Assembly (NCBI GenBank): GCA_012401045.1
Contig: GCA_012401045.1_4704.1
Origin: a phage
Direction: 5' to 3' (one strand)
DNA: 64,000 nt
Shown here: one piece after another, positions 1 through 64,000 of the stretch
Layout of the letters: each line of letters starts with the position of its first letter
How positions within the stretch are numbered: the first letter of the stretch is position 1
Program-made: the position numbers and the translations under genes
Notes under the pieces: generated by a model
What the model saw: only the letters and a program-made list of their open reading frames with translations
Told to the model about the DNA's origin: nothing
Databases searched by the model: none

Positions 1-30
1 CGCTTCGTCGAGGTAGGGGAGGATAACACT

Positions 31-1785
31 TTATGCCGCTACATACCCAGGCCAACGTTCTCTTGGCCAGTTTGTTGCGCCCTGTCCAACGTTGTCCTTA
101 CCAGAAGTTACATTACTTACATCCCAACCACTAAGATCCTGGTTAAATGCGGTGTTGTTACGCATCATGAGGTCGATATTACGTAATGATTGGGTATTCC
201 AGCCGGAAATGTCTTGGTTGAATGCCGTGTTGTAAGCAAACATGTTAACAACGTTTTGTAATTTTGAAGTGTTCCAGCCGCTAATATCGCCATTGAACTG
301 CATGCTCGAGAACATACTGCTAGCATCGATAAGACTATCTGTTTTCCAGTTAACCAGCTTGTTCTCATCAAGTGCGTTGCAACTACTGAACATGTAACTC
401 ATGTTGTTAACTTTGGATACATCCCATTTATCTAACCCGTTACCAACGAACTCGTAACAAGCTTGGAACATCCAGCTCATGTCGGTAACCTGGCTCACAT
501 TCCATTTGCTAAAGTCGAGGTTGAGTTTTGCGCATCCGGAGAAAGTTTTATACATACTGGTGATACGACTAACATCCCATTCTTGAATGTTAGGATCATT
601 AAGTATAGATAAGAATTGGAACAATCCGTCTAACGACGTCCATTTCTCTGGAATACGGTTTGGTACTGTACGGAGCGATGAAAGGTTATTGGTTGACGGA
701 GAGCGGAACATACCGTTATCCCAATTTACGATTTCCGTAATGTTGTACCCACGGATCGTTTGGCGTCCATTACCATTATACACAGACCCTGTTGCAGTTA
801 TTGTATATTCGTTTGTATCAGCATACGTATGTTCAGCCTGTGTAGGCCACTCACCTATTACATCCCTATTCCCATCACCCCAATCGATGGAAATATCTGT
901 CCAACCATCAAGATCTAGGGTAACGGTCCCGCCATTGGTCTTCAGGATGTATTTACCTGCATTGTCGGTATAATAACAAACGATCATCGCACCGTATAGG
1001 TTACCAATTTGCCAATCATCCTTTTCTGTTACCGCGATTTGCGCTGTACCACGTTGTAAGAAAAGCACCGTACGGTTGTCGTCAGTCTGTAACGCGGTTA
1101 ATGCTTGAGCTTTGTCGTCGCCGGTAATTTCACCAGCTTCCACTAAAGCATTTAACATCCTTTCGAAGTATTCGATGGGTAATTGACGCCCTACAGACAT
1201 ATCAACAGACGGTACAGCAAGATCACCCAATGCCGCAGTGGTAGCCAACGTCAATGAACCCTTGGTCATATCTGTTTCTTGGATGTAATGCAGTCCCGTA
1301 AGCTGGTACGCTTGAATAATAGTAATCAGGTCCAACGTATCGTTAACGACCTGTACTTGTAAATGCCCGGACCACACATAGCTGCTTTCGGCAATTGGTA
1401 GTTCGATTGACTGAATACCTGATGTTTCAAAGGTGATCTTCTTATTAAGATCGGTTTCCAGGAAATCAACCACGAGGTCGAAATTAATGCCGTACTTTTC
1501 AGCGATGGAATCTACGATATTTCTGAAAGCAACATCGGTGCTTACGATAAAACGTAACGGAATTCCTGTAAATGCATTAGCGATATCTCGACGAACATAT
1601 GTAAGCGATTGTTCGAAGAAATAGGGACTGTTATCTCCAGGCTTGATGGTTACCTGACATGCTTCAGGATGTTCGGCTGGGATGAACGATTCGAATTTAA
1701 CGTCGGACTCCTTCAACGAAAGCATGTTCTTCCGGTTTACCAACGCCAGAAGATCAGCTTTCCATTCAGGATAAACTGTAGACAT
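31..1785 (-). CDS. DUF285/BspA-like repeat protein, putative tail fibre or receptor-binding protein
   Basis: Track ORF 31..1803 trimmed to ATG at 1785 with GGAG RBS. C-terminal ~190 aa is tandem ~25-aa repeats (FNQDISGWNTS...V..M..MF) typical of DUF285/BspA-type repeats. N-terminal region is paralogous to 43948..45402 and 5436..6266. Confidence 0.6.
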   Translation of the reverse strand: MSTVYPEWKADLLALVNRKNMLSLKESDVKFESFIPAEHPEACQVTIKPGDNSPYFFEQSLTYVRRDIANAFTGIPLRFIVSTDVAFRNIVDSIAEKYGINFDLVVDFLETDLNKKITFETSGIQSIELPIAESSYVWSGHLQVQVVNDTLDLITIIQAYQLTGLHYIQETDMTKGSLTLATTAALGDLAVPSVDMSVGRQLPIEYFERMLNALVEAGEITGDDKAQALTALQTDDNRTVLFLQRGTAQIAVTEKDDWQIGNLYGAMIVCYYTDNAGKYILKTNGGTVTLDLDGWTDISIDWGDGNRDVIGEWPTQAEHTYADTNEYTITATGSVYNGNGRQTIRGYNITEIVNWDNGMFRSPSTNNLSSLRTVPNRIPEKWTSLDGLFQFLSILNDPNIQEWDVSRITSMYKTFSGCAKLNLDFSKWNVSQVTDMSWMFQACYEFVGNGLDKWDVSKVNNMSYMFSSCNALDENKLVNWKTDSLIDASSMFSSMQFNGDISGWNTSKLQNVVNMFAYNTAFNQDISGWNTQSLRNIDLMMRNNTAFNQDLSGWDVSNVTSGKDNVGQGATNWPRERWPGYVAA

Positions 1786-1803
1786 AAGCACTCCAAAATT
1801 CAT

Positions 1804-1820
1804 GGGGCGGTAACCGCCCC
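1804..1820 (-). promoter_or_regulatory. hairpin abutting the track start codon of the fibre-like gene
   Basis: Palindrome GGGGCGGTAACCGCCCC (7-bp stem) directly adjoining the track ATG at 1803 and 5 nt after the stop of the 1198-aa gene. Confidence 0.4.
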
Positions 1821-1825
1821 ATCGG

Positions 1826-4800
1826 TTAAATTGTCGGTTTTACATCACGTAATAAGGCAATATAATAGCCTAATCCTCGGAGGATCTCCCCACTCCAGAA
1901 ACCAAAATACATTCCGTCTCTGCCGAGATTAGCGCTATCTGGTGCGGGACTCCACCCACCATTCATTACGTCATCAACGGTGTAGCGGTTGATGTAGTTT
2001 TCAACGATTTCATTATAAACGTTAACGGCAACAGGATAGCCTTTATCGTTGGGATGCCCATACAACATCGCTAACGACGCACCCGCTAACCATAATCCTG
2101 CCATGTGACCAGTAAAGTCGTTCGGGATAAAGGCAGGGGGTTTATCCATCGGAAAATCCGTAGGAGATTGATAAGCGTTTTCCTGTTGATACGTAAACAA
2201 GAAATCAATCCAATGGCTGATGTAAGTGGTTAACTTCTCAGGGACAGCTAAACCACGATCAAGCAGTCCAGCATAAAGCCTCACCGCTGAAAAGAAAGCC
2301 CTCGGCTGATAACCAGACCATGCTGTCTGATCGCCGAAATGGTACATCGTAAAATCATTAACTTTTGATCCGCTTGGCGCATCCCAACGATCCCACACGT
2401 ACGCACTTGCTCCTGGCCCTAAAACCCCGAATTTCTGATAATACCACTGCTGCGAGTCATACCAGAAATTCACAACATTCTGAATCATGAGGTCACGTCG
2501 TTCAGCCGATACGTCCATATCCAGGAAGACCCATGGATGTTGGTAGCCGGGATAAGGCTGACCACGCCAACTGTCGAACGTCGGTGCGTTAGGGATATAG
2601 TTGTTAGAGAACGGAATAATACCCGGAGTATAAGGCAATGGATCCAGACGTTGGTTGACAATCGTGCAATCGCCAACACGTAATGTTCCCTCCGCCTCAA
2701 AGGTTGCTTTTAACGTAAACAGCATGGTATATCCGTCATCCGTGGTGTAAGTTGACGGCGGATTGTTGATGGCGTAGAGCTTAAATACCCCCTCAGCGAT
2801 ATCGCTGTCGTCAGGCAAGAACAGAATTTCAGTTGAACCGTCGCCCCACACAGGTGCGGAAGGTTTAGGGTCAGTATCAGCATGGCCAGGTTGATACCCT
2901 GAGAGCCTCCATCCGTTCGCCGAAAGCGTCAATGTATTTCTTGCTGTGGTGGCCGGTAGCATATACCACCATCGCCAACCATTTGCATCTTCTACACGAA
3001 CGTTGTAGTCAATCGACGCGAAATAACTGACCTGCCTTACGATCTGTTTTGCGGTTGGATTGAATTCAAATTGTCCGCCTGCCGCAGTAAGCTGCGCTTT
3101 TAGGAACAACCCATCCCAGGAATCTTCCACCGCTTCGCTGAATTCTGTTGTGATTGCGATATCGTCTTTCCAGCCGACTTTATCAGCCGATATCAACACC
3201 GAACCTGTAACAGCATCACCGGTTGGTGTTGAAGCTTCATCAACCGCGTCAGCAGGAATCAACGAGCCTATTTTGAAATCCCATCCTTTCGGTTCAGCGC
3301 TGGAAGGTAATACCAGCTTGTACGTTTTGGCGTTCGCTTCGGTTTTGTCCAAAGAAAGCGATAATGAGATTTCAACCGGAATTGCAACGCCTGCTGTATC
3401 TTTACCTCCGCAGGTTATACGAAGAATTGAATCACGATTGACGCGGAACGGGATGGCCTGCTGTTCAAGGTAAATTTGTGCTGAAGATGCTTGAATCACG
3501 ATCCAGCCATCGGTATCACGCGTGATTGTAAACGGTGCTTTCGATGGGTATGTATACGTGTAAGCGATACCGTCGGTGTCGTAACGATCGGTTCCTTTTA
3601 CCTGACGGAAGAACTTATCGTTGGCGTCAATACGGGTATATTCTTCAATCGTGAACAAAGATGCCTTGTACGCTTTCTGATAACGCTCCTGCTGCGTTAA
3701 ACGGTATAAGGTGTATGCTGCTTCACAAAACCACTGTTCGGCGTCTGACGCGTTTCCCATGTAGTCTCTGGTGACCGGTACCTGGATCGGTCGGTTATGC
3801 TGACATTCGTTTGTTTTAATAAGGTATCCGCCGTATTCAACAGGAACACGGGGTGCCCATGCAACCAAGTAAGAACCATTGACGGATCTATCTTTGAGTA
3901 CGATGGTACCTACTTCATCGTCGGTACACGCTTCAAGATCGTCCCCGTCAGCACTTACGTAACGTTTTGTGCGTAACGCAACTTTCTCGATAGGAAACAC
4001 CGTACCCTTTGTATCCCAGTCGATCGTCCCATCATCATTGGTTTTGAACACATCCGCGTTCAAATTCTGCCAGCCGAGTTTACCCTCATAGACCTGAACA
4101 ACAAGATCCGTGTACTCCCCGAACGTGGGCGCACCGTGTGTTATTTTTCCAATACCGTTGGTGAATGTAACCGCTGTGTCATGGAAACCACCGTGTGTCG
4201 GATAATCGTCTTTTGCAAGAGGATAATGGGCCAGCACGGGTTGTTTACCATTAACAATCCAGTTAGCGATCCAGCGTGCCGGTGTATCCGGTGGTTCAAG
4301 GCCCGCATAGAACGCTTTTATATACGCATCGAACGATGACTCTGCTAATGTGAGATAATGCGCTTTAAGCTTGCTATCATCCGTTGTATGACTGAATATA
4401 CCGGCACCCAGAATTAACAACGACTGTCCTTCTGTTGTTGCGTCACCATCCGGTTGTGCTTCTTGTCGTGTTGCTGCAATGAAATGGCGGTTGTTTACCA
4501 TGACCCCGCTTTCATTTAACACGTAATGATCGGTTTCTGGATTGGTAAACGTTCCTGTATTTCGGGTTAAGAAGCTTGCATGACCATAACCAACGAAATT
4601 AACCGGCGACGCTGTAATCACCCATTTACCGATAAGTTGAGCAACATCATTATAACGCTCGGATGATGTGATTTGTTTCACGTACCAGTCTTTACGGTTG
4701 AATGTCCAGAGCAAGAAGTAATAGGTGGTATCGATTTTCATCACTGGGAACGTCGGTGTTAACGGCTCCAGCGTTAAGTAGTTGCTCCAGTCGATTTGTC

Positions 4801-5422
4801 CGCCAACAACCGATGGGGTAATCTCTAATAACTGACACCATTCATAACGGTCTGGTACACTACTGGACGTTGTTGGTAAAGGTAACTTGTATACACCAGT
4901 ACGATTCAGATTGAGTGCTTTTCTAGCCGATCCTAAATCAACATAAATGCTCGATGATGCGCTTGCACTATATGCCCCCAAAGCACCCAGCGTTGACCGA
5001 TACATTGAGATGAACAACGTATCTTTCCAATACGGATTATCCGTAACAGGCTCAAGTGCAATTTGTGCGGAGATGCTGTTCCATGTCCCTAACTGGTATG
5101 TCGCATTTAAAGATTCTTCCGTGAAATAACTTTCTGCAATCGCCAGATGGAACTGCTCGTTCAATAATGCGAGTGCCGCGCGACCAGTAACATCCTCATT
5201 ACCGGTTTCTTTTTTCATGATCGCGCCGAACGGAAACAGTGTCGCGAATGACCGTTTTGGTTTATTAACCGTAACCGTCCCCGTGTAGTTTCCAACACCA
5301 TCAAGTTTTTGACTATCGCCAACAGCAGTGACTGCGATACCATCAGCCGGGATATTTGTTTTATTTAGTATATTGAGTTGGTCAACCAGATCCTGCTTAT
5401 CGTCAGGTAAGAATGTCGCCAT
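1826..5422 (-). CDS. large hypothetical protein (1198 aa), possibly virion or fibre associated
   Basis: Long uninterrupted ORF with strong RBS (AAGGTGGAG) before ATG; sits between two fibre-like paralogues. No motif recognised. Confidence 0.5.
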   Translation of the reverse strand: MATFLPDDKQDLVDQLNILNKTNIPADGIAVTAVGDSQKLDGVGNYTGTVTVNKPKRSFATLFPFGAIMKKETGNEDVTGRAALALLNEQFHLAIAESYFTEESLNATYQLGTWNSISAQIALEPVTDNPYWKDTLFISMYRSTLGALGAYSASASSSIYVDLGSARKALNLNRTGVYKLPLPTTSSSVPDRYEWCQLLEITPSVVGGQIDWSNYLTLEPLTPTFPVMKIDTTYYFLLWTFNRKDWYVKQITSSERYNDVAQLIGKWVITASPVNFVGYGHASFLTRNTGTFTNPETDHYVLNESGVMVNNRHFIAATRQEAQPDGDATTEGQSLLILGAGIFSHTTDDSKLKAHYLTLAESSFDAYIKAFYAGLEPPDTPARWIANWIVNGKQPVLAHYPLAKDDYPTHGGFHDTAVTFTNGIGKITHGAPTFGEYTDLVVQVYEGKLGWQNLNADVFKTNDDGTIDWDTKGTVFPIEKVALRTKRYVSADGDDLEACTDDEVGTIVLKDRSVNGSYLVAWAPRVPVEYGGYLIKTNECQHNRPIQVPVTRDYMGNASDAEQWFCEAAYTLYRLTQQERYQKAYKASLFTIEEYTRIDANDKFFRQVKGTDRYDTDGIAYTYTYPSKAPFTITRDTDGWIVIQASSAQIYLEQQAIPFRVNRDSILRITCGGKDTAGVAIPVEISLSLSLDKTEANAKTYKLVLPSSAEPKGWDFKIGSLIPADAVDEASTPTGDAVTGSVLISADKVGWKDDIAITTEFSEAVEDSWDGLFLKAQLTAAGGQFEFNPTAKQIVRQVSYFASIDYNVRVEDANGWRWWYMLPATTARNTLTLSANGWRLSGYQPGHADTDPKPSAPVWGDGSTEILFLPDDSDIAEGVFKLYAINNPPSTYTTDDGYTMLFTLKATFEAEGTLRVGDCTIVNQRLDPLPYTPGIIPFSNNYIPNAPTFDSWRGQPYPGYQHPWVFLDMDVSAERRDLMIQNVVNFWYDSQQWYYQKFGVLGPGASAYVWDRWDAPSGSKVNDFTMYHFGDQTAWSGYQPRAFFSAVRLYAGLLDRGLAVPEKLTTYISHWIDFLFTYQQENAYQSPTDFPMDKPPAFIPNDFTGHMAGLWLAGASLAMLYGHPNDKGYPVAVNVYNEIVENYINRYTVDDVMNGGWSPAPDSANLGRDGMYFGFWSGEILRGLGYYIALLRDVKPTI

Positions 5423-5435
5423 TATTTACTCCACC

Positions 5436-6266
5436 TTAATCGTAACTAAAATAAAGTTTGCTGCTGACGCCGCTATCGGAATGAGGTTTTAATACCAGAA
5501 CAGAGCTTCCGAACGACGGAAGTATTGGAACGTTTAAATCGTTTGCGTCGGCAACTTTTCCATTATAAACGACACTGGCTGTAGTGATGAGTTCCCAAGC
5601 TAAGGTATAACTCATTGAAATCAGCGATGAGGCTAAACGGAATGCGTTGTATCCTTCGGGGGTATCTCCAACCGACATCGAACGTATCGCATCTTGCGGC
5701 GGTAAATTTAGCTTGATGCCGTAGGTACTGAAAGTATGGAAATCCCCTTGTTTACTATCTTCTGGATAATGCGAGGTTAGCGGTTCTCGCACCGTAATCA
5801 GTTCGCTAATATCGGTACTTACCGCTTTTCGAGCGAGGAATTGAAACGTACCGTACCACGATGCTGATGCATCAGAATGAACGGGAACAGCTATGGTTTT
5901 CTCGTCGCTTTCAAATTTAACCTGTGACACTAACGCTGAAGCATCAAAGATCGTTAAATCGATCTTCAACCCATACTTCTTAAACAGCTGCGTTAAGCAG
6001 TCTGCTGTCGTCGTTTTATCAGCAACGACAATAAAAGGTTGGTGTTTGATAAAGAGCTTGTTAATATCGCGACGTTGAAGATAAACCTGTACGGGGTCTT
6101 CGATATAGTAAGCCGATTGTGGTGTGGGGACTATAGAAAGGCGTAACCGACCTGATGCACCATACCAGGCTGGCGTTAACGTAACGTCTGACAGAGACAA
6201 CGGATGCTGGAGATAGGCGTTTATTTTAGATAACACTTCCTCCTGCCATGATGCTTCAGGATACAT
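5436..6266 (-). CDS. hypothetical protein sharing N-terminal domain with the DUF285 fibre-like proteins
   Basis: GAGGT RBS before ATG at 6266. Segment YLQRRDINKLF...KYGLKIDL aligns by eye with YVRRDIANAF...KYGINFDL of 31..1785 and YIRRDIAKNF...RYGLVFD of 43948..45402. Confidence 0.5.
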   Translation of the reverse strand: MYPEASWQEEVLSKINAYLQHPLSLSDVTLTPAWYGASGRLRLSIVPTPQSAYYIEDPVQVYLQRRDINKLFIKHQPFIVVADKTTTADCLTQLFKKYGLKIDLTIFDASALVSQVKFESDEKTIAVPVHSDASASWYGTFQFLARKAVSTDISELITVREPLTSHYPEDSKQGDFHTFSTYGIKLNLPPQDAIRSMSVGDTPEGYNAFRLASSLISMSYTLAWELITTASVVYNGKVADANDLNVPILPSFGSSVLVLKPHSDSGVSSKLYFSYD

Positions 6267-6319
6267 GCTGACCTCATAGATGATCGTTGATAGGAAAGAA
6301 ACCTAATTCATACCATGGG

Positions 6320-6383
6320 AGCCTCAAAAAAAAAAAACGAAAAAATAGGAAAACGGCGTTCATCCCTAAAAAGGATGAACGCC
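6320..6383 (-). terminator. intrinsic terminator (minus-strand sense)
   Basis: Perfect 11-bp stem 6355-6365/6373-6383 (GGCGTTCATCC...GGATGAACGCC), followed on the minus strand by a long T-run (A12 on plus strand at 6326-6337). Confidence 0.75.
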
Positions 6384-6404
6384 GCGTACCGTTATATCGA
6401 ACGA

Positions 6405-6983
6405 TTAATGAGGAATCAGATCGTTAAGCTTTTCTTCTTCGATGACGAAGAAGTTGTTCTGGTCGTCTAAATCTGTTAACAGGACTTGTCCGACAGTAAA
6501 GCACATGCCACCCTTCTTAGGCATCCATACCGGCTCATTCGTTACCTTATCGGGATACCATTTGAAACGATTGGTATCTAAGAAGAACGCTGCTTTGTTC
6601 GCTTTATCGGTTGATCGGTAGCTTACTAACGCTGGCCACTCAATCCAGGTATTTGTGCATGGCACATGTAGAGGATACCAGGCACGCCAGCGTTTGCCTG
6701 GCCTGTTAGGATCAACCCAATACTCGGCAGTCAATACAGCATCTTTATAGTGTTTCTGCATTAACATTTCGAGCACAAGCTCATTTCCTTTTGATGCATC
6801 TAAAGTCACTTCAGTCATATAAAGAGATTTAGGTAATCCAGACTGTTTTGCGGTTGGTGTTACAACACCGGTGACCAGCGGTCTGCTCGGTTTACGTTTC
6901 TGTTCTTTCCGACGTGTGTAAAAGAATAGTCCGATAGCTACGGCAACAAGTATAATAAACAACACTACCTTAATCCAATTCAT
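6405..6983 (-). CDS. membrane-anchored hypothetical protein
   Basis: N-terminal hydrophobic helix (VVLFIILVAVAIGLFFY) followed by a basic stretch; stop is followed by a hairpin terminator. Confidence 0.5.
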   Translation of the reverse strand: MNWIKVVLFIILVAVAIGLFFYTRRKEQKRKPSRPLVTGVVTPTAKQSGLPKSLYMTEVTLDASKGNELVLEMLMQKHYKDAVLTAEYWVDPNRPGKRWRAWYPLHVPCTNTWIEWPALVSYRSTDKANKAAFFLDTNRFKWYPDKVTNEPVWMPKKGGMCFTVGQVLLTDLDDQNNFFVIEEEKLNDLIPH

Positions 6984-7747
6984 TCGTCAATATCTCCTTC
7001 TACAAACAGAGTCAATTTGATTTCAGGGTCATAGAACATGGTAATCACACCATCTTGCTCTACTGAACGCTGCGCTGTCCATATTAACTGTTCATCCCGA
7101 ATATCAAATTTATGCCGCTCATCACTCACCACAGCTTCTGCGTCGACGTAATGGTAAACATCACCGAGAGGATTCTCAATCCAGCCGCGTACCATCAAAC
7201 GTTCTTTTTGTTTACGTGTAAAGAAGCGATAAGGATCTTCGCATGTGCGCCACACATCCCCGTTCTCGTTAACCAGTTCATCATAAACTTTAGAGAGTTC
7301 GTCAGGTACCGGAATCAAAATGTTATCCTGATAGTTCGACCAGAAACGACGTACATCTTGGATCAACTCATCGTCTGGGAGTTTAGTCGCTGTGTTACTA
7401 TAATCGATTTCAACAGTATCGATATCAAGACGGGTAAACGGAAGAGCGTCTAGGTTTCCCACCACGACCTCGATACCGTCATGATGAACACGAATCCATC
7501 CATCGAACCATCTGTACCCATCAGCTTGATATAACGTTGTGTGATAAGTGACGACGTTAATGTCCTCGAACGATTCTAATAAGGCTTTAGCTGCTAAAAG
7601 CGGCGAAAAGTTCTTTGATTGTCCTGGTTTACGTATTTCTTCTTTGATGAACAATTTACCAAGAGCTGGGTGTTCGATAACAAAACCACAGGAGAGCATG
7701 ATGCTTCCTTGATAACGTGCTTCTTGCATTTTCCATTCCTCAAACAA
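6980..7747 (-). CDS. hypothetical protein
   Basis: 255-aa ORF whose stop overlaps the start of 6405..6983 (ATGA-type coupling). Confidence 0.5.
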   Translation of the reverse strand: MFEEWKMQEARYQGSIMLSCGFVIEHPALGKLFIKEEIRKPGQSKNFSPLLAAKALLESFEDINVVTYHTTLYQADGYRWFDGWIRVHHDGIEVVVGNLDALPFTRLDIDTVEIDYSNTATKLPDDELIQDVRRFWSNYQDNILIPVPDELSKVYDELVNENGDVWRTCEDPYRFFTRKQKERLMVRGWIENPLGDVYHYVDAEAVVSDERHKFDIRDEQLIWTAQRSVEQDGVITMFYDPEIKLTLFVEGDIDE

Positions 7748-7905
7748 ATGTGTGTCTTTTACGCGACATGATTACTAGTACACAGGTTACTGGATTTCTG
7801 TAAAAGTTAATTTTCGTAAACTAAAAGAAAATGTATCCGTGTTTCCTGGTTCTTCCCCTCCACAGCCTCAGGAAGAGAAGAACCGTTTACTAAGTTGTTA
7901 TGTAA

Positions 7906-8154
7906 TTAAAATGCGTTGATTGGATTGTTCAGCGCTTTATCGCGAATTTGAATCGCTGCCAGCATTGCTTTCTGATACGAATCATAGGCATCGACAGAAA
8001 CCGTCATATCAACCAATTTCTCTAATACGGATTCAGCCGCTTTTACGCGGATGCGGAACTTGGTGATGACGTTATCTTTGTTACGGTAAACCGTGATGTG
8101 GTGCAGCGGCTGGACATTCGTTTTAACGGATTTAGTTGCTTTGATCGTTTTCAT
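7906..8154 (-). CDS. hypothetical small protein
   Basis: 82-aa ORF in the same orientation as neighbours; no motif recognised. Confidence 0.4.
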   Translation of the reverse strand: MKTIKATKSVKTNVQPLHHITVYRNKDNVITKFRIRVKAAESVLEKLVDMTVSVDAYDSYQKAMLAAIQIRDKALNNPINAF

Positions 8155-8194
8155 GATGATTTCCTTCTTTATTAGGATGATTACGTTTAGTCAG

Positions 8195-8233
8195 TTTAAC
8201 GGCATAAACCCTTCCTGCGTAAGGCAGGAAGGG
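8195..8233 (-). terminator. hairpin terminator
   Basis: Perfect 10-bp stem CCCTTCCTGC/GCAGGAAGGG at 8209-8233 with T-rich flanks on both strands. Confidence 0.5.
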
Positions 8234-8247
8234 CATACGGATTTGTT

Positions 8248-8745
8248 TTACGTGTGTCGTCGTTTACCAAAGAAAATGTGGCTGTCTACCACGGTGATAT
8301 TGGTAGCATGTTTTCTGAAATGCTTAGGGCGAAGATGTTTCGCGTTAAAGAATACGGCTCCTCGTGTTGGGTCGGCTTTATGGTAAGCCGCAATGTCAGT
8401 ATAACGTAATGTTGCGACCTCTCGTGCTATTGCTCTTGCTCGCTCAAAAGCAGCATGATCGCGTATGACAATACGCCTTTGTTTTGTCCAGGGGAATTGA
8501 CCTCTCTGCAGTACGACGTCTTTGACGTTAGTAGGGAATCGGTAGTCCATAGATCGATTATGTATTAAAAACGCCACGGAGTATTGCCCTTTTACAGATT
8601 CGCCTCTGGCTTCCATATACACAGCGCATGCGACGATCTCTTTCCGGCAATCGATTCTAGGTCCTGCGTTCACCGATGCTTGACTGAACGGTGCGATAAG
8701 CAACATAACAAGCCCTAAAACCAACGTGTGTAAAATACCTTGCAT
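8248..8745 (-). CDS. secreted cell-wall hydrolase, SleB/CwlJ family (putative endolysin)
   Basis: N-terminal signal peptide (LVLGLVMLLIAPFSQA) followed by CAVYMEARGE, matching the hallmark CLA..Y.EARGE motif of the SleB/CwlJ hydrolase family. Confidence 0.6.
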   Translation of the reverse strand: MQGILHTLVLGLVMLLIAPFSQASVNAGPRIDCRKEIVACAVYMEARGESVKGQYSVAFLIHNRSMDYRFPTNVKDVVLQRGQFPWTKQRRIVIRDHAAFERARAIAREVATLRYTDIAAYHKADPTRGAVFFNAKHLRPKHFRKHATNITVVDSHIFFGKRRHT

Positions 8746-8997
8746 CTTAATAACCTCACGATAAGGTGCTGTCCACTGGCGTCTTGATAACGCATCCCGT
8801 CATCGGGTTGTTCTATTCAGCGGGCAGCAGGTTAGCGTCAGATGTTTGCCCGACATCCACGACAGAAATAAACGGTACTGAAATTACGGTCTCCTCTGGT
8901 TTGGCAATAAACATAACGTTGGATAACAGAACCCATTTCCCGCATCCAACGCGGTAAAGGTGTACATCGTTTGAATTCATATAGTTTCTCAAAGATG

Positions 8998-9309
8998 TTA
9001 ACCTCTACCGTCAAGCCATAGGTTGTATTTATCCCGAACATACGGATCGCGATAAATACGTCGATATACTTGATGTGGTATAAACTCGCAATGTACGAGT
9101 TCGTCGCTTAATTTATGGCGTCGCTCCATACCGTTGTGAATACGACGTATCTCCCGGATATTAAAGGTTGTTTTATTCAAGAGAATAGACATAATGGCAG
9201 ATCGATGATCCAGATTAAAGATCGCCATCACGCTTCGTATCTCGCGTAAAACAACTTCTCTATCGACAAGGATGCGATTAGTTAACTTAAGATTCTCCGT
9301 GATACCCAT
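8998..9309 (-). CDS. hypothetical protein
   Basis: Track ORF 8998..9402 trimmed to ATG at 9309 with GAGGAAG RBS, which removes most of the overlap with the upstream gene. Confidence 0.35.
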   Translation of the reverse strand: MGITENLKLTNRILVDREVVLREIRSVMAIFNLDHRSAIMSILLNKTTFNIREIRRIHNGMERRHKLSDELVHCEFIPHQVYRRIYRDPYVRDKYNLWLDGRG

Positions 9310-9658
9310 AACCTTCTTCCTCGACACGTCGACACATCGGTAAAAATAAACACCAGCTTGTTGCACTGAGGATCGCCGTTGCGATGATATTTGCGATATC
9401 ACTCAATCGAGCATCGGCTTGCCACATAACAAGCATGAAAAGAACGTACGCGAACCCATACACGACAAACCGTCTGATGTTACGCGTCGACCACGTACAA
9501 ATATACAAAAGGGGAAGCTGCCCTATAACACAAACGATGGTTCGGATAACGTAATAAACGCGTTCCGTCGTTGTTTCAAAATCGATATTCGTTGCAGAAA
9601 TCCCAATCATTATAAAAGTGAAAATGAAATAGATTTTTGCGTATGTCTTTAAACTCAT
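9287..9658 (-). CDS. multi-pass membrane protein (lysis cassette candidate)
   Basis: 123 aa with 3-4 hydrophobic segments; adjacent to the holin-like ORF and near the hydrolase. Confidence 0.4.
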   Translation of the reverse strand: MSLKTYAKIYFIFTFIMIGISATNIDFETTTERVYYVIRTIVCVIGQLPLLYICTWSTRNIRRFVVYGFAYVLFMLVMWQADARLSDIANIIATAILSATSWCLFLPMCRRVEEEGYGYHGES

Positions 9659-9674
9659 GGCTTTTCCCGATCGT

Positions 9675-9908
9675 TTATTTGTGTTTTCCTACATTCCTCA
9701 ACAAGGTAACGATAACGAATACCGCTATCATCAAGAAGACGAACCATAACCCTACGTTAATTCGGGCAGCAGGTTCATCGACCATGAAGAACATCATCCC
9801 ACAAAACCCAATGACCATCCATGCTAGAACCATCCCCGTTAATCCCCGTAGTAGCATATGTCCCATCATGAACTCCTTCTTACTTTTTCTGATAAAGCGA
9901 TGATTCAA
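9675..9908 (-). CDS. small two-helix membrane protein, holin-like
   Basis: 77 aa with two hydrophobic helices and a charged C-terminus (RNVGKHK); position upstream of the hydrolase. Confidence 0.4.
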   Translation of the reverse strand: MNHRFIRKSKKEFMMGHMLLRGLTGMVLAWMVIGFCGMMFFMVDEPAARINVGLWFVFLMIAVFVIVTLLRNVGKHK

Positions 9909-10042
9909 ATTTTAGAAACATCACTAACGCGAATGCGAGTAATAACGCACGTACCCACATACCTCCTTGACAACTGTTGTACAACATAAAGACCAGAGCA
10001 ATGCCGCCCATATGTAGGCGGCACTTATCGAACAATGTTGGT

Positions 10043-10252
10043 TTATACATAAGAGATTAAACGTTGAATGATTTTTACTTTGCCTTTACCTGGACCTTTC
10101 TTGCGGCGATTCAACAGACGGATACTGTTTCCAGTTACGGTGTCGCCATCATAATCAGCCCGGAACTGTGATAAAAAAGCAGGTTGTATCTGATCGACAC
10201 CAGGATTGCTGTGGAAAGGATTGAGACTTAAAAGAGGGTTAGCTGGAATCAT
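10043..10252 (-). CDS. small basic protein with KKGPGKGK motif
   Basis: Track ORF trimmed to ATG at 10252 with AAGGA RBS; C-terminal NRRKKGPGKGKVKII motif shared with three small ORFs at 28588-29154. Confidence 0.4.
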   Translation of the reverse strand: MIPANPLLSLNPFHSNPGVDQIQPAFLSQFRADYDGDTVTGNSIRLLNRRKKGPGKGKVKIIQRLISYV

Positions 10253-10270
10253 CGTATTGTCCTTACTCAA

Positions 10271-10621
10271 TTATTTACCCAGATAGAGATATTCACCACC
10301 CTGAACAACACCGGTTGCTGGATCAACAAGTATACGAACCCGCGCGTAGGTCTTGAAAGAGGGGTTGAAAACTTCGAAGTCTGCCACTTTCAATTTCACG
10401 CTGGGGTTGGTAGGGTTCTTAACTCCGGGAAGTTCTTTCGGGGTACCGAAATCAACACCGCATTCTTCAAGGTCTGCTGGCGTCATGCTCTCCATGGCCA
10501 TGTAGATTGCTTTTGCTTTATCGTAAACTTCTGGGCTATCCAGCAATCCAGCCTGCGCCGAACCGACAACACTACCGAACAGAATAGCAACAGCAACAAA
10601 CAATTTAGTTAACGTTTTCAT
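10271..10621 (-). CDS. secreted hypothetical protein
   Basis: Signal peptide (LFVAVAILFGSVVGSAQA) and GAGG RBS. Confidence 0.55.
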   Translation of the reverse strand: MKTLTKLFVAVAILFGSVVGSAQAGLLDSPEVYDKAKAIYMAMESMTPADLEECGVDFGTPKELPGVKNPTNPSVKLKVADFEVFNPSFKTYARVRILVDPATGVVQGGEYLYLGK

Positions 10622-10657
10622 GATATTTTCCTCGAAAGTAAAATGTTACAATACCTA

Positions 10658-11080
10658 TTAACGTACGGCCGCTACGCTGTTAGCGCATGCCTGAATATCA
10701 TCGGTATTTACGATGATGGTTTCGTTAAACGCACGAATACGCGCACGACGTGCTTCTTTAAGGCTGGCGATTGCGCTAGCAGCTTGATCTGTATTCGCAA
10801 GGCTAATAACCGGGATCAAACGCATGTCAGGACTGCAGATATTCAATGCTTGGTATACACGTCCATTGATTCCTACGGTATCAGACATCGGATAGTGCGC
10901 GCTGCATTGAAATTGACCCATGACAACAAGCGAACGATCGGAGATACCAATCTGATAACGACCGTCTTCGCTGTAGGCGTAGCAGTTATTCCCACGAGCC
11001 ATCCAGTTAGCCTGTGCTTGCGTGCTAACAAAAGCCAGGGTGGTGACGATAGCGAATACGATATTTTTGAACAGTTTCAT
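10658..11080 (-). CDS. secreted hypothetical protein
   Basis: Track ORF trimmed to ATG at 11080 (MKLFKNIVFAIVTTLAFVSTQAQA signal peptide) with AAGGA RBS. Confidence 0.5.
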   Translation of the reverse strand: MKLFKNIVFAIVTTLAFVSTQAQANWMARGNNCYAYSEDGRYQIGISDRSLVVMGQFQCSAHYPMSDTVGINGRVYQALNICSPDMRLIPVISLANTDQAASAIASLKEARRARIRAFNETIIVNTDDIQACANSVAAVR

Positions 11081-11138
11081 GATAAAGATCCTTATTGAAA
11101 TAAAATCGGTATAAAGGCCCCCATTTAGGGGGACCTGA

Positions 11139-11456
11139 TTAGTTTGCACGTAAGAAATGACCTAGAACCGTTACAATTGGAAACAGTCCTGTAACCGTAT
11201 TATCACCCGAAAACATCATCTTTGAGTCGTTAACGGTGATGAAACGGATGTCGGTTGCGGATCCGTCGATAGCGACAAAACGCATTGAGTTCGGTGGAAG
11301 GTCCTCAACCACTTCCACGAGGTACTCGCGATTATCAAAGGCTTCTTTAACACGACGCATGAAACGAATCAAGGTTCCTTCCGCGTCAGCTTCCAAATGA
11401 CCTAAGATATCGCGATTATTACGAATAGCGAATACAGCCATTTTAAACATACTCAT
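11139..11456 (-). CDS. hypothetical protein
   Basis: 105-aa ORF with AAGAGGA RBS; conserved 20-nt motif lies ~70 nt upstream. Confidence 0.45.
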   Translation of the reverse strand: MSMFKMAVFAIRNNRDILGHLEADAEGTLIRFMRRVKEAFDNREYLVEVVEDLPPNSMRFVAIDGSATDIRFITVNDSKMMFSGDNTVTGLFPIVTVLGHFLRAN

Positions 11457-11526
11457 CTTGACATCCTCTTATATTGGATTGGTTGCTAATAATTCAAGGT
11501 GAAGCTGATTACTGCATTGCTTCACC

Positions 11527-11546
11527 TAAGTAATATAGCCGTGAAA
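11527..11546 (-). promoter_or_regulatory. conserved upstream motif copy 1 (candidate phage promoter)
   Basis: Plus-strand TAAGTAATATAGCCGTGAAA, 20/20 identical to 41604-41623; minus-sense TTTCACGGCTATATTACTTA lies ~70 nt upstream of the start codon at 11456. Confidence 0.4.
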
Positions 11547-11564
11547 ATTAATGTATTAACCCAT

Positions 11565-12521
11565 TCACGCTTTTGCTAAGTAGGGTTGGATCTCATTAAT
11601 CCGTTTAACCACAACCTCAGGGAAAAGTTTGAGTATTTCATCAGGCGGTATCGTACCTTCTGTCCAACGATAGCGTTCAACCATCTCGATGCGTGGACTC
11701 CCTCCGACATCAGCGATACGAAAGATACAGGCGATGCCTAAATCGAAGCATACGCTGTAAATATCTTCCGTACCTCCTTTATCAGCAAGTATTTTCGCAA
11801 AATGCTCGTTATCAGGAAGAATGGCTAAATTACGGATACACCAAACATTACTACCCATTTCTTCAAGTTTTGGGTAGGTTAAAGTGTGCCCGTATCGTGT
11901 TAACCATTGATGATTTTCGAGGTAGAAGTCCTTATCCCCTGGCCGATAACCCAATATCACCCCAGTGTAGAAGAGATTGGGCATATCGAGCAGTTCTTGA
12001 ATCGTTGGACCCGTATGCTCCCAGAGACAGATTTGTTTACGGTCTATATCGTAATCTGTGACGTTACTCACCTCCCAACTTATCGTAAGTTCATCGGCAA
12101 CATGCCAACCTAAAGCCTGTTCACCACCAAGCAGATTAACAATGGCTGTTATTTCATACTTGTCAAATACGCCTAAATTACGCGGTGGCTGCATTGTACG
12201 TAATGGCTCCCACAGCACACTGTAATCATAGAGCAAATGACGACATAAACTTTTTGTTAGGGGTGTCTGTTCGGTGAACAGCGGAAGAATCACCGTATCC
12301 AATAACGGGCGTAACGGATGACCATCCGGTGGTAACGGGGTAGCCAGCCGACCTCCTTCTTTGAGGTAATCGAGACCAAACCCGTAACGCTCCGAAATGA
12401 GTGCAATCAGCACTTTTGCTACGCGGTTACGTAGTATGCGATGGATATCATCACTGTAACTGAATTTCGGTTTATTGCCGCAAACGAAGGTGAAGTATCT
12501 GGGCGTTAGCACAGCCATCAT
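11565..12521 (-). CDS. hypothetical protein
   Basis: 318-aa ORF in operon orientation; no motif recognised. Confidence 0.5.
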   Translation of the reverse strand: MMAVLTPRYFTFVCGNKPKFSYSDDIHRILRNRVAKVLIALISERYGFGLDYLKEGGRLATPLPPDGHPLRPLLDTVILPLFTEQTPLTKSLCRHLLYDYSVLWEPLRTMQPPRNLGVFDKYEITAIVNLLGGEQALGWHVADELTISWEVSNVTDYDIDRKQICLWEHTGPTIQELLDMPNLFYTGVILGYRPGDKDFYLENHQWLTRYGHTLTYPKLEEMGSNVWCIRNLAILPDNEHFAKILADKGGTEDIYSVCFDLGIACIFRIADVGGSPRIEMVERYRWTEGTIPPDEILKLFPEVVVKRINEIQPYLAKA

Positions 12522-12528
12522 CTTTCCC

Positions 12529-12975
12529 TCAATCTAAATAGTACGTGATGGATAGGTCTTTTCCATCGAATACAATATCCGTGCAGTCATGGATGGTCGG
12601 TAATACCATTTTTGCTGCTATTGGGACGTATGCCTGCAGTTCCATGAAGTTGTTCATACGGAACGCACGACGTACCATCAACGGCGTTAAAGTAAACGTT
12701 ACGCTAACGTTACCGCTTGGGAGCAGGTGCATTATCGCATGTCCGTGATCGCACCAGCAATGGTTTTCGATCCATCCGGTGTAAATCAGAATGTCTTTAT
12801 CTTCGTCGTAATAAGCAATGCCGGTCTGCTTTAGATGACTAGTGAATCGAGAGGCTTGCTCGTAGCCTGCACGCAACATTCGAGCAACCAGTCGAGTATT
12901 GTTAGCGATTCGATTCTGTTCGTTGGTTTTTGTGGTTTTGAAAATTTCGATACGTTCTGCTTTTGTAATTTGCAT
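12529..12975 (-). CDS. hypothetical protein
   Basis: 148-aa ORF; no motif recognised. Confidence 0.5.
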   Translation of the reverse strand: MQITKAERIEIFKTTKTNEQNRIANNTRLVARMLRAGYEQASRFTSHLKQTGIAYYDEDKDILIYTGWIENHCWCDHGHAIMHLLPSGNVSVTFTLTPLMVRRAFRMNNFMELQAYVPIAAKMVLPTIHDCTDIVFDGKDLSITYYLD

Positions 12976-13053
12976 GATTACTGTCCTTTTGAAATATGTT
13001 TAGATAAGGAGGATTTACCCGGTATTAAAAGTTATTTGGTGTATGTAATGTTT

Positions 13054-13653
13054 TTACTTAGGTTCCAGTATTGGTCCGAACAACCAGAATGTCAGACGCT
13101 GGTAAACCTGTTCGATGACTGCAGCTTCTGTTTGCTCTTCTAGTGCTTTCCCTTTCTTATGTTGTATTTCTGGCGGGATGTCGCCGTTGTAAACATACCC
13201 TGTTGAGAAGTCCCACGCCAACCGTTTACCGAAAGTGGGTAAGAACACCTCTTCGAATCGGAACGCTTTCGAATTCCAATGAAGCAGCTGATCGGATTCA
13301 ACATGTAAAGCTTTATTACGTTTGCTTGGCATGTTTCCGAAGTACTGAACGATAGCTGATTTCATAACCTGATCTGCGAAGTCTTTAGCTTCGGCCTCAT
13401 CGAGGGGAGGCAGACGATGCGACAGATTCAGCTTGCGTTGTTCAACATCAATCTTACGCATCGCTTTAATCAAATCACCAGGAACGATTTTACCCTTATG
13501 TCCTTCCTGTCGGTGTACGAAACACCCCTGGAATAACACGCAAAGTTCTTGAGGCGCGCTACTTTCCATTCGTCCGTAAACAACGATCACCGAACGACGA
13601 CGATCGATAACTTCGCGGATAAACCGCGGCTCAGTAATACTCACCACTGTCAT
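13054..13653 (-). CDS. hypothetical protein
   Basis: 199-aa ORF; no motif recognised. Confidence 0.5.
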   Translation of the reverse strand: MTVVSITEPRFIREVIDRRRSVIVVYGRMESSAPQELCVLFQGCFVHRQEGHKGKIVPGDLIKAMRKIDVEQRKLNLSHRLPPLDEAEAKDFADQVMKSAIVQYFGNMPSKRNKALHVESDQLLHWNSKAFRFEEVFLPTFGKRLAWDFSTGYVYNGDIPPEIQHKKGKALEEQTEAAVIEQVYQRLTFWLFGPILEPK

Positions 13654-13697
13654 TTAAAGCCCTCTTTATCTTTTTCCATTTCTCTTTACATAACCAC

Positions 13698-14423
13698 TTA
13701 AGACGTTGCCATCTTACCTTCCAGAGACTTCTTCGGTAAACCATGGATAACTCCTTCCGGGGTTAAGAACACACAGTCTGGATTCTGCGTTCGTGAACGG
13801 TCGTCTGGACTATTCAACGAGAACAACAACGCAGAAATACCTTTTGTCCGATTTAACGTTGCGACGATCACATCAAGTTGTCGTAGCGCATCCGATACGG
13901 TTCGATGCGGAACGATTCGCGACTGTTTGAAGCTGGCTAAGCGCCAAGTCTCGAACAAACAACGTAGTTTAAACACGTCGGACGGAATAGCAGTAGATCC
14001 CTGTTCGATAACCTCAACACGATCAGCTTCAGGATAACCTACAGCAACCGCACTAAAGTGTCTTACCCCATTATGAAAATCATCGATAGATGCTTCGGCG
14101 TATTTACATACCGTGCCAGAAACGACCATCACTTTTGCTAAACCGCGATAATTGATCGTCAATGGAATACGAAATACGCGTAAAGCATGTTCCGGATTTA
14201 ATGAGACGTCGTTAACCTTTGTTGCGGTCAACTTACCGCGCTCGTAACGTGCGGTGAACGGCAGTCCATCATAAACGGGATTGATTACAACGCCCCCTGG
14301 TGAGGCGTTAGCGTTAAGATGGACATTAAGCCAATCGGATACTTCCTGTCTGCTAGTTACGATTAACATAAAACGGTCCTCCATTTCTTTTCCTTTATTC
14401 ATGACGAGTATCTTCCAAATCAT
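13698..14423 (-). CDS. hypothetical protein
   Basis: 241-aa ORF; no motif recognised. Confidence 0.5.
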   Translation of the reverse strand: MIWKILVMNKGKEMEDRFMLIVTSRQEVSDWLNVHLNANASPGGVVINPVYDGLPFTARYERGKLTATKVNDVSLNPEHALRVFRIPLTINYRGLAKVMVVSGTVCKYAEASIDDFHNGVRHFSAVAVGYPEADRVEVIEQGSTAIPSDVFKLRCLFETWRLASFKQSRIVPHRTVSDALRQLDVIVATLNRTKGISALLFSLNSPDDRSRTQNPDCVFLTPEGVIHGLPKKSLEGKMATS

Positions 14424-15078
14424 CCCTTTGTTTTGTAAATTCTGATTGCTTGCGATAAACCGTCCACGAATCGTGTATACCGTTAAAAGTCAAATGGCGC
14501 GCATTTAAGTTCACGGTGAATTCTTCCACAGAGGCAAAATCCGAACGAAGCATCGAATGGAAGGTGTCATCTCCAGTGCAGCCTCCGTACCCTTCGCCCT
14601 GATAAACCAAAAGCTGGTGGGGTTGGATACGTGCGGCAACCAACGCCGCTTGTGATTCGTGGTAAGGTGGCCACGACAGTAGAATAACGTCGTACTGTGA
14701 AAGATCGATGTTTGTGTAGTCCGCTTGCTGGATATCATCAATAAACGGATGGGGGTGTATTGCGATGTCGTACGCGGTAATATCCTCAACACCAAGTTTA
14801 CGTAACACGTAAGTCAGATAACCTGTCCCACAACCCAAATCAGCGACGCGTCGCCCGTAACAGATGTTTGCTAACTGGAGCGCGGTATCCATGGTTAACA
14901 ACGACCATCCGACGTGTTGAGTATATTCTTCACGGACAATCCATTGTTGATGGTGCGTCATTGGTTCTAAGATAGCAGCAAGCTGCTGGTATGGCAACGG
15001 CATTTTGGTTTCGCCTTGCGTGAGTAATGCAATAACATCGTTCATTTTGTTTCCTTTTATCGGCATAAGCCCTCCCAT
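14395..15078 (-). CDS. SAM-dependent methyltransferase (amino-methyltransferase-like)
   Basis: Motif I VADLGCGTG (Rossmann SAM-binding) and a downstream WPPY motif at the spacing expected for motif IV ([DNS]PP[YFW]) of N-methyltransferases. Confidence 0.6.
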   Translation of the reverse strand: MGGLMPIKGNKMNDVIALLTQGETKMPLPYQQLAAILEPMTHHQQWIVREEYTQHVGWSLLTMDTALQLANICYGRRVADLGCGTGYLTYVLRKLGVEDITAYDIAIHPHPFIDDIQQADYTNIDLSQYDVILLSWPPYHESQAALVAARIQPHQLLVYQGEGYGGCTGDDTFHSMLRSDFASVEEFTVNLNARHLTFNGIHDSWTVYRKQSEFTKQRDDLEDTRHE

Positions 15079-15093
15079 GCCGGGAGGGTACGA

Positions 15094-15522
15094 TTATTCA
15101 TTTTCAATAACTTTAAGATTCGGTGTACCGAGCGTTTTCTTCACCAACGCCTCGGCAACACGTTTCTCGATGAAATCGGTCGCATTGCTTCCGTCTATCG
15201 TACACATGTCACCACGGAAGTTATTGAAGACCATAAACAAGTCACAACCGTCGATAGGTATCGCAAGATCATAACTGACTTGCGATGCGGTGAAATGGAC
15301 ACCCACGACAACGGCGGGAACGAATTTAACCGCCGTGTTATCTCCTTCTTCTCCGGCTCCGAACGGAAGCTCAACACGATCACCGATAGAGAACTGTGTG
15401 ACATCATTAATCGCGTGAGTTAATGCGATTCGTTGCATGTCGGCGATCTTTTCCTTATTCGCGTCGCAAGGTAGGTCCAAGACTTCTTCCAACGTGAAGA
15501 ATTTACGATCGAACCAGCTCAT
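15094..15522 (-). CDS. hypothetical protein
   Basis: 142-aa ORF directly downstream of the GNAT gene. Confidence 0.45.
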   Translation of the reverse strand: MSWFDRKFFTLEEVLDLPCDANKEKIADMQRIALTHAINDVTQFSIGDRVELPFGAGEEGDNTAVKFVPAVVVGVHFTASQVSYDLAIPIDGCDLFMVFNNFRGDMCTIDGSNATDFIEKRVAEALVKKTLGTPNLKVIENE

Positions 15523-15523
15523 G

Positions 15524-16057
15524 TTAAGCTCCTTTCTGTTTTACGGACGATGTTAACCAGGACGATCTTACTGTGAAACCCTCAGACTCGTAGAACGCCT
15601 GGGCTTCATCATTGTCGGCACGAACATCCAGGCCGATAGAATGCCCACCGCACTGGTAAGCGATGTTACGTGCCTCATTCATCAAGGCGTGGCCGATCCC
15701 ACGTCCGCGATATTCGGGTTTTACAACAATCGATGTAACGTCATAAATGCCCATATGGCTCTCTGTATTCACTTCCAAGAGACCTACTGGTATCGAAGCG
15801 ATAGCATCGATCATAACGACCAACATTGCAGTGTCTGGTAAACGCTTTTCTAATTCTAAGGCATCGTACTCGCGTTTTAAATCGGGGATATTCTCAAACA
15901 TAAACGTGGTAGCCCATGCCTCTGATTCTACATCGTCGAGAATACGGTACAGCTCACGAATCTGTCGTTTATGTGGGTAAAGGTGTGGATCGGCCGCCGT
16001 TGAGGCGATAACGCAATAGAACGGCCGTTCATTAATAACTACTGTTTTGATGCTCAT
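15524..16057 (-). CDS. GNAT family N-acetyltransferase
   Basis: Motif A VKPEYRGRGIGHALM (R-x-x-G-x-G) and overall GNAT-like layout. Confidence 0.65.
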   Translation of the reverse strand: MSIKTVVINERPFYCVIASTAADPHLYPHKRQIRELYRILDDVESEAWATTFMFENIPDLKREYDALELEKRLPDTAMLVVMIDAIASIPVGLLEVNTESHMGIYDVTSIVVKPEYRGRGIGHALMNEARNIAYQCGGHSIGLDVRADNDEAQAFYESEGFTVRSSWLTSSVKQKGA

Positions 16058-16560
16058 GCTAAAATTCCCTCATTACCTAACAGTCGATTACGATGACGTC
16101 GGTACAATTGACAAAGTGTTGTGATTTGATAATGTTTGTTGTAACGTACCTCGATACGTTTTTGCACCTCTTTCCATGGAAGTTTATCGTATTGCCGATA
16201 ACGATGGATTTCATTTAACATACGAAGACGAGTAGGATCGGTGTTCTTTATCGTCGTGAGCTTCACACGTTGGTATCCACGCTGTAGTCCCGATTCGGAA
16301 TACGTGACGTCAAACTCATCTTGAATGATGGTAATGATCTCCCGCCACCGACGGTTCTCGCCATCACGTAAATGGACAACCCGCGATAAGATATCGTTCC
16401 GATTACGATGACTCAGTTTAATGTTAAGCATTGAAGCAATCGCGCTAATTGCTCTCTGACTCCGTCCTAACGCTTCACCGATTTCTTTCGATGTCATGAC
16501 GCCCGCGTTTCGGCGTATGAATGCGATTTCGGTTGTTGTGTATTCTTTACCTGCTGCCAT
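16054..16560 (-). CDS. Myb/SANT-like HTH repeat protein (array member 6)
   Basis: Paralogous to five upstream genes; HTH-like EIGEALGRSQRAISAI and a W-containing third repeat. Confidence 0.5.
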   Translation of the reverse strand: MAAGKEYTTTEIAFIRRNAGVMTSKEIGEALGRSQRAISAIASMLNIKLSHRNRNDILSRVVHLRDGENRRWREIITIIQDEFDVTYSESGLQRGYQRVKLTTIKNTDPTRLRMLNEIHRYRQYDKLPWKEVQKRIEVRYNKHYQITTLCQLYRRHRNRLLGNEGILA

Positions 16561-17024
16561 TTCTTACCACGTGTGTTATAATAGTAACGCTGACAAAGAT
16601 GTGTGTGACGATACTCCCGTTTGAACTCGACGCTGATAATGCGAGCAACTTCTCTCCAGTTAACCCCTTTACGTCGAAGTGCTGTAATACGGTCTGAAAT
16701 TTTGCACCATTCATCTGGGTCGTATCGTCGTAGCTTGAGTCGTCGTATTACGGAGGCGACACTCGCTCTCGATCGGCCAAGATGATTTGACAGTTGTTTA
16801 ACCGAGTATCTGTGGATATTGTCGCGAATATAGGAAATCTCGTTGTTCGTATATGCCTCATTGGTTCTCGACGAAGGGAACAGCATATACAACTTATTCT
16901 TAATCGCGCTTTCTGTGCGTTGAAATACAGAAGCCAGCTCACTAACCGGTGGTCTGGGTATCTGGTCCGCGTAATTCTCGAGGCGTGAGAGTTCCTCATC
17001 TGTCCAGCGACGGTATTTGCGCAC
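16494..17024 (-). CDS. Myb/SANT-like HTH repeat protein (array member 5)
   Basis: Track ORF 16494..17126 trimmed to a GTG start at 17024 preceded by AAAGGAG RBS; RWTDEELSRL repeat. Confidence 0.45.
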   Translation of the reverse strand: MRKYRRWTDEELSRLENYADQIPRPPVSELASVFQRTESAIKNKLYMLFPSSRTNEAYTNNEISYIRDNIHRYSVKQLSNHLGRSRASVASVIRRLKLRRYDPDEWCKISDRITALRRKGVNWREVARIISVEFKREYRHTHLCQRYYYNTRGKKWQQVKNTQQPKSHSYAETRAS

Positions 17025-17499
17025 GGGCAACTCCTTTGTTTTTCGTGTAGTAACACCAACGTTGATACAACGCATGTTTATTCGTTGTAATCCCAAATTT
17101 AACAACAACGTCGTATGTGATAACATTCCAATTTTGGGTGACGTTAAGTCGTTCCGCGATAAACGCGATAATCGCTTCCCGTTCTTGCTTTGTTAACGCA
17201 CGACGAATTCCATTAAGCCGTATAAACTGACGAACCGAGTCATACGAGCGGTTTAAATCGTACGCGATCTCACGCAGCGATTTTTGTTTGATTACGGACT
17301 TGATGTACGCGCGTTCTTCTTCCGTATAAGGTCGATGCTTTTGGCGTTGACGTATTCCCAAACGTCCCAGACGCGCGTCGATGCTGGCGCGTGTTCGTCC
17401 TGTCCGTTGTGCGATTTCATCAATCGTCATCGATGTGTTTAAGTACAGATGCGTGACGTCTTTCAGCTCGTCGTCACGCCACGGTTGAGATCGTCCCAT
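16996..17499 (-). CDS. Myb/SANT-like HTH repeat protein (array member 4)
   Basis: WRDDELKDV...IDEIAQRTGRTRASIDARL and YTEEERAYI repeats. Confidence 0.5.
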   Translation of the reverse strand: MGRSQPWRDDELKDVTHLYLNTSMTIDEIAQRTGRTRASIDARLGRLGIRQRQKHRPYTEEERAYIKSVIKQKSLREIAYDLNRSYDSVRQFIRLNGIRRALTKQEREAIIAFIAERLNVTQNWNVITYDVVVKFGITTNKHALYQRWCYYTKNKGVARAQIPSLDR

Positions 17500-17977
17500 C
17501 TTGTATCCCTCTTTTCTTTCTATGATGCCACCAACGCTGATAGACAGCTTGCTTCGTACGTGTTATACCGAAATGCGCATTAACCCGTTCAGCAATGTGG
17601 TGCCAATCCTGCGTTTCTTCCAACAATGTATCAACGAAGGCTACGAAGATCTTAGTATCAGCCTCGCTTAACCGCTTAAAACCATGACGGTGTGCTATCG
17701 TTTTAATACTGTTTGGATCCCTGTTTAAATCGCGTGCGAGCTGTTTATAACTTTTGTGTTTGCAGTGTGCTCTGATATATTCCAACTCATCGACGCTGAA
17801 ACGTTTATGTGGTTTACGACGTTCAACATTTAAGTATACCAACCTCGATTTAATTGCACCGTACGTTGTTTCCATGATTTCTGCGATTTCACGGATTTTT
17901 AATTTCGGGTGACGATAGTACAATTCCAGCAACTGTTCATCATCCTTACGATTCCATCGTCGTACTGGAGGTTTCAC
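17474..17977 (-). CDS. Myb/SANT-like HTH repeat protein (array member 3)
   Basis: Three repeats with spaced aromatic residues (W..DDEQLLELY, FSVDELEYI, DWHHIA...YQRWW). Confidence 0.5.
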   Translation of the reverse strand: MKPPVRRWNRKDDEQLLELYYRHPKLKIREIAEIMETTYGAIKSRLVYLNVERRKPHKRFSVDELEYIRAHCKHKSYKQLARDLNRDPNSIKTIAHRHGFKRLSEADTKIFVAFVDTLLEETQDWHHIAERVNAHFGITRTKQAVYQRWWHHRKKRGIQDGTISTVA

Positions 17978-17990
17978 AACGAGATTTCTC

Positions 17991-18458
17991 CTATTCTGCG
18001 CGTTTTAATGCTTGAGTGTAGTAGAGGCTATGAACACCGCTTAACGTGTAATGGGTGTTAAATTCGTTATTGATAATATTCCGTATTCTCTCCCAGGTGT
18101 TATTCTCTTTTCTAAGGGCGTGTATTCGATAATAAATCATCTCTCGACGTTGTGCTTTGCACGCAACAATACCGTAACGGTAGCAGAGTTTAGCGATTGC
18201 ATCCACGCTACGGTTGAACATCGCTGCAGCTTCTTTTACGCTGTGCGTCTTGAGATAATCGGCTAACATCACGCGTTCTTCGAAACAACAATAGCGATGA
18301 CGCGACGTGAGTTTCCAGCGCTTGCGATTACGGTTAATTCGACCTTGAACAGAGCCTTCTGTTCGGTCAAGCCGTGCCGCAATCTCTTGCATCGGGATAC
18401 CGTTTCGGTACAGAGTAATCAATATCGCGTCTTCTTCGGGTGTCCAGTCCTTGACCAT
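17991..18458 (-). CDS. Myb/SANT-like HTH repeat protein (array member 2)
   Basis: WTPEEDAILITLYRNGIPMQEIAARLDRTEGSVQGRINRNRKRW closely matches the Myb repeat pattern. Confidence 0.55.
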   Translation of the reverse strand: MVKDWTPEEDAILITLYRNGIPMQEIAARLDRTEGSVQGRINRNRKRWKLTSRHRYCCFEERVMLADYLKTHSVKEAAAMFNRSVDAIAKLCYRYGIVACKAQRREMIYYRIHALRKENNTWERIRNIINNEFNTHYTLSGVHSLYYTQALKRAE

Positions 18459-18470
18459 AGTGCCACCCCA

Positions 18471-21161
<2,691 letters not shown>

Positions 21162-21241
21162 AAAATTGTCAAAATGTACATCAGCATAACGCCCGTGCCC
21201 GCCCGCGATGGGAGGGACACAGGCAATACGCTTTTATTTCT

Positions 21242-21874
21242 TCAAGACTTCACGACGCATTCGACTTCGTCGTTCATATAAGCTTCGTATAACGACAGCA
21301 CTTCCTTCATTTTAATTTCGGGTAACGCAACGGAACGAATCGCTTTCAGGATATTCCGTGTTTGATGGTGTTTAACCTTCGCTTCACGGGATTTACAGAA
21401 TTGACGGATACAGGTATTAACCTTACCCCCTTCCGCACGTTCGAGGGCAACATGCAGTTTCAGGTCCAGTAATACTTCCGTGAGTTCCTGGGTGGCAGGA
21501 TCGTTACGAATAAGTCGCACCGTCCGTTCATCCGGATTCAACATCGTGAGGAACTGAAGCTTGATCTGTTCAGGTACGGGTTTCGTGTTCATCATGATGG
21601 CGTCAAACTGTTCCTTAACATCCAACTCATTGAACACATAACGTTCGATGTGTACGACGTGTGCTTTTCCCGACTCACCGTAAATCGCCATCGCACGATA
21701 GTCATCGAACAACACGACATACATCAGATCTTGTTCCGGTCCGATGGTACCATCCATGAGCTTCGGGGCGTGTTTCCTAAAGAAGCCGTAGCGAACCGCT
21801 TCATCCGGCATGAGCGTCCACGCATTAACGGGCTGTTTTACGAGTTCCATGTAACACCTCATCAAGATTATCAC
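21242..21874 (-). CDS. hypothetical protein
   Basis: 210-aa ORF; no motif recognised. Confidence 0.5.
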   Translation of the reverse strand: MIILMRCYMELVKQPVNAWTLMPDEAVRYGFFRKHAPKLMDGTIGPEQDLMYVVLFDDYRAMAIYGESGKAHVVHIERYVFNELDVKEQFDAIMMNTKPVPEQIKLQFLTMLNPDERTVRLIRNDPATQELTEVLLDLKLHVALERAEGGKVNTCIRQFCKSREAKVKHHQTRNILKAIRSVALPEIKMKEVLSLYEAYMNDEVECVVKS

Positions 21875-22133
21875 TTACGCCAGGCGGTACCACAATACCG
21901 GTACGAATCACAGCAGCAACTTCCTGCATGCCCTTACCCTTCAACGCATAGGTTTCATGTACCACATTACGTCGAGTCGTTAATCCAACAAATTTACATA
22001 CAACCATGTTGTTTTCTGAAAGATAAGCGGTGTCGAGTTCACCGTGCAACAATTCTTTTTCTTTGGTATCAATACCTAATAACGCAATTTGATAAGCAGA
22101 AAGTTTCCAATAACGCATAATCGTCCTATTCAT
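21825..22133 (-). CDS. hypothetical protein
   Basis: 102-aa ORF overlapping neighbours at both ends; start uncertain. Confidence 0.35.
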   Translation of the reverse strand: MNRTIMRYWKLSAYQIALLGIDTKEKELLHGELDTAYLSENNMVVCKFVGLTTRRNVVHETYALKGKGMQEVAAVIRTGIVVPPGVSDNLDEVLHGTRKTAR

Positions 22134-22953
22134 AAACTATCAAATATTCTGAAACCAAGTTTCTTGTTTCTACTTTTGCCGAAATCGTTCTTCGTACAGT
22201 TACGGGGTACAATTTTGTCGCCGAACTATAAATCTCTTCAGTCAACGCACAAGCACTGTTGCTAATGATTGTAGGAATTCCCCGCGAGCGCAAGTTGTCA
22301 GCCTTTTCTGCAAGATAACGATGATCGTCTAATGTAAACCCCTCTTGAGTATAGCCCGTAAACGATGCGGTGGGGGAAATGGGAATATAAGGAGGGTCGC
22401 AATAAACGACGTCACCCGGAACCACCTTTTCAAGATGCTTCTGGAACCCACCACTTACAATTTCTACCCCCCCCCCCTCGACGAAGGCAGCCTGAAGATG
22501 GTTCGCTGCCAGACGCAATTCCTGTTTCGGGAAATAGACGGTCTTATACCGCCCATGCGCAACATTAAATAAACCATCACGATTATAACGACATAAGCCA
22601 TTGAAACCGTAACGGTTTAAATACATGAAGCAAACTGCGCGTTCCCACGGATCTTCAGCGCGGTTAAAACGTTCACGTATCTCGTAGTAGCTTCTGACGT
22701 CGGTAGGATCCGTTTGAAAAAGACGTTCCACTTCTTCGATGAAAGATTCTGGACGCGCTAGCAACGCAGACCATACTGAGAGAATATCCTCATTCGCATC
22801 ACCTATCGAATACGCTGGGTACTTAAGAGCAAGCGTAACAGCGCCGGAACCAACGAATGGTTCAACAAGACGCTTTCCTTTAGGTAACACTTTTTCAAGC
22901 TCAGGGATAAGCCTGGTTTTGTTCCCAAGCCATTTAAGAAATGTTCTGCTCAT
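22126..22953 (-). CDS. dam: DNA adenine methyltransferase, Dam family
   Basis: N-terminal FLKWLGNK (Dam KWAGGK-like), EPFVGSGAV (FxGxG SAM motif) and catalytic DPPY; co-linear with E. coli Dam over its length. Contains an internal G11 tract. Confidence 0.85.
   Translation of the reverse strand: MSRTFLKWLGNKTRLIPELEKVLPKGKRLVEPFVGSGAVTLALKYPAYSIGDANEDILSVWSALLARPESFIEEVERLFQTDPTDVRSYYEIRERFNRAEDPWERAVCFMYLNRYGFNGLCRYNRDGLFNVAHGRYKTVYFPKQELRLAANHLQAAFVEGGGVEIVSGGFQKHLEKVVPGDVVYCDPPYIPISPTASFTGYTQEGFTLDDHRYLAEKADNLRSRGIPTIISNSACALTEEIYSSATKLYPVTVRRTISAKVETRNLVSEYLIVYE
22467..22477. repeat. homopolymeric C11/G11 tract inside the dam coding sequence
   Basis: Eleven consecutive C on the plus strand (G11 in gene sense) encoding E-G-G-G-V in frame. 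Confidence 0.9.
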
Positions 22954-23368
22954 CGATTGGCGTTCCGATAATGTTGATGACTATTTCCGTTCGAACCGGA
23001 TTGGTCAGTACGGCCTGCATGCGTTCAAGCATTGTTGGGTTATCCGTAACCACCACATCGGCGTAACACAACGGATGGCTTTCGAACGCTTCGGTATCAC
23101 TTACTAACAGAACACCCATCACATTTACGTATTGCGGTATGCGACCACGAATGCGTTGCCACATGTCTTGAGTAAGGTCCTCGCTTTCTAATGCAACCAC
23201 AACAACAGGACTGATATTTACCGGAAAACGCGGATGCACCGTACGACGAAATGTTATCCAGTTTTCGATGTGGGATAATGCAAGTTCGAGAGAACAGCAT
23301 TTTGGAGAAATCTGTATGTTTATTTGTTGAATCAATGAACGGGGGTTTTGTACAGTCTCTTCAGCCAT
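22934..23368 (-). CDS. hypothetical protein
   Basis: 144-aa ORF; no motif recognised. Confidence 0.45.
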   Translation of the reverse strand: MAEETVQNPRSLIQQINIQISPKCCSLELALSHIENWITFRRTVHPRFPVNISPVVVVALESEDLTQDMWQRIRGRIPQYVNVMGVLLVSDTEAFESHPLCYADVVVTDNPTMLERMQAVLTNPVRTEIVINIIGTPIDEQNIS

Positions 23369-24346
23369 TTACTTTTTCCTGAAAATCAATGTCGGTAAAC
23401 CATTCCTTACAGCATAGTACAACACTAAGAGGTTAATCTTGCCAGCGGATACCGTAAGCATTTTACGGCGACGTGGTAAACTAACCGGTACCGTCGACGC
23501 CATCGTCGCACTGTTCTTGAACGTTTGGGAATAACGTCGTAACGATGCTTCGCCTAACAACGGAAGGAAAAGATCTTCGGTAAGAATATCATCGCAGATA
23601 TACGTAATCGCAAGTAACGGCGGATTCCATTCGTTCAGGAATTCGAAAATCTCGTTTGCGATACCCAGCGCATTATTAGGAAGCGGAACCTCACGAACGT
23701 ATTTCTGATTGCCTTTATCCAACAGGATTCTTGACATACAGTAATCGTGGATTATACCCGCGATATCATCCGCTGTTTCTGCGCTCTGCATCAACGCCTG
23801 TGCTTCTTCCCAGGTCAGCTGACGTTTTGTTTCGTAGTAGGTTGGTTTCAAAACCGCGTAAAAATCATGGATTAAGCGACCAACGTCCCCACGGGTTTTC
23901 GCAGCCATCGCGATTGCGTACGCTTTCTTCTCCGCATCCGTTAAGATCTGATTACGCCACAGTTCATATTCGTCTAACAGCTCGGTGTATTTGGCAGTCC
24001 AGTCAGAGGAAAGATAATAACCAATACCGTCAATCAACGCATGTGTTAAAACACCCAGACGCTCGCGTCTTGGATCGACCGACGGCTCATAGACAAAAGG
24101 TAGCTTCGGTTTTTCAAAGCCGCTGGCTACGACGGTATCTGAAAAAGCGTTAGCGAAAACACCCATCGGTTTCCACGACGTAAGGAGATCCTGATACAGC
24201 ATTGGATGAACGTTATTAATCGCTGTGAGTTTATCATCGAAAAGACTCACGCTTGGATGTTCGGCATTCGCAAGCTCAAAATAAATTCTTTCGAGCAGCG
24301 CCTTTACCGCATCGCGTGTCTTATCGATTGGGCCAACAGAAGCCAT
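23369..24346 (-). CDS. hypothetical protein
   Basis: 325-aa ORF; no motif recognised. Confidence 0.5.
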   Translation of the reverse strand: MASVGPIDKTRDAVKALLERIYFELANAEHPSVSLFDDKLTAINNVHPMLYQDLLTSWKPMGVFANAFSDTVVASGFEKPKLPFVYEPSVDPRRERLGVLTHALIDGIGYYLSSDWTAKYTELLDEYELWRNQILTDAEKKAYAIAMAAKTRGDVGRLIHDFYAVLKPTYYETKRQLTWEEAQALMQSAETADDIAGIIHDYCMSRILLDKGNQKYVREVPLPNNALGIANEIFEFLNEWNPPLLAITYICDDILTEDLFLPLLGEASLRRYSQTFKNSATMASTVPVSLPRRRKMLTVSAGKINLLVLYYAVRNGLPTLIFRKK

Positions 24347-24360
24347 GTAAATTATCCTCG

Positions 24361-24615
24361 TTAAAAAGTACCCATGATCGATAGGGCAATATGGTCTTTA
24401 TTCGCACGCGCATTTAACGACATATTGAGACCGCTTTTCTTAATATGCCAACGTGCCACCAGTTCCGGTTGGTCAACGGAATACAACCCTTCTCGATGTT
24501 GATTCAACCATTTAGCAATTGGATGCAATTTATCAGGATCGACCACGCCCAATTCCAACCCACCGGGTGTTAATGGTTTAGAATAAAAGTCAAGTGCGTT
24601 CCGTAAAAAAGTCAT
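24361..24615 (-). CDS. hypothetical small protein
   Basis: 84-aa ORF; no motif recognised. Confidence 0.35.
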   Translation of the reverse strand: MTFLRNALDFYSKPLTPGGLELGVVDPDKLHPIAKWLNQHREGLYSVDQPELVARWHIKKSGLNMSLNARANKDHIALSIMGTF

Positions 24616-24817
24616 CCTCGATGCTCATCGTAGCATACCTACTATGCCAATTACGGCAAACACTACACCGACAGCACTATACGCAAGCAGCGCTTTAGCG
24701 ACCCAAGATTTTATTTCCGTATACTCTTCATTATTCACCATGTCTCACCTCGTTCGGTTGTTGTCTGATCTCATACCTTTACTTAAGCGTATCCCCGCCA
24801 TTAAGACGGGGTGCTTA

Positions 24818-25192
24818 TCACCAGAGACGATTACCTTCCTCGTCCCACCAAGCAATCGCTCGTGTCGACTCGAATGCGTTAGGGCGTAACGTCATACCCA
24901 TGTGGTCAACGATTAACCGCAACTCAGTACCGAACCATTCAATCGAGATAAACAAACCCTTCCGAATGATTGCTTGATAACCTGATAGCCGGTCAAAGAG
25001 TCGTTGAAAGATCTCATCGTGCTCACACGACGTTAACGCTTCCGAATAGCGTCGCATCGATTTTGCATCGCTAGGTAAACGTGTTTTACAGTCCCACCAT
25101 AACACAGCGTACATCAGTGCAGCATTACGCAATCGTAACGATTGAACTGGTGTTAGTTGTCGTCCTTCAACATCATCGATAATAACGTACAT
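24818..25192 (-). CDS. hypothetical protein
   Basis: 124-aa ORF; no motif recognised. Confidence 0.45.
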   Translation of the reverse strand: MYVIIDDVEGRQLTPVQSLRLRNAALMYAVLWWDCKTRLPSDAKSMRRYSEALTSCEHDEIFQRLFDRLSGYQAIIRKGLFISIEWFGTELRLIVDHMGMTLRPNAFESTRAIAWWDEEGNRLW

Positions 25193-25425
25193 TGCGTCTT
25201 ATTCCGCGTTTGTTTCCTTAACATGGACACATTCCGCATCGATAGTCACACCGGTAGAACGACTGGTCTCGTTGGTAGAATCAAATCCGCTGTTGAACAA
25301 CATTGCGAACGTGTTATTATCCATACGAGCAAAGGTCTCCGCAATACGATCGGGATGAAAATCGGTGCGGTTGATGGTCGATTTCACAAAAACTCCTATA
25401 AACAATTTAATTATTGGTATTAAGA

Positions 25426-25911
25426 TTAAAGCAGGATCTGCGGACAGCAGCACGATTCGTAACCACCTTCATGCGGTAACGTATTGCTGGTGTCAGGCCA
25501 GACAAGCTGAATACCTGCAACTTTTTTACCGTATCGAGCGAAAGCTGCTATCGCATACACTTCGTTGAAGGATTCAATATCCTCAATTTCGCGTACGTCG
25601 AGACGCAAGGTTTCACCCGTACCCTTCAAAGTCAGATTGCCATCGAACGCGCCTAACGGGATGGTCTTTGCCTTCACCATGAAGTTACCCAGTTTGTTGA
25701 TTGCTGAACCGAGGGCAGGACAGTAACCGGATACGAAGATTTCCGGCATTCCGTGTTCGGTTAGACCAACAGTATACATAAAGCCAGGCTCGTCGCTTCC
25801 CTCATCAGGAGCGACACTGATAATAGCCCATTGCTTTTTCTCGATATATTCTTCGATAAAATCGTCCAGTTTTGAAAAATTGTTTTCATTAAGTTTAACT
25901 GTGTTACTCAT
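25426..25911 (-). CDS. hypothetical protein
   Basis: 161-aa ORF ending in a Cys cluster (SCCCP); no motif recognised. Confidence 0.45.
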   Translation of the reverse strand: MSNTVKLNENNFSKLDDFIEEYIEKKQWAIISVAPDEGSDEPGFMYTVGLTEHGMPEIFVSGYCPALGSAINKLGNFMVKAKTIPLGAFDGNLTLKGTGETLRLDVREIEDIESFNEVYAIAAFARYGKKVAGIQLVWPDTSNTLPHEGGYESCCCPQILL

Positions 25912-26197
25912 GTTCTTTATCCTTTAAAGCGTTTTCTAACCAGCGGACATAACTTTCACGATAAAGGTGAATGTGTCTTTTACCGTCGCGAAAGTTAGGG
26001 TCAATGAGATGAATCGCAGCATGGGTTGAAGTCATCGCATGCTGTAAATGTTTTCGTGTTAATCGTCCAAGTTTTACCCAACGTTGAATATACCGTGCGT
26101 CTGCCGCTAAACAGGTACGTTCATCGATGAAAGGTACCAATACCTGAACGATACTACCGTAATACACCATCGAACTGTTGAACATCTGCGTCTCCAT
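25904..26197 (-). CDS. hypothetical protein
   Basis: 97-aa ORF coupled to the downstream gene. Confidence 0.4.
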   Translation of the reverse strand: METQMFNSSMVYYGSIVQVLVPFIDERTCLAADARYIQRWVKLGRLTRKHLQHAMTSTHAAIHLIDPNFRDGKRHIHLYRESYVRWLENALKDKEHE

Positions 26198-26215
26198 GCA
26201 AATGGATGGGGCGGA

Positions 26216-26524
26216 TTAGTGAAGAATTACTGTTTGCGACCCTTTCTCGTATTCGGTAAGTAACTCGTCGTACCGACGATCAACTACCATGATCGCATTA
26301 TCGATCTCTGTCATGTCTGATGCAACAGATCGTTTCGCTTCCAGTCGATATACTAACGCATCACGCATACCCTCAGCTGCAGCGAGTTCGCAAGTTGCTT
26401 GATGTTTATTATCCGAAAAGACGAAGAATGGTTTGTTTTCTTCATCAGCCAAGAAGTAGTCACGAATCGCAACCAACCTTTCTTCTGGAACCAGTTCACA
26501 ATTGTTTTCGTTCATTTTCATCAT
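26216..26524 (-). CDS. hypothetical acidic protein
   Basis: 102-aa ORF; no motif recognised. Confidence 0.45.
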   Translation of the reverse strand: MMKMNENNCELVPEERLVAIRDYFLADEENKPFFVFSDNKHQATCELAAAEGMRDALVYRLEAKRSVASDMTEIDNAIMVVDRRYDELLTEYEKGSQTVILH

Positions 26525-26529
26525 CTCTC

Positions 26530-26862
26530 TTAAAGTTTTAACGTATTGACGCCGCTTATAAAGGCGTTGATTTCATTGTCGATGTTACCGGTTTGCTCGA
26601 TAATCTTCTCCACCATCAATCTTGGTTTGTTATAAGCAATACTTACAGCATCGGGACCATTCCCATACATGCTCGCCACGTAAATTCGAAGTTCTTTTAA
26701 ACGATCAAGTAACAACTGCGCGATTTCCAGAACTTCTTCTGTAGCGGTCTGTACGTTGCATTCGCGTAACTTGTGCTCTAACAGCGAAGTCGCAGCATCG
26801 AGCATGGATGTGTATTTACGGTAGTTATAAATATCAATTATAGCTGTCTGATTCATATACAC
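26530..26862 (-). CDS. hypothetical protein
   Basis: 110-aa ORF; no motif recognised. Confidence 0.45.
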   Translation of the reverse strand: MYMNQTAIIDIYNYRKYTSMLDAATSLLEHKLRECNVQTATEEVLEIAQLLLDRLKELRIYVASMYGNGPDAVSIAYNKPRLMVEKIIEQTGNIDNEINAFISGVNTLKL

Positions 26863-26867
26863 GTTGT

Positions 26868-27236
26868 TTATTTATCGGGGTCTGGAAAATAGTAAAATCG
26901 CCAATGCAACATAGAAATCGCATTTCTTATTCGATTCGCACGAACACGACGTCCGAGAAAGGACTTGTAGCAAGAATCGCAATCCATAAACAACTCATGG
27001 CTCGATTTCATCAGAACCACGATATCTCTTATATACGAATTGCAGTACTCGATAAACGGGTCTGTATCGTACGTATATTTCCTCGCACTACCTATCCCCA
27101 ACTCTCTATTTAACTCACGACAATTTATCATAAGCTTCACATAACGGATAAGCCGAACGAAGTCACGTAAATTACGATTAAACCAATATCGATACCAAAA
27201 TGACTGTATACTCCGAACAGTTCTATTTAACTTCAT
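26868..27236 (-). CDS. hypothetical basic protein
   Basis: 122-aa ORF, Arg/Tyr/Trp rich. Confidence 0.4.
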   Translation of the reverse strand: MKLNRTVRSIQSFWYRYWFNRNLRDFVRLIRYVKLMINCRELNRELGIGSARKYTYDTDPFIEYCNSYIRDIVVLMKSSHELFMDCDSCYKSFLGRRVRANRIRNAISMLHWRFYYFPDPDK

Positions 27237-27864
27237 TGATACCTTCTATTAGTTGTACAGCAACTTCTTTTTCGGTGCTATAAAAGAACTTGCGGTGGAA
27301 CTGAACAAGAAGCTTTTCGAATTTACATTGAACGATCTTTTTGCGTTCGATGTGACCCAGGGAGAGCAAAGCACCCATGCAACGTACCGCTTGTTCGAGA
27401 ACCTGTTTCGCGGTATCGTGATCGTCCGGTAACGGTAAATCTTCCTCGTCATCTTTAGCGATAAGACGTCTAATGATGTTATCGATACGTATCTCATCAC
27501 CGTTAATGAAAGCGCCTTTCTCCCATTCATCAAATCGTTGATGGATTCGACGTTGTAAGTTGGCCCTGTCTTCCGTTAACTCTTTCAACTGGTTTTCTAA
27601 GTGGGATACGGTACGGCGGTCGGTTTCAGTGAAGTTTTCCGATTCTTTGTACCACCAATCATTACGCGCTTGTAAGTCATTAATGCGAGATATTGTCCGA
27701 CGACACTCACTAACAAGCCCATCACCATTCGGTAGCTCTGTACCGAAATAGCTTTTGTATTTATAACGCATAACGCGGATTAAACGTTTCGCTAGAAAAC
27801 CTTGTTTTTCCAGTTTCTTCTTCAGCTGTGTATATTTCTCTTCTTTTGTTTCCATTAATTCCAT
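27223..27864 (-). CDS. hypothetical coiled-coil protein
   Basis: 213-aa ORF with charged heptad-like stretches. Confidence 0.45.
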   Translation of the reverse strand: MELMETKEEKYTQLKKKLEKQGFLAKRLIRVMRYKYKSYFGTELPNGDGLVSECRRTISRINDLQARNDWWYKESENFTETDRRTVSHLENQLKELTEDRANLQRRIHQRFDEWEKGAFINGDEIRIDNIIRRLIAKDDEEDLPLPDDHDTAKQVLEQAVRCMGALLSLGHIERKKIVQCKFEKLLVQFHRKFFYSTEKEVAVQLIEGINEVK

Positions 27865-28253
27865 GATGTTGTACCTCGTTCAGCAATCAGGAGAGTCGTG
27901 GTTGTGCTTTTCACTAATCTATTAAAGTCTTGATATATCCGCCTGAGGGATTGTTTTAGATCGCAATAACGGCTGAAATAAACCTTCAAGTCATCTTTTG
28001 TCACTGTCTCCGTATTTATTTTCGTAGAAACACCGAGATCGATAAACTCTTTTCTTAATTGGGATAATTCATCAAGAAGTCGATGGTGGCTTAGATAAAT
28101 AACAGATTTATCGGATAACAACTCGCCGGTTATCCGGCTCTGGCGTTCATCGAAATATTGGAGCCGCCATTCAATTCGCTTACGTAATTTATCAAGTAAA
28201 TCAACAAAAGCGGTATAGCTGTTAACGGCTAGGTTAACTTGACTCGTTATCAT
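27855..28253 (-). CDS. hypothetical protein
   Basis: 132-aa ORF; no motif recognised. Confidence 0.45.
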   Translation of the reverse strand: MITSQVNLAVNSYTAFVDLLDKLRKRIEWRLQYFDERQSRITGELLSDKSVIYLSHHRLLDELSQLRKEFIDLGVSTKINTETVTKDDLKVYFSRYCDLKQSLRRIYQDFNRLVKSTTTTLLIAERGTTSWN

Positions 28254-28600
28254 TCCACTTTCTCCGTTATATGCTTTAAACTGTTACGTATGCTTTTCAA
28301 TCGATGGTTAAATCCGGAACGATAACATTTCCGTACATCCCGTGCTGCTCGCGCTTTATTCGCCTGATGAAGCTGTTCATTCACCTGCGACGCTATACGT
28401 AAACGCTCTAATAAAGACCTCAACCGAACGACAACCAACGGCTGTTCTTTCACCTTCTCTAGTTTGAGTAAATAGTCAATATGAAACTTTATTTCGATAA
28501 TCTGATTCCTGTTTTTGCGGTACTGATGAATATACCAACATCGACGAAAATAGGCGATGTTTAGCATCGGGTAGATCCTTTTCAACGCTACCTCCAACAA
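28250..28600 (-). CDS. hypothetical basic protein
   Basis: 116-aa ORF; no motif recognised. Confidence 0.4.
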   Translation of the reverse strand: MLEVALKRIYPMLNIAYFRRCWYIHQYRKNRNQIIEIKFHIDYLLKLEKVKEQPLVVVRLRSLLERLRIASQVNEQLHQANKARAARDVRKCYRSGFNHRLKSIRNSLKHITEKVE

Positions 28601-28785
28601 TACATCGGATTAGGCGCTTTATGGTATTTATAGATACCTACTTTCTTCTGTTTACCTTTACCTGGGCCTCGTTTAATACGTTTGTTATAAACACGATCCA
28701 AATATCGATCAACGATAAATCGGGATAAATACACCGGATCGATATAAGCCAGGGTACCCGCTTCTGTTTCTTCGAGACATTGCAT
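28588..28785 (-). CDS. small basic protein with KRGPGKGK motif
   Basis: 65-aa ORF with GAGAGG RBS; motif NKRIKRGPGKGKQKKVGIYKY. Confidence 0.4.
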   Translation of the reverse strand: MQCLEETEAGTLAYIDPVYLSRFIVDRYLDRVYNKRIKRGPGKGKQKKVGIYKYHKAPNPMYCWR

Positions 28786-28811
28786 GCGTAACCTCTCTTT
28801 CCTCTAAAAAG

Positions 28812-29015
28812 TCAGTCCAACATAAGCCATGGCATCGCTTTCGCGATAGAATCCACCGCAGCATTTGCGATCCTTCGTTCGGTGGTTGGTACCACATGCA
28901 CCACGAACCGTTTTCCTTTATTGCAACCTTTCTTGTGTTTTCCTTTGACTAAACGAACACCAATCATGTCGTTGATAACATGATTTAGTATATGGCGCTG
29001 TAGAGAATTAATCAT
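28812..29015 (-). CDS. small basic protein with KKGCNKGK motif
   Basis: Track ORF trimmed to ATG at 29015 with GGAG RBS; motif VKGKHKKGCNKGKRFVVHV. Confidence 0.4.
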   Translation of the reverse strand: MINSLQRHILNHVINDMIGVRLVKGKHKKGCNKGKRFVVHVVPTTERRIANAAVDSIAKAMPWLMLD

Positions 29016-29154
29016 CACTTTTACTCCAGGCCGAGAAGATTCTCGGTTTTAGTTCTATCTGTCCGCATATCCAGGTGTATCTCCATTTACCTTTACGAGG
29101 ACCTTTCTTATTTTTAACACCTATCAGAATACGATAGGGATATGACCAAGCCAT
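29008..29154 (-). CDS. small basic protein (48 aa) with KKGPRKGK motif
   Basis: Not in the supplied track (under 60 aa). ATG at 29154 preceded by AGGAG RBS; translation MAWSYPYRILIGVKNKKGPRKGKWRYTWICGQIELKPRIFSAWSKSDD; stop overlaps the next start. Confidence 0.35.
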   Translation of the reverse strand: MAWSYPYRILIGVKNKKGPRKGKWRYTWICGQIELKPRIFSAWSKSDD

Positions 29155-29184
29155 TCTAAACTCCTAAAATAAATCTCGATATTC

Positions 29185-29511
29185 TTAATGCAGTTGCTTC
29201 TTAAAACCTAATTTAAGAAGCGTCATTCTCTTGTCGATGGTATCTAATGCTTCCAGCAAGGATTCACGCTGTTCTTTCGTAAGCATATCGACGCGTAGAC
29301 GTTCGTTAATTTCCGCTTTAAGCTGTATAGGAAGGGTTTGTGTAAGTATGCTATCAGCCTCCATCTCGTAACTATTTTTCGGTGTGGGTAATGCTTCAGT
29401 AACACCAGTGAGATAAAAACCGATAGTGGTTACTCGTTCATCCATTGCTTCTAGCAGTTCAGAACTTACCTCATCCACGATAGTTCTCCGTATTAGGGTG
29501 GGCGTACCCAC
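29185..29511 (-). CDS. hypothetical protein
   Basis: 108-aa ORF; track start is GTG inside a hairpin, an internal ATG at 29445 is possible. Confidence 0.4.
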   Translation of the reverse strand: MGTPTLIRRTIVDEVSSELLEAMDERVTTIGFYLTGVTEALPTPKNSYEMEADSILTQTLPIQLKAEINERLRVDMLTKEQRESLLEALDTIDKRMTLLKLGFKKQLH

Positions 29512-29525
29512 CCTCAGTTGTTAAT

Positions 29526-30545
29526 TTACACCGCCACCTTAGCCTTGATAGCGGGGTGTGATTGATATCCGACGAACACAAAGTCTTCGTAACGGTAATC
29601 CGTAATACTTTCCGGTTTACGTACAATTGTTAGCTTCGGTAATGGGTACGGCTCACGGCTGAGCTGCTCTTTAACCTGTTCGAAGTGGTTGTGATAGATG
29701 TGGCAATCTCCACCCGTCCACACGAACTCACCAACGTCCATATTCAGCTGTTGGGCAAGCATATGTGTTAACAACGAATATGAGGCGATGTTGAACGGTT
29801 TCCCAAGCACCGTGTCGCACGATCTCTGGTAAAGCTGACAGGATAAAGCACGTGTTGGTACGTTATGTGCATTCAACCAAAGTTCCGTTTCACTGTGTCG
29901 TACATCATCCGTAACCCACTGGGTTCTTAATACGTCGTTGCGTTGAACATAATCAACACGTTCATCGATCGTGAGCTCGTGGGTATAGAACTGATAGAAA
30001 CTGTGGCATGGGGCGAGGTGCATATCGTCTAAATCGCCTACGTTCCACGCGCTAACGATGATTCGTCGAGAATCAGGATCTTCTTTAAGCTGACGCATCA
30101 CGTTTGCAATCTGATCGTGATGTCTAACATACACGAGGTGTTTTAGCATACCGTCATTAAGAATGCCGCAATACTCATAGCCGCGTTGCATCAACTCACG
30201 AGTACGTTCTGTATCGTGCGGAACAACCACTTTGTAGTCAATCCATTCCCGCCACTGCCTACCGTAAATCGGTCCTAGATTCCCTTCTTCGTCAGCCCAT
30301 TCATTCCAGATACGAACACCGTTATCTTGAAGATAAGCAACGTTTGTGTCGCCGTTAAGAAACCAGAGCAGTTCGTGGATAACGCTCTTAAGGTGAATCT
30401 TCTTGGTGGTTACCAGCGGGAATCCTTTCTTCAAGTCAAAACGCATTTGACGTCCGAATACCGAACGGGTACCGGTACCTGTACGATCGGCTTTATCGCG
30501 ACCGTTATCCATGATGTCTTGCAAAAGGTCCAAATACTGTCTCAT
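29526..30545 (-). CDS. thyA: thymidylate synthase (ThyA family) with two internal insertions
   Basis: Track ORF trimmed to ATG at 30545 with AAGGA RBS. Near co-linear with E. coli ThyA ([28 protein letters not shown], catalytic [21 protein letters not shown]), interrupted by insertions of about 35 and 45 aa. Confidence 0.85.
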
Positions 30546-30546
30546 G

Positions 30547-30786
30547 TTAATCCTTGTTTCGTTTTGTTGACAAGATCTTATATAAGCGTTCAGCTTGTTC
30601 GAGCATATAAACCGCACGCTTGGATGCGCTCAATACAGCACAGTAACCACGTAATACGAACAGTGCGTGGTCAATCTGTAAACCACGCACCTTTGGATCT
30701 GACGACAATTCCAATGAAGTACCATCAGAAATCCATAACTCGATACTCTCTTTTTGTTCTTTCGTTAATGCTTGTTTCATAATCAC
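30547..30786 (-). CDS. hypothetical small protein
   Basis: 79-aa ORF immediately upstream of thyA in the same orientation. Confidence 0.45.
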
Positions 30787-30849
30787 CTCGTGGTAAAAGT
30801 AAATAGAGTTTTGTCGAGACGCCCTAATTACTTACAACGTCGGTTATCC

Positions 30850-31731
30850 TCAATAACAGTTATAATGGGTTCCAAGCCGCTCCGGTTTTCTCAGAAGACT
30901 ATCTTTAAGCGGTACGACGTCGATATCAACGTTTTCTGAATAATAACCATTAGAACTACCATACCAACGAATAACAACACATCCTTTTGCTGTACGAATA
31001 TGGTAAAACGTCCATCGCGTACGTTTGCAAAAGTCGTCATCCTCGTCTCTTTCCTCGGTTCTTTCTTCAGCGCTAAGTATCTTCTCACCAATAATGTCGT
31101 TAAGATCGCCATCGATGTCTTCAAGGTACACTTTTTCACAGCAATCTTGCTTATGGCAGAATTCAACAACGTTCCCATCGCCCCGATAGAAAAGAAGGGC
31201 AATACTGTATTGTAGCTGTTCGGCCGTTAAGTCTGTGGCGCAATACAAACTTTGATCTTCGGTTATCACCAAGACATTGTTGATTACGTGTCCGGCAAGC
31301 GCTCCGATCTTATTTACCGTGATAATCGGACGAACCGGTTCAGGTTGAACGATAGGGATACGAACACAGCCAATTAAAGCCATCCGTCCTTTCTTTGGTC
31401 TAACCGCAAGGTAAGGTGATTTTCTTGGGTGGTTATGTAGTCGTATTTCTACCTCGTTGAATTTAATCCCGTATATACCCAAAAACCGATCGAACAGTTT
31501 ATGAAATTCCTCGGTTGCCTCTTGCAGTGTGATGTTATTTACCGTGAGTTTATGTCCCCTGAACACCCGGGTTAAATCGATAACATCCAGTGTTTTGAAA
31601 TATATTTCCGTAAGGGGATGATCGGTGTTTTCCAGGTAAGTAATTGTTCTTTGAACCACGATTTTAGGTTGTGCACCTTTAAAACGTTTCAGGTATTTAA
31701 CACGATAACGGGTATGATCTGATGTTAACAT
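30850..31731 (-). CDS. hypothetical protein
   Basis: Track ORF trimmed to ATG at 31731 with GGAGAGGAG RBS, removing overlap with the upstream terminator hairpin. Confidence 0.5.
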   Translation of the reverse strand: MLTSDHTRYRVKYLKRFKGAQPKIVVQRTITYLENTDHPLTEIYFKTLDVIDLTRVFRGHKLTVNNITLQEATEEFHKLFDRFLGIYGIKFNEVEIRLHNHPRKSPYLAVRPKKGRMALIGCVRIPIVQPEPVRPIITVNKIGALAGHVINNVLVITEDQSLYCATDLTAEQLQYSIALLFYRGDGNVVEFCHKQDCCEKVYLEDIDGDLNDIIGEKILSAEERTEERDEDDDFCKRTRWTFYHIRTAKGCVVIRWYGSSNGYYSENVDIDVVPLKDSLLRKPERLGTHYNCY

Positions 31732-31789
31732 TTTAATCTCCTCTCCCGACTTCAGAGAATTCTTAAAATCCGTTAGTTTTGATAGACAG

Positions 31790-31827
31790 GATAAGACGGC
31801 ATAAAAGCCTCCCGTAATGGGAGGCTT
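31790..31827 (-). terminator. intrinsic terminator
   Basis: 9-bp stem AAGCCTCCC/GGGAGGCTT at 31805-31827 followed on the minus strand by UUUUAUGCC. Confidence 0.6.
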
Positions 31828-31838
31828 CATTAATCAGC

Positions 31839-32387
31839 TTATTTCACAAGAACAGCGAATTCGAGAACATGAATAGCTTCATCGTCCATCGGATTTGTCG
31901 TGGTATAACCAACGAAGCAATAGCCCATATCCGCGATAAACTCGCTAAGTTTATCGATGACTGATACCCCGATACGATCGTCAACAGACAGGCGACATTT
32001 ACGGGTTATGTTTTGCCCGCGAGGAACGCCAGCTAACACGGATAGGAAATGTACGATCCGGTTATTGGTTGCGAACTGCATGTAATCATCGTAGTACTTA
32101 AGGTCTTTCATCGCAGACTCTACCGTCATACGACGACCAGGTGACACATACTCAGAATAAGAATAAGCTGCGATCGTGCGGCGGTCTTCAGTGAGGTAAG
32201 TATTCCCTTCGGGATGATAACTCTCGACTGTTCCGTCTTCATAGGTGACGGTCACAACAGGTGCACCGTACTCGTCGCGACCGAAATCAATTTTACATTT
32301 ATCCGAAAGCGGTAGAACCGTGCAAGGTTTTGCACTGTTCTCATCAGGGAGATCGTAACCACTCATCATTTTCAAGAACATAGACAT
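31839..32387 (-). CDS. hypothetical protein, paralogue pair member A
   Basis: N-terminus (SMFLKMMSGYDLPDENSAKPCTVLP) parallels 32472..33005 (SVIVKVMGNCDTSDRNNAKPFTLHV). Confidence 0.5.
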   Translation of the reverse strand: MSMFLKMMSGYDLPDENSAKPCTVLPLSDKCKIDFGRDEYGAPVVTVTYEDGTVESYHPEGNTYLTEDRRTIAAYSYSEYVSPGRRMTVESAMKDLKYYDDYMQFATNNRIVHFLSVLAGVPRGQNITRKCRLSVDDRIGVSVIDKLSEFIADMGYCFVGYTTTNPMDDEAIHVLEFAVLVK

Positions 32388-32471
32388 AATAGAACCTCAT
32401 GATAATAGATAATAGAAATGATAGATAGTACAACAAATTGAGGGGTATTATCCCACCCCTCGTAGGGATTA

Positions 32472-33005
32472 CTACTTAACGATCGCGATGATTTTGCCAC
32501 CCGCACCGGCGTAATATGCCGTTAACTTACCAGTAAACAACTCTTGTAAAAGACGATTTACGTTACTAACAAAATTAGGATTGTCCGATTTTACAAACTC
32601 GATGTGTCGCGTTTGTTTTACATCACGATCGATTAAGCGTATTTCCAATAACGCACAAATAAGGCTATCGTCAAGTTCACCATTTGCATCCAGCACATTC
32701 CCATACGTCGTAGCACGGGCGTCTGCATACATACGGTCAACATCATCCTTCCCAAAACCACAGGAATAGGCATACGTTGCGATGGTATTACCATTATCCA
32801 TCACATAAACGTTACCGCCTGGGTAATCGATAAATCGTTGGGATTTATCGCCATGAGCGACGAACTCCAACGTCGGTTTACCCATCGAATTACGGTTGAA
32901 TTCAATTGTGGTCAAGCGATCTGGCACCACATGCAACGTGAACGGTTTCGCATTGTTACGATCGCTAGTATCGCAGTTGCCCATTACTTTTACGATAACA
33001 CTCAT
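32472..33005 (-). CDS. hypothetical protein, paralogue pair member B
   Basis: Tandem paralogue of 31839..32387 (shared ...IATYAYS... core). Confidence 0.5.
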   Translation of the reverse strand: MSVIVKVMGNCDTSDRNNAKPFTLHVVPDRLTTIEFNRNSMGKPTLEFVAHGDKSQRFIDYPGGNVYVMDNGNTIATYAYSCGFGKDDVDRMYADARATTYGNVLDANGELDDSLICALLEIRLIDRDVKQTRHIEFVKSDNPNFVSNVNRLLQELFTGKLTAYYAGAGGKIIAIVK

Positions 33006-33079
33006 GTTTTATTCCTTAGTAGTCCTAGTAGTAGTATTGAGGAATTTCACCTCATTAGATAGTCTATTTTGGTAATGTT

Positions 33080-33379
33080 TTACTGAAACAAGACATTAAA
33101 TTCGACAAGATACCCATCGGATCTATCGCCCCGATAACGGTTGCAGAAAACACCGAATTTCATCAAGAACGCACATAACTCTTCGGCTTTGTACAGCGGA
33201 ATACGATTTTCGTCGAGCAGAGGGCACTTATGGCTAACCCGCTCCGACGAATCAACGCAACACAAATAAAGAAGGAACCGAACGATAGCCCGGTTCTTAG
33301 TGAAGCTCTCGAATTCACCTGCGGTTCTGAACTCATCGAGGAGCTTTGTCGTTTTCTTCAATCGTTCACGATCAAGCAT
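33080..33379 (-). CDS. hypothetical protein
   Basis: 99-aa ORF; no motif recognised. Confidence 0.45.
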   Translation of the reverse strand: MLDRERLKKTTKLLDEFRTAGEFESFTKNRAIVRFLLYLCCVDSSERVSHKCPLLDENRIPLYKAEELCAFLMKFGVFCNRYRGDRSDGYLVEFNVLFQ

Positions 33380-33433
33380 GTTAACCTCAATACGAACATA
33401 ACCCTCCTCCTTCCCTTACGGGTTGGAGGAGGG
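33380..33433 (-). terminator. hairpin terminator
   Basis: 9-bp stem CCCTCCTCC/GGAGGAGGG at 33402-33433 with a T-rich downstream tract on the minus strand. Confidence 0.5.
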
Positions 33434-33442
33434 AATATGCTG

Positions 33443-33757
33443 TTATTCTGTTTTCGGTGTTGAACCGTTCTTCTTGAAGTCGGATTCGTATTTCACGTTA
33501 GAATCGAGAACCTCACGAACGGTTTTATCCGTACAACCACGAGCGATGTATGCATTAAGATCATCACGTAATTTACGCATCGTTGTTTTATCCACATCAG
33601 AAACATCTGACTTGGTAAGACGGAATGCGATTGCATCGCGAATTTTATTCAACGTTGCTGGGTTATTACGCTGTTCTGCAAATACCGCTTTGATGAACTT
33701 ATCGCTATCTTTCGAAGCAATAGCAGCATCAAGAATCTCAATATGCTTTTCAGACAT
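33443..33757 (-). CDS. hypothetical protein
   Basis: 104-aa ORF followed by a hairpin terminator. Confidence 0.45.
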   Translation of the reverse strand: MSEKHIEILDAAIASKDSDKFIKAVFAEQRNNPATLNKIRDAIAFRLTKSDVSDVDKTTMRKLRDDLNAYIARGCTDKTVREVLDSNVKYESDFKKNGSTPKTE

Positions 33758-33808
33758 CTTCTTTCCTTTAATAAACGATCATCGTCATATTCATTGCGCG
33801 TGACGTCG

Positions 33809-35038
33809 TCACTTCAGAAGCTTAGACGCCGCCATGCTTCGCGCCTTCGCAACGTCATACGCATCCATGATTGCGTCACCGATAGCGGTATGACGGATCA
33901 ACGGAATACCCATATCTGGATACTCTTTGGTACCTAAGATGGATACCGGTTTGTCTTGATATGCGGCAATCATCGAACGGATATCCTGAACCTGGTTATA
34001 ACGACAAACTGGCTTAAAGCCTGCTTTACGGAACCAATGCTCTAATTGAGGCCAATCTGTTTCACCGCGAGCAAGATAATAGAAGGCATCCTTACCGTAA
34101 TATTCGGTCATTTCATCACGGATATTGTTAACAAACGCATTCACTGTGGTAATGGCTTCTTTATAGTCCATCACTCCGTCATGCTGAAAACAATAGTCGC
34201 GCGCTTCCTTCGGTGCTTTGGTTTGCCACCATTCTACCGTGGACTTACTAATATCACCACCATCAGCGATTTGACCATAAACGTCAGGGAAGATATCTAT
34301 ACGTGGGCCGTTAATAACAGATTCTGGATTAGCTAGATCAAAGAACAAGATGCCGATTTCCAGCAGTACCCCGTTCTTTTCCAGACTGAGATTCTCCACA
34401 TCCAGGCAAAACGCAGGTTTCTCTACCGCTGAAAAATCAAAATATCCTTCGAAACGTGGCGTTGGTTCAGCAGCGAGAAACGTCTCATGGACGAACTGAG
34501 AGAATGTCTTATTCTCTGCTACTAAGTCAATGCCCAATTTACTTAGCAGTGGTATAAGCGCACGGTCGTTCTGCTCGATTATCACCAACTCTTGGTTTTT
34601 GATATAACGACCAATTGAGTAAAAAAGATGAACGATATCTAACGGTTTATACGGAGCCCCAAATGTTGTTCCCTGGAACGACTGAGCTAGCGCCTTATGC
34701 GTTTCTTCGCGATGATTCATCAGTTGGATAATAGCGCAGCGCAGATAATGCCGTAATGTTATCTCGTGAAGATGCGACGTATCTTCCTGAAATAACGTCA
34801 TGAAACCGTGATACGTATAATACTCTCCTCTTTTAATTTCTTCGAGGAGTTCTTTGTCCCCATTTATTTCCTCTGGTGTTATCGGTTCGATTTGATCGTG
34901 GATAATGTTGAGCAGGTCACTGCCGTGTACCTTAAACAGTTTTTCAACGTCAAGATTAGGTAAAGTCGCAATCGCCGCGTACATTAATGTTTCTGCGGGA
35001 TTAAGTTCTTTATTGTCAATTGTGATGGTTAAAGCCAT
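33809..35038 (-). CDS. protein with C-terminal DnaQ-like (DEDDh) 3'-5' exonuclease domain
   Basis: Track ORF trimmed to ATG at 35038 with GAGGT RBS. C-terminal half has FCLDVENLS (Exo I D-x-E) and HTAIGDAIMDAYD (Exo III H-x4-D) in the expected order. Confidence 0.45.
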   Translation of the reverse strand: MALTITIDNKELNPAETLMYAAIATLPNLDVEKLFKVHGSDLLNIIHDQIEPITPEEINGDKELLEEIKRGEYYTYHGFMTLFQEDTSHLHEITLRHYLRCAIIQLMNHREETHKALAQSFQGTTFGAPYKPLDIVHLFYSIGRYIKNQELVIIEQNDRALIPLLSKLGIDLVAENKTFSQFVHETFLAAEPTPRFEGYFDFSAVEKPAFCLDVENLSLEKNGVLLEIGILFFDLANPESVINGPRIDIFPDVYGQIADGGDISKSTVEWWQTKAPKEARDYCFQHDGVMDYKEAITTVNAFVNNIRDEMTEYYGKDAFYYLARGETDWPQLEHWFRKAGFKPVCRYNQVQDIRSMIAAYQDKPVSILGTKEYPDMGIPLIRHTAIGDAIMDAYDVAKARSMAASKLLK

Positions 35039-35082
35039 TTTGTTATACCTCATCGAAATCAAATTAGTTCAGTTCTGGTTTA

Positions 35083-35418
35083 TCATTCCGGTCTATCAGC
35101 AGCCAGACCAAGTCCAGTCAGCATCACGTAGTCGTACCAAGCTTTTACTTTTGCTTTCGCCTCATCTAAACTATCTGCGTTGATGTGCGAAAACTCATCG
35201 TTGACTGGGAAAGGTAAATCGCAGTCGTAGCTTGTATAGTCTTTCCAACCTTTCCATTCGATAGTTAGAGAACCAAAAACGGTCTCAGCAACAACGTGGT
35301 TATAGCGACATTCTTCACATGGCGAGCGCTCTTCCGACCAAACAAGCTCATGCTGCGCTAAAAGTTGTTGTACGACCGATAACGGTTGCTCTTCATTAAG
35401 TTCGATGCTGTCTATCAT
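35083..35418 (-). CDS. hypothetical protein
   Basis: 111-aa ORF coupled to the upstream gene. Confidence 0.45.
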   Translation of the reverse strand: MIDSIELNEEQPLSVVQQLLAQHELVWSEERSPCEECRYNHVVAETVFGSLTIEWKGWKDYTSYDCDLPFPVNDEFSHINADSLDEAKAKVKAWYDYVMLTGLGLAADRPE

Positions 35419-36011
35419 CGTATACCCTCCTTTTCCTTATCGTAATCGCTGCAAATATTGACAAACGCAGTATTATCAGACAGCGTGGCGACCATCTGAC
35501 GGATTGCGTCCAACGGTTCAAGTTTAGGATTGATTGATTCACCGGTCAACGCGCTTATTGCTCGTGTGATCTCAACCAAATCAACGTTCGGGTCGTTATC
35601 ATCGATGACGAGCAGACTCTTCGCTGGTTTCTGACGACGTTTGATGATCAACAAATACGTGATGAGATTCTCACGCCATGCGTCAGAATCCAGATTGCGT
35701 ATCAGGGTTAACGCACGACGTTCTTCCGCCCACGATGGTTTCTCACGGATAACAGGCATGTAAGATAACTGCTCAGCAAGTCCTTTCAAACTGACACGGT
35801 TGGTACCACCAGGATGCTCACTAATCCGCAACATCTCGGTTAACAGACGGACATAGGCGGCTGTTGTCGAAACACCCCTCAACGGCAGGAACACATTATG
35901 TCCTGGGACACCATCGTGACTCAGCGGTGCGATATACGCCATGAATCGCCGAATATCATCATCGGTCTGTTCCCCAGCAACGAACTTAAACGCTTCACGT
36001 AAAACGCTCAC
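35415..36011 (-). CDS. hypothetical protein
   Basis: 198-aa ORF; no motif recognised. Confidence 0.45.
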   Translation of the reverse strand: MSVLREAFKFVAGEQTDDDIRRFMAYIAPLSHDGVPGHNVFLPLRGVSTTAAYVRLLTEMLRISEHPGGTNRVSLKGLAEQLSYMPVIREKPSWAEERRALTLIRNLDSDAWRENLITYLLIIKRRQKPAKSLLVIDDNDPNVDLVEITRAISALTGESINPKLEPLDAIRQMVATLSDNTAFVNICSDYDKEKEGIR

Positions 36012-36297
36012 TATGAAGTCTCCTTAATGTTTCTTGCATACGTAGTCTCTTCGGCAGAAATAGACGTTTGTATAGATCAATTAACAGATAACGCATAACA
36101 GAAGCGACCACCAGGTATTCACCTTCAGCTTCCGAATAACGTATCATGTTAATTGGGTAATTCAAATAAGAATAAGAAAAGAGATCATCGTTGGTAAGGT
36201 GATGATCTTCAAGATACTGACGAAACAATTTTGCTAAGGCATCGTACTCCATTCCGTAGTAACACAACGACACCTGTCTTGCAGATAGTCGTTTCAT
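35995..36297 (-). CDS. hypothetical protein
   Basis: 100-aa ORF coupled to neighbours. Confidence 0.4.
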   Translation of the reverse strand: MKRLSARQVSLCYYGMEYDALAKLFRQYLEDHHLTNDDLFSYSYLNYPINMIRYSEAEGEYLVVASVMRYLLIDLYKRLFLPKRLRMQETLRRLHSERFT

Positions 36298-37136
36298 GCT
36301 GGGTTACCTTTTAGTTTTCCACGTATCATGTCGACAACGCGTGAGGGATCAGAAATAACATTGGCGATAAGATGATCGATAGGTAGGTCGAGAATGATAT
36401 TCTTCAGCTGGAAAGCCGTATCTTTACGACGCACGCCGTAGAACACGCCATCTTTAAACACAACCTCGTACGAGATGGGGAGCTGGCTAATAACCGTGTT
36501 AGCGTAATCACCCAACCACATCGACCCCGCCATCAGATGCGCACAAACCGCATGACTAATACGCACATCTTTGTTCTTCCGGTTAACGTCTTTGGTTTTC
36601 GACATGGTAACCAGAAGCTCACCGATCTTACTCAGCATATCGTCGTATACCCCAAAGAACTTAATCAGTTGTCGGGCACCTAACGATATATATGTTTCTC
36701 GTGGTAAGACACAACACACCTGCGGTAACGTTCCAACCCCATAGACACAACTGTGTGGTGATAATGGAAGCAAATCAGCAACCGCGTTCTTGATGTTGTT
36801 ATACTCAACGATATCGTTGAACGGTGAAAGACCTTTCGTAATCGGTTTATCAATCGCCACATCGAACTCCGCGAACGTCCATGCTGATTTACGTGGTTCC
36901 CCTTTCTGGTACGGTGGAGCCAGTACCGCGACAACACGAAGTCGATGTTCATGGGTATCACGTAGCTTAAGTTGGATACCCTCACCGTCACCCTCACGCA
37001 CAAGTGAGTAGCGGCTTGCGCAGTCATCACATACCACCGTTGGTTCGTGTTGACCGTATGCTGCAAGCATCGGTTTACTAAGATCTTTATCACAGTGTTT
37101 ACAGCGATGATCCTGTTCCTGATAACTAATTTTCAC
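36294..37136 (-). CDS. hypothetical protein with N-terminal zinc-ribbon-like Cys pairs
   Basis: CKHC ... CDDC near the N-terminus. Confidence 0.45.
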   Translation of the reverse strand: MKISYQEQDHRCKHCDKDLSKPMLAAYGQHEPTVVCDDCASRYSLVREGDGEGIQLKLRDTHEHRLRVVAVLAPPYQKGEPRKSAWTFAEFDVAIDKPITKGLSPFNDIVEYNNIKNAVADLLPLSPHSCVYGVGTLPQVCCVLPRETYISLGARQLIKFFGVYDDMLSKIGELLVTMSKTKDVNRKNKDVRISHAVCAHLMAGSMWLGDYANTVISQLPISYEVVFKDGVFYGVRRKDTAFQLKNIILDLPIDHLIANVISDPSRVVDMIRGKLKGNPA

Positions 37137-37151
37137 ACCGAGACCCCTTTG

Positions 37152-38108
37152 TTAATGCAAGACACGATCTGCTGGAATTATCGTGGCATTGCTGTCGGAC
37201 AGATTCGTCGCTTTACGATCAGGACTGAATCGACGAGCGTTCTCTTCATGGTAGTTGACGGGGTTATCCTGTTTTAACAGTTCCATTGCCTCATCAAACG
37301 TTAGTTCCCGAAATCCTCTTGGGTAGAGGAACAAGGGTTCATCAACATCCAGCCCTTTAACAAACCCGTGCGACAACCAGACGCTACCATCAGCACTGTA
37401 AAGAACCGGCTCAACATCATAATCCAAGACGTATTGATACCAATAATTAAACAGTTGAGCAATCCACCGATTACGTAATAAGTAATCGATCATAACCGCA
37501 CTACGCACGCTGTGACACCAGCCGATCTTACCATCAACTTTCTGCAACAACGTACCCTCATTTGCTTGATGGATAACCGCATTAAATAACCACGCAAGAT
37601 CGGTTGCGAAAAGTGCTGCTTCTTGAATATCGCTAACGTAACGCACGGGTATCGTCAGATGCGTGCGGTAATGCGACATCGCCTCTTCGTAGTTGTCTCC
37701 TTCGATGCAGAGAGTCCCGTTTGGTGACAGATGTCCCTGATTCAACGACTGACCGATATAAAGATCAGCGATCGCGTTAATATGTTCGACGGTACCCAAG
37801 GTTAACTCAGACATAAAACAATCGACATCAACAGCCATCGATGTACTGGAAACAAACGGATTGGCTGGGCGAGTTGTATTAGAGAAAATAATCGACCAAA
37901 TCGCTTCGTGTTTTTCATCCGATGGCAAAAACGAAATATGGCGTTCTGCGCTATTATCGACAACAAATACCTTTACGGTTTTCAAACAGCTAGTACAAAC
38001 ATAGCACGTGTTCGGCAACGGCATATCCGAAAACATATCGTAACGAATCGATGCCAGCGAAATGTCATGTCCGCAATGAGGGCATGTCGTATCAATAAGC
38101 GTTTTCAT
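37152..38108 (-). CDS. hypothetical protein with N-terminal zinc-ribbon-like Cys pairs
   Basis: CPHC ... CYVCTSC near the N-terminus. Confidence 0.45.
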   Translation of the reverse strand: MKTLIDTTCPHCGHDISLASIRYDMFSDMPLPNTCYVCTSCLKTVKVFVVDNSAERHISFLPSDEKHEAIWSIIFSNTTRPANPFVSSTSMAVDVDCFMSELTLGTVEHINAIADLYIGQSLNQGHLSPNGTLCIEGDNYEEAMSHYRTHLTIPVRYVSDIQEAALFATDLAWLFNAVIHQANEGTLLQKVDGKIGWCHSVRSAVMIDYLLRNRWIAQLFNYWYQYVLDYDVEPVLYSADGSVWLSHGFVKGLDVDEPLFLYPRGFRELTFDEAMELLKQDNPVNYHEENARRFSPDRKATNLSDSNATIIPADRVLH

Positions 38109-38338
38109 TATTGAATTCCTTTTGATAAGAATAACTGAATATCGGTAAACTGTTCTTCAGGAACATCGTCAGCAGCCGTTAGAACCTTAGGGCCGTGTTC
38201 ATTGAGGTAAGCTTCCCGTAGACGATGATGACGTCGATTGGCTTCCTGGAACTCGGTGTCCGTCATGTAAACCAGCGTAAACTTCGAACGTTTATTCGGA
38301 TTATATCTCTTATTACGTTTCTTTGGTTTCTTCGCCAT
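38108..38338 (-). CDS. small basic protein
   Basis: Track ORF trimmed to ATG at 38338 (MAKKPKKRNKRYNPNKR) with GAGG RBS; a perfect 12-bp hairpin lies just upstream. Confidence 0.4.
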   Translation of the reverse strand: MAKKPKKRNKRYNPNKRSKFTLVYMTDTEFQEANRRHHRLREAYLNEHGPKVLTAADDVPEEQFTDIQLFLSKGIQ

Positions 38339-38349
38339 AATAGCCTCGT

Positions 38350-38378
38350 GAAGGTGGATGGGTGTACCATCCACCTTC
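38350..38378 (-). promoter_or_regulatory. perfect 12-bp stem-loop in intergenic region
   Basis: GAAGGTGGATGG-gtgta-CCATCCACCTTC; no U-tract; immediately upstream of the RBS of 38108..38338. Confidence 0.45.
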
Positions 38379-38385
38379 CTCTATG

Positions 38386-38907
38386 TTAAAGTGCGTTCAA
38401 TTCTTCAGGTGTACGTACAGTACGCGTGTTAGGATCAACCATTGCTGGCACACCCGCTGGACATTTACGGACATCGATCCGCATTTCCGGCTCGATCGGA
38501 CGAACACGATACGTTTTACCGTCGTCGGTTAACACCGAAATGGTCAACGCTTGATTCAACTCACTAACGAAGTTCACCAAACGCTGTTGTCCGCCCTTCG
38601 ACCAGAAGTTAAGATCGGTTTCTCCATTGAAATAACTGATTCCATCAGCGGTTCCAATCGTGATTTTAACGATACCCGGATAGTCACGAAGAAGAGGTGC
38701 CTGATAACCTTCATCTTCCGTATCCAGTTTTACCCACGCGCCTCCCGTAGACAAGCAGTTAACTTCCAGGGCGGTTGGTGCACTGACTTCTGCTGATGAC
38801 CAGGTATACATCGTGCCTAGTTTAGCGTGTCCGGTTTCCAGTTCGCTATAATCCCAAGCATGTGCTGATGCCGTAATAAAGAAAGCCGCAAGAAATAACT
38901 TTTTCAT
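38386..38907 (-). CDS. secreted hypothetical protein
   Basis: Signal peptide MKKLFLAAFFITASAHA. Confidence 0.5.
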   Translation of the reverse strand: MKKLFLAAFFITASAHAWDYSELETGHAKLGTMYTWSSAEVSAPTALEVNCLSTGGAWVKLDTEDEGYQAPLLRDYPGIVKITIGTADGISYFNGETDLNFWSKGGQQRLVNFVSELNQALTISVLTDDGKTYRVRPIEPEMRIDVRKCPAGVPAMVDPNTRTVRTPEELNAL

Positions 38908-38961
38908 TCTTTCGATTCCTATTAAAAGTGACCGATTTCTGTGGTCGAGATTGCTAATAAA

Positions 38962-39423
38962 TTAATTCCGGTTTTGTTTCCGTATTGCACGGTTACGTTT
39001 ACGTTCTTGGTCTTTGACTGCACCAAGAAACTTCTTTAATTCTGATGGTTCGAGTGTACCCTCACGTACCACACCGTTTTGTTCGATATGGTACGACCAA
39101 TAACCAACTTCAGCCGTTAAGGATAACGTTGTCGGTTGCTCATCAGGTAACGATCGGGGTGAAAAAATAAAGAGTAATTCAAAAGGCGTTTCTCGGCTGA
39201 TGGTGGGACGGATACTCACATCGAGTCCCTCCCATCGCTGAGGTTTAAATATTCCTCCGGCGGCGATGATTGTCTCCGAGCGCTGGTCTACAAGCTCAGC
39301 TAATTCACGATCATCATTGAAATAAATATCGTGAAGGATATCCGTATCGATAAAAAACCCGCGATCCGAATCGTGACGAACAATGGAATTCTTCATTCTA
39401 ACGCCTTTATTGTTTGTTTTCAT
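38962..39423 (-). CDS. hypothetical protein
   Basis: 153-aa ORF; no motif recognised. Confidence 0.45.
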   Translation of the reverse strand: MKTNNKGVRMKNSIVRHDSDRGFFIDTDILHDIYFNDDRELAELVDQRSETIIAAGGIFKPQRWEGLDVSIRPTISRETPFELLFIFSPRSLPDEQPTTLSLTAEVGYWSYHIEQNGVVREGTLEPSELKKFLGAVKDQERKRNRAIRKQNRN

Positions 39424-39470
39424 GTCCTATACGAACATGAAAAACCGTTAATTTTTACCGTAGTCGCGTG

Positions 39471-39746
39471 TTAAAAATCCACCCCGCGACCCGTCATCGA
39501 CGAAGGAACCGCGCGATAATAGAAGTAGATGTAATGGTCGCGATGGCTAAAACAGTTTTTGCAAGCATAGAACTCTCCAGATCCAATGAATGATTTAATA
39601 CGTGTAACTTGAGGGTGTCGTGCGAGTAACGCCCGTAGGACGATTTCCATTTGGTGTGCGCTCAAACCGGGTCGAGCTGCGACATGATAATGAAGCTCCG
39701 TAAGAAATCGTTTCCAGGGATCAGTTTGTGTCGATGATCGAGACAT
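39471..39746 (-). CDS. hypothetical protein
   Basis: 91-aa ORF; no motif recognised. Confidence 0.4.
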   Translation of the reverse strand: MSRSSTQTDPWKRFLTELHYHVAARPGLSAHQMEIVLRALLARHPQVTRIKSFIGSGEFYACKNCFSHRDHYIYFYYRAVPSSMTGRGVDF

Positions 39747-39812
39747 CTTTATCTCCTTAACAGGTGCTGGTAACGCAGCATAAACCCTCCCCGAAGGGAG
39801 GGCGATTAACGA

Positions 39813-40370
39813 TTACTCCATCCATACTTCTTCGTCGTAATGATTTTCTATCGCATTACGCCAAAAACGCACGGTGTCCAAACTAATCGGTGCATAAAAA
39901 TGCTGATCAACGCCGACATTAAGTCCGTTGGCCTTCGCTAACATACAGCGATGAATATGACCGAATAAATTAAAGTAGCCTGGGTTTCTTTCGCTGGGCT
40001 TATGGCAGAGCCAGTAGGATTCGTCATTGCTAATCGGTAGCACCAACGGATGTTCATAAACCGCAGCAAACCCCATACCGAGCAGTTTATCACGCCAAGC
40101 TTCGAAGCTTAACCCTGTTGCTCTGCATGCGTCTTCGTCCCAATTCCCCAATACCAATTGAACCTGGATATCAGAACGAATGGCTTCCACGAACTCGAAC
40201 TTACCCCAATCACCTAAATGCCATAACACACTGTTCTTTGGAAGCTTATTGATGGCTTTCAGCATATGCTGGTTCATATCGGCGACGCTTGCGAACGGAC
40301 GGCGTGAATACGTCCATGTACGCTCGCTATCAAAATGGGTATCCGATATAAAGAAGATGGGTGAGGTCAT
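39813..40370 (-). CDS. calcineurin-like metallophosphatase
   Basis: Ordered metallophosphoesterase motifs SDTHF (D-x-H), GDW (GD), GNWD (GN-D) and GHIH. Confidence 0.65.
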   Translation of the reverse strand: MTSPIFFISDTHFDSERTWTYSRRPFASVADMNQHMLKAINKLPKNSVLWHLGDWGKFEFVEAIRSDIQVQLVLGNWDEDACRATGLSFEAWRDKLLGMGFAAVYEHPLVLPISNDESYWLCHKPSERNPGYFNLFGHIHRCMLAKANGLNVGVDQHFYAPISLDTVRFWRNAIENHYDEEVWME

Positions 40371-40849
40371 TGATCTAATTGCTCCAGAAACGCACGACCC
40401 GATTTACTTGCTTTTAAATGCTGTTCTGCGGAAGTAAGCAGAAGATCGGTTGGTGTGAACGCAGCGCTACCTTTCCATGCTGTTTTCAGTTTACCCTTTT
40501 CGATACTGAACTGAATCAGTTGTTGGGTACCGAAGTTAAGCGTGTTCGTCGCGGCGCTAAATACACCACCCATCATGCTGTAACCAAAGACTTTCACATT
40601 TTCCGTGTAGAAGTCATTGTCGATCAGTTTGTTCTGGAGCTCGAGTTGGTCGGACGGCAGCAATCCCCCATCAAAGACACTTAAAATACCAGCCAGGCGA
40701 TACATACTCACCTTTCCTGAAACGCCCACAACGTAATTGCCGTACAGGGTTTCTTCCAGTTTAGCAACAACGGTGCGATCGTCGGAGGTTTTCATCGAAA
40801 CCTCAATACCATCACCAATTTCTGTTAACGTTAAATCAACGATACTCAT
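40367..40849 (-). CDS. hypothetical protein
   Basis: 160-aa ORF coupled to the metallophosphatase gene. Confidence 0.45.
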   Translation of the reverse strand: MSIVDLTLTEIGDGIEVSMKTSDDRTVVAKLEETLYGNYVVGVSGKVSMYRLAGILSVFDGGLLPSDQLELQNKLIDNDFYTENVKVFGYSMMGGVFSAATNTLNFGTQQLIQFSIEKGKLKTAWKGSAAFTPTDLLLTSAEQHLKASKSGRAFLEQLDQ

Positions 40850-40871
40850 TCATTATTCTCCGCTTTCATGT

Positions 40872-41558
40872 TTAACACATGATTTCACCATGTTTCTTTT
40901 CGACATACGTATAAACATCATCCAAATAAGCAATGAGTTTATCACGATCCGCACAAAGCGATTTAATCGCCGCAATCTCTTTCATATAAAGCTGCTGACC
41001 TAACGCTGGATACGTAATCCAAGCGTAGCCGTCAGGCGCAAATTTAGAAATAAGATAATCGGCGGTTTCCTGTAATGCGAACTCTTTGCTCATCTGACCG
41101 TAACGATGTTCGATTGCGCGGATACCAAAACGTTCGCTATCAAGACGACCCATATCCGCCAGACGAAGCACCTGAGAAGCAACCGAGCTGCGTGGACCAG
41201 AGTACGAGGCACGATGTTCAGCAATAAGTACACGTATCTCTTCGATGTCTTCCGGTGTGAAAATATGCTGCTCGTTACGAAGCAGAATAACCGACGCACG
41301 AATACCCCCGATAAGGTGGTGGTAGGTTCTGTTTTCATGGCAAGCGATATCATGCATAAAAGCAGCTGTTAATAGACGGCGGCGTTCGGTAGGTCTAATA
41401 ATCCCAACCACATCAGCAAGTTCATTTGCCAGTTCAACAACAGCAAGCACATGTTCTTCTTGATGTGCAAGATCGTTCTTCCGAATATTTTCAATTACTT
41501 CAGCGCGTGTTTCCTGAGATAAGAAATTTAAACAATCCAACGAATATAAAGATTTCAT
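40872..41558 (-). CDS. HD-domain phosphohydrolase-like protein
   Basis: H ... HD arrangement (HQEEHVLAV ... AAFMHDIACHE) typical of HD-domain metal sites; conserved 20-nt motif ~45 nt upstream. Confidence 0.45.
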   Translation of the reverse strand: MKSLYSLDCLNFLSQETRAEVIENIRKNDLAHQEEHVLAVVELANELADVVGIIRPTERRRLLTAAFMHDIACHENRTYHHLIGGIRASVILLRNEQHIFTPEDIEEIRVLIAEHRASYSGPRSSVASQVLRLADMGRLDSERFGIRAIEHRYGQMSKEFALQETADYLISKFAPDGYAWITYPALGQQLYMKEIAAIKSLCADRDKLIAYLDDVYTYVEKKHGEIMC

Positions 41559-41603
41559 CGCACGTACCTCTTTGAATCTATTAATAAATTTTCTTTACTC
41601 ACG

Positions 41604-41623
41604 TAAGTAATATAGCCGTGAAA
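41604..41623 (-). promoter_or_regulatory. conserved upstream motif copy 2 (candidate phage promoter)
   Basis: Identical 20-mer ~45 nt upstream of the start codon at 41558. Confidence 0.4.
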
Positions 41624-41702
41624 GGATTTGTGTTGGCCCGTTTCGATGCCCATCGTATTTTATGGATTGTCGAATGACGTCATTTTAAGGGACATCCCCG
41701 GC

Positions 41703-41737
41703 CTCCTCCCCAGGAAAGGTGTGGGGAGGAGTTTTTA
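41703..41737 (+). terminator. terminator-like hairpin plus T-tract in divergent intergenic region
   Basis: Stem CTCCTCCCC/GGGGAGGAG followed by TTTTTA on the plus strand, directly upstream of the SNF2 helicase gene. Confidence 0.45.
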
Positions 41738-41766
41738 TCATACATTCTATTAAATCGAGCGCGATT

Positions 41767-43848
41767 ATGTTGGATAGAATCAATCGTCTAATGAACCGAA
41801 TAACGGTTAAAAATCAGAGTAACAATACCGTGCATATCGGGGGTATCGATGCCTGGCGTCTTTCAGATGACATTCAGCGAATATGGGGTACCTCCCGATT
41901 TACGAAACATATGTTTCGTAATTTCTCTTCTAGTGGACTCAGCCTCCACAACTTTTACCTCCCCGATTTCGTTTATATTCTCGAGACGATCATCGAAGCA
42001 AAGAATACCCGCAGTAACAAACGCATGCTGAAACACCTTATTGAGGTACTGCTACAGGAAACCTGGTTGCAAAATACCACAATCGAGCAACCTGCAATCC
42101 TCGATAAAGCACGCATGAACAAAATGCTAACGCTCTCTTTGTTCGATTATCAAGATGAGTTTATCGACATCTATAACCGTAACGTACCTAAATATCGACT
42201 GAAAGGATACGTGTGCGCGATGGGTGCCGGTGCGGGTAAAACGATCACCGCGTTGGCATTAAGCGCCGCAATGAACGTCGATGTATTTGTGGTCTGCTGT
42301 CCTAAGAACACGATGCGTTCAGCATGGCAATCCGATGTAAACAAAGCCATCGTTGACCCTGCAACAGAAACCGCGTTCTGGTCAGATACGATGCCACCAT
42401 CACAGCTGCAGAAAAGCGATAAGTACTATTTTCTGCATTACGAATCGATGGGTTTATTAAACGATGTAATGATCAAGCATAAACGCACCGCGAAGCGCGT
42501 GTTGATCGTGGTTGACGAAAGCCATAACTTCAACGACAAGAACAGCCAACGTTCCCAACGACTGGTTGATCTCGTACAGACGATGCGTCAGACCATGAAT
42601 GCGGATGTGCATGTCTTGTTTATGTCAGGTACGCCCGTTAAACAGATGGGTTCTGAGATGATCCCATGTTTAGGTTGTATCGACCCGATGTTCCAAGGAC
42701 AGGTGGTTGATAGCTTCAAAGCAATTTACGGTTTAACCAGCAGTCGCGCTAACGATATCCTCAGACATCGTCTTGGGTTCATGATGCATGTCGTACCTAA
42801 AGAAGCTTATCGTAAAACCCGGCCGGAAGTTCAGGATGTTTACGTGAAGCTCCCTAACGGTAGCGATTATACCATCTCAAGTATCCGCGACGACATGGCG
42901 ATATTTGTACGCGATCGGGCGAAGTATTACAAGGATAACTGGGGGCATTACAGAAAGATTTTTGATGACGCCTTGGACTACTATCGTAAGACTATTCGTA
43001 CCGACGGAGAACGTAAAGAGCTATCTCGATACGAATCGATTGTTGCTCGTTTCCAGAAAGGTTACGATCCCGTCAGAGACAAAGAAGATGCGATGTTCTG
43101 CAACACGTTTGAAAAACGTTCCATCATGCCGGTTCTTCCTTCTGATTTAAGAGTTGCTTTCAAAGACGCTAAGAGTGTCATCAAGTACGTTGGGTTGAAA
43201 ATTCAGGGTGAAGCGTTGGCACGTGTTCTAGGTGCAGCCCGCATTCAGTGTCATGTCGACATGGTGGAGTACATCGACTTCGAAGGGTACATCAACAACG
43301 CTGAAGCCAAAGTGTTGATCTTCACGTCGTACGTTCAGGTGGTTGAGCGCGTCGACAACCTGCTTCGCGATGCGGGTTTCTTACCTGAACCCATTTACGG
43401 GAAGACCAACAAAAACATCAACCAGATACTTGCTCGCTTACGGGACGATCCTGACAGCGGTCCCGCTATCGCAACATTTGATAGTTTAGCTGAAGGGGTT
43501 CCAATGTTGATGTGTAACGTGGGTCTCTTCTTGAACAATCCGTGGCGCTCATCCGATGAAATCCAGGCCATCAGCCGTCTCGACCGTGTAGGGCAAACAC
43601 AACCCGTTCGGATTTATCGTTTCATGTTAGATACAGGAAGCGAGGGTAACGTTTCTACACGCAGCCACGAAATCATGGAGTTAAGCCGACAGCTTGTTGA
43701 AGAAATCACGGGTGTCAAATACGTGGTGAACAAGCAAGACGATGTTAACTTGCAAGAAACGCTGGCGATGGAAGGATACGATCAATACGTTACCGTAAAC
43801 ACCACGGAATACGATATTAAACCACGACCTGCGTTCTTGGAATGGTGA
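41767..43848 (+). CDS. SNF2-family (SF2) helicase/ATPase
   Basis: Walker A GAGAGKT, Walker B/motif II VVDESHN, motif VI QAISRLDRVGQ. Track start 41719 is a GTG inside a hairpin; ATG at 41767 preferred, but its RBS is weak. Confidence 0.7.
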   Translation: MLDRINRLMNRITVKNQSNNTVHIGGIDAWRLSDDIQRIWGTSRFTKHMFRNFSSSGLSLHNFYLPDFVYILETIIEAKNTRSNKRMLKHLIEVLLQETWLQNTTIEQPAILDKARMNKMLTLSLFDYQDEFIDIYNRNVPKYRLKGYVCAMGAGAGKTITALALSAAMNVDVFVVCCPKNTMRSAWQSDVNKAIVDPATETAFWSDTMPPSQLQKSDKYYFLHYESMGLLNDVMIKHKRTAKRVLIVVDESHNFNDKNSQRSQRLVDLVQTMRQTMNADVHVLFMSGTPVKQMGSEMIPCLGCIDPMFQGQVVDSFKAIYGLTSSRANDILRHRLGFMMHVVPKEAYRKTRPEVQDVYVKLPNGSDYTISSIRDDMAIFVRDRAKYYKDNWGHYRKIFDDALDYYRKTIRTDGERKELSRYESIVARFQKGYDPVRDKEDAMFCNTFEKRSIMPVLPSDLRVAFKDAKSVIKYVGLKIQGEALARVLGAARIQCHVDMVEYIDFEGYINNAEAKVLIFTSYVQVVERVDNLLRDAGFLPEPIYGKTNKNINQILARLRDDPDSGPAIATFDSLAEGVPMLMCNVGLFLNNPWRSSDEIQAISRLDRVGQTQPVRIYRFMLDTGSEGNVSTRSHEIMELSRQLVEEITGVKYVVNKQDDVNLQETLAMEGYDQYVTVNTTEYDIKPRPAFLEW

Positions 43849-43854
43849 TTAAGA

Positions 43855-43890
43855 AGCTCTGCCTGACATCAGGCAGAGCTTTATGCTGTA
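43855..43890 (+). terminator. intrinsic terminator after SNF2 helicase gene
   Basis: Perfect 11-bp stem AGCTCTGCCTG/CAGGCAGAGCT with 4-nt loop, followed by TTTATGCTGTATTTGTT. Confidence 0.75.
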
Positions 43891-43947
43891 TTTGTTGCAA
43901 GATCGTATGACGTATATGCGTTGTACTTATTTAATAAGGCAGAATAA

Positions 43948-45402
43948 ATGAAACTTAAACAAAGCTGGAAAGACGAACTTCTCGCGTTAGTAAACAGCAA
44001 AAACAGTTTACAACTGACATTAGACGATGTAAAATTTGAACTAACGGCACCGGTAAGCGAAGTGCCTGGAACGGTCGTTGTTACAATCAAACCGAACGAT
44101 AATAGTCGCTACTTTAACGAGCAGTCTCTGACCTACATCCGTCGAGACATCGCTAAAAACTTCACTGGGATCCCGTTACGGGTCATCGTTAAAAAAGATA
44201 CCGCTGTAAGGGATATCATCAATACGATTGCTGAACGTTACGGATTGGTATTTGACACAGCCGTCGACTTCCTCGAATCCGAGCTGAATAAACAAATTAC
44301 GTTCGCAGACACCGGTATTAAAGACATTACGGTTCCGGTTGCAAACACGTCTTATGTTTGGGCGGGTAATCTTCAGTTCAATATTGCTAACGATACGTTA
44401 AGCTTGATTACTATCATCAAGAAAACCGATCTTACGAATCTGGTTTATCTGGATGGTGTTGAAGCTGACACATCTGGTTCGTTACTATTAGCAACCGCAG
44501 CACTTGTTAACGAACACGTAAATGAACCGATGGTTGAAAACGAAGATATCGTTAATGAATTTATTAACGTTCTTAATACTCTAGCCAAATATGGTGACAT
44601 AACCGGCGATGAATTAGATGCCGCCTTACAAGCGTACGATGAAGCAGAAAACAGGAATAAAACCACGGTAATAACTCTTGGTGATATCCAGTGTGTTGCA
44701 ACAGAAAAAGACGATTGGGAAATTGGACGTTTACGCGGTCAGATGGTTCTCGCGCTCAAATCCGATAAATACCCGGAGCCCGATAACACGTTCAGGTTGT
44801 TTACGAATGGTGGTGACGTATCGCTAACGTTAAACACAATGAAAGATATAAGTATCGATTGGGGTGATGGGAATAAAGTAACGTTGGATGCTGAAGAAAG
44901 ATACGCGCACCACACATACGCCGACAATAACCAGTACCAAATCGAAATTGTGTCTCGTACGGACCCAGATGTGCTGCGACCAAATTATATTTCTGGGAGT
45001 GAGATAACCGAAGTAATTCACTGGGCTACTACTTCAACAATAGCTCTGAATTTTGTTGGATGCGATAATTTAGCGACTGTTCCAGATGAGATCCCAACTT
45101 CGTGGACAACGTTGGACAGCATGTTTGAAAGTTGTACGAATTTGAATGATCCGTCTATCTCTAACTGGAATACAAGTAACATCACATCAATGAATGGTAT
45201 GTTCGGCGGATGCACTAAATTTAACCAACCTTTAGCTGCCTGGGATGTCAGCTCAGTAACTGACATTGGTGGTATGTTTAACGGATGCAACAGTTTTAAC
45301 CAAGATTTAAGTGGGTGGCGATTACCGTCAGGAGTAACCCACGACAATTACGATAGTGGTGCTTTCTCGTGGCAGACGGAACATAAACCGACGTTCCAGT
45401 AA
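43948..45402 (+). CDS. DUF285/BspA-like repeat protein, paralogue of 31..1785
   Basis: N-terminus KLKQSWKDELLALVNSKN parallels STVYPEWKADLLALVNRKN; C-terminal repeats NWNTSNITSMNGMF...FNQPLAAWDVSSVTDIGGMFNGCNSFNQDLSGW. Confidence 0.65.
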   Translation: MKLKQSWKDELLALVNSKNSLQLTLDDVKFELTAPVSEVPGTVVVTIKPNDNSRYFNEQSLTYIRRDIAKNFTGIPLRVIVKKDTAVRDIINTIAERYGLVFDTAVDFLESELNKQITFADTGIKDITVPVANTSYVWAGNLQFNIANDTLSLITIIKKTDLTNLVYLDGVEADTSGSLLLATAALVNEHVNEPMVENEDIVNEFINVLNTLAKYGDITGDELDAALQAYDEAENRNKTTVITLGDIQCVATEKDDWEIGRLRGQMVLALKSDKYPEPDNTFRLFTNGGDVSLTLNTMKDISIDWGDGNKVTLDAEERYAHHTYADNNQYQIEIVSRTDPDVLRPNYISGSEITEVIHWATTSTIALNFVGCDNLATVPDEIPTSWTTLDSMFESCTNLNDPSISNWNTSNITSMNGMFGGCTKFNQPLAAWDVSSVTDIGGMFNGCNSFNQDLSGWRLPSGVTHDNYDSGAFSWQTEHKPTFQ

Positions 45403-45462
45403 AAAAAAAATAGTTAGCCTATCTTCCTCCCTACCCATAACGGGCGGGGAGGAAGGTTTTAT
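45401..45462. terminator. bidirectional terminator between convergent genes
   Basis: A10 run, stem CTTCCTCCC/GGGAGGAAG, then TTTT; sits between the plus gene ending 45402 and the minus gene ending 45474. Confidence 0.65.
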
Positions 45463-45473
45463 GGCGTTATGAC

Positions 45474-45812
45474 TTAGAACCAGAGTTCTTTCATGAAGTA
45501 GGCTTCCGTATCGTAGATAAGCCACTCATCAGGGATTTCTAAAGGATCGTCTTCGGTTAAGGTGAGCATGTGCAGGGCGAACGCACGCTTAATATCTTCC
45601 AACAGCTTATCATCACCGTAACCTTCGGGTAGTTTACGGTCAGCCAGCTGAGTTTGTTTATAGACATCGCGGAACGCTTCAGGATTATGTTTATCCATCG
45701 GGAATTGTTCAGCAGCCTGAACCATCGAAAGCGTCCAGCTTACAACATTGTAACGCTCACCGTTAATTTCACTGAACTGATCATCGATTAAACAGATTTG
45801 TTGTATATTCAT
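45474..45812 (-). CDS. hypothetical protein
   Basis: 112-aa ORF; convergent with 43948..45402 across a shared terminator. Confidence 0.45.
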   Translation of the reverse strand: MNIQQICLIDDQFSEINGERYNVVSWTLSMVQAAEQFPMDKHNPEAFRDVYKQTQLADRKLPEGYGDDKLLEDIKRAFALHMLTLTEDDPLEIPDEWLIYDTEAYFMKELWF

Positions 45813-46702
45813 TCATTTTCTCCATTCTTATCTTGGTCGCAATCACACTCTTCGACGTCTTTCTTACTTAAACGTAAGACACCGAGTGCGGCATGCTTGA
45901 GTTCTTGCAACGCGCTTTTCAGCTGACCTTCTTCATCGAAATCAAAATACTTCTCGTTGTAGCTTAATGCCGGAATCATATTTACGAGAGGTTCGATGGC
46001 GGGCATCAGCATTTCAATGACGACCTTAGGATCGACAAAGCGTTCAAACCCTTCAGGAAGTTTGCTCGCCACAACCTTATCGTTCTTGATGTAGAATTTG
46101 TTCTTGAATAGATCGTCAAGAATAGCATTCTCTTCATCCGTACGTTTTGCGTGAGGACGATCGATCATCTGCACAAACACACCGCTCAACGCTTCAGGCA
46201 AAGTCGGATTTTCACGAAGATAAGTTCCGGCCGGAATTTCAATATCGATCTTCGCCCACTCAACAACCTGGTGGTCTCGCGTATAGATGACGTCAACTTC
46301 CCATGCCAGACCGTCCGGACTTTCCACGGTGTAACGTGTTTTCGCTTGACCTTCCGGAGCCATACGCTCGATCGCGTCAAACATCTCGACTGGAATTTCG
46401 ACCTCGCTTTCCGTTGCATCACCTGGACCACGATACACCTTCGTGGTCATGATGTATTTCGGTTCTTCGTTATCGATCTGTATCGCACGTGCTCGTACTT
46501 GACCTTTCACACCACCAACGGCCGTGTTATCAAACAACCATTGATGCTGCACCATATGTTCGATTTTTGATGCGACTTGACGAAGACGTTCAACACCGTC
46601 TTCAGCCAGTTTACCAAAGAAGACCAGCTCACGTTCCTGCTGTGTCTCACCACTTAACATCATTAAATTGGCGATTTGTTTCACGCCTCTTACGTGTGAC
46701 AT
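45809..46702 (-). CDS. hypothetical protein
   Basis: 297-aa ORF; no motif recognised. Confidence 0.45.
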   Translation of the reverse strand: MSHVRGVKQIANLMMLSGETQQERELVFFGKLAEDGVERLRQVASKIEHMVQHQWLFDNTAVGGVKGQVRARAIQIDNEEPKYIMTTKVYRGPGDATESEVEIPVEMFDAIERMAPEGQAKTRYTVESPDGLAWEVDVIYTRDHQVVEWAKIDIEIPAGTYLRENPTLPEALSGVFVQMIDRPHAKRTDEENAILDDLFKNKFYIKNDKVVASKLPEGFERFVDPKVVIEMLMPAIEPLVNMIPALSYNEKYFDFDEEGQLKSALQELKHAALGVLRLSKKDVEECDCDQDKNGENE

Positions 46703-46770
46703 ACATGCTCCGGTTATAAGGGCCTGCTTCGAGACCCTTCATTGATTTTTGATTCCACCAAACGCTATCG

Positions 46771-49032
46771 TTACAATTCAAAATCTTCATCGATAACACG
46801 CTGGGTAAGCACTTTGTCGCTGAAGAACTCCACCTTGCGCTGATGGTATTTACGGTGCGCTTCGATAGAAGTACATACCAGATACCAGAACGTTGGCGTC
46901 ATTCCTTCAAACTTTCCTTTCAGCTGACGCAGTCGCCCCAACACCTGAATGTTACCGGTTCGTGACCCCATCGCTAATGTCATGAACGTCATCACCAAGT
47001 CAGGAAGGTCGATACCTGTACCTGCCGATTTCACCGTTGTAACGCTAATATCGTTATCCAGCAAGACCATGAAATCTTCTTCAGCGGTATAAGGACCGAT
47101 CTCTAACTCAGGGATACGTTCACTGAGATAATGCGACAACGACTTACACATATCGACGGTTGCACAATACACCAGCATCTTCATACCTTCCTGATACTGG
47201 TTCATGAAACCCTTGATAATAACGGTATAGATGAAGTTAAAATACGCGAGTTTGAGTTGCTTGTTCTTCATGATAGACTGTTCGAATATCGTGTGTGAAT
47301 AAGCTCCACCAAACCCTTTGTATCTGACTTTATCTGTACTGCGTAGTCGGTACGTTACCGCATTTACCGCAATGTATTTCTTGTATTCGCCTTTCGCATA
47401 ACGAGCTTCTTTCGGATACATCAAATACAGCATCTGTTCGATAAACGGATCATCGGATACCGCTGTTGCCGACAGATAAATGATTTCCGGAATATTGGCG
47501 TAACACTTGACCTTAAACAAGAAATGCAATGCTTCGTGACACTCGTCATGAATCAGCAAACCTATGCCGGTCTTTTCCCAAAACTCAGCGGGATGAAAGG
47601 CATATGGCGCAACGCAGTTATTCTTCTCGTAGTCCGCAATATAACGTTGGAACATGTTCAAGGAGAACAATGCGATTTTAAAGTCGAGTTCACCTTGTTC
47701 AACCAAGGTTTGAAACTCCAACATACTGTAACGAGGAATGTCGGGATGCGGTGGATCCTCCTTAGCGTTCCCGCGTATCTCGATAACGTCCCCTGGTTCC
47801 ATCCCGAAGAAGTTCAGCAGTGAGCTTCGCCAACCTGGCATATACCGTGGAGAAAGTATAATGCCTGTGCGCACACCCCGTCTGAACACGATTTCCTGCG
47901 ACATCGCGGTGTTATGCGTGACGATGTGGTCTTTAATAACATAAAGGCTTTCGTCATTGTCCACCGTGATGCAACGTGCTTTCGCTTTCACTGTCGGTAC
48001 GATGCTATCAATCGCTAAACCAGGAAGCCGGTTAACGGGGAGATCGTCTGGAACCTCAATGTCGTCAGGAATAAGCTTACGCAAATCGGAATGATAAATT
48101 AATGTCTCCATCGTGTAACTATCGATGGGGCATTTATACGCGATTCCTCCTAACTGATAAGCCAACTCCCAAACCTTGGCCGTTATCTGCGAATCGACGG
48201 TTCTGACCGCAAGGTGAGCTTGCCCGTTTCTGATTCTCAGTTCACAGCGACCTTTGATTACCGCCTTAAATTCCTCGATACCGACGAGTTCTTTCGGTTC
48301 GTAAAGTCGGATTCTTATTGGACGAGATCGAGCAGGTCTGTCGTAAAGACATTCCATGATTTCGTCCGTGCTGAGAACCTTATCGGGGTCAGTACACCGC
48401 CAGAGATGATCGCCACACGCTTCAACCATCCTACCGTCTTCAAAGAAGATAGCATGAAGCTGAATATCGTCATGATCAAATATAGCGGTTACGTTCGTCG
48501 GTAACCCATCCGCACCAACAACCTGATCCCCTACCTGAAGCTCACCAATCGGCTTCCAACCTCCTGGAACCTTCACGGGTGTGGTAAGCCGTACCGCTTT
48601 CCCTGACCCCGTTTGAGCGGTGTTTAGGCTCATTCTGAAGGGGGTATCCTTACCCCCGTCCATGTACTCCAACCATTCTTGCTGATCTTCACGCCATGGA
48701 AACTTCCATTTCTTTACGAACTCCACTTCTTTACCTGGTACCGGATCGTGATAGACGATTTCCAACCACTCTTTTCGTATCCCTCGGGAAAAGATAAAAT
48801 CCAAAAACGATTTCAACTGTTCACGGAGTAAGTATACCTCGCTATAATCGCTTCTTGCCGCGGCATACGTGTTTATGGTATCGGTAACCATTCTCCGTGT
48901 ACGAGGGTCACGCCGTTTCCTCAGATGCAAACAACGGTCTCGAAGGTAATGGCCGATAAGATGGGCAAATCGAAGTCCGTATCCGCTCAGCCTCATGCCA
49001 TGCGAGAAGACGTCGATACGAGCTAACTTCAT
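46771..49032 (-). CDS. SF2 DExH-type helicase with an intein-like insertion in the P-loop
   Basis: AQTGSGK then ~229-aa insertion then TAMSQ (reconstituting GSGKT); downstream DECH (motif II), SAT (motif III) and QVLGRLRQ (motif VI). Confidence 0.6.
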   Translation of the reverse strand: MKLARIDVFSHGMRLSGYGLRFAHLIGHYLRDRCLHLRKRRDPRTRRMVTDTINTYAAARSDYSEVYLLREQLKSFLDFIFSRGIRKEWLEIVYHDPVPGKEVEFVKKWKFPWREDQQEWLEYMDGGKDTPFRMSLNTAQTGSGKAVRLTTPVKVPGGWKPIGELQVGDQVVGADGLPTNVTAIFDHDDIQLHAIFFEDGRMVEACGDHLWRCTDPDKVLSTDEIMECLYDRPARSRPIRIRLYEPKELVGIEEFKAVIKGRCELRIRNGQAHLAVRTVDSQITAKVWELAYQLGGIAYKCPIDSYTMETLIYHSDLRKLIPDDIEVPDDLPVNRLPGLAIDSIVPTVKAKARCITVDNDESLYVIKDHIVTHNTAMSQEIVFRRGVRTGIILSPRYMPGWRSSLLNFFGMEPGDVIEIRGNAKEDPPHPDIPRYSMLEFQTLVEQGELDFKIALFSLNMFQRYIADYEKNNCVAPYAFHPAEFWEKTGIGLLIHDECHEALHFLFKVKCYANIPEIIYLSATAVSDDPFIEQMLYLMYPKEARYAKGEYKKYIAVNAVTYRLRSTDKVRYKGFGGAYSHTIFEQSIMKNKQLKLAYFNFIYTVIIKGFMNQYQEGMKMLVYCATVDMCKSLSHYLSERIPELEIGPYTAEEDFMVLLDNDISVTTVKSAGTGIDLPDLVMTFMTLAMGSRTGNIQVLGRLRQLKGKFEGMTPTFWYLVCTSIEAHRKYHQRKVEFFSDKVLTQRVIDEDFEL
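47911..48597 (-). mobile_element. putative intein (Hint domain, about 229 aa) within the helicase gene
   Basis: N-terminal AVRLTTPVKVPGGWKPIGELQVGDQVVGADG resembles Hint block A; C-terminal RCITVDNDESLYVIKDHIVTHN followed by Thr resembles blocks F/G (HN plus nucleophile). Confidence 0.5.
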
Positions 49033-51035
49033 AACGTGATTACATCCTCCGGTTTAGGTTCTTTACGCGGTAACAGCATGTAGTCGATCGGATGATCCGG
49101 CTTCATGGTTGGGATATAACTGTTCGGGTTTTGGAACGCATCCAGTTGCTCTTGGTGAGCGAACTTCATACTCAAGGAGCGCATGTTCATGTTCTTCTTG
49201 AAGGTACTGAAGTATCGTGTTGTTCCCTGTTTCGGCATGCGATAATCTTTCGTGTGTGGCGAACGAATCATGCTGGCGTAGAGAATAACATCGAGATGCG
49301 AAAGGTTCATTCGTAGGCGCTGGGCACACAGACGATGCCAATAATACAGCACGTTTGCAACTTCTTCCGGTGTTGCTTCGTCTTCCGAGAGGAATCCGGC
49401 ACTGAAAGAACCTTTCCCGAATTTGAATTCACGTTCGATTTCTTTTGCGTACTCCATCATGTTTTTGTGGATTAACGGCATCTGGAATAACATACGTGAA
49501 TTGTCCCAATGTTTCAAGTCGAAAATCACAATCCCGTCAGACGTCACTTCCCAGCTATGGCGTTTAAGATAACGGATAAACGCTTTACTCGGTACAACAG
49601 GACGGCCGCAGAAATCGAAATTGACTTTGAGCTTACGATAGCTTTCATCTTTCCTGTCGTAAATCTCCATATCGCAAAGCGTCATGTTAAACAGACGTTG
49701 CGGTATCAGCGAACCGATTTCTTCCGCTTCCGCTACGTCGTACAACATGTTTGCAAGACCTAACTTCATCTTAATCAACACGTGTTTACCTTTCAGCTCA
49801 CGTGCGAGTTTGATGTCGTTCATGTTCTGGCTATAGCGAAGGATATGTTGATATTCCGGTGGGATTGGTGCTGTGGATACCGTTGACGAACCATCGTGGT
49901 GTTTGGTAGAAAGAATGTTCTGCGTTACCTGTTGCGAACAGGTACGCGCTGCACCATCGCCGACATTATCAGTCAATGCGAAGTTATGGCTTAATTCACC
50001 ATAACACGTCGTACATACCCCAGCAGGATCGGGATGATGACAATAGTTAACGGAGCGCATGCGCACCGTCGTGCCGATCAATTCTTTCATGTGTGGTTGT
50101 ATCGCTACCAACGAACCGTCATCACGAATAATGAATCGACCATGGAAGCCACGCAGGTCGGTCTCATCACGGATTGGCATCGGGATGGTCTCTTTACTAC
50201 CACAATCACCAGGATGAAGTCGTTGTACAACCGCTGTCGCTATCTGAAGTTCACGACCGAAATATTCAGACTTTTTAATCTGCTCTTTGTTGAACAGCAA
50301 CGATTTCGCCGCAGAACGACTTTCTTTCAAGCTGTCGGGAAGAGAGATCAAACCAGCTGCGTACGACCGCATTACTGGATCACGGAATATCTCGGAGTTA
50401 ATATCAGTCAAGAATCCACGCATCCCAATACACTGTAGCACCTGCCCAATCGAAACGTGTTCGGTTCTTACCGCACGTGCAATAGGGTTTGCATGTAACG
50501 TTTTATCGGTGCTCAGTACCTTGGTCAGTTTCTTGTATGCGCTTTCGATACCTTCACGGGTGGGTTCCGCTTCGGCGATGATTTTCTTAACTTCGGGGTG
50601 TACAGTAATCTGATAAAAATCATCCGCGCAAATCGTTGTTACGTATTCCTCCAACGCATACGTAAAGAAGTTATACACATTGTTAAACATATCGAACAAT
50701 GCTTTCCAGAGAACCTCACGATTCTCTTGTGGGTAAGCATACATGCATTGACGATACGCGGCGCTTTGCAACGCAACCGATGAACCCGCTGTGAACTTGC
50801 GTTTATCAACCAGGTTCTCTTTTGTCAGTGGTGTCTCAGGATACATGCGATGCACAGACCAGTGCATGTAACTAAAGAAAATGCGTCGCGCACGCAATTC
50901 ATGAACGCCATCGTCCATCTCGATATATACACGGTCATTAGGCTGTGCCCACTCGAACACCTCATCAACCGGCCAATGCATAAGCTCGCGTGCCCTCACA
51001 CGACGTTTCGTGGTGGTCGTCTGTGTTATAGTCAT
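49029..51035 (-). CDS. hypothetical protein with Cys/His cluster, translationally coupled to the helicase
   Basis: 668 aa; CHHPDPAGVCTTCYGE cluster; stop overlaps helicase start (ATGA). Confidence 0.5.
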   Translation of the reverse strand: MTITQTTTTKRRVRARELMHWPVDEVFEWAQPNDRVYIEMDDGVHELRARRIFFSYMHWSVHRMYPETPLTKENLVDKRKFTAGSSVALQSAAYRQCMYAYPQENREVLWKALFDMFNNVYNFFTYALEEYVTTICADDFYQITVHPEVKKIIAEAEPTREGIESAYKKLTKVLSTDKTLHANPIARAVRTEHVSIGQVLQCIGMRGFLTDINSEIFRDPVMRSYAAGLISLPDSLKESRSAAKSLLFNKEQIKKSEYFGRELQIATAVVQRLHPGDCGSKETIPMPIRDETDLRGFHGRFIIRDDGSLVAIQPHMKELIGTTVRMRSVNYCHHPDPAGVCTTCYGELSHNFALTDNVGDGAARTCSQQVTQNILSTKHHDGSSTVSTAPIPPEYQHILRYSQNMNDIKLARELKGKHVLIKMKLGLANMLYDVAEAEEIGSLIPQRLFNMTLCDMEIYDRKDESYRKLKVNFDFCGRPVVPSKAFIRYLKRHSWEVTSDGIVIFDLKHWDNSRMLFQMPLIHKNMMEYAKEIEREFKFGKGSFSAGFLSEDEATPEEVANVLYYWHRLCAQRLRMNLSHLDVILYASMIRSPHTKDYRMPKQGTTRYFSTFKKNMNMRSLSMKFAHQEQLDAFQNPNSYIPTMKPDHPIDYMLLPRKEPKPEDVITL

Positions 51036-51180
51036 TATTGCTTTCCGATTTAAATGGTTTTATCATACGGTTTACCAAATCCGTTGGACTTTACTATCGT
51101 TGTGATAGCATCGGGAATCCCTTCCCTTAGGTTATGTAGGTGTTAATATATCTCCACTGCTGACCTTTATGTCGGCAGCA

Positions 51181-51666
51181 CTATCCAGCTTTCTGTTGTA
51201 AAGCGTATGGATCCATAGCGTCTGACATATCCGCAAAAACGGTGAGAATAAACCCCTTTATCTGTCTCACCTCGGTTACACGAAGCCCTTTATCATTGCG
51301 ATATACGTTTTCTTCACCGACTAACTTTGGTCGAATAACATAAACTCCATCAACAAGCGGGAATGTCGGATACGGATAAATACCAATACGAATGATGTTT
51401 GGGTGATCGCCTAGAAGGTCACGTCCAAACTTATCGACTCGACCATAAATCGCCCCATCCGCACCTTCCACTTCAATGAGATCATTTCGAATATCCTGAA
51501 ATAGTTGCTCTAACGTGTCGGCGGGATACGTATATGCGATGCCTAACGCAGGATCCTCGATCGTTTTGACACTGAAACCGTTAAGCCAAACAATCCGTTC
51601 ATCCGCCCATGTTTCTTCATATACCGTTAATCCATCGCCGTATATGTTGGCGTGTGCTATCTCCAT
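51181..51666 (-). CDS. hypothetical protein
   Basis: 161-aa ORF; no motif recognised. Confidence 0.45.
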   Translation of the reverse strand: MEIAHANIYGDGLTVYEETWADERIVWLNGFSVKTIEDPALGIAYTYPADTLEQLFQDIRNDLIEVEGADGAIYGRVDKFGRDLLGDHPNIIRIGIYPYPTFPLVDGVYVIRPKLVGEENVYRNDKGLRVTEVRQIKGFILTVFADMSDAMDPYALQQKAG

Positions 51667-51759
51667 AATCTCATTTCCTCTTCTACGTAGAAATAGATGA
51701 CATGTTGGATATACGTTGCCTTTGCATATATTGCTTTATTTCCGTCAGAAATAACGGAA

Positions 51760-51809
51760 AATAAAACAACGACATAGTTCCCTCCCACCTCCACGTGGGA
51801 GAGGGAGGG
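51760..51809 (-). terminator. hairpin terminator
   Basis: GC-rich imperfect stem CCCTCCCAC...GTGGGAGAGGGAGGG followed on the minus strand by a UUGUUUUAUUUUCC tract. Confidence 0.55.
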
Positions 51810-51822
51810 CTATTCGTGTTTA

Positions 51823-52185
51823 TTACTCTATGCTATCTTCGTCCGTATCTTCCTCTTCAGAACCATCGAACGTTTTCTGCACCGCTGTGGTATCCCAGTT
51901 AGCTGCGTAATCAGCCATCGCTTCGCGCAGCGCTTCTTCACCAGCATCACCAGCCAGGTCAAGTACAACTAAACCCTGTGCGACGTTTTGAGCAACGGTA
52001 TCGATAACGGTTGCATCTTCTTCAAAACTACGTACCGGTTCAATGGTACCTACATCAACAGCGTAGTTCGTGGTTGCTGTAAGCACGGCGACTTGTAGCG
52101 CATTGCTATCTTCATCATGCAGTGCTGCTTCAATACCGATTGGACGAGCCAGTTCTTGCAGTGTTAATTTGCGAATTAAGTTCAT
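51823..52185 (-). CDS. small acidic protein (paralogue family)
   Basis: AQGLVVLDLAGDAGEEAL parallels ARGLMLLELFGEQGRTEL of 52683..53093; N-terminus parallels 52218..52565; acidic C-terminal tail. Confidence 0.45.
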   Translation of the reverse strand: MNLIRKLTLQELARPIGIEAALHDEDSNALQVAVLTATTNYAVDVGTIEPVRSFEEDATVIDTVAQNVAQGLVVLDLAGDAGEEALREAMADYAANWDTTAVQKTFDGSEEEDTDEDSIE

Positions 52186-52217
52186 TATGTTTTCCTCAGG
52201 TGAATGTTAGCAATCGT

Positions 52218-52565
52218 TTAAAACTTTAAAACTTTTTCGATACGATGGTTGACAAGTTCATTGAACGACTCTTCAACTTGTTCAATGATTTCATCAACGT
52301 CGATATCTAATTGTTGGGGTTGGATAACATGCTCTTTCATGGTTTCCAGCCAGTATTCGGCTTTAACCATGACGTTAGCGACGTGTTCGACCTGGCTGCG
52401 TATGTCGACGATCTGGCAGTCAGGATTGTTAATGTCGATGATGTGTCCGTGGTGGTTGATAAAACCTAGCTTGTTTGATGCCCTTACTGCATCACGAGTC
52501 AGTTCTTGCAAAATTAAATTATTGACGTAGTTCACTGCTACGGAACGATTTTCATTATCACTCAT
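52218..52565 (-). CDS. small acidic protein (paralogue family)
   Basis: N-terminal NNLILQELTRDAVR parallels NLIRKLTLQELARPIG of 51823..52185. Confidence 0.45.
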   Translation of the reverse strand: MSDNENRSVAVNYVNNLILQELTRDAVRASNKLGFINHHGHIIDINNPDCQIVDIRSQVEHVANVMVKAEYWLETMKEHVIQPQQLDIDVDEIIEQVEESFNELVNHRIEKVLKF

Positions 52566-52620
52566 ACCAGGGATCCTTTTAAGTCTTCACATTCTAGTGT
52601 TAAGCAGTTAAAATAAACCG

Positions 52621-52671
52621 TTCCTTTAATCAGCATAAACATCCTCCTCCCACCACATGGGCAGGAGGAGG
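52621..52671 (-). terminator. hairpin terminator
   Basis: 8-bp stem CCTCCTCC/GGAGGAGG with 13-nt loop; moderately U-rich downstream on the minus strand. Confidence 0.45.
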
Positions 52672-52682
52672 CGTAATATGCA

Positions 52683-53093
52683 TCAGAAAGGAGGACGATC
52701 TTTAAATTCTAACAACGTGTCTTCGAAGCAAGCGATGAGTTCAGACTGCAATTCGGTACGGCCTTGTTCACCGAAGAGTTCCAGCAACATTAACCCCCGA
52801 GCGGTCTTCGTAGCAACCTCTTCGCAGATGCGGAGATCGTGAACTTCATTATCGTTGACATCTTTGCGTAACTGCGCTGCGATAGGCTTAAGATTGCCGT
52901 TTTCATCGTGTTCGTCACGAAATGCATCATAAGCCGCATCGATGTTCGCGATCCGTGTCAATCCTTCAGAATCCCGCCAGTCTCGATATAATCCAAGCAG
53001 GCGATTATGATTCTTCGTTTTGATGTTCGGTGCTGGAAGGTTGCGCAACAGATGTGGTGTAATCATTGCTATCACGCTATCCGAATGATCCAT
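52683..53093 (-). CDS. small acidic protein (paralogue family)
   Basis: Shares the ...A.GL..L.L.G..G...L motif with 51823..52185. Confidence 0.45.
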   Translation of the reverse strand: MDHSDSVIAMITPHLLRNLPAPNIKTKNHNRLLGLYRDWRDSEGLTRIANIDAAYDAFRDEHDENGNLKPIAAQLRKDVNDNEVHDLRICEEVATKTARGLMLLELFGEQGRTELQSELIACFEDTLLEFKDRPPF

Positions 53094-53104
53094 CGTATAC
53101 CTCG

Positions 53105-55273
53105 TTAGCTTTCGCAGTCATCTGCGTCGATGATTTGTCCGCCAGCAACGTTCAGTTGATGATACAGAATCCTCAACGCACGGTTGCCACCAATGGGATA
53201 CTTCTCGAAGTTGGTTGCGATAGGAATCGCTGACGGCTTATCGGTCGCATAGATGCTTTCAGTGATGCTATCCACCTGTTTTGGATTGTTCGCATAATCC
53301 ATAAAGACGCTTGCGAACCATCCGCCAGCAAAGGCGGTCACTTCGCGATGTTCAGATTCACCACAGTAACGAGTCGGTTGCTCTTTACCCGGAGAACTGT
53401 ATTTATCGCTATTACTGAGCTTCGACGGTAATCCATGCGCCTGCAATTTAGGGATACCCACAGCTGACCAATCGTTCGCCGTCTTCTCCAACATCATGAT
53501 GTACGTGTCACCGATCGCAATATCGTTCTTGGTTGTCCGCCACTGCCCAGAACGTCCACGATACCGTACAGGACCTTTCTTCAACGGGAACTCACGAATC
53601 AGATTCTCCATACGTTCTGAACCTGCTGCGATACTGTCCGTCGGGATATAAACTTCCGTACCATGGCGTTGTACGTACCGTAAATGATCCCATTTATCCT
53701 CATCCGTGATACAGTATTTTTCAACAACCTGTTCCACGAATTCAGGACTGACGATATAGTAGTAGCGCATCAGTGTGTTCCAAGCGGTCTCCAGATCGCC
53801 TGCATCCATCACCGGTTTCAGTTCACGCATGATCTGATCACCAACACCGTTGATGTACGGTGCGTTAACACGACTTAAACTCATCCTTTTGATTACCGTG
53901 CTATCGTCGAACATAAAGTCCGCAACGTTACCCCATTGGTCAACCGGCATTTCATCGTCTTCCATGATGTCGGTTACAACGAATTTATCACCCGCCATAC
54001 CGGTGAATTTAAACCCGATACCTGGGACAACGTCATACGTGTATGTGATGGTCACACGCCAATCATCGAGATTCTCTTTGCGGTAATCGCGGGTTGGTAA
54101 CACATGACGTAGCTGTCCGTTGGGATTGCGGATATCAATACCATGTTCAGCATCAGCCAGGTTCAACCACCACATCACCGTTTGATGATGACGTATCGGC
54201 GTACCAACGCGTTCACGTTCGTACTTACGAACAGCATCCTGAATTCGGGTGTAAAGCAAACCGATTGCGTTCTCGTATTTCAGGAATTGACGATACGGAG
54301 GACGCATCTTCTCTTCCATCATAATCGCACGCTCGCGGGCTTGACGTCCAGAACGACGATGTCGGTCGCTGACAACATCGATATCCGTTACACGCGCATT
54401 CGGTTCCGCGTAAGTGAGATCATCGTAAACATAATCCACACGCTGAAGGTTACACGTCATCATGTCAACAACGCTGAGGATAGGATCGATTTCGCGTGTT
54501 GCTGCAAGTAACCCATCCTTACGAATACGCTCACCGTTCTCGGGTATTGCTTGATATACCTCATCATCACCGTAGAGATTGATTGGGTATCGTGATTTAC
54601 CTGATGTGATCGTTCGCTTCTCAATGCCGGTACTGGTGAAATGCTTCAATACACCACGACGGGCAACACCACCATCCTCGATACACTGATAGAAGCTACC
54701 GAAACACACTTTGCAATCGCGACCGTAACCCCACTCGCGCGTTTCTTGATTGATCGCTGGGCTTTCCATCAAACGAGAATATCGCGGTACGATCTGGCCT
54801 CGACGAAGGGAATGGAACAAGTTGGTTGGTCGAAAACGGAAACCGTACTGCTGATGCATGATGTGATGCTCAGGCACTTCAAGCAAGCGTAGCTCGTGGC
54901 GGTTACCATCCTCTTGGTTTTCGTACAGCACGTAATGCATCGTGTTTGTTTTGATGCTGTTTGCTGTATGCCCCGGTTGGAAACGTGGGATGATATCTAT
55001 GATGCGAGATTCGACTGGAAACTCTACTGACCACGTGTTCTGTCCGTACTGGTATTCGATCCCCGTCGTCAGTCGGGACGGTTTCGCATCTTTGATAACC
55101 AACGCTTGGCTAAGATGTCCACCAAACATCGCAGCGCGCTGTGCTGAGTTATAATGCAGTAGCCCGTTAAGTCCAGTCCCTACGCCAGTATACTCCTGTT
55201 TAATGGGAATGATTTTACCTTCAGCGATTGCCTGCTTCACAGATTCATAAAGAGGTTTTTCTTTATAATGCAT
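53105..55273 (-). CDS. large hypothetical protein, possible divergent RNA polymerase beta-like subunit
   Basis: Track ORF trimmed to ATG at 55273 with AGGAAG RBS. Weak by-eye resemblance to the C-terminal conserved regions of bacterial RpoB (GMAGDKF...EDDEMP...SRVN...GDQI; IGDTYIMMLEK; GESEHREV). Confidence 0.5.
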   Translation of the reverse strand: MHYKEKPLYESVKQAIAEGKIIPIKQEYTGVGTGLNGLLHYNSAQRAAMFGGHLSQALVIKDAKPSRLTTGIEYQYGQNTWSVEFPVESRIIDIIPRFQPGHTANSIKTNTMHYVLYENQEDGNRHELRLLEVPEHHIMHQQYGFRFRPTNLFHSLRRGQIVPRYSRLMESPAINQETREWGYGRDCKVCFGSFYQCIEDGGVARRGVLKHFTSTGIEKRTITSGKSRYPINLYGDDEVYQAIPENGERIRKDGLLAATREIDPILSVVDMMTCNLQRVDYVYDDLTYAEPNARVTDIDVVSDRHRRSGRQARERAIMMEEKMRPPYRQFLKYENAIGLLYTRIQDAVRKYERERVGTPIRHHQTVMWWLNLADAEHGIDIRNPNGQLRHVLPTRDYRKENLDDWRVTITYTYDVVPGIGFKFTGMAGDKFVVTDIMEDDEMPVDQWGNVADFMFDDSTVIKRMSLSRVNAPYINGVGDQIMRELKPVMDAGDLETAWNTLMRYYYIVSPEFVEQVVEKYCITDEDKWDHLRYVQRHGTEVYIPTDSIAAGSERMENLIREFPLKKGPVRYRGRSGQWRTTKNDIAIGDTYIMMLEKTANDWSAVGIPKLQAHGLPSKLSNSDKYSSPGKEQPTRYCGESEHREVTAFAGGWFASVFMDYANNPKQVDSITESIYATDKPSAIPIATNFEKYPIGGNRALRILYHQLNVAGGQIIDADDCES

Positions 55274-55304
55274 AGGACTTCCTATTATCGAATTGAGGTA
55301 CGTC

Positions 55305-55658
55305 ATGTCTAACACGCCCCTGAACGACTTTCTTAAGACAAACCCCGATGACCTCATCCACGATCTTGATTTCAGGAACGTTGTTGAGATGCATCTGGAA
55401 TATTTCAAAAATGCCGGACTGGTCTCTACGATAGACATACCACCCGAACGCGCCTACGAATTCGATGGTAACTTTTATGGATTGTGTCGTGTTCTGCTCG
55501 GTGAGGGCAGTGAACCAATGCACTGGATAACCATGAGACTCAATGGTTATCGCGACCCTACGGAATACACCGCCGATGTTCTAACCATGAAGATTGTCGA
55601 TACAAGCGCAATCAACACATTAAAACAACAGTACCGCACAATCCACTACAGCGCTTAA
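55305..55658 (+). CDS. hypothetical protein (plus-strand island)
   Basis: ATG at 55305 with GAGGT RBS; followed by a hairpin terminator; divergent from the large minus-strand gene. Confidence 0.4.
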   Translation: MSNTPLNDFLKTNPDDLIHDLDFRNVVEMHLEYFKNAGLVSTIDIPPERAYEFDGNFYGLCRVLLGEGSEPMHWITMRLNGYRDPTEYTADVLTMKIVDTSAINTLKQQYRTIHYSA

Positions 55659-55663
55659 GATAA

Positions 55664-55700
55664 CCCTCCCACAGCGTAAAGCGTAGGGAGGGCATTTATG
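55664..55700. terminator. bidirectional terminator-like hairpin
   Basis: Stem CCCTCCC/GGGAGGG between the plus gene ending 55658 and the minus gene ending 55724. Confidence 0.5.
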
Positions 55701-55723
55701 CCGTCGTTCGATGACTTAATACA

Positions 55724-57004
55724 TCAGAAACGATTCACAGTACGTCCTGTCCACGCGCTCAGGATGTTGTTACGTTCCATCTCAGCACGACGACGTAAAC
55801 CGTTTGGCGACTGCGGTGCTGGCGGCATCCCCCAGCCAGCAGGTTGCATGCCCATGCCTGGCCAAGCAGCATTATTGAACATCGTACCGTTACGTTCCGC
55901 AACACGGTTCATCAACGCATCAAACGTGCTATTACCTGCCGGTTGGTTACCGCCGCTTTCCCACTGATTAGGTTGGACAGGTGCGGTTTTACCTAACAGG
56001 TTATCGATCACACTGCCTGTTGAAGCAGGACGCGGTTGCATACCTTCATGTGCGGCTGCCGATGGATTTGGCTTAACCGTCGGCTGCGGACGACTGTTCA
56101 GCGTTACACCCATGTTGTATTTCGCTGGCGGAATCTGACCACGATGTTGATTGATCGGTTCAAAATCCTCAACCCAGGTAACATCACAGTAGCCGTTCTC
56201 TTTACCGTCGTACTTATCACCAAACAGTTTGATGAGATTGTTCAGCGGTTCCATCAGCTTAGCGAAGCTGTGGATAAGACAATCGAAATACGGAGCATGA
56301 GGATCGCTTGACCCAGCGTTGTACGTTTCACTTACCTCACCCGCGTGCGGGATAACGTACTCAACCAGGTTTCTCAGCATGTTAAGATCTTTCTTGGAAA
56401 TCTCAACACCACACCAATACGTTTTCTTATCTTTCGTGCTGATGTGTTCTTCTTCCATGAACGGGAAAGTAACGACCGCAACACGGGTCATCTTCTTACC
56501 CATGTAGGTTGCGCCGGTACGACGAAGATAAATTTTGGACAGCGTATACGGTGTGTCGCGTTTCAGCCAAACGGTGACCAGTTTACCCAGGGTCGTTAAT
56601 GTTTTATCGCTGGCGTCCGCAAGGATGTTGAAGAACTCTTTTTGCTTCGGTCCGAAACGTTTTGCTTCTTTAGGATTGATTGCGGTTTCAACCATCCAAA
56701 TCAGCATGGAGCATAGCGTGGCGTTAAAACGAACAACCATCGCACGACGCAGGAACTGAAGTACTTCCGATTCGCCGTTCATCACGTCTTCACTTAGCGG
56801 ATGGAACAGCACACGTTCAGCCAGCTGATTTCCGGTACGGACTTCGGAAACCGGCATCAGCAACGGCATGCTTTCCACGGTAGCGGCAACTGCAACAACT
56901 TTACCATCCCCATCCGTAAAACGATATTCTAATTCGTGGGCGTCATTCTCAAAATAGTTAACGCTCTGTAGTGCTTTGCGATAAGCTTCGATAAGCTTCG
57001 ACAT
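55724..57004 (-). CDS. hypothetical protein with low-complexity C-terminal tail
   Basis: 426 aa; last ~110 residues rich in G, P, Q, N, M (QPAGNSTF...MGMQPAGWGMPPAPQSPNG). Confidence 0.5.
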   Translation of the reverse strand: MSKLIEAYRKALQSVNYFENDAHELEYRFTDGDGKVVAVAATVESMPLLMPVSEVRTGNQLAERVLFHPLSEDVMNGESEVLQFLRRAMVVRFNATLCSMLIWMVETAINPKEAKRFGPKQKEFFNILADASDKTLTTLGKLVTVWLKRDTPYTLSKIYLRRTGATYMGKKMTRVAVVTFPFMEEEHISTKDKKTYWCGVEISKKDLNMLRNLVEYVIPHAGEVSETYNAGSSDPHAPYFDCLIHSFAKLMEPLNNLIKLFGDKYDGKENGYCDVTWVEDFEPINQHRGQIPPAKYNMGVTLNSRPQPTVKPNPSAAAHEGMQPRPASTGSVIDNLLGKTAPVQPNQWESGGNQPAGNSTFDALMNRVAERNGTMFNNAAWPGMGMQPAGWGMPPAPQSPNGLRRRAEMERNNILSAWTGRTVNRF

Positions 57005-57059
57005 ATTGTATTTCCTTTTCTTTACGTCAACGGTCCCCCTACAACAGGGGACCTATGGA

Positions 57060-58646
57060 TTAGAAGTTGCCTTTGGTAGTTACCGCATCCACCAGGTTAA
57101 ACAAATCAACGCTCAGCTTATACACCTCCTGCTGGCTACGGTTGAGCAGCGGGCTGTATGCAGATGGGTTGATGTTCGGCATGGTGTACGGAATCGGTGC
57201 AGAACCGTCAACGCTGATCTTGAACTGGCTGTCCAGGAACAGGTTAATCGCGCCGCTCACCATAACCGCATTCGGGTTGTTGCCCAACATGGAGGGTAGG
57301 ATATTGGTAATCATGTCAGAACGCATTTGTTCAGCAGCACGGTTACAATCGTATCCTTTAATGAACGGCACAGCGTCGGTAACCGCAACCGCCCACTGAC
57401 CAGGCATGATACCGAGTTCTGGGTGACCATGGTTGTCAGCAATGAAACGGAACGATTCCAACATGCGGTATGTCATCGCAGCAGGCATCATTGCAGCAAG
57501 CGATGAACAATACAGCGTTGGATAATCGATCACATCCCAGCTCTGGCTATCGGTCGGCATCCAACCAAACTCGGTGGTTGCTGATGTACCACGACGAGCT
57601 TCCACATACGGGAATAACGTTAAGACATCACGGATATGTTCACCGAACATCCGTTTCATGTCAGCCCAACTCAGGCTACCGCTGAAAGCGAATCCTTCAT
57701 CACGCATAATCGCACCGAATACCGGATGCGCAACCAGAGGTTCTTCACGAACAGCTTGAGCGGCTTCCACGTAAATATCCTCGTTCTCTGCGCTACCTGG
57801 ATGAGACCCGCTTTCGTACGTCTGACGAATAGCACCAACATTATCGAAGGCTTTTCTTAGATAAATGGTTGGGATGTTCGTATCGGCACTAGCGGGTTTG
57901 ATTTTCTCTGTTGCGAAACACATTGCCGCTTCCACACCACGGAAAACCGGTTCCGGTTGCGGTGGGTAGGATGTACGATGAACCACATCAGCGTAGGCGG
58001 GATCGAACTGTTGCATCACGTTCTGCATGGCTGGGTCCATGAACTGGTTATCAAAACCACCATTGCCTACCCAACGTGCTGTTGATGCATAGGTCAGCGT
58101 ATCCTGAACACGAGTACTGAACTGAACATCACGATTAACAGGGTCGTATGCGCCGGTCAACAGGTTCGTTGCGTCCATCGGGGTTGCACGAACGATTTGC
58201 TTACCGAACATATCCGTTGTGGTTGTTTCGGTTACCTGGATTACGTTCGTGAAGAAGAACACCAGTTCATTCGGCAGATCGATAGCACGCGTTGTAAACG
58301 CATCGAGGCTTACAGAATGGTCGGTGTATCCAGAAATGTAATGGACACGCTTGGTTCCTGGTGCGAGGGCCAAGGATTCTTCTACCGCCATCATGAAATG
58401 GAAACGGCGTGTGCCCCAACCATTCGCAATCTCCGAAACCCCCTCAGGTTCTGCAGACTGCTGCAACAAACCGGTTGCAAGCTTATTGATTGCTGATGGT
58501 GTTGTTGCCGTACCGAACCGCGTCGTGTTAATGAAGTCTTCGATGCTACGCATGCTATCTGCGTGGAATCGTAGTGGACGACGTTGTACGTTGTTGTACG
58601 GTGCGGTTTCAACCATCAGTATTTCACGAACATTCATCGGGATCAT
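57060..58646 (-). CDS. hypothetical protein (528 aa)
   Basis: AAGAGGA RBS then A-run before ATG; coupled to the upstream gene (ATGA overlap). Confidence 0.5.
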   Translation of the reverse strand: MIPMNVREILMVETAPYNNVQRRPLRFHADSMRSIEDFINTTRFGTATTPSAINKLATGLLQQSAEPEGVSEIANGWGTRRFHFMMAVEESLALAPGTKRVHYISGYTDHSVSLDAFTTRAIDLPNELVFFFTNVIQVTETTTTDMFGKQIVRATPMDATNLLTGAYDPVNRDVQFSTRVQDTLTYASTARWVGNGGFDNQFMDPAMQNVMQQFDPAYADVVHRTSYPPQPEPVFRGVEAAMCFATEKIKPASADTNIPTIYLRKAFDNVGAIRQTYESGSHPGSAENEDIYVEAAQAVREEPLVAHPVFGAIMRDEGFAFSGSLSWADMKRMFGEHIRDVLTLFPYVEARRGTSATTEFGWMPTDSQSWDVIDYPTLYCSSLAAMMPAAMTYRMLESFRFIADNHGHPELGIMPGQWAVAVTDAVPFIKGYDCNRAAEQMRSDMITNILPSMLGNNPNAVMVSGAINLFLDSQFKISVDGSAPIPYTMPNINPSAYSPLLNRSQQEVYKLSVDLFNLVDAVTTKGNF

Positions 58647-60235
58647 TTTATTTTTTTTCCTCTTAAATTTACTACGTGTTCATTTAATCGAACAACTAAT
58701 TGCACAAGCTGCTGACGGATATCTGCTGGACAAAGCATCAATCCTTTACGGTCAGCTGGGACTTTCTCAAGGATTTCCGGGCCTGCTGCTGAAACATCCC
58801 AGTCCCATTCACAAAACGCATCGGCCACCATGTTAATACCGACAACCGGTAAAGTTGTACGTTCATCTTCATACATGGCGTGTGGATACAATTTATTGAC
58901 AGTAATGATCTCCTGTGGTTTTAATTGGTGGATAATCTGATAAACATCGTCGCGTTTGACCTGGATACCTACGGTCAGCGCGGCCAGTTGAGGAAAACCC
59001 CAATGGTCTAACAAACAAGCTGCGATCGCTAACGCTTTTGCCTGATGCACGGCTTCAATCGGTGCCAGACTTCTCGCCGGAAGATGGCTATCAAGCAACC
59101 ATTGCGCCAGTGCTCGGCATCCGCGGTTGATTGGTTTTAACTCAACGGTGTCATCGTGTTTAGCGTACGTGTATCCGTCGTAACGTTTTGCGATACGCGC
59201 ATACATGTCTTCAACTTTACCGTAAGGTGCCGTTTCGTCGACGTCGTGCAACACACGTTCCATCTGGGTAAGATACGCAATGTCGAGAATGAGTACACGT
59301 GGTGAACGTTTATCTTTCACCATCAACGCATCAATCACGCCTTGACTGTCTTCATCTTGCGCATTCCCTCGCGGCGTTTTCTCGCGAATCGGTCCGCTGA
59401 AACGTCGTTCCGTACAAAGGTTATTCACATAGCTGAAGATCAGTGTTACTAGATGCGTACAACTCACTAACACCCCATCTTTAACGACAGGCTGTACAGC
59501 TTGGTCCAAGTCGCGTACGGCGAGACGGCGGACGATGGCTTGTGAACGCAACCAGCCGGGCACTTTCTCCGTCGACATGTAATCCACGGTCATCGACAGC
59601 GTGATCTTTTTATCACCCGTCTGTGCGCGGATATAGTCTTCCAGTCGGTCGTAAGCGGCGATATCATGAATGCGTGTTTTATACATCAACGACATAGCCA
59701 CTTCTTCTTTACGAACCGTTCCGTACGTTTTCCCTGCGTCAATCAGAAACTCTGCCCAAATCGGCACCATCAGACGGACGTAGATCGCTAACGCCGTTAA
59801 CTCAACGTAATCATTTCGTAAATAGGTTTTCTCAGGTATGTCATCCTCACCTAATGTTGTTTTCATGTCCGGTGGTAATTTTACCCAACCTGGGGTATTA
59901 CACAATGCCAGAATCTCTTCGTACACAACCGGTTTGTAAATTTCACCAACAGCGCGACTCAACTCCTCCATTTGTTGTTGTGGAGCAATGTAGTTATCCA
60001 TCGCTTCACGTGCTTTAACGAACCCTTCGAAGATGTCGTCAATTCGACGTGGGTTCTTTTGTTCTATCCAGGCGAGATACTTGTTAATCTCCCGCATCTG
60101 ATTGCTAGCCATATCCCCATCAATCTTGATGTAACCCTGACCTGAAAATTCCACAGTACGTCCATCACGGTGTTTGATGAGATAGTGATCCAGCTTTTCT
60201 TTTCCTTGCGTCGTAATGACGGGCACTATGTGCAT
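58643..60235 (-). CDS. hypothetical protein
   Basis: Track ORF trimmed to ATG at 60235 with AGAGG RBS; conserved motif ~56 nt upstream. Confidence 0.5.
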   Translation of the reverse strand: MHIVPVITTQGKEKLDHYLIKHRDGRTVEFSGQGYIKIDGDMASNQMREINKYLAWIEQKNPRRIDDIFEGFVKAREAMDNYIAPQQQMEELSRAVGEIYKPVVYEEILALCNTPGWVKLPPDMKTTLGEDDIPEKTYLRNDYVELTALAIYVRLMVPIWAEFLIDAGKTYGTVRKEEVAMSLMYKTRIHDIAAYDRLEDYIRAQTGDKKITLSMTVDYMSTEKVPGWLRSQAIVRRLAVRDLDQAVQPVVKDGVLVSCTHLVTLIFSYVNNLCTERRFSGPIREKTPRGNAQDEDSQGVIDALMVKDKRSPRVLILDIAYLTQMERVLHDVDETAPYGKVEDMYARIAKRYDGYTYAKHDDTVELKPINRGCRALAQWLLDSHLPARSLAPIEAVHQAKALAIAACLLDHWGFPQLAALTVGIQVKRDDVYQIIHQLKPQEIITVNKLYPHAMYEDERTTLPVVGINMVADAFCEWDWDVSAAGPEILEKVPADRKGLMLCPADIRQQLVQLVVRLNEHVVNLRGKKIK

Positions 60236-60290
60236 AACAACCTCTTTTCGCGGTTCCCTGTTAAAACGTCTTCTGTGACGTCTACCACAA

Positions 60291-60310
60291 AGGTAATATA
60301 AGCGTGAATA
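60291..60310 (-). promoter_or_regulatory. conserved upstream motif copy 3 (candidate phage promoter)
   Basis: AGGTAATATAAGCGTGAATA shares the GTAATATA-N3-GTGAA core; ~56 nt upstream of the start codon at 60235. Confidence 0.35.
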
Positions 60311-60439
60311 ATTTTGGATTCCGGCTGAGTTATCGCTCAGCATGCAAGGCATCCCGCCGAAGCGAGACACCTTGCACTAACGGAAAATATTCGCGTTACC
60401 TTCTGAATCGAAGACTCAGAATGCGATGCTAAAGCATGA

Positions 60440-61231
60440 TTAGAACGCTAAGCCATCAAAGGCTACGGACGGATCATCGTCGTCATTTGCGCTTGGCGCA
60501 TCCCAACGGGTATCAGGGGCCGCTGAAGCCGAACTTGATGCGTTAGAGTTACCGTTGTACTGGCCGTTACCAGCATTACGGTTACCGCCGCCGTTGTTAT
60601 TGTTACGGTTATAGCTATTGTTGCCACCATTACTTACGCTACGGCTTTCACCGTCTAAATTGGTTGCGAGGATGCTCGGCAACACTGCGCGATGAATACG
60701 TACAAATTCCAACGCACAAAGCGGAGAAACAACCCCGATCTGTAAAGGTTGCCCAGACTCATCAACCAGAGCGTGGAAACGCGGTGGCTTGAATACGAAT
60801 TGGATGTTCGGTTTTTGGTACGCGGTTACAGCGATATATACCGAACCATCATCGTTCTTACCAACCCATGTTGTACTTTCGGTAATCTGTTTCTTCTTAC
60901 CTGGATTATTGCGATCGTCGATAACCTTTTCGTTCTTCATCGCAAAACGTTGGCCTGGCTTACCCTTAGCAACCTGCTCGAGGATCGCAAGCAGGTTATA
61001 GAACGCGTATGAACTCATGCGTGCCCAAATGCTTTCGGCGCGACCCTGCTGGTCTTTACGACCTGTATAAACCGTGATGCGCGGTTGATTCTTAGCAACG
61101 CTAATTTTCAATGAGGGGATTGAATTACCGCCCTCAACCTTTTCGTCCGCCCACAGTTTCCAGTTGTTGTCGTCATACGCTGTAGGAATAATGTTTCCTT
61201 GTGGTTTACTGCCCGAATTCCAATTGCTCAT
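60440..61231 (-). CDS. putative single-stranded DNA-binding protein
   Basis: Gly/Asn-rich linker (GGNNSYNRNNNNGGGNRNAGNGQYNGNSN) followed by acidic tail DDDDPSVAFDGLAF ending in Phe, as in SSB and T7 gp2.5-type proteins. Confidence 0.45.
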   Translation of the reverse strand: MSNWNSGSKPQGNIIPTAYDDNNWKLWADEKVEGGNSIPSLKISVAKNQPRITVYTGRKDQQGRAESIWARMSSYAFYNLLAILEQVAKGKPGQRFAMKNEKVIDDRNNPGKKKQITESTTWVGKNDDGSVYIAVTAYQKPNIQFVFKPPRFHALVDESGQPLQIGVVSPLCALEFVRIHRAVLPSILATNLDGESRSVSNGGNNSYNRNNNNGGGNRNAGNGQYNGNSNASSSASAAPDTRWDAPSANDDDDPSVAFDGLAF

Positions 61232-61304
61232 TTTCAGCCTCGTTACGTAGTGTGAATCAATTTCTGGTTCAGATGATAGTTAATATTAGTTAAAAATTAC
61301 AGCC

Positions 61305-62138
61305 TCAGCGGAACATGTCCAACAGAAAACGTTTTGCAAAGGGGTCACGTAACTGGTTGACACCAAAGCGTGTACGGTCTTCCGTTGTTAATGGATTCCA
61401 CTGACTCTGTTTCGCAAGATCTAACAGCATCCTTTTTATTTTCACCGGCCCGCTATTGAACTGTACGGCTTGGTCACCGAACGTTCCCAATGTCATCTTT
61501 GTAAATGGAAGATTCGCAACCTCTGGACGATCCCCACCAGTAAGTTTAGTCGACCACTGATGTTTTCGTTTCAAGGTTCCGGTATGGCTCTCCACCAAAA
61601 TAAGTTCACCAAAACCGGTTCTTGCCAACAAGTCAGAAACATAGTGCGTGGTGATATACGATGTCTTGGTTATCGTGGGTAATTTACAATCCATCGATTC
61701 GATATTAGGGAGTCGATCTACAGACGCCATCAACCCACGATAAAGTGTAGCGAGTCCTTTTTGTTTTTCGGTGTGTGGCTCCTTATGTAAAGCGTGCGGA
61801 TAAACACGCTTTATTGATGCGTAGGTTGGCGCATATATCCGCAAACGAATATGGGGAACGAGTTCATTCACCAACTGCCTTAGCTGCAGTAACTCGTTTT
61901 GAAAATCCCCTGTTATCATCGATAACGGTAATTTATGTTGTTCAACGTCTTCAAAGCTTTCAACAAAATTGCGTGCTAAAGTGCGCAGGTTGAACAACCA
62001 ATCCATCGGTGTTTCTGGCTGTTGCTGTACTGCTGATAGTGTTGCTGACGTCCCTACCGATAAAGGATAATCACCTAACGTGCGGGCGTACATATTGCTC
62101 ATACCCCACAACTCCTTCTTATCATGGCAACGTATCAA
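61305..62138 (-). CDS. hypothetical protein
   Basis: 277-aa ORF immediately downstream of the SbcD-like gene. Confidence 0.45.
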   Translation of the reverse strand: MIRCHDKKELWGMSNMYARTLGDYPLSVGTSATLSAVQQQPETPMDWLFNLRTLARNFVESFEDVEQHKLPLSMITGDFQNELLQLRQLVNELVPHIRLRIYAPTYASIKRVYPHALHKEPHTEKQKGLATLYRGLMASVDRLPNIESMDCKLPTITKTSYITTHYVSDLLARTGFGELILVESHTGTLKRKHQWSTKLTGGDRPEVANLPFTKMTLGTFGDQAVQFNSGPVKIKRMLLDLAKQSQWNPLTTEDRTRFGVNQLRDPFAKRFLLDMFR

Positions 62139-63264
62139 GCCAAGCAGAAACCTTTAAGGCATCAACGTTCGGGTATTTATTACGAATGCGTTCGACCAAC
62201 AAACGCTTAACGTTGTCCTTTGTCAAGTCTCCACCTTTCTCGATAACGTTATTGACAAAACTGTTCTTTAATAGCGACTGGTTGTTCTTGGCGTCCGTTT
62301 TAATTGACCAAACGAAGCCTGGATACAAAGAAGGGATAGAACGAAACGTTTTCGCCGCATCGTCTTCCTTATCGCAGCGTATTCGGATATGATCACCCTT
62401 CTTCAATGGAGCCAATTCCCGTTCCAACACACGGACAATTTCATCTCCAACAAGACCATGCAGTTTTATCGTCTTGTAGACATCTGCTTTCTTGTTTTCA
62501 ACAAATTCCCACTGGTCGTTAAACGTTTCCGTTAACATATAACGGAGATACCCTTTTGGACCTTCTTCACCGTGCGCCAAGCGACCGAACGAACCGCCAA
62601 CCATGATACGTCCTTTCTGGGATTGTAAGTGAATATGTCCACTCACGATCCATCCCTGGGTCTTCTCCACCATTGCGTTATACGCATCGCTGCTATGAAC
62701 ACATGTCGCTTTTAACGCTTCTGGTGGAAGCTGATATTCGAACGCGCCATGCATCAGAATGAAGTCAGGCGATCCCTTCTCATCAATAAGTCGGTTCACA
62801 GCCGACAACGTCACATCCGGATCGTGGCTGTAGTTATCTGGAAGATAAAGTACTTTTAAACCAAAGTCTTCATCAACCATGCAGAGATCATCGTAATAAC
62901 GAACTTTCGCTCCTATTTCCATGACCTCGTTCTGTTCAACGAACCACTGACTTTGCTTCTGGTCGTGTAAGTTGGTACCCTCAAGAAAGATCAACGTAAT
63001 ATCGTGTTTTCTTGCATACCGTAACAACCAGGTACCCCAGGCACGAACAGCAACCACGTCACTCGTTACAAATGTCGTAATGCGATCGAAGACATCGCCA
63101 CTGAACGTAATCACATCAAGCAGCGCAGGATCTTCTTTTGTAATGTAATAACGCAGCTGGCTAATCAGGTTTACTGTCGGTGTTTGACGATGGATAAAGT
63201 GAATATCCGACAAGTTGATTCCACGTAATACCCCAGGCGTTTTATTTCGACTGAAGTCGCGCAT
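62122..63264 (-). CDS. SbcD/Mre11-like metallophosphoesterase nuclease
   Basis: Ordered motifs INLSDIHF (D-x-H), SGDVFDR (GD..D), EGTNLHD (GN-H/E-like), ILMHGAF and SGHIHLQ (GH-H). Confidence 0.7.
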   Translation of the reverse strand: MRDFSRNKTPGVLRGINLSDIHFIHRQTPTVNLISQLRYYITKEDPALLDVITFSGDVFDRITTFVTSDVVAVRAWGTWLLRYARKHDITLIFLEGTNLHDQKQSQWFVEQNEVMEIGAKVRYYDDLCMVDEDFGLKVLYLPDNYSHDPDVTLSAVNRLIDEKGSPDFILMHGAFEYQLPPEALKATCVHSSDAYNAMVEKTQGWIVSGHIHLQSQKGRIMVGGSFGRLAHGEEGPKGYLRYMLTETFNDQWEFVENKKADVYKTIKLHGLVGDEIVRVLERELAPLKKGDHIRIRCDKEDDAAKTFRSIPSLYPGFVWSIKTDAKNNQSLLKNSFVNNVIEKGGDLTKDNVKRLLVERIRNKYPNVDALKVSAWLDTLP

Positions 63265-63998
63265 CAGAATTCCTCTAAGTTGCTGCTGCTAATAGTCCCC
63301 GTCGTAGACGGCATGTTTCTACTACCCACCGACGCAGTTGTTGAAGAAGTTCTGGTCAGATTCAATCCGTTTAATAACCCACGCTCTTTTACCGTACGAC
63401 GTGAACCATCACGAACGTCGTAAAGGGGTACGTTATAATGGTCAAAAATCCGAAGCCATTGCACGTAATCAGCAACAACGTGGTCTTTGCTTTCATTCGG
63501 GGCAAAGCGATCAAGCTGATGGTCGACGTAAGCTTTAGCGCTTTCAGGATTGAAGTTATACTGTCGACGTGCTTTGTCCACCATCGCGAGGAAACATGTG
63601 TTGGGGTCACGATTGATGTATGAACGCGTCCGGATAAAGATAGCCGGTACCGTAAACAGAACCTTGTCGTTATTCCCATCAGCAACGATGTTAACCGCAC
63701 GATGCGGTTGGCCTGCTATCTTACACCAATCGTGAACAATGGTGCTATTACTCAGCATCTCCGCGTATTCAGGATCCTGGGAAAACATTCCTGCGAACGG
63801 ATACAAGAAATGTTTAACGAACAGCGATTCAGGCAGGATGTTGGGACGCGTCATCTCCTGTAAACCTTTTCGTAGAAGCTCGCTATTGTCTACCAGCTCC
63901 TGCCACATGTCCGGTCGTGTTTTCGGGATGGACGGATCCTGAGCGCGGCGAATGCGCTCTTCCTCATTTACAACCACTACCCCAGCCGGATACCCCAA
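63264..63998 (-). CDS. hypothetical protein, possibly truncated at window edge
   Basis: ORF reaches the last codons of the window; true start may lie beyond 64000. Confidence 0.4.
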   Translation of the reverse strand: MGYPAGVVVVNEEERIRRAQDPSIPKTRPDMWQELVDNSELLRKGLQEMTRPNILPESLFVKHFLYPFAGMFSQDPEYAEMLSNSTIVHDWCKIAGQPHRAVNIVADGNNDKVLFTVPAIFIRTRSYINRDPNTCFLAMVDKARRQYNFNPESAKAYVDHQLDRFAPNESKDHVVADYVQWLRIFDHYNVPLYDVRDGSRRTVKERGLLNGLNLTRTSSTTASVGSRNMPSTTGTISSSNLEEF

Positions 63999-64000
63999 TA

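Follow-up and report, generated by a model that had tools for sequence, protein, structure and literature searches.

The thyA gene in the window, a 64,000-nucleotide stretch of phage DNA, probably encodes a canonical dTMP synthase that carries two inherited surface modules, the second of which (insertion 2) would lie at the rim of the dimer interface; we put the probability of this reading at roughly 0.65. The coding sequence runs from 29526 to 30545 on the minus strand and specifies 339 amino acids plus a stop codon, as given by the list of open reading frames and by its ortholog, gp141 of Escherichia phage vB_EcoM_Goslar. By direct reading, an AAGGA ribosome-binding site (30551 to 30555, minus strand) precedes the ATG at 30545 by 5 nt, and the TAA stop codon of the upstream open reading frame is found at 30547-30549. 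The product matched PF00303 over the full profile (positions 1-266 of 266), with 386 bits against a curated cut-off of 24.3 and an E value of 8.3e-116. When the query was compared with PDB chains by phmmer, E. coli ThyA (264 amino acids; PDB 2TSC and 1AOB, among others) aligned with it in three collinear blocks: query residues 1-101 with E. coli 1-101, 141-188 with 107-154, and 233-339 with 158-264. Insertion 1 (amino acids 102-140; 30126 to 30242, minus strand) replaces E. coli residues 102-106 with a net gain of 34 residues and separates helix G (…GRQWREW) from helix H (HDQI…), whereas insertion 2 (amino acids 189-232; 29850 to 29981, minus strand) replaces E. coli residues 155-157 with a net gain of 41 and occupies the hairpin between …FYQFY and LSCQLYQRS. 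E. coli ThyA lacks both modules and has a 5-residue loop, PTPDG, at the first site and a 3-residue turn, ADG, at the second. The initial annotation had described a thyA gene with two internal insertions flanking the catalytic cysteine; its coordinates agreed with ours almost to the base, and Cys180 (E. coli C146; codon at 30006 to 30008, minus strand) does fall between the two segments in the sequence.

Outside the insertions, 179 of 256 residues (69.9%) were identical to E. coli ThyA, and nucleotide identity was 65%. The enzyme is thus host-like, as had been proposed, although the earlier estimate of about 60% identity was too low. The enterobacterial signatures CQLYQRSCD and WTGGD are common to both proteins, and the catalytic, dUMP-binding and folate-binding residues are all identical. 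Specifically, alignments A1 and A2 showed that R21, E58, W80, W83, Y94, R160/R161, C180, H181, Q240, R241, S242, D244, N252, D280, H282, Y284 and the C-terminal Val are present, in agreement with the earlier statement that LAPCH and the substrate-binding motifs are intact. The nucleophilic cysteine in its P-C-H motif (LAPCH) was invariant in both alignments, as were the arginines that bind the dUMP phosphate (E. coli R21, R126', R127' and R166) together with S167. The network formed in E. coli by N177, E58, H147, Y94, H207 and Y209 is complete, with N252, H181, H282 and Y284 as the renumbered members, and the folate site retains W80, W83, the equivalent of E. coli D169 (D244) and a hydrophobic C-terminal residue (…KVAV). 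All catalytic and ligand-binding residues are therefore canonical, which points to a plain dTMP synthase as the most likely identity of the window enzyme.

Both insertions appear to be genuine, folded parts of the protein. Structure prediction had been proposed as a check by the initial annotation, and the AlphaFold2 (AF2) model that we obtained from a 31-sequence alignment had a mean pLDDT of 94.3 and no low-confidence segment, with both insertions predicted to fold at pLDDT values of 90-97. The dN/dS ratio between the window gene and that of Goslar gp141 was 0.093 in the core, 0.30 in insertion 1 and 0.085 in insertion 2. Taken with the model, these values indicate that both insertions are translated, folded protein under purifying selection. 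Neither the insertions taken in isolation nor the two larger insertions of phiKZ gave a credible match in Pfam; the only hit, DUF1869 at an E value of 0.008, was below its cut-off.

Goslar, a nucleus-forming jumbo coliphage (PMC11895373), was the sole close relative of the window within the phage collection searched and matched the 25-kb stretch around thyA at 94.8% identity over 89% of its length. Its gp141 (annotated as thymidylate synthase, YP_009820826) is 94.7% identical to the window enzyme at the amino acid level and equal in length; since it has the same architecture, the insertions were inherited and are not peculiar to the window phage. A domain scan of the genes around thyA within the window detected no recognizable nucleotide-metabolism domains; the nearby genes encode DUF4262, DUF7448, an Rv2179c-like exonuclease and unannotated open reading frames and give no functional hint. 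The DUF7448 open reading frame (phrog_2650; 326 amino acids; 30850-31830, minus strand) lies 61 nt beyond the small open reading frame upstream of thyA and is absent from Goslar, as the megablast match does not extend past 30849. Its best phage matches, 32-40% identical, were in Bacillus phages and Ralstonia jumbo phages, and the gene appears to be an accessory-gene indel between close relatives.

Insertion 1 has a counterpart in a cellular enzyme. It is predicted to consist of a strand (101-107), a helix (112-120) and two further strands (124-130 and 135-143). When insertion 1 with short flanks was compared with the PDB, the top match was 3V8H, which aligned without gaps over 72 residues (E = 3.7e-6; approximately 31% identity). 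This structure is the ThyA protein BTH_I1680 of Burkholderia thailandensis, a chromosomally encoded and putatively essential housekeeping enzyme that is 36% identical overall to the query, and its segment occupies the same loop, has the same length, is similar in sequence and has a superposable fold. The gapless match shows that insertion 1 is not phage specific. Between the insertion 1 match and the C-terminal match, the B. thailandensis enzyme is 27 residues shorter than the query and therefore has no room for a full insertion 2. The 72-residue 3V8H fragment, used as a protein query, returned one partial Paraburkholderia protein and no other. Insertion 1 without insertion 2 was also seen in phages, for example in Salmonella phage Arash. 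Insertion 1 is best read as an elaboration of the small domain, a three-stranded sheet plus a helix that is compatible with a housekeeping thymidylate synthase (TS) function. Precedent for a large folded insertion without a change of chemistry is found in TS of the Lactobacillus casei type (316 amino acids), with its 50-residue small-domain insert; however, that insert is placed differently, between WDEWAFE and GDLG and approximately 12 residues upstream of insertion 1 in alignment A1, and has no detectable sequence similarity to it. Human TS has a short insert after QWRHF, that is, in the insertion 1 loop. In human and Pneumocystis carinii TS the same two loops vary in length, yet their additions are short (6-12 residues) compared with the folded modules of approximately 40 residues in the phage enzyme.

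Insertion 2, in contrast, was found almost entirely in phage DNA. It is predicted to form three helices (193-202, 204-212 and 217-226), and no PDB chain covers it: in a PDB sequence search with insertion 2 and short flanks, only the flanks were matched. The P. carinii enzyme (PDB 1CI7) has 6 additional residues in the corresponding FQFY…LSCQ hairpin. Across 94 cluster representatives, the length of insertion 2 ranged from 28 to 95 residues, with a variable middle and conserved ends. The start carries the motif T-x-E-[LM]-[TS]-x-x-E-R, with E in 69 and R in 81 of the 94, and the end carries L-D-x-x-x-[VI]-P-x-R-x-L-S, with V/I in 83 and P in 84. We compared viral with cellular sequences by scanning for a single degenerate DNA pattern that represents the N-terminal junction FQFY-x-x-E-[LMIVF]-x3-E-R and that, at the protein level, picks up roughly one in four of the clusters that carry the insertion. 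At that sensitivity, 185,579 species-representative genomes (596 Gb) gave 56 pattern matches, 7 of them true insertion-bearing thyA genes, while the 2.9 million viral contigs of IMG/VR gave 92, of which at least 84 were true. Six of the seven cases in species genomes were on contigs of metagenome-assembled genomes and one was on an isolate scaffold; the two that we examined, one of each kind, were in phage-like DNA. About 35 of the 80 IMG/VR matches listed were on contigs of at least 200 kb, and the four metagenomic representatives looked up were all in phage contexts of 25-370 kb, with a dihydrofolate reductase (DHFR) gene within a few kilobases in two. These counts and contexts point to insertion 2 as a hallmark of a phage thyA lineage, represented heavily though not exclusively in jumbo phages, and it appears to be absent as a feature of ordinary bacterial ThyA. 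The possibility raised at the outset against a special role, namely, that the insertions occur in ordinary bacterial ThyA, was thus borne out for insertion 1 by B. thailandensis but not for insertion 2. In metagenomes, phage-encoded thyA genes appear to be recognizable by the combined junction motif FQFY-x2-E-[LM]-x3-E-R … [VI]-P-x-R-x-L-S, though it captures only about one in four of the clusters with insertion 2.

Both insertions were found in Goslar, SPN3US-like phages, Erwinia jumbo phages and CR5 (Chimalliviridae), and phiKZ gp235 also bears insertions. In Goslar gp141, the SPN3US-like TS, phiKZ gp235 and the TS of 201phi2-1, the insertions are at the same two sites and their junction motifs are homologous; insertion 2 is larger in phiKZ (488 amino acids) and, as judged from a model, in 201phi2-1 (457 amino acids) than in the window enzyme. 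The 201phi2-1 model covered the entire query fold with a TMq of 0.92. The phiKZ protein, encoded at 31805-33271 of its contig (L002), carries insertion 1, an insertion 2 of approximately 75 residues and an extra segment of approximately 120 residues, unmatched in Pfam, at the position of the L. casei insert. Phage T4 Td (286 amino acids; PDB 1TIS) is likewise a phage-encoded ThyA with surface insertions, but it has a short, E. coli-like hairpin (FNVRNGYLDLQ) without the insertion 2 module, and over insertion 1 it aligned only weakly (E = 0.11). A large group of insertion-bearing enzymes (P0009-P0120), 339 or 344 residues long, which is the size class of the SPN3US TS, were 63-65% identical to the query and lay on contigs of approximately 220-226 kb in assemblies labelled as Salmonella, E. 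coli and Shigella. This pattern suggests jumbo-phage genomes that are carried in, or contaminate, many isolate assemblies.

To see how the modules are distributed, we surveyed the top 150 matches from a library of representatives at 50% identity, 116 of which could be aligned to E. coli ThyA. Insertion 2 (at least 24 extra residues) was present in 77 of these, insertion 1 (at least 14) in 63, and both in 48. About 43 co-occurrences would be expected by chance, and the two modules are therefore independently distributed. When the state of insertion 2 was compared between nearest neighbors on core distances, 81 were concordant; permutations averaged 65 and reached at most 83, which places the observed value barely above permutation.

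The topology of TS indicates where insertion 2 is placed. Strand beta-iii begins at the catalytic cysteine, and strand beta-iv ends at Arg241, Ser242 and Asp244 (window numbering), so that the hairpin connecting them turns at the far end of the sheet, away from the active site. From this topology, insertion 2 would be approximately 8 residues along the strands, or 25-30 Å, from Cys180 and Arg241. The strands …FQFY and LSCQLYQR form the monomer-monomer interface of TS. A peptide taken from TS with the sequence LSCQLYQR has been used against the area of contact between the subunits of the human enzyme (PMC8773757, PMC8041318). The core column that covaried most with insertion 2 was E. coli position 194 (L to M; mutual information, 0.37), and position 195 came next after two columns of the hairpin itself. 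Both positions are in the loop that enters strand beta-v and adjoins the hairpin tip, and their covariation fits a packing of insertion 2 against that loop. With regard to the cellular location of the enzyme, in PhiPA3 a TS-GFP fusion was kept out of the phage nucleus (PMC9067925), and the window enzyme therefore presumably works in the cytoplasm.

The thyA product would thus be the phage's own 5,10-methylene-tetrahydrofolate-dependent dTMP synthase (EC 2.1.1.45), acting through the standard covalent Cys180-dUMP mechanism and synthesizing dTMP in the host cytoplasm, its presumed site of action, to supply the replication of phage DNA. Both insertions would be inherited, independently distributed and folded surface modules that have been grafted into length-tolerant loops and leave the chemistry unchanged. 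Insertion 1 would enlarge the small domain by its three-stranded sheet and helix. Insertion 2 would be a three-helix module that grows from the interface hairpin, far from the catalytic cysteine, and packs near E. coli positions 194 and 195. Its position at the dimer rim and its role are both deduced from TS topology; most likely it would buttress or extend the rim of the obligate dimer, or else offer a docking surface there.

The initial annotation had raised an interaction with other phage nucleotide-metabolism proteins. A fuller version of the docking idea is that the insertions, chiefly insertion 2, serve as docking surfaces for a nucleotide-synthesizing assembly (DHFR, dCMP/dCTP deaminase, kinases and ribonucleotide reductase) or as a tether to the shell of the phage nucleus. 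We regard this as unlikely, though it has several observations in its favor. Insertion 2 is restricted to phages, with an enrichment in jumbo phages, purifying selection acts on it as strongly as on the core, it has charged residues that are nearly invariant, and the two metagenomic phages with a DHFR gene close to an insertion-bearing TS would fit such an assembly. There is also an analogy with the dNTP synthetase complex of T4 and the surface inserts of Td, which Finer-Moore et al. in 1994 reportedly proposed as docking sites for that complex. However, the analysis identified no partner, and the neighbors of thyA in the window lack recognizable nucleotide-metabolism domains. Moreover, the middle of insertion 2 is highly variable in length and in sequence, which is unusual for a conserved interaction surface, and phage contigs of 25-80 kb that differ considerably in gene content also carry the module.

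The claim that insertion 2 is a phage-specific interaction or regulatory module on the TS dimer goes further, and we consider it improbable. Such a module might, in nucleus-forming jumbo phages, bring the enzyme into a cytoplasmic dNTP-synthesizing complex or position it at the surface of the nucleus; alternatively, it might bar the formation of heterodimers with the 70% identical host ThyA. The near-invariant Glu-Arg and Val-Pro motifs would be the contacts. Two observations do weigh against the favored reading as far as passive buttressing is concerned. The constraint on insertion 2 equals that on the catalytic core, which, together with its near-invariant Glu-Arg pair, argues for a specific function, such as a partner or regulation, and leaves considerable room for one. 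In addition, the sequences directly after insertion 2 in Goslar (CMLLARSQD) and in the SPN3US-like enzymes (CFYMMRSND) show that this region is not evolutionarily inert.

It is very improbable that the insertions retune the chemistry of the enzyme toward another substrate, cofactor or product, such as hydroxymethylation of dUMP or dCMP leading to modified phage DNA. The initial annotation had proposed that they could alter substrate or cofactor use, and this part of it was not supported: the catalytic and specificity residues are canonical throughout, including Asn252, Trp80, Trp83 and the C-terminal Val, a bacterial ThyA that is putatively essential also has insertion 1, and insertion 2 would be far along the sheet, at roughly 25-30 Å from Cys180 and Arg241. 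In TS, the position of E. coli N177 sets the specificity for uracil, and it is occupied by Asp in dCMP hydroxymethylases. In both sequence and fold, the window enzyme was far nearer to TS than to the hydroxymethylases, with which a comparison had also been suggested. A dCMP hydroxymethylase of the T4 gp42 type was accordingly rejected, the residue at this position being Asn252 and not Asp. A dUMP hydroxymethylase of the SPO1 gp29 type lacks an accepted signature in sequence and is defined by its product, 5-hydroxymethyl-dUMP, and by DNA that contains hydroxymethyluracil; it is disfavored indirectly, by the 70% core identity and the canonical site as read from the sequence.

That the two insertions serve no function in the protein and were left behind or brought in by selfish elements (group I introns, inteins or small insertion elements) is scarcely credible, for although phage thyA is a classical target of introns and homing endonucleases and relatives of the same clade carry intervening sequences in the gene, both segments are in frame, under purifying selection and confidently folded, and the introns of the relatives are at another site, between E. 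coli R166/S167 and D169, downstream of insertion 2. An intein would have at least approximately 130 residues, an N-terminal Cys or Ser and a C-terminal His-Asn-Cys/Ser/Thr, whereas the segments have 39 and 44 residues; insertion 1 begins with I102 and ends in …YV140, with R-H-H next, and insertion 2 begins with T189 and ends in …TR232, with A-L-S next and no His-Asn at the junction. A group I intron, as in T4 td, is contradicted by the reading frame, by dN/dS ratios of 0.085-0.30 and by the absence of a ribozyme match: a search for RF00028 at E values up to 1 found no Rfam intron between 29300 and 30800. No direct repeats flank the insertions.

The intervening sequences themselves were seen in three IMG/VR relatives, in which thyA is split after …CQLYQR or …QRSV by 370-1098 nt (11935-12783 in L088, 5424-6521 in L077 and 4013-4382 in L107). 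Two of them, in L107 and L088, matched the group I intron family RF00028 with E values of 1e-9 and 6e-6, respectively, both below the gathering score. The sequence in L077 contains a 270-residue open reading frame with a GIY-YIG-like motif, and that in L088 contains one of 101 residues. Near this site, the window enzyme and Goslar gp141 diverge more than elsewhere. The 18 amino acid differences between the two are unevenly spread, with 8 of them in codons 176-179 and 237-249, which encode two motifs of the active site or interface. Around codons 176-179 (30009-30020), the window enzyme reads MHLAPC and Goslar reads MALPAC, and the 13 window residues encoded by codons 237-249 correspond in Goslar to CMLLARSQD..LGTP. 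Nucleotide identity falls to 68% in a 90-nt patch that covers codons 231-260 (29766-29855), against 90% or more in most of the remaining 10-codon blocks of the gene. The window has the canonical allele and the variant is found in Goslar and in a metagenomic relative; a noncanonical strand after insertion 2 is also present in a close relative (P0002), and the SPN3US-like enzymes have their own form. A recent conversion from E. coli thyA was ruled out, the patch being only approximately 61% identical to that gene. It looks like a recombination or co-conversion tract. The coincidence of the intron site in the relatives with the patch suggests that it may be a footprint of an intron or homing endonuclease, that is, a co-conversion or immunity tract left by the traffic of such elements.

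Few enzymes have been studied as thoroughly as TS, which is also a drug target whose dimer interface now serves in the design of inhibitors. A three-helix module on the interface hairpin that is widespread, strongly conserved and restricted to viruses has no solved structure and goes unmentioned in the searchable papers: the searchable literature on Goslar gp141, phiKZ gp235 and TS insertions in jumbo phages contains no description of either module, nor any enzymatic, localization or interaction data on Goslar gp141. If insertion 2 is only a structural decoration, it would extend what is known of the plasticity of TS in a modest way. If it controls the dimer or docks partners, it would offer a handle on how nucleotide supply is organized in large phages, among them the nucleus-forming ones, which must make dTMP outside the compartment in which their DNA is replicated.

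Follow-up and report, generated by a model that had tools for sequence, protein, structure and literature searches.

A conserved motif upstream of early genes in a Goslar-like jumbo phage is very probably an early promoter read by the virion RNA polymerase

Early promoters with the core TATATTAC and a link to a virion RNA polymerase are an established class in phiKZ and its relatives. The phiKZ virion RNA polymerase (vRNAP) uses 28-32 early promoters, in which an AT-rich element is located about 10 nt upstream of the start and the DNA upstream of -19 is T-rich. They were mapped by primer extension, dRNA-seq and ONT-cappable-seq. In 201phi2-1, the -10, -20 and -30 regions of the early promoters are conserved. 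The phiKZ consensus TATATTAC has been tabulated together with the predicted early promoters of N1M2, EL, 201phi2-1 (TTAWTAVAA_HYWTTTRARR_BTATATTACDWHDGTG) and OBP (BSHAWWWWWTTTYARRYAKATATTATYWWADTG) (PMC7058600). The chimallin gene of phiKZ, PHIKZ054, has a primary start with the early motif and also a middle promoter. The phiKZ early promoter P028, with its start at 45583, was validated by Ceyssens 2014 and Wicke 2021 (bioRxiv 10.1101/2023.10.13.562163). In the chimallivirus literature surveyed, neither an in vitro recognition of early promoters by vRNAP nor a specificity subunit of vRNAP was found, and a literature search of incomplete coverage returned no published promoter motif for the coliphage Goslar.

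The DNA analysed here is a stretch of 64,000 nt from a phage, called the window. Its region 38000-46000 matched Escherichia phage vB_EcoM_Goslar (MK327938.1) with 95.6% identity over 89% of the query, and a search of the phage collection at the same sensitivity gave no match other than Goslar for this region. Goslar (237,307 bp; Goslarvirus, Chimalliviridae) is the E. coli model of the nucleus-forming jumbo phages. The window corresponds to about 101-165 kb of the Goslar genome with some indels, and the products of the genes that directly follow the motif copies described below are 97-100% identical to Goslar_00105, 00159, 00175 and 00165. Since Goslar is a nucleus-forming jumbo phage of the Chimalliviridae, the window is phiKZ-like. 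A sequence-only reading of the window had pointed to a similar element in the early promoters of phiKZ-like phages. This comparison was borne out, as the early consensus published for phiKZ is TATATTAC and the window belongs to a Goslar-like chimallivirus. The whole window motif also fits the early consensuses of 201phi2-1, OBP and N1M2.

Copies of the motif in the window and in the Goslar genome

The 20-mer TAAGTAATATAGCCGTGAAA was found exactly twice in the 64,000-nt window, at 11527-11546 and 41604-41623, as the sequence-only reading had stated, and none of 100 dinucleotide-preserving shuffles contained two or more matches. The same reading had named a close variant at 60291-60310. This needed a small correction: in an ungapped comparison the third site agrees with the 20-mer at 15 of 20 positions, and with 5 differences it exceeds 3 mismatches, but it holds an exact copy of the 16-mer TTCACGNNTATATTAC at 60293-60308 on the minus strand. 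When up to 2 mismatches were allowed, the 16-mer was found at 3 sites in the window against 0.54 expected. The octamer TATATTAC occurs 3 times in the 64 kb, always within the three copies and on the minus strand. Its count alone is not above chance (shuffle mean 2.6), unlike that of the extended motif, which exceeds chance.

In gene sense, copies 1, 2 and 3 read TTTCACGGCTATATTACTTAGGTGA, TTTCACGGCTATATTACTTACGTGA and ATTCACGCTTATATTACCTTTGTGG, and they have TTCACG-N2-TATATTAC-N4-GTG in common on the minus strand. The proposed TTCACG core was thus present in all three, but its spacer, given before as 2-3 nt, is fixed at 2 nt, since the three gene-sense sequences agree. The likeness among the copies runs on downstream to a GTG four bases past the octamer TATATTAC; the pattern TTCANNNNNTATATTAY with an N5 spacer gave no match, N4 being the correct form. 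From the 20-mer to the next minus-strand ATG we measured 70 nt (ATG at 11456), 45 nt (41558) and 55 nt (60235), in agreement with the 45-70 nt noted earlier. For the gene behind copy 3, the ATG at 60235 was taken, as the GTG-extended open reading frame of 575 aa is not likely to show the true start. The sites are as follows, with scores (in bits) from the position weight matrix (PWM) described below.

11522..11548, minus strand: copy 1, a very probable early promoter with the exact 20-mer, upstream of the Goslar_00105 homolog; PWM 51.5; TTTCACGG at 11547-11540, TATATTAC at 11537-11530, TTAGGTG at 11529-11523, predicted start A at 11522
41599..41625, minus strand: copy 2, a very probable early promoter with the exact 20-mer, the site that the sequence-only reading was centred on, in the intergenic region between the divergent genes for the helicase and the HD-domain hydrolase and upstream of the latter (Goslar_00159 homolog); PWM 49.5; TTTCACGG at 41624-41617, TATATTAC at 41614-41607, TTACGTG at 41606-41600, predicted start A at 41599
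60285..60311, minus strand: copy 3, a very probable early promoter with the 16-mer match, upstream of the Goslar_00175 homolog; PWM 49.9; ATTCACGC at 60309-60302, TATATTAC at 60300-60293, CTTTGTG at 60292-60286, predicted start G at 60285
51123..51150, minus strand: weak variant site, TGGAGATATATTAACACCTACATAACCTAAGGGA, with the octamer TACATAAC at 51138-51131 and a predicted start near 51123

The whole annotated Goslar genome was then scanned, with TAYATTAC allowed, and a PWM was built from the 13 sites obtained. These sites score 31.9-56.4 bits and the next best match 15.4, a gap that is partly self-scoring because the matrix was built from the same 13 sites. Each of the 13 is on the minus strand and points the same way as the genes that follow it, and all 10 occurrences of TATATTAC in Goslar are on the minus strand as well. 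TAYATTAC is present in 13 of 13 sites, with the octamer alternating between TATATTAC and TACATTAC, and the consensus is roughly TTAAT..A.(A/T-rich)TTTCACGnCTAYATTACCTnnnTGA. Sub-types without TTTCA are found at Goslar 187639, 201944 and 226695 and at 51123-51150 in the window.

According to the GenBank annotation, 12 of the 13 Goslar sites are outside annotated coding sequences and 31-152 nt before a minus-strand start codon; the thirteenth overlaps the 5' end of a hypothetical open reading frame of 62 aa. For a random position, the probability of being intergenic and at most 250 nt upstream of a minus-strand gene start was about 0.05 in a crude gene model. This greedy model over-extends genes to the first in-frame start and wrongly put 4 of the 13 sites inside open reading frames; it was used for the background rate only, and the site-by-site calls follow GenBank.

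When the window was scanned with the matrix, the three copies were recovered (49.5-51.5 bits) together with one weak match at 51113-51164, the best below the threshold (15.4 bits). The weak site at 51123-51150 is upstream of a 668-aa RNA polymerase beta-like gene (Goslar_00165 homolog) and resembles the RNA-seq-supported Goslar site 187639 (TGGAGAT...ACCTACATTACCT). Because of this likeness and a 1.6-fold rise in read density at its Goslar counterpart (see below), this site is probably a fourth early promoter, weaker than the others and of a variant type.

The sites are well conserved in relatives. Copy 2 and its surroundings are unchanged in IMGVR_UViG_3300011560_000001 and invariant in three Goslar-like genomes. 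Copy 1 is identical in Goslar; in UViG_3300011560, the only change in the part that runs from CATTAATTTTCACGG through GTGAAGC is C/T at a consensus Y, and about 18 substitutions are found in the 60 nt upstream of about -33. The weak site is invariant in three genomes, with divergence beginning just upstream. At the position orthologous to copy 3, two distant chimalliviruses (24% protein identity) have TTTTTTTCGGACAGATATTACTACATGG and TTTCAGCCACGTATTATTCATCTG, each directly after a terminator hairpin. The exact 23-nt pattern TTCACGNCTAYATTACYTNNNTG was present in 7 of 2.9 million IMG/VR contigs, all of 183-238 kb.

Related sites precede the chimallin gene, where Goslar has ATTGAAAAAAATTTCAGGGTTATATTACCTAGGTGA and phiKZ has AATGAAAAAAATTTGAGATTTATATTACTAAATTGA (P028), identical at 28 of 36 positions. 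RAY has TTCAAAAAAATTACAAGTCTATATTACGTATGTGT, Eowyn ACATAAACGTATATTACTTAGGTGA and PhiPA3 ATTGAAAAAAATCTCACATCTATATCACAGGTGTG before this gene. The Goslar and phiKZ chimallin proteins show about 25% identity, counted over the aligned part only. A promoter that is nearly identical in an E. coli and a Pseudomonas phage, in front of proteins that share so little, points to a strongly conserved recognition between polymerase and promoter in the family.

Early expression of the genes behind the motif

When the synthesis of ChmA is blocked, a Goslar infection arrests in a membrane-bound early infection vesicle (Armbruster et al., bioRxiv 10.1101/2023.09.20.558163). In this vesicle GFP-tagged vRNAP colocalises with the injected DNA and only the early programme runs, and vRNAP was also shown in Goslar virions (bioRxiv 10.1101/2023.09.20.558163). 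We used the reads per gene in the ChmA knockdown and in the control, taking all of Supplementary Table 2 of this study (bioRxiv 10.1101/2023.09.20.558163). The RNA-seq is that of Goslar and not of the window phage, at gene level, at 30 min and from a knockdown strain. It is apparently unstranded, as the plus-strand genes gp145 and gp172 within minus-strand blocks look early.

The Goslar genes form two groups, a late one with log2FC of -3 to -8 and an early or continuous one with about -1 to +1.3. In the knockdown the late genes were down 8- to 100-fold and the genes behind the motif were fully expressed. The early genes make up 10 contiguous blocks, 001-004, 014-021, 037-040, 044-047, 070-075, 094-159, 162-189, 192-210, 219-221 and 235-236 (GenBank numbering), and genes 190 and 191 fall between the two groups (log2FC about -0.7 and -1.1). 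Because the early genes are all on the minus strand, each block has its highest-numbered gene at the 5' end. A motif site was found directly upstream of all ten block-first genes, namely 004, 021, 040, 047, 075, 159, 189, 210, 221 and 236. Early blocks without a motif site were not observed (0 of 10), nor was a motif site before a late block or a plus-strand late gene. The promoter map thereby accounts for the block structure of the published Goslar early transcriptome. The idea of a phage-specific promoter, put forward from the sequence, was supported by these motif copies, one of which stands where each early-expressed block has its 5' end.

The counterpart of copy 2 marks where the early block gp094-159 begins on its 5' side: gp160, a late helicase gene on the plus strand, had 0.005 reads/nt (log2FC about -5.3), and gp159 had 0.49 reads/nt (log2FC about +1.0). 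At the three internal sites, in front of 105, 175 and 182, the read density in the knockdown went up 2.05-, 2.1- and 1.4-fold. At the counterpart of copy 1 it rose from 0.51 (gp106) to 1.04 reads/nt (gp105), at that of copy 3 from 0.49 (gp176) to 1.03 reads/nt (gp175), with the log2FC changing from -0.5 to +0.9, and at the site before 182 from 0.72 (gp183) to 1.0 reads/nt (gp182). Differences in RNA stability could also be a source of the approximately 2-fold rises at the internal copies 1 and 3. At the counterpart of the weak site the density in the knockdown increased 1.6-fold, from 0.47 (gp166) to 0.74 reads/nt (gp165).

Taken together, we are highly confident that the three copies, and probably a degenerate fourth, are early promoters of a Goslar-like phage that are read by the multisubunit vRNAP of the virion. 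That vRNAP is the reader, rather than another polymerase, we infer from the infection stage and from homology. The polymerase, packaged in the virion and injected with the DNA, would then read the motif copies.

Predicted starts, early units and stem-loops

The register of the start site was carried over from phiKZ P028, where the resolution of ONT-cappable-seq is about 2 nt. The phiKZ start 45583 falls on the A of TTGA, 8 nt past the last base (C) of TATATTAC. By this register the predicted starts in the window are at 11522, 41599 and 60285, which correspond to about 113782, 142785 and 160776 in Goslar, and the predicted 5' untranslated regions have 66, 41 and 50 nt. Two further elements were found upstream of the octamer, in agreement with the T-rich DNA of phiKZ above -19 and with the conserved regions of 201phi2-1: TTTCAC, and above it an A/T-rich stretch with TTAAT or an A-run. 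A complete promoter would then have the A/T-rich stretch at about -37 to -27, TTTCAC from about -25 to -20, TAYATTAC, which is nearly invariant, at -15 to -8, a T at -2 and a G at -1, and transcription would begin at the A of the conserved TGA. The genes and the terminator of the units concerned are listed here.

11139..11456, minus strand: Goslar_00105 homolog of 105 aa, the first gene after copy 1, 97% identical to Goslar; its product had no Pfam or PHROG match and falls into no known family
40872..41558, minus strand: HD-domain phosphohydrolase of 228 aa (Goslar_00159 homolog), the first gene after copy 2; Pfam HD domain with E = 5.6e-8, 99% identical to the Goslar protein
58643..60235, minus strand: conserved chimallivirus protein phrog_3209 of 530 aa (Goslar_00175 homolog), the first gene after copy 3; PHROG E = 4e-68, residues 1-528 100% identical to the Goslar protein
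53105-55438 and 49029-51035, minus strand: two RNA polymerase beta-like genes, separated by small genes, within the early block that follows copy 3 (49029..55438)
6353..6385, minus strand: intrinsic terminator with a 15-bp stem followed by a T-tract, just past the Goslar_00094 homolog

Copy 2 (start about 41599) would open a minus-strand early unit of about 35 kb with about 65 mostly unknown small genes and with others that the Goslar annotation gives as a DNA ligase, a thymidylate synthase and a homolog of an exonuclease. From its start at about 11522, copy 1 would boost this unit again about 5 kb before the terminator, and the terminator at 6385-6353 would end the unit fed by both copies. 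At the Goslar counterpart of the terminator, the read density in the knockdown drops from 0.68 (gp094) to 0.003 reads/nt (gp093); this strong terminator is located exactly where early genes give way to late ones.

Copy 3 (start about 60285) would drive an operon that includes the genes for non-virion RNA polymerase subunits, with a weaker internal promoter near 51123. The two beta-like genes match the PHROG RNA polymerase beta subunit with E = 2e-180 and 2.6e-169. They are presumed to encode non-virion RNA polymerase subunits because their Goslar homologs, gp171 and gp165, are expressed early (log2FC about +1.0 and +0.5). Other polymerase-like genes of Goslar (078, 230 and 231) are expressed late, as expected of virion subunits. 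The promoter map thus also shows which RNA polymerase genes of the window are early.

At 8 of the 13 Goslar sites, a stem-loop starts no more than 1-2 nt away from the conserved RTGA where transcription is predicted to begin. Copies 1 and 3 of the window are among them, and a similar stem-loop follows the weak site of the window. The one at copy 1 straddles the predicted start.

11498..11526, minus strand: stem-loop at copy 1, GGTGAAGC, a 13-nt loop and GCTTCACC

Its minimum free energy (MFE) is -12.3 kcal/mol (z = -2.54). In UViG_3300011560 the 4 substitutions are confined to the loop and neither arm has changed, and in a more distant clade the stem-loop is kept by compensatory changes. For the leaders as a group, the folding energy was not significantly different from that of random genomic 52-mers (p = 0.07); with composition-corrected z-scores the difference was significant (p = 0.0036). 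In one relative, three promoters have received an insertion exactly behind TAYATTACCT, a leader cassette of 38-50 nt that contains a hairpin. This cassette was found once in Goslar (site 226695) and not in the window. The constant stem, the compensatory changes and the cassette insertion suggest that the stem-loop may be under selection. A composite element, with the promoter as one half and a stem-loop at the 5' end of the transcript as the other, is conceivable, though we regard it as rather unlikely. If it were real, the 5'-proximal stem-loop could help early transcripts to leave the early infection vesicle, protect their 5' end or bring about anti-termination along the early operons of about 35 kb; alternatively, it could be an element that acts at the DNA level during initiation.

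Other readings and comparison with known systems

In sigma-70 promoters a TTGACA-like and a TATAAT-like hexamer are 16-18 nt apart. The motif could in principle be a host promoter of this type, with TATATT as the -10 hexamer and E. coli RNA polymerase as the reader at the start of infection. TATATT agrees with TATAAT in 5 of 6 positions, copy 1 offers TTAATA-16-TATATT with 9 of 12, and the window sites resemble sigma-70 promoters in having a TATAAT-like hexamer upstream of the start and A/T-rich DNA above it. However, copies 2 and 3 showed no match and that of copy 1 is at the level of the shuffles, so the earlier statement that the motif is not a sigma-70 -35/-10 pair held, with 1 of 3 sites matching at chance level only. 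In contrast to sigma-70 promoters, the window sites are without a -35 element at 16-18 nt; no more than 2 nt separate the conserved TTCACG from TATATT, a distance that does not suit a -35 hexamer. The TTAATA of copy 1 is also not conserved in the close relative UViG_3300011560, which has TCAACG in its place and keeps the motif itself. A sigma-70 promoter would give no role to the conserved final C of TATATTAC or to the downstream TGA. In addition, the homologous phiKZ promoters belong to a programme that is independent of the host RNA polymerase, and the Goslar genome is transcribed within the vesicle together with vRNAP. We therefore consider host transcription from the motif very unlikely. 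It is just as improbable that the copies are middle or late promoters read by the non-virion RNA polymerase, even though a second polymerase is encoded in the same genomes, PHIKZ054 has a middle promoter besides the early one, and control cells at 30 min still express the genes that follow copies 1-3. Against this, the downstream genes were fully expressed in the arrest before nucleus formation, the motif lacks, in the register needed, both the middle TACT near -22 after an A-run and the late TATG at the start, and no copy was found before a late block or a plus-strand late gene.

The motif might also be a repeat other than a promoter, such as an operator, a target of recombination or of an endonuclease, or the edge of a mobile element, with its position at gene starts being incidental. 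The 38-50-nt cassette after TAYATTACCT at three sites of one relative speaks for this, as a motif site can act as a point of insertion or duplication because the cassette was inserted exactly there, and so do the stem-loops that straddle the predicted start. But the sites at 10 of 10 early-block 5' ends, the same orientation in 13 of 13 and the mapped homolog in phiKZ are all predicted by a promoter and need not follow from the alternatives, and an operator that overlaps a promoter would leave the sites promoters. We give such a repeat very little probability, about as little as the two preceding readings. Least probable of all, and close to negligible, is a chance likeness of AT-rich intergenic regions. 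The count of TATATTAC taken by itself (3 against a shuffle mean of 2.6) would allow it, but the pair of 20-mers appeared in 0 of 100 shuffles, the 16-mer was found 3 times against 0.54 expected, Goslar has 13 oriented sites and the motif is conserved across genera. The early promoter read by vRNAP is therefore the reading that we retain.

The conceptual addition of this early promoter is small, since the promoter class is known from phiKZ-like phages. It provides a testable early-promoter map for Goslar-like coliphages, with 13-14 sites in Goslar and 3-4 in the window and with starts predicted to about 2 nt. It also provides short sequences that should be used by vRNAP only and might be applied as reporters or for engineering inside the early infection vesicle.

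Another kind of early promoter is found in phage N4, where a DNA hairpin with a 5-7-bp stem and a 3-nt loop is located upstream of the start and is recognised by a single-subunit virion RNA polymerase. A hairpin promoter of this type was tried for the window and rejected: the DNA from -35 to -1 of the three sites gave MFE values of 0 to -1.2 kcal/mol (z -0.3 to +0.5). The strategy is the same in both systems, with a few early promoters dedicated to a polymerase that is injected together with the genome, whereas the window sites have no hairpin and the polymerase here is of the multisubunit type.

Among the chimalliviruses, the motifs of 201phi2-1, OBP and N1M2 (including TTTYARRYAKATATTATYWWADTG) share with the window copies a three-part layout, in which a TTAAT-type element comes first, then TTTyA and then the AT-rich octamer, with GTG downstream; those of OBP and N1M2 are bioinformatic predictions only. 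Nearly base by base, the window copies follow the 201phi2-1 consensus, with the TTAAT upstream and the GTG downstream among the positions that agree. EL has the octamer form TACATTAC, which alternates with TATATTAC in Goslar. With the phiKZ early promoters, the sites of the Goslar lineage have in common the core TATATTAC, a T-rich element upstream of about -19, an A-run further upstream at the chimallin gene and the location upstream of early operons, which include the chimallin and the non-virion polymerase genes. They differ from them in belonging to a Goslarvirus of the host E. coli with about 45% GC, in their lower number (13-14 per 237 kb) and in being all on one strand. In Goslar, TTTCACG (about -24 to -18) and TGA (-2 to +1) are more strongly conserved than in phiKZ.

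Stem-loops at the predicted start sites

The early promoters were folded around the predicted transcription start, whose register was carried over from the mapped phiKZ promoter P028. At 8 of the 13 Goslar sites (15067, 49732, 86705, 113797, 160791, 166069, 172978 and 226695), a stem-loop starts 1-2 nt or less from the conserved RTGA at this position. The folding z-score averages -1.50 at the Goslar early-promoter sites versus -0.29 in 40-mers drawn at random from the genome (p = 0.0036). In the window, stem-loops were observed at the early promoters copy 1 (11522-11548) and copy 3 (60285-60311) and at the weak site (51123-51150), and folding of copy 2 (41599-41625) gave no start-site stem-loop of that kind.

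Stem-loops at start sites in the window
11498-11526, minus strand, stem-loop of copy 1, z = -2.54
60243-60289, minus strand, stem-loop of copy 3, z = -2.85
51085-51131, minus strand, stem-loop of the weak site, z = -2.39

The two stem arms of copy 1 are kept in a relative, where 4/4 substitutions are found in the loop. A more distant clade has AATAAT/ATTATT in place of the stem AAGAC/GTCTT. The stem lies across the start site derived from phiKZ, so part of it may be present in the DNA alone.

A leader cassette in a Goslar relative

In the Goslar relative IMGVR_UViG_3300011560_000001, an insertion of 38-50 nt was found exactly 3' of TAYATTACCT at three early promoters, the orthologs of the gp175, gp075 and gp021 sites. 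The inserted cassettes have in common a perfect hairpin (CCTyyrTGA...TCAyrrAGG) and a repeat of CCTnnnTGA. A GCGAC...ACGTTA segment is present in 2 of the 3, and a second hairpin takes its place in the remaining one. The same leader occurs in Goslar at the gp236 promoter and is not present in the 64 kb of the window. The cassette resembles a leader module that duplicates or moves, or else a tandem duplication of part of the promoter.

Leader cassettes
1398-1450 of L009, insertion in the relative
L023, insertion in the relative
L025, insertion in the relative
226640-226695 of Goslar, minus strand, same leader at the gp236 promoter

Transcription units and their borders

About 65 consecutive minus-strand Goslar genes, from gp159 to gp094, act as a single early-expressed stretch of about 35 kb (window ~6405-41558, minus strand). 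It has just two promoters of the early-motif type and contains annotated terminators (Goslar 132985-133005 and 133619-133642), which implies that the early polymerase reads through over a long range or is anti-terminated.

Goslar genes 176-181 and 190-191 respond intermediately to the ChmA knockdown (log2FC -0.4 to -1.3). One group lies directly upstream of copy 3, where window ~60440-64000 corresponds to genes 176-179/180, and another separates the chimallin gene from the early block that follows. No motif turned up for these genes, and they may therefore use a different (middle) promoter. The read density falls about 5-fold past the single-gene unit gp182.

A GC-rich hairpin, CTCCTCCCCACACCTTTCCTGGGGAGGAG, is located in the divergent region that separates copy 2 from the late plus-strand helicase gene, about 40 nt upstream of the helicase gene start (window 41700-41730, both strands; Goslar 142891-142915). 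The Goslar annotation labels it a terminator, a role that is hard to justify between two divergent genes. The hairpin may act as an insulator or as a structure in the 5' leader of the late mRNA.

Comparison with phiKZ and Goslar

Immediately 3' of the early terminator (6353-6385), window 6270-6352 (minus strand) contains a T run and CCCATGGTATGAATTAGG, the latter about 40 nt upstream of the late gene 5436-6266. The TATG in this region could be a candidate late promoter start of the phiKZ type.

Window 38000-46000 aligned to Goslar over 89%, as two pieces, and the coordinate offset shifts by about 1.8 kb over the window length. It follows that several indels or gene replacements set the phage apart from Goslar, with one example near the 484-aa plus-strand gene (43948-45402).

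Follow-up and report, generated by a model that had tools for sequence, protein, structure and literature searches.

Goslar gp161-type DUF7941 proteins vary like a specificity module: a conserved N-terminal domain and discrete, swapped C-terminal alleles in a close relative of jumbo phage Goslar

The closest described counterparts of the locus analysed here are gp161 of Escherichia phage Goslar and gp127 of phage phiKZ. Goslar encodes ten DUF7941 proteins, gp161 among them, which have been proposed to form baseplate-anchored filaments for host recognition, the recognition members being those with added carbohydrate-binding, hydrolase or LRR domains (bioRxiv 10.64898/2026.04.21.720040). Negative staining showed filaments of Goslar gp22, and AlphaFold 3 predictions for pairs of proteins were reported; the Goslar cryo-EM maps show none of the DUF7941 proteins, whose placement at the baseplate is an extrapolation from phiKZ gp127 (bioRxiv 10.64898/2026.04.21.720040). 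The DUF7941 protein gp127 of phiKZ has been modelled, with gp126, as part of the outer peripheral baseplate (PDB 9XQD; PMC13250141), at the end of the gp139 band in each baseplate “star lobe.” Earlier work has already described the family, the arrangement of its domains and its association with the virion, and the advance made here is incremental. What is new is the mosaic conservation of the gp161 locus with its allele types, the fold match to gp127, and the varying presence among relatives of a paralogue at 31..1785.

The window, that is, the whole 64,000-nucleotide stretch analysed (GenBank assembly GCA_012401045.1, contig GCA_012401045.1_4704.1), is collinear with Goslar positions 103564-164487 at 90-97% nucleotide identity and includes homologues of the Goslar RNA polymerase beta-subunit genes gp165 and gp171. 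Judged by sequence, it derives from a close relative of Goslar, a nucleus-forming jumbo phage of E. coli, and through this collinearity the phage fits the chimallin-encoding (nucleus-forming) group, the chimallin gene itself lying outside the window. Chimalliviruses carry out transcription with their own RNA polymerases. Goslar-like jumbo phages are widespread and have turned up in isolates of Salmonella, E. coli O157 and Shigella. Searched by megablast, neither complete E. coli genomes nor plasmids contained a match to the locus, and such phages are therefore unrecorded as replicons in finished genomes.

The gene at 43948..45402 on the plus strand encodes, from an ATG start, a protein of 484 amino acids comprising DUF7941, PKD-like and DUF285/LRR parts. 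Its syntenic position and 61% overall identity identify it as the orthologue of Goslar gp161 (HOV27_gp161, YP_009820846.1), with which it shares locus, strand, neighbors, orientation, flanking hairpins and domain order; the two differ in residues 181-484, which have diverged, the window carrying a rare allele. The exact protein occurs on at least 24 public contigs. Pfam recognizes DUF7941 (PF25613) at residues 4-189 (89.5 bits against a gathering cut-off of 27) and DUF285 (PF03382) at residues 387-461 (90.1 bits against 25), TIGR02167 matches in two stretches (50.7 bits against 30), and the PHROG families 1037 and 2935, both “virion structural protein,” also match. A sequence search of the whole protein against the PDB returned nothing relevant, the best match being a transketolase (E = 0.54).

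The AlphaFold2 model (mean pLDDT 84.5) predicts a string of globular domains ending in an LRR solenoid at the C-terminus. The N-terminal DUF7941 globular domain (residues 1-160; 43948..44427) has block-mean pLDDT values of ∼67-88 and a mean identity of 96% across 57 orthologues. It is followed by a predicted disordered linker (residues 161-180; 44428..44487; pLDDT below 50 at residues 164-175) which, despite its predicted disorder, averages 94% identity and contains a conserved GSLLLAT motif, found as GSLTLAT in the 31..1785 paralogue and as a much looser VELLIA in Goslar gp086. Residues 181-285 (44488..44802) form a helical and beta region, as judged from the predicted secondary structure and the paralogue alignment; they align with the C-terminal DUF7941 sub-domain of gp22, gp33, gp34 and gp93, lie beyond the Pfam match, which ends at profile position 195 of 276, and are lacking in one natural variant (P0109). 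A beta-sandwich follows (residues 286-350; 44803..44997), all-beta, predicted with pLDDT above 90 and bearing a WGDGN...HTYAD motif; we call it PKD-like only, because its match to PKD_4 is weak and below the Pfam threshold (E = 0.013, 16 bits against 27). The remainder (residues 351-484; 44998..45399) is a DUF285, or BspA-type, LRR region with three canonical 25-residue repeats and capping turns, in which tandem repeats of ∼25-26 residues are modelled as an LRR solenoid.

When the N-terminal domain was compared with the PDB by Foldseek, the top match was 9xqd_0 from the phiKZ outer peripheral baseplate (prob 1.00, E = 2.5e-4, TMt 0.57, 22% identity over 150 columns), a 150-residue chain corresponding to the N-terminal domain of gp127. 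Sequence similarity to gp127 is too low for phmmer to have picked it up, and the fold search alone found it. Further fold matches in BFVD are to chimallivirus virion structural proteins and to phage BspA-type LRR proteins. The two proteins share the N-terminal fold and perhaps also an organization of N-terminal domain, linker and C-terminal domain, but gp127 has ∼290 residues without an added PKD-like or LRR module and has been seen in the baseplate, whereas the virion position of the window protein is extrapolated from it. Conservation and fold together suggest that residues 1-160 are a conserved docking or anchor module.

Across the 57 orthologues, conservation is mosaic. Residues 1-180 are 86-99% identical, and in residues 181-484 at least three discrete types are distinguished, with mean identity at 61% in the PKD-like region and 73% in the LRR. 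The C-terminal allele in the window is rare, being shared with only three (P0001-P0003) of the ∼57 cluster representatives. Relative to Goslar, the exchanged part spans residues ∼183-484 (44495..45400, plus strand) and is marked by a drop in both nucleotide and protein identity: nucleotide identity falls from 93-100% to ∼45% inside one 60-nt interval (∼44481-44540), with a sharp breakpoint at ∼44495, and is back to ∼90% after 45430, while the protein is 97% identical to gp161 over residues 1-180 and then 31-49%. Contigs from E. coli and from Salmonella assemblies alike carry both C-terminal types; allele and host genus are not linked in any simple way. The window protein itself is found, identical, in phage contigs from isolate assemblies of both genera, which is compatible with a broad host range and proves nothing about it. 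In natural populations the sequence variation at the gp161 locus resembles that of a specificity module: the putative docking domain is invariant, the C-terminal alleles are discrete and swapped, and the junction falls cleanly at the linker. Three shorter relatives (P0074, P0083 and P0118) with 276-aa and 271-aa “truncated” proteins were considered as a split-gene architecture; they look like partial or frameshifted ORFs instead.

The earlier note had suggested that two alternative receptor-binding-like proteins, from this gene and the one at 31..1785, could reflect dual host specificity or a recently acquired cassette. Taken together, these ideas would make the gene a recently acquired cassette that adds a second receptor-binding protein and hence dual specificity. 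The exchange of the C-terminal 300 residues relative to Goslar and the identical protein in Salmonella and E. coli assemblies speak for such a reading, as do the separate transcription units of the two paralogues and their divergence, which amounts to 59% of aligned LRR positions (41% identity) and extends to repeat number. The synteny comparison points the other way: the locus is ancestral to the Goslar group, the same neighbors, orientation and first 180 codons being retained in Goslar and ∼55 orthologue clusters. Exchange has affected only the sequence beyond codon ∼183, it is the gene at 31..1785 whose presence differs between relatives, and in a family of ten or more members “two alternatives” understates the system. 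The gene as a whole is not a recent acquisition, and we consider the combined reading, dual specificity included, quite improbable.

The paralogue at 31..1785 lies on the minus strand. Its ORF can be read as 31..1803 or 31..1785; the second ATG, which follows a GGAG, gives 584 amino acids, the length of most homologues. It has the same four-part architecture (DUF7941, PKD-like and a seven-repeat DUF285) but sits inside the gp086-gp093 fibre cluster, a late cluster of fibre and DUF7941 genes, and its presence varies among relatives: it is absent from Goslar and L013 and present in L012. Pairwise alignment of the two products, proposed in the earlier note, supports their relationship (BLASTP, 46% identity over 449 aa, E = 9e-123). 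The duplication had been described as one of the N-terminal domain; this domain is indeed shared (57% identity), but similarity spans the whole length, at 31% in the middle part, 44% in the PKD-like domain and 41% in the LRR. The four repeats that the 584-aa protein has in addition to the three of its shorter counterpart make up the length difference. Gene conversion from the paralogue was rejected as a source of the exchanged part, which is roughly as far from the paralogue (31/44/41% by segment) as from Goslar gp161 (33/34/49%).

A third DUF7941 paralogue, the 276-aa homologue of Goslar gp093, lies at 5436..6266 on the minus strand and was recognized by tblastn (31% identity to residues 1-156 of the window protein, E = 8e-12) and by Pfam (41.2 bits against 27). 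Between it and the 584-aa paralogue, at 1826..5422 on the same strand, is a 1198-aa tail protein 97% identical to Goslar gp092. The preprint alone counts gp092 as a DUF7941 protein (bioRxiv 10.64898/2026.04.21.720040); neither Pfam nor tblastn detected DUF7941 in the window homologue. The two LRR proteins are accordingly true paralogues with a layout like that of receptor-binding proteins, as had been proposed, but they are two of at least ten DUF7941 members.

The separation of the two genes into different transcription units, also noted earlier, is evident from their surroundings. The gp161 orthologue and the gene immediately upstream, a SNF2/DEAD-like helicase homologous to Goslar gp160 (41767..43848, plus strand; Pfam ResIII/SNF2/Helicase_C), are the only long plus-strand genes in the window, much as the description “one of very few plus-strand genes” had it. 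The helicase starts at an ATG at ∼41767, reading MLDRINRL, which fits the 693-aa product in relatives L008-L011. The strong terminators said to bracket the gene correspond to two hairpins. The first, between the helicase gene and the gp161 orthologue (43853..43882, plus strand), resembles an intrinsic terminator, its 13-bp stem (−23.7 kcal/mol, z = −5.4) leading into UUUAU, and a terminator is annotated at the same place in Goslar. The second (45421..45456) lies between the convergent genes 43948..45402 (plus) and 45474..45812 (minus), with −29.3 kcal/mol on the plus and −26.7 on the minus strand (z ∼ −4), and it could act in both directions because a run of ten A precedes it and UUUUAU follows. 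A consensus terminator scanner detected neither, probably because both stems are lengthened by A-U pairs, so that too few T's remain for its tail window.

Promoter searches were less informative. A sigma-70 scan found fewer promoter-like sites than in shuffled sequences, and nothing convincing emerged as a late-promoter motif shared upstream of the gp161 orthologue, the helicase gene and the gp093 homologue. The TATG motif of phiKZ is too short to test. On its own, TATATTAC shows no enrichment, the window having 3 matches where 2.6 are expected. The extended 16-mer is rare.

Published RNA-seq of Goslar shows that gp161 mRNA is nucleus-dependent (late), unlike that of its early minus-strand neighbors. 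On chimallin knock-down it changes by a log2 factor of −4.8 to −6.1, a class of response that also includes the gp086-gp093 fibre cluster and the major capsid protein, and gp160 changes by −5.1 to −5.8, while the flanking minus-strand genes are unaffected. In the knock-down reads gp162 keeps 195-288 and the adjacent gp161 region 6-21; early minus-strand transcription therefore does not continue across the hairpin site at 45421-45456. This explains the unusual layout of strands and terminators, by which a late gene pair is insulated inside an early minus-strand block, and we predict that the gp161 orthologue and the SNF2 helicase form a nucleus-dependent late transcription island within the early genes. 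A general rule that every plus-strand gene is late fails, since the knock-down leaves two small Goslar ORFs, gp145 and gp172, unchanged, although the libraries were perhaps not strand-specific.

The question of late expression raised for this gene can be answered for its Goslar orthologue, which is expressed, whose mRNA behaves like that of structural genes, and which is present in virion preparations. In CsCl-purified Goslar virions, mass spectrometry identified gp161 with 27 peptides and 54% coverage, at ∼111 copies per virion preparation, similar to gp33, with gp22 and gp23 together at ∼2,700 and gp160 at ∼10.6 (bioRxiv 10.64898/2026.04.21.720040). The same preparation held non-virion assemblies such as chimallin, whose ∼126 copies are near the gp161 figure, so co-purification is no proof of incorporation. 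This contamination leaves room for the product being a late intracellular protein that co-purifies or, since chimalliviruses package and inject many proteins and the neighboring late gene encodes a virion-associated helicase, a packaged protein ejected with the DNA; in either case the LRR would target a host or phage protein within the cell. Against this, a homologue of its N-terminal domain has been seen on the outer side of the phiKZ baseplate, DUF285/BspA repeats and PKD domains typically belong to surface proteins outside the cell, and rapid allelic turnover suits an exposed surface module. An internal role is thus very improbable.

The account we favor, and hold to be reasonably likely, is that the gene encodes a late virion-associated protein whose N-terminal domain docks on the particle and whose exchangeable LRR end binds the host surface. 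The DUF7941 domain and linker would dock into the DUF7941 filament or peripheral-baseplate network, the gp127-like position being taken as the docking site, and the C-terminal part (DUF7941 C-terminal sub-domain, PKD-like sandwich and three-repeat LRR) would project outward and bind a structure on the host cell. As the virion would constrain only the N-terminal 180 residues, recombination between related phages would replace whatever lies beyond the linker, giving rise to discrete alleles. The 584-aa paralogue would be a second such adhesin with a longer LRR, carried by some relatives only. An external location on the window phage is suggested by analogy with phiKZ, and ligand or receptor binding at the host surface by the LRR and its allelic pattern. 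Three points temper the receptor-binding part: LRRs bind proteins more often than the polysaccharides usual in first contact; this LRR is short, with three repeats; and the DUF7941 C-terminal sub-domain is swapped along with it, which is unexpected if that sub-domain docks onto a conserved partner. Among the titles and abstracts returned by our searches, none reported an experimental ligand for a phage DUF285 domain.

Environmental tethering has been proposed for Ig-like decoration proteins, and the protein might likewise be a structural or adhesive part of the DUF7941 filament network, its PKD-like and LRR domains cross-linking filaments or virion parts or tethering virions to mucus or gut particles, with specificity residing in classical tail fibres. 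Such fibres exist separately: in L012 a 1265-aa Phage_tail_fib/Phage_fiber_2/Peptidase_S74 protein is encoded next to the paralogue, and Goslar carries a P1 S-like fibre with its assembly protein. The occurrence of both C-terminal alleles in assemblies of both host genera, the typical use of PKD/Ig-like domains in accessory adhesion and a copy number far above six baseplate sites also agree with it. A pure cross-linker, however, would be expected to co-evolve with conserved partners and stay conserved, and discrete C-terminal types, a sharp junction and a near-invariant N-terminus are the signature of specificity modules. We regard a structural or tethering role of this kind as unlikely.

Modular receptor-binding proteins such as T4 gp37/gp38 and the S-type fibres of P1 and Mu likewise combine an invariant N-terminus, a mosaic C-terminus and a junction at a domain boundary. 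Unlike them, the window protein has no fibre repeats, trimeric beta-helix, coiled coil or adjacent chaperone gene, the downstream gene being convergent and unrelated; it matches no tail-fibre or tailspike family in Pfam, and its proposed attachment is to a filament network, not a baseplate socket. It would work like a receptor-binding protein without being filed as a tail fibre. The LRR solenoid belongs to the repeat family of BspA/DUF285 surface proteins of Mycoplasma, Listeria, Bacteroidota and archaea, and cellular DUF285 proteins with PKD domains also occur (P0105, P0114). Cellular BspA proteins, however, are 700-850 aa long with many repeats and are secreted or lipid-anchored; in the phage protein a three-repeat module is fused to a phage-specific docking domain.

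Host-range determinants of nucleus-forming jumbo phages are poorly understood, and the idea of a DUF7941 “fibre cloud” dates only from 2026. These phages are attractive for therapy, their genome being shielded from DNA-targeting host defences, and codon ∼183 offers a concrete engineering site. As a tentative extension, gp161-type and 584-aa proteins may serve interchangeably as adhesins at the tips of DUF7941 filaments, which they would cap, the conserved N-terminal domain accepting the linker and C-terminal sub-domain of the preceding protomer and the LRR remaining free distally. Were this so, the copy numbers would imply many short filaments and not six micron-long ones, and polymorphism of the C-terminal part, together with the presence or absence of the 584-aa paralogue, would be a main strain-level switch of host range.

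By megablast the window matches a nucleus-forming jumbo phage, Escherichia phage vB_EcoM_Goslar (NC_048170); from 1789 to 64000 it is collinear with Goslar 103564-164487, sharing 90-97% identity. The plus-strand gene at 43948-45402 is the orthologue of Goslar gp161, with its neighbours, orientation and annotated terminators all as in Goslar. Its 484-aa product has a DUF7941 domain (aa 4-189) and a DUF285 domain (aa 387-461), both passing the Pfam gathering threshold, and is also matched by PHROG families annotated as virion structural protein. At least 24 contigs in public databases encode an identical protein, and several of them measure 238-240 kb; their records give Salmonella enterica and E. 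coli (including O157) as sources; the locus was not found in finished E. coli genomes or the plasmid collection. Surveillance assemblies labelled Salmonella enterica, E. coli O157, Shigella or Enterobacter commonly contain near-complete Goslar-like genomes (contigs of 235-248 kb), as do Logan/ENA assemblies, suggesting that these lytic jumbo phages persist in carrier-state infections or are widely co-isolated with clinical and food isolates.

Conservation of the gene is mosaic. Residues 1-180 are 97% identical to Goslar gp161 and the remainder 31-49%, with nucleotide identity dropping from 93-100% to ∼45% inside one 60-nt window near 44495 and returning to ∼90% beyond 45430. A search of 5.8 billion proteins gave ∼55 cluster representatives of the gp161 orthologues (480-485 aa) and ∼46 of a second, longer type (579-590 aa; paralogue B, below), many of them on 235-248 kb contigs. 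Across the orthologues mean identity is 96% (minimum 86%) in the N-terminal domain and 94% in a predicted disordered linker, then 75%, 61% and 73% in the segments that follow, and column entropy rises about six-fold at residue 181. Grouping the C-terminal parts at 60% identity yielded three groups: a Goslar type (n=52; Goslar gp161 and 51 cluster representatives), a window type (the window protein and the homologues P0001-P0003) and P0004 alone, making the gene in the window a rare allele. Recent conversion from paralogue B was ruled out as the source of the C-terminal cassette, which is about as distant from B as from Goslar gp161 and is therefore an old allele.

The AlphaFold2 model (65 sequences; mean pLDDT 84.5) comprises a globular domain (aa 1-160), a low-confidence linker (aa 164-175), a helical and beta region (aa 179-271), a beta-sandwich (aa 280-340; pLDDT > 90) that contains the motif WGDGN...HTYAD and matches PKD_4 below threshold, and a solenoid (aa 350-484; pLDDT 95-97). 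The fold of the N-terminal domain matches that of phiKZ gp127. Alignment of the paralogues suggests that aa 181-285 may be the counterpart of the DUF7941 C-terminal sub-domain; the natural variant P0109 lacks this region, its N-terminal domain being joined straight to the PKD-like domain.

Paralogue B, on the minus strand at 31..1803, has the same two domains. Its true start is likely the second ATG, at 1785, which is preceded by GGAG and gives a product of 584 aa, typical of its homologues. The earlier note regarded these genes as DUF285 paralogues, and pairwise alignment bears this out (46% identity over 449 residues, E = 9e-123). The duplication is not restricted to the N-terminal domain, as had been proposed, but extends over the full length (57% identity in the N-terminal domain, 31% in the middle, 44% in the PKD-like domain and 41% in the repeats), and the 100-residue difference in length reflects three canonical 25-residue repeats versus seven in B. 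Nor are the two a self-contained pair: both belong to a larger family, with a third DUF7941 gene in the window at 5436..6266.

Of the two, B is the variable one. It is absent from Goslar, where this site is occupied by a P1 S-like fibre together with the protein for its assembly, and from the IMG/VR contig L013; another contig, L015, carries a 175-aa gp091/B chimera there, and an identical B protein is on record in one assembly only, the source of contig L012. B-type proteins are nevertheless almost as frequent in the collection as gp161 orthologues, and occur on contigs matching in size those of window-type orthologues. The interval flanked by the gp092 and gp086 homologues is a hot spot (B at 31..1785, minus strand; L012, L013, L014 and L015). 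In L012 the order is gp093-like, gp092-like, B, gp091-like, a 1265-aa fibre and gp086-like, and the long tail fibres of the interval also differ, that of L012 being of Phage_fiber_2/Peptidase_S74 type and that of Goslar, with its assembly protein, P1 S-like. The earlier note's suggestion that the target is a recently acquired second receptor-binding protein is a less likely reading: the exchanged C-terminal part and the separate transcription units speak for it, and set against it are the locus shared with Goslar, the larger family and the fact that B is the gene that varies in presence.

Long genes on the plus strand of the window number just two, the target and the helicase gene adjoining it upstream (41767..43848), in keeping with the earlier note's 'very few', and strong hairpins do stand at both ends of the target, at 43853-43882 (-23.7 kcal/mol, z = -5.4) and 45421-45456 (-29.3 kcal/mol on the plus strand and -26.7 on the minus, preceded by an A run and followed by a T run). 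RNA-seq data for Goslar at 30 min, obtained both with chimallin knocked down and without (bioRxiv 10.1101/2023.09.20.558163, Supplementary Table 2), answer for the orthologue the earlier note's refuting condition that the gene is not expressed: gp161 is transcribed, and falls by log2 4.8 to 6.1 on knock-down. Values are also negative for gp160 (-5.1 to -5.8), for the gp086-gp093 cluster (-3.2 to -6.6) and for the major capsid protein (about -4), whereas the minus-strand neighbours gp158, gp159 and gp162-gp166 do not change. Thus a nucleus-dependent (late) island made up of gp160 and gp161 sits within a block of early genes. Knock-down reads number 195-288 for gp162 versus 6-21 over the 1.45-kb gp161 region, indicating that early minus-strand transcription stops at the hairpin between them. 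The placement on the plus strand, with hairpins to either side, is explained as a means of insulating two late genes from the early transcription around them.

Other candidate regulatory elements were seen in the window. A minus-strand hairpin at 6337-6368 (71-nt fold, -28.4 kcal/mol, z = -6.1, then a long T run) lies between the homologues of gp094 (early) and gp093 (late), both on that strand, coinciding with the early/late boundary of the Goslar RNA-seq. A GC-rich hairpin at 41703-41737 (+) followed by UUUUUAU precedes the helicase gene, has no gene ahead of it on the plus strand, and is annotated as a terminator in Goslar (-21.7 kcal/mol, z just -1.0 versus shuffles); it might block antisense read-through or form part of a late 5' leader. 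The motif TTTCACGGCTATATTACTTA[G/C]GTGA, a candidate early (virion RNA polymerase) promoter, has two exact copies (11530-11545 and 41607-41622) and one variant (60293-60308), all on the minus strand. Scored as rarer than chance (0.47 expected), the 16-mer has these three sites only. Both exact copies are intergenic and upstream of minus-strand genes, the second ∼50 nt ahead of an HD-domain gene diverging from the helicase/target pair; the variant lies inside a GTG-started ORF (58643..60370), yet upstream of the shorter, Goslar-length gene.

The window differs from Goslar elsewhere too. The minus-strand SF2 helicase homologous to gp164 (46771..49032) has 753 aa versus 524, owing to a 229-aa in-frame insert (∼47914-48598) that falls precisely within the Walker A motif (GSGK|T). 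This insert starts AVRLTTPVKV and ends ...IVTHN before T, has no Pfam match, and looks like a putative mini-intein with an Ala1 N-terminus and an HN/T C-junction; it is present in contigs L008-L010 and absent from L011 and Goslar. Two minus-strand genes lie within segments missing from Goslar: a D12-class N6-adenine DNA methyltransferase (275 aa, 22126..22953, Pfam E = 1e-59; 850 bp) and a DUF7448 protein (326 aa, 30850..31830; ∼900 bp).

A cryo-EM structure and virion mass spectrometry of Goslar appeared in an April 2026 preprint (bioRxiv 10.64898/2026.04.21.720040); the DUF7941 family, the layout of the domains of gp161 and the hypothesis of host recognition are prior work. The family is chimallivirus-specific, with ten members in Goslar (gp22, 23, 31, 33, 34, 86, 91, 92, 93 and 161), of which gp86, gp92 and gp161 have an N-terminal DUF7941 module followed by carbohydrate-binding, hydrolase or LRR domains, and purified gp22 forms filaments. 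Its authors propose a 'DUF7941 fibre cloud' that is anchored on the peripheral baseplate and mediates host recognition, an anchoring extrapolated from gp127 of phiKZ: the N-terminal domain of that protein has been modelled in the outer peripheral baseplate (PDB 9XQD; PMC13250141). In their Table S4, gp161 has 27 peptides covering 53.8% of it and a copy number estimated at 111 per virion (range 74-174), although the non-virion protein chimallin reaches ∼126 in the same preparation; other estimates are ∼112 for gp33, ∼43 for the gp90 tail fibre, ∼5 for gp92, gp93 and gp86, and ∼1 for gp91. Large non-virion assemblies co-purified with virions, as the authors state. A product that is ejected or merely co-purifies is nevertheless an unlikely alternative, against which stands the fold match of the N-terminal domain to gp127 of the outer phiKZ baseplate.

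The best-supported reading is that the target, a DUF7941 member with DUF285/BspA-type LRRs, acts as an adhesin that is expressed late and associated with the virion. Less likely is a role that is structural or binds the environment and involves no recognition of a receptor; the target evolves like classical receptor-binding proteins. It differs from these in having neither fibre or tailspike architecture nor a chaperone gene, and is therefore not filed as a tail fibre. What is added here is the allelic structure of the cassette with a junction at the linker, the presence/absence polymorphism of paralogue B and the transcriptional explanation for the target's odd placement. We infer an external location, where the near-invariant N-terminal domain and linker would dock into the DUF7941/baseplate network, and the short LRR beyond the PKD-like spacer would contact and bind a ligand on the host surface, all that is distal to the linker being a replaceable specificity module.

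Follow-up and report, generated by a model that had tools for sequence, protein, structure and literature searches.

The window analysed here, 64,000 nucleotides long, belongs to a nucleus-forming jumbo phage related to Goslar, which infects E. coli. This stretch carries a helicase gene whose reading frame is interrupted by an in-frame insert (Table 1). An RNA polymerase beta-subunit gene lies upstream, and its stop codon overlaps the ATG of the helicase. The original prediction gave no strand for the feature, which lies on the minus strand.

Table 1. Features of the interrupted helicase gene; positions are those of the window, and intein residues are counted from Ala1.
Feature	Position	Strand	Details
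Helicase precursor ORF	46771..49032	minus	753 aa, coordinates include the stop codon; orthologue of Goslar gp164 'DNA helicase'
N-extein	48598..49032	minus	residues 1-145; ends with AQTGSGK (48598-48618), the opening portion of Walker A
Intein, predicted class 3 type	47911..48597	minus	229 aa, precursor residues 146-374; from the 687-nt gap against Goslar, PDB matches, AF2 and Foldseek
N-terminal splicing region (blocks A and B)	48370..48597	minus	intein residues 1-76
Ala1 (codon GCG)	48595-48597	minus	intein position 1
Cys61, block B:7	48415-48417	minus	
His64, block B:10	48406-48408	minus	
Trp66, block B:12	48400-48402	minus	
Linker from splicing region to endonuclease remnant	48280..48369	minus	intein residues 77-106; helix at 77-86; common to full-length relatives
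Degenerate LAGLIDADG half-domain (predicted)	48073..48279	minus	intein residues 107-175; from MAFFT, AF2 secondary structure and hhalign
C-terminal splicing region (blocks F and G)	47911..48018	minus	intein residues 194-229
Cys209, block F:4	47971-47973	minus	
Thr227, block G:5	47917-47919	minus	
His228	47914-47916	minus	
Asn229	47911-47913	minus	
C-extein	46771..47910	minus	residues 375-753 and stop codon; begins with Thr+1
Thr+1, completing Walker A	47908-47910	minus	first C-extein codon
Intein-linked flank tract	47803..47908	minus	first ~36 C-extein codons
DECH helicase motif	47536-47547	minus	residues 496-499 of the 753-aa ORF
SAT helicase motif	47464-47472	minus	residues 521-523 of the 753-aa ORF
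QVLGRLRQ helicase motif	46924-46947	minus	residues 696-703 of the 753-aa ORF
Empty insertion site, DNA			GGGTCTGGTAAA followed by ACAGCCATGTCGCAGGAG, insertion point between the two
Junction peptide expected from ligated exteins			MSLNTAQTGSGKTAMSQEIVFR, spanning GSGK-TAMSQ

On translation, the insert begins with AVRLTTPVKVPGGWKPIGELQVGDQVVGADG and ends with RCITVDNDESLYVIKDHIVTHN. It is preceded by NTAQTGSGK and followed by TAMSQEIV, which places the insertion point at the Lys/Thr junction of Walker A. The original prediction had described a 229-aa insertion between AQTGSGK and TAMSQ, and its coordinates and residue numbers were exact on the translated ORF. It had also proposed that removal of the insertion would give a canonical P-loop; when the insert was taken out, the Walker A motif AQTGSGKT was restored. 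Phage Goslar, ~95% identical at the DNA level over the window outside 33815-42997, carries the same helicase without the insert. Aligned to the orthologous Goslar gene, the helicase gene showed one gap only, of exactly 687 nt (229 codons), at the insert, and the joined exteins aligned to gp164 in one piece with 97.7% identity. Comparison with intein-free homologues gave exact boundaries, as neither Goslar gp164 nor P0154, both 524 aa, has the segment. Empty 524-aa alleles with 99% identical exteins were present on 16 contigs, and the exact intein-bearing protein was found on 13 contigs, 2 of them of genome size. Judged by sequence, the insert is far beyond chance. The GC content was 48.5% for the intein, 46.2% for the exteins, and 45.4% for the window; this difference is too small to be of use.

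The DECH, SAT, and QVLGRLRQ motifs, already noted downstream in the original prediction, were all located in the C-extein. The SF2 motifs I (GxGKT), II (DExH), III (SAT), and VI (QxxGRxxR) are present and invariant within the helicase family, which is conserved across 308 phage records. The phrog_16 DNA helicase was matched at E=7e-25, and the intein-stripped helicase family profile matched XPB/Rad25 at E=2e-12 across motifs I-III. The NCBIfam XPB match to the helicase had an E-value of 4.6e-6 but was far below the model cut-off. The joined helicase found no match in a single-sequence search against the PDB, and the family profile was needed for the XPB/Rad25 match. By these profile matches, the host protein is an XPB/Rad25-like helicase within SF2.

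The insert alone matched the inteins 6rix, 6bs8, and 6riy in the PDB at E about 1e-10 (phmmer). A word-indexed protein search with the intein returned a single 129-aa fragment only, and the intein family was recovered by exhaustive HMMER search. The resulting family profile matched gp41-1 (E=4.5e-22) and Msm DnaBi1 (E=4.9e-19) in the PDB, and all of its matches were inteins. The intein C-terminal region model TIGR01443 scored above its cut-off on the insert. A Hint-fold profile search, the check proposed in the original prediction, was thus positive through these intein matches, though the Pfam Hint models gave sub-threshold matches only on both insert and precursor. The AF2 model of the intein had a pLDDT of 96.3 and a pTM of 0.90, and its best Foldseek matches were solved class 3 DnaB inteins with target TM scores of 0.83-0.88. 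Among the best 50 of 58 Foldseek matches at E<=1e-3, all 50 were HINT-fold domains and 44 were inteins. The insert is in frame at a conserved site, absent from close orthologues, has a HINT fold with blocks A, B, F, and G, and ends in Asn followed by a +1 nucleophile (His228-Asn229/Thr+1). A BIL or Hedgehog-type Hint domain was excluded by the true-intein best matches, the location in a catalytic motif, and the Asn/Thr+1 junction. The predicted intein-like Hint domain in an SF2 helicase P-loop is therefore real and well supported by sequence, profile, and predicted-structure matches: an intein interrupts the ATP-binding loop of what is now more closely described as an XPB-like helicase.

Ala1, His64, Trp66, Cys209, Thr227, His228, Asn229, and Thr+1 were confirmed codon by codon. 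Trp66, Cys209, Thr227, His228, and Asn229 aligned with Trp67, Cys118, Thr137, His138, and Asn139 of Msm DnaBi1, and the class 3 residues were invariant or nearly so among relatives at 23-36% identity. Across 209 family copies, the block F Cys was present in 208, HxW in 207, the THN end in 205, and Thr or Ser at +1 in 202. Ala was the first intein residue in 120 of these copies. Block B position 7, which is Thr, Ser, or Asp in characterised inteins, is Cys here, the commonest residue at that position in this family (88/207).

Class 3 inteins are defined by the WCT triplet of Trp B:12, Cys F:4, and Thr G:5 (PMC2807308, PMC5050341), and they start splicing with the internal block F cysteine (PMC2807308). 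Position 1 is Ala and not the Cys, Ser, or Thr of class 1. The triplet is present and +1 is Thr, not Cys, which does not agree with class 2 (KlbA-type). With no Cys, Ser, or Thr at position 1, the complete triplet, and Thr+1, the intein carries every class 3 hallmark that can be read from its residues. The original prediction had called Ala1 non-canonical, which holds, and had considered it a possible sign of inactivity, which the full WCT triplet, His64, the His-Asn end, and Thr+1 speak against. Because these hallmarks are all present and the internal cysteine would initiate the reaction, Ala1 is probably not a defect. The WCT triplet is necessary but not sufficient. When it was grafted onto the gp41-1 intein, cleavage was seen with hardly any splicing (PMC7664689), so the motif by itself does not tell whether an intein is active.

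The choice left by the original prediction between a mini-intein and a degenerate endonuclease was settled for the latter. The middle ~70 residues are identified by alignment and prediction as one degenerate LAGLIDADG half-domain, with alpha-beta-beta-alpha-beta-beta topology in the AF2 secondary structure, and a plain mini-intein does not fit. With a local HMM of full-length inteins, this region was matched only marginally, at 4.5 bits; profile-profile alignment settled the identity (hhalign probability 97.9%, E=5e-13). In the MAFFT alignment, the surviving half-domain was the counterpart of the second half-domain of full-length relatives. Its motif GLMDTDG has become AVIKGRC, with both acidic residues gone, and nothing is left of the first half-domain, which includes a LAGLIDADG motif and the KFIP block. 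An active LAGLIDADG endonuclease has two motifs (blocks C and E), each with an acidic residue, plus blocks D and H, and this set is not present here. PI-SceI covered more of the AF2 model than mini-inteins did in Foldseek. Because one half-domain only is left and its catalytic acidic residues are lost, the intein probably no longer cuts DNA and probably cannot home by itself.

In public data, Goslar-like phages showed three states of the site: empty, with the 229-aa intein, or with a distinct 352-aa intein that has an intact endonuclease. Of the 43 differences that separate the gene from the closest empty allele, 24 fell in the ~100-nt flank tract beside the intein. About 22 of the changes in the tract were synonymous, and the single amino-acid change, Thr to Val, was a three-base codon change from ACC to GTG. 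The alleles WIN, L005, and L007, all of which carry the intein, share the tract, and the empty alleles lack it; the intein-bearing allele L006 had a different flank haplotype. Saturation of this short flank with synonymous changes in three intein-bearing alleles points to horizontal acquisition, and it indicates that a more distant relative of the helicase gene was the source of the intein and of the neighbouring ~100 nt of C-extein DNA. As a sequence pattern, the tract is a sign of linkage and foreign origin, and it fits endonuclease-driven homing or plain recombination alike. A longer tract of ~420 nt beside the intein (73-79% identical to Goslar) was considered as a co-conversion footprint and rejected. 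The intein-less L008-L011 are also divergent from Goslar there (81%) and resemble the window (94%), so this signal is mostly a population mosaic patch, and only its first ~100 nt track with the intein.

Our preferred reading, with a probability of about 0.88, is that this is a class 3 intein with a decayed endonuclease in an XPB/Rad25-like helicase, spliced by the class 3 route and acquired together with its flank. The route proposed here is drawn from residue conservation and published work on homologues, in which class 3 splicing passes through two branched intermediates (PMC5222942). The gene would be translated as an 86.9-kDa precursor with a split ATP-binding loop, which should therefore be inactive as an ATPase. 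Cys209, aided by the block B residues His64 and Trp66, would attack the Lys145-Ala146 peptide bond, leaving the N-extein on Cys209 as a thioester, the first branched intermediate. Later, cyclisation of Asn229, aided by His228, would free the 25.7-kDa intein, and an O-to-N acyl shift would give a normal Lys-Thr bond. In the resulting 61.2-kDa helicase, the AQTGSGKT loop would be whole again. The element itself would be maintained through vertical inheritance and through recombination when phages infect the same cell.

The dN/dS values between 229-aa alleles were 0.11-0.14 (about 0.13) for the intein and 0.016-0.043 for their exteins. The helicase is thus under strong selection in intein carriers, which implies that splicing is required and suggests that the intein splices. 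The same values are at odds with a pseudogene, and they bear on the reading that the insert is a splicing-dead relic kept as a permanent domain, with a helicase that either tolerates it or has become a pseudogene. An Ala1 without a canonical nucleophile, an endonuclease that has already decayed, and a triplet that is no guarantee of splicing (PMC7664689) would all suit such a relic. We nevertheless regard it as quite improbable: every catalytic residue is in place and invariant or nearly so within the family, conservation of the helicase extends over those 308 phage records, and a 229-aa domain between the P-loop Lys and Thr is expected to break ATP binding. P-loop inteins have been proposed to disrupt ATP binding in other hosts (PMC6195587). 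That the intein is active by another route, with direct attack of Thr+1 on the N-terminal junction (class 2, KlbA-like) or with cleavage only, is very improbable. The Ala start is shared with class 2 inteins, but these have no WCT triplet and rely on Cys+1 (PMC2807308), whereas the full triplet and Thr+1 are found here, and the closest solved relatives are experimentally class 3 (PMC5222942, PMC6195587).

The half-domain is confidently folded in the AF2 model and its dN/dS of 0.09-0.17 indicates purifying selection. Together with the intein-linked flank tract, which shows that the element has moved, this could be taken to mean that the middle domain still works as a homing endonuclease, for example as a homodimer like single-motif LAGLIDADG enzymes, and that the intein homes alone. 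The missing first half-domain, the replacement of both acidic residues, and the lack of any Pfam LAGLIDADG match in the 229-aa intein, against PF14528 and PF05204 in the 352-aa intein of P0153, make this extremely improbable. A different and still unlikely idea is that the half-domain and Cys61 are kept for conditional splicing (redox or DNA binding), or the half-domain for mobilisation in trans. Cys61 is part of block B, which touches the N-terminal junction close to the catalytic Cys209. If splicing were conditional, helicase activation would be tied to redox state or DNA binding inside the phage nucleus; if mobilisation occurred in trans, the intact endonuclease of the 352-aa same-site intein in sister phages would move the mini-intein.

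With the class 3 reading, the element is an ordinary new example of a well-described type, and the current understanding of inteins is unchanged. For annotation, the gene and its relatives are publicly labelled 'hypothetical', 'DNA helicase', or 'terminase large subunit', and never intein-containing. For phage biology, nucleus-forming jumbo phages of many lineages would first produce their conserved XPB-like helicase in an inactive precursor form. One phage population holds empty, live-endonuclease, and decayed-endonuclease states with a sharply bounded foreign flank, and this three-state site offers a small, naturally occurring setting in which to study the intein homing cycle and genetic exchange between co-infecting chimalliviruses. 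For protein engineering, it offers an additional enterobacterial class 3 intein that should express easily in E. coli.

Inteins at the same Lys/Thr site were found in orthologous helicases of other jumbo phages and metagenomes, for example Vibrio phage phiKT1028 UVD32274, P0121, P0028, P0047, and P0153. Same-site inteins, which made up 41 of the best 150 family representatives, show the class 3 signature as well. Their identity to the 229-aa intein is 25-55% and their length 191 to 536 aa, the long ones having both LAGLIDADG motifs. None of these helicase records has an intein annotation, and the phiKT1028 gene is the one labelled as a terminase. The DnaB intein of mycobacteriophage Bethlehem, the class 3 prototype, and the TerL1-a inteins are likewise phage-borne class 3 inteins in ATPases, and the TerL1-a inteins lie between the invariant Walker A Lys and Thr, the 'classic' P-loop site (PMC2807308, PMC5050341). 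Those inteins occupy other host proteins in actinobacteriophages, whereas the present one is from an enterobacterial jumbo phage; the Bethlehem intein (MP-Be) also differs in its Pro start and full LAGLIDADG endonuclease. PHROG terminase, primase, and DnaB-loader families matched the intein through their own inteins. The cyanophage-like gp41-1 (6qaz, 6riz), of phage helicase origin and with the same block layout, gave the strongest profile match to the splicing domain, but it belongs to class 1 (Cys1), is split in nature, and has no endonuclease remnant, and its WCT-grafted version is non-splicing (PMC7664689).

Also among the closest known systems are the class 3 DnaB-1 inteins of M. smegmatis and M. 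chimaera (6bs8, 6rix, 6riy), the best matches in both sequence and structure, with a Foldseek identity of about 18-19% over the whole model. They sit in the hexameric DnaB instead of an SF2 XPB-like helicase; they carry Ser+1 and a block B DxxH, compared with Thr+1 and CxxH here, and they are mini-inteins of 139-145 aa with an unstructured linker in place of a folded endonuclease half-domain. Ala1, the WCT triplet, the block B His, the His-Asn end, and the helicase P-loop site are shared by both (PMC6195587).

The predicted coordinates and the 753-aa reading frame of the helicase precursor were accurate, with the feature on the minus strand. The insert translates with AVRLTTPVKVPGGWKPIGELQVGDQVVGADG at its start and RCITVDNDESLYVIKDHIVTHN at its end, between ...NTAQTGSGK and TAMSQEIV.... 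Without residues 146–374 the flanks AQTGSGK and TAMSQ join into AQTGSGKT, a canonical Walker A/SF2 motif I, as the original prediction had it, and the DECH, SAT and QVLGRLRQ motifs were found downstream at the places described. An empty counterpart of this site was observed in the jumbo phage Escherichia phage vB_EcoM_Goslar (genus Goslarvirus), whose DNA is ~95% identical to the window, with conserved synteny that includes an upstream RNA polymerase beta-subunit gene overlapping the helicase start. Goslar gp164, annotated as 'DNA helicase', has 524 aa and matches the joined flanks in one piece with 97.7% identity. When the two genes were aligned globally as DNA, they differed by one gap of exactly 687 nt (229 codons), located at the Lys|Thr junction; the gap can shift by one codon in such an alignment, and protein logic sets it at AAA (Lys145) | ACC (Thr375). 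A difference of this kind is what classically distinguishes an occupied intein site from an empty one, and the proposed alignment with an intein-free homologue thereby confirmed the boundaries.

Coordinates of the helicase gene, its intein and the other segments discussed
Feature	Record	Position	Strand	Remark
Helicase precursor ORF, 753 aa	window	46771..49032	-	single long ORF there
Intein, precursor residues 146-374	window	47911-48597	-	
Codon of intein Cys61	window	48415-48417		block B position 7
First ~420 nt of C-extein	window	47490-47910		
Dam-like D12-class N6-adenine DNA methyltransferase, 275 aa	window	22126-22953	-	PF02086, E=1e-59
DUF7448-domain ORF, 326 aa	window	30850-31830	-	E=5e-24
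Patch adjoining the DUF7448 segment	window	30450-30800		57-67% identity to Goslar
Short divergent patches	window	14100-14350, 19600-20500, 29700-29950		78-85% identity to Goslar
Segment without alignment to the matching part of Goslar gp161	window	44495-45370		
Segment resembling the Goslar gp161 gene	window	1297-1615	opposite to gp161 gene	67% identity
Helicase with 352-aa intein (P0153)	L005, ENA ERZ16268287 scaffold_1988	3001-5631		near-identical Goslar-like helicase, same Lys|Thr site
phiKT1028 helicase with intein	L004, Vibrio phage phiKT1028, OP123707.1	1462-3588		UVD32274.1, annotated 'terminase large subunit'

The intein-free protein gave only weak ResIII and DEAD matches in Pfam, across the rejoined P-loop, and no match in the PDB when searched as a single sequence. 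When 12 family members were stripped of their inteins and combined into a profile, it matched XPB/Rad25/Ssl2 helicases over motifs I–III at E about 2e-12, which bears out the SF2 assignment of the host. G142, G144, K145, D267, E268, H270, T294, Q467, R471 and R473 were invariant in this profile. Members of the family occur in 308 phage records, almost all of them from jumbo phages.

The 229 residues alone matched the DnaB-1 inteins of Mycobacterium smegmatis and M. chimaera, which belong to class 3 (PDB 6bs8, 6rix and 6riy), at E about 1e-10; the match to the gp41-1 intein reached 3e-6. HMMER, run exhaustively over 1.84 billion representative proteins, returned 8,546 relatives at E<=1e-3. The window intein was aligned with 20 relatives (23–36% identical), and the resulting profile matched only inteins in the PDB, with gp41-1 at 4.5e-22 and Msm DnaBi1 at 4.9e-19. 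The AlphaFold2 model from the same alignment was very confident (pLDDT 96.3, pTM 0.90). Among PDB structures, Foldseek ranked these class 3 inteins highest against the model (target TM-scores 0.83–0.88), ahead of PI-SceI, Prp8, DnaE, DnaB and RecA inteins. The NCBIfam intein C-terminal model also scored above its cut-off. These results support the suggested Hint domain; of the profile models proposed for checking it, the Pfam Hint models matched only below threshold.

Ala1 had been taken as a possible sign of a non-canonical or inactive intein. Class 3 inteins start with a non-nucleophilic residue and are defined by a co-varying triplet of Trp B:12, Cys F:4 and Thr G:5 (WCT), together with a block B His and Thr or Ser at +1 (PMC2807308, PMC5050341). 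The window intein carries Ala1, His64, Trp66, Cys209, Thr227, His228, Asn229 and Thr+1 (Thr375). His64, Trp66, Cys209, Thr227, His228 and Asn229 align to His65, Trp67, Cys118, Thr137, His138 and Asn139, respectively, of Msm DnaBi1, a solved and biochemically characterised intein with matching catalytic residues. The class 3 residues were invariant or nearly so in the 21-member alignment. The 150 best family representatives yielded 209 intein copies; of these, the block F Cys was present in 208, the block B HxW in 207, the THN terminus in 205 and Thr or Ser at +1 in 202, with an Ala start in 120 and 'GK' directly before the intein in 130. The position between the invariant Walker A Lys and Thr is the 'classic' P-loop intein site (PMC5050341). 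With the full class 3 feature set present, Ala1 is not a defect. Characterised inteins have TxxH or DxxH in block B, whereas the window intein has CxxH. Within the family, Cys occurs there more often than any other residue (88 of 207 copies), and Cys61 may pair with the catalytic Cys209 in a redox-sensitive manner.

Splicing is further suggested by selection on the gene. Between 229-aa alleles, dN/dS was 0.016–0.043 for the exteins, 0.11–0.14 for the intein and 0.09–0.17 for its remnant endonuclease domain. The strong constraint on the helicase in intein carriers indicates that it is functional, and a functional helicase with 229 residues inside its P-loop would require their excision. It has been proposed that P-loop inteins keep the ATPase inactive pending splicing (PMC6195587). 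As a caveat, the WCT triplet grafted onto gp41-1 did not confer splicing by itself (PMC7664689). By homology (PMC2807308, PMC5222942, PMC6195587), Cys209 would attack the Lys145-Ala146 bond to give a thioester branched intermediate, and the N-extein would then pass to Thr+1 in an ester branched intermediate. Cyclisation of Asn229 would release the intein, and an O-to-N shift would join Lys to Thr by a peptide bond. Precursor, helicase and intein have predicted masses of 86.9, 61.2 and 25.7 kDa, respectively.

The insert had been read as either a mini-intein or a carrier of a degenerate endonuclease, and the latter holds. Relatives of full length that occupy this site (P0004, P0047 and P0153; about 350 aa) have a KFIP block in addition to two LAGLIDADG motifs, LPIDPYILGVxLGDG and LLxGLxDTDG. 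Compared with them, the window intein wholly lacks the first half-domain. Its residues 104–177 map to their second half-domain in a profile-profile alignment (97.9% probability, E=5e-13), and residues 107–168 form one alpha-beta-beta-alpha-beta-beta unit in the model. The alignment begins exactly at the motif, where GLMDTDG in the relatives is replaced by AVIKGRC. Endonuclease activity is very unlikely because a single half-domain is left and its catalytic acidic residues are gone. Foldseek coverage of the model was wider for PI-SceI-type intein-endonucleases (query TM 0.60–0.71) than for mini-inteins (about 0.49), which fits such a remnant.

Three states of the site were observed in public assemblies of Goslar-like phages. 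The empty state (P0154, 524 aa) was present on 16 contigs, some genome-sized. The 229-aa state was represented by the window protein itself, unchanged on 13 contigs, and by P0002 (97% identity) and P0152 (94%). The third, P0153, has a different intein of 352 aa with a Ser start, the WCT triplet and an intact 'LAGLIDTDG' endonuclease (PF14528, PF05204); its splicing blocks are about 55% identical to those of the 229-aa intein. As this intein occupies the same site in a near-identical helicase, the sequences indicate two distinct inteins competing for one site within one phage population. The exact window helicase and fragments of it also occur in L012 (NCBI GCA_010679085.1, contig AAOILU010000032.1), P0001 and P0155, from assemblies that bear the name Salmonella enterica or E. 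coli. Sequence data of bacterial isolates therefore contain Goslar-like phage DNA, through a carrier state or contamination.

The first ~420 nt of the C-extein diverge from Goslar. This tract was considered as a homing footprint and rejected, since empty alleles diverge likewise. It has at least three haplotypes (Goslar, L006 and window types; 78–85% mutual identity) that are independent of intein presence, the remainder of the gene being 93–100% identical, and is a recombination mosaic patch. In a controlled comparison with the closest empty allele, L008, the window gene showed 43 differences in 1,575 nt. Twenty-four of these cluster at the start of the C-extein, within ~108 nt, and two more lie in the final 7 nt of the N-extein. 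The first 36 C-extein codons held about 22 synonymous differences (saturation) and one amino-acid change; dS was 0.065 outside them. The ~108-nt tract is common to the intein-bearing window allele, L005 and L007 and occurs in no empty allele; L006 carries the intein as well and shows a flank haplotype of its own. Because the tract is tied to the intein and the remaining window gene is nearest to an empty allele, the intein with about 100 nt of flank behaves as a foreign-origin unit that has moved between genomic backgrounds, either by endonuclease-driven homing or by plain recombination.

Elsewhere in the window, the methyltransferase gene lies in a ~850-nt segment, and the DUF7448 ORF in a ~890-nt segment, that have no counterpart at Goslar's syntenic positions. 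The patch beside the latter is the most divergent aligned part of the window. The short patches stand against a background median of 96%, which suggests that Goslar-like phages often undergo mosaic recombination with one another. Goslar gp161 is a BspA-family leucine-rich-repeat protein, and its match near the window start suggests a divergent paralogue.

Class 3 inteins, their phage and helicase gene bias and the Lys|Thr P-loop site are already well described. A literature search found no paper on inteins of Goslar-like phages, and among sequenced phages in the collection searched none carried an intein more than about 30% identical to this one over its full length. The intein is chiefly of value as a neat natural illustration of how the life cycle of such elements runs in a nucleus-forming jumbo phage, and as an annotation correction. 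Two or more inteins were seen in many top family matches. The metagenomic homologue P0004 (1132 aa) has a P-loop intein with a full LAGLIDADG domain and a Cys start, yet with the block B HxW, block F Cys and THN terminus (WCT-like), and a second, class 3-like intein at a different site. Orthologous helicases with a related intein at the same site were found in 41 of the 150 top family representatives, including other jumbo phages. The phiKT1028 label is a mis-annotation that probably stems from intein homology. Unlike its close relatives pTD1, phiKT1019 and USC-1, which have no intein at AQTGQGK|T, phiKT1028 carries at this identical site an intein about 200 aa long, whose junction and block motifs are those of class 3.
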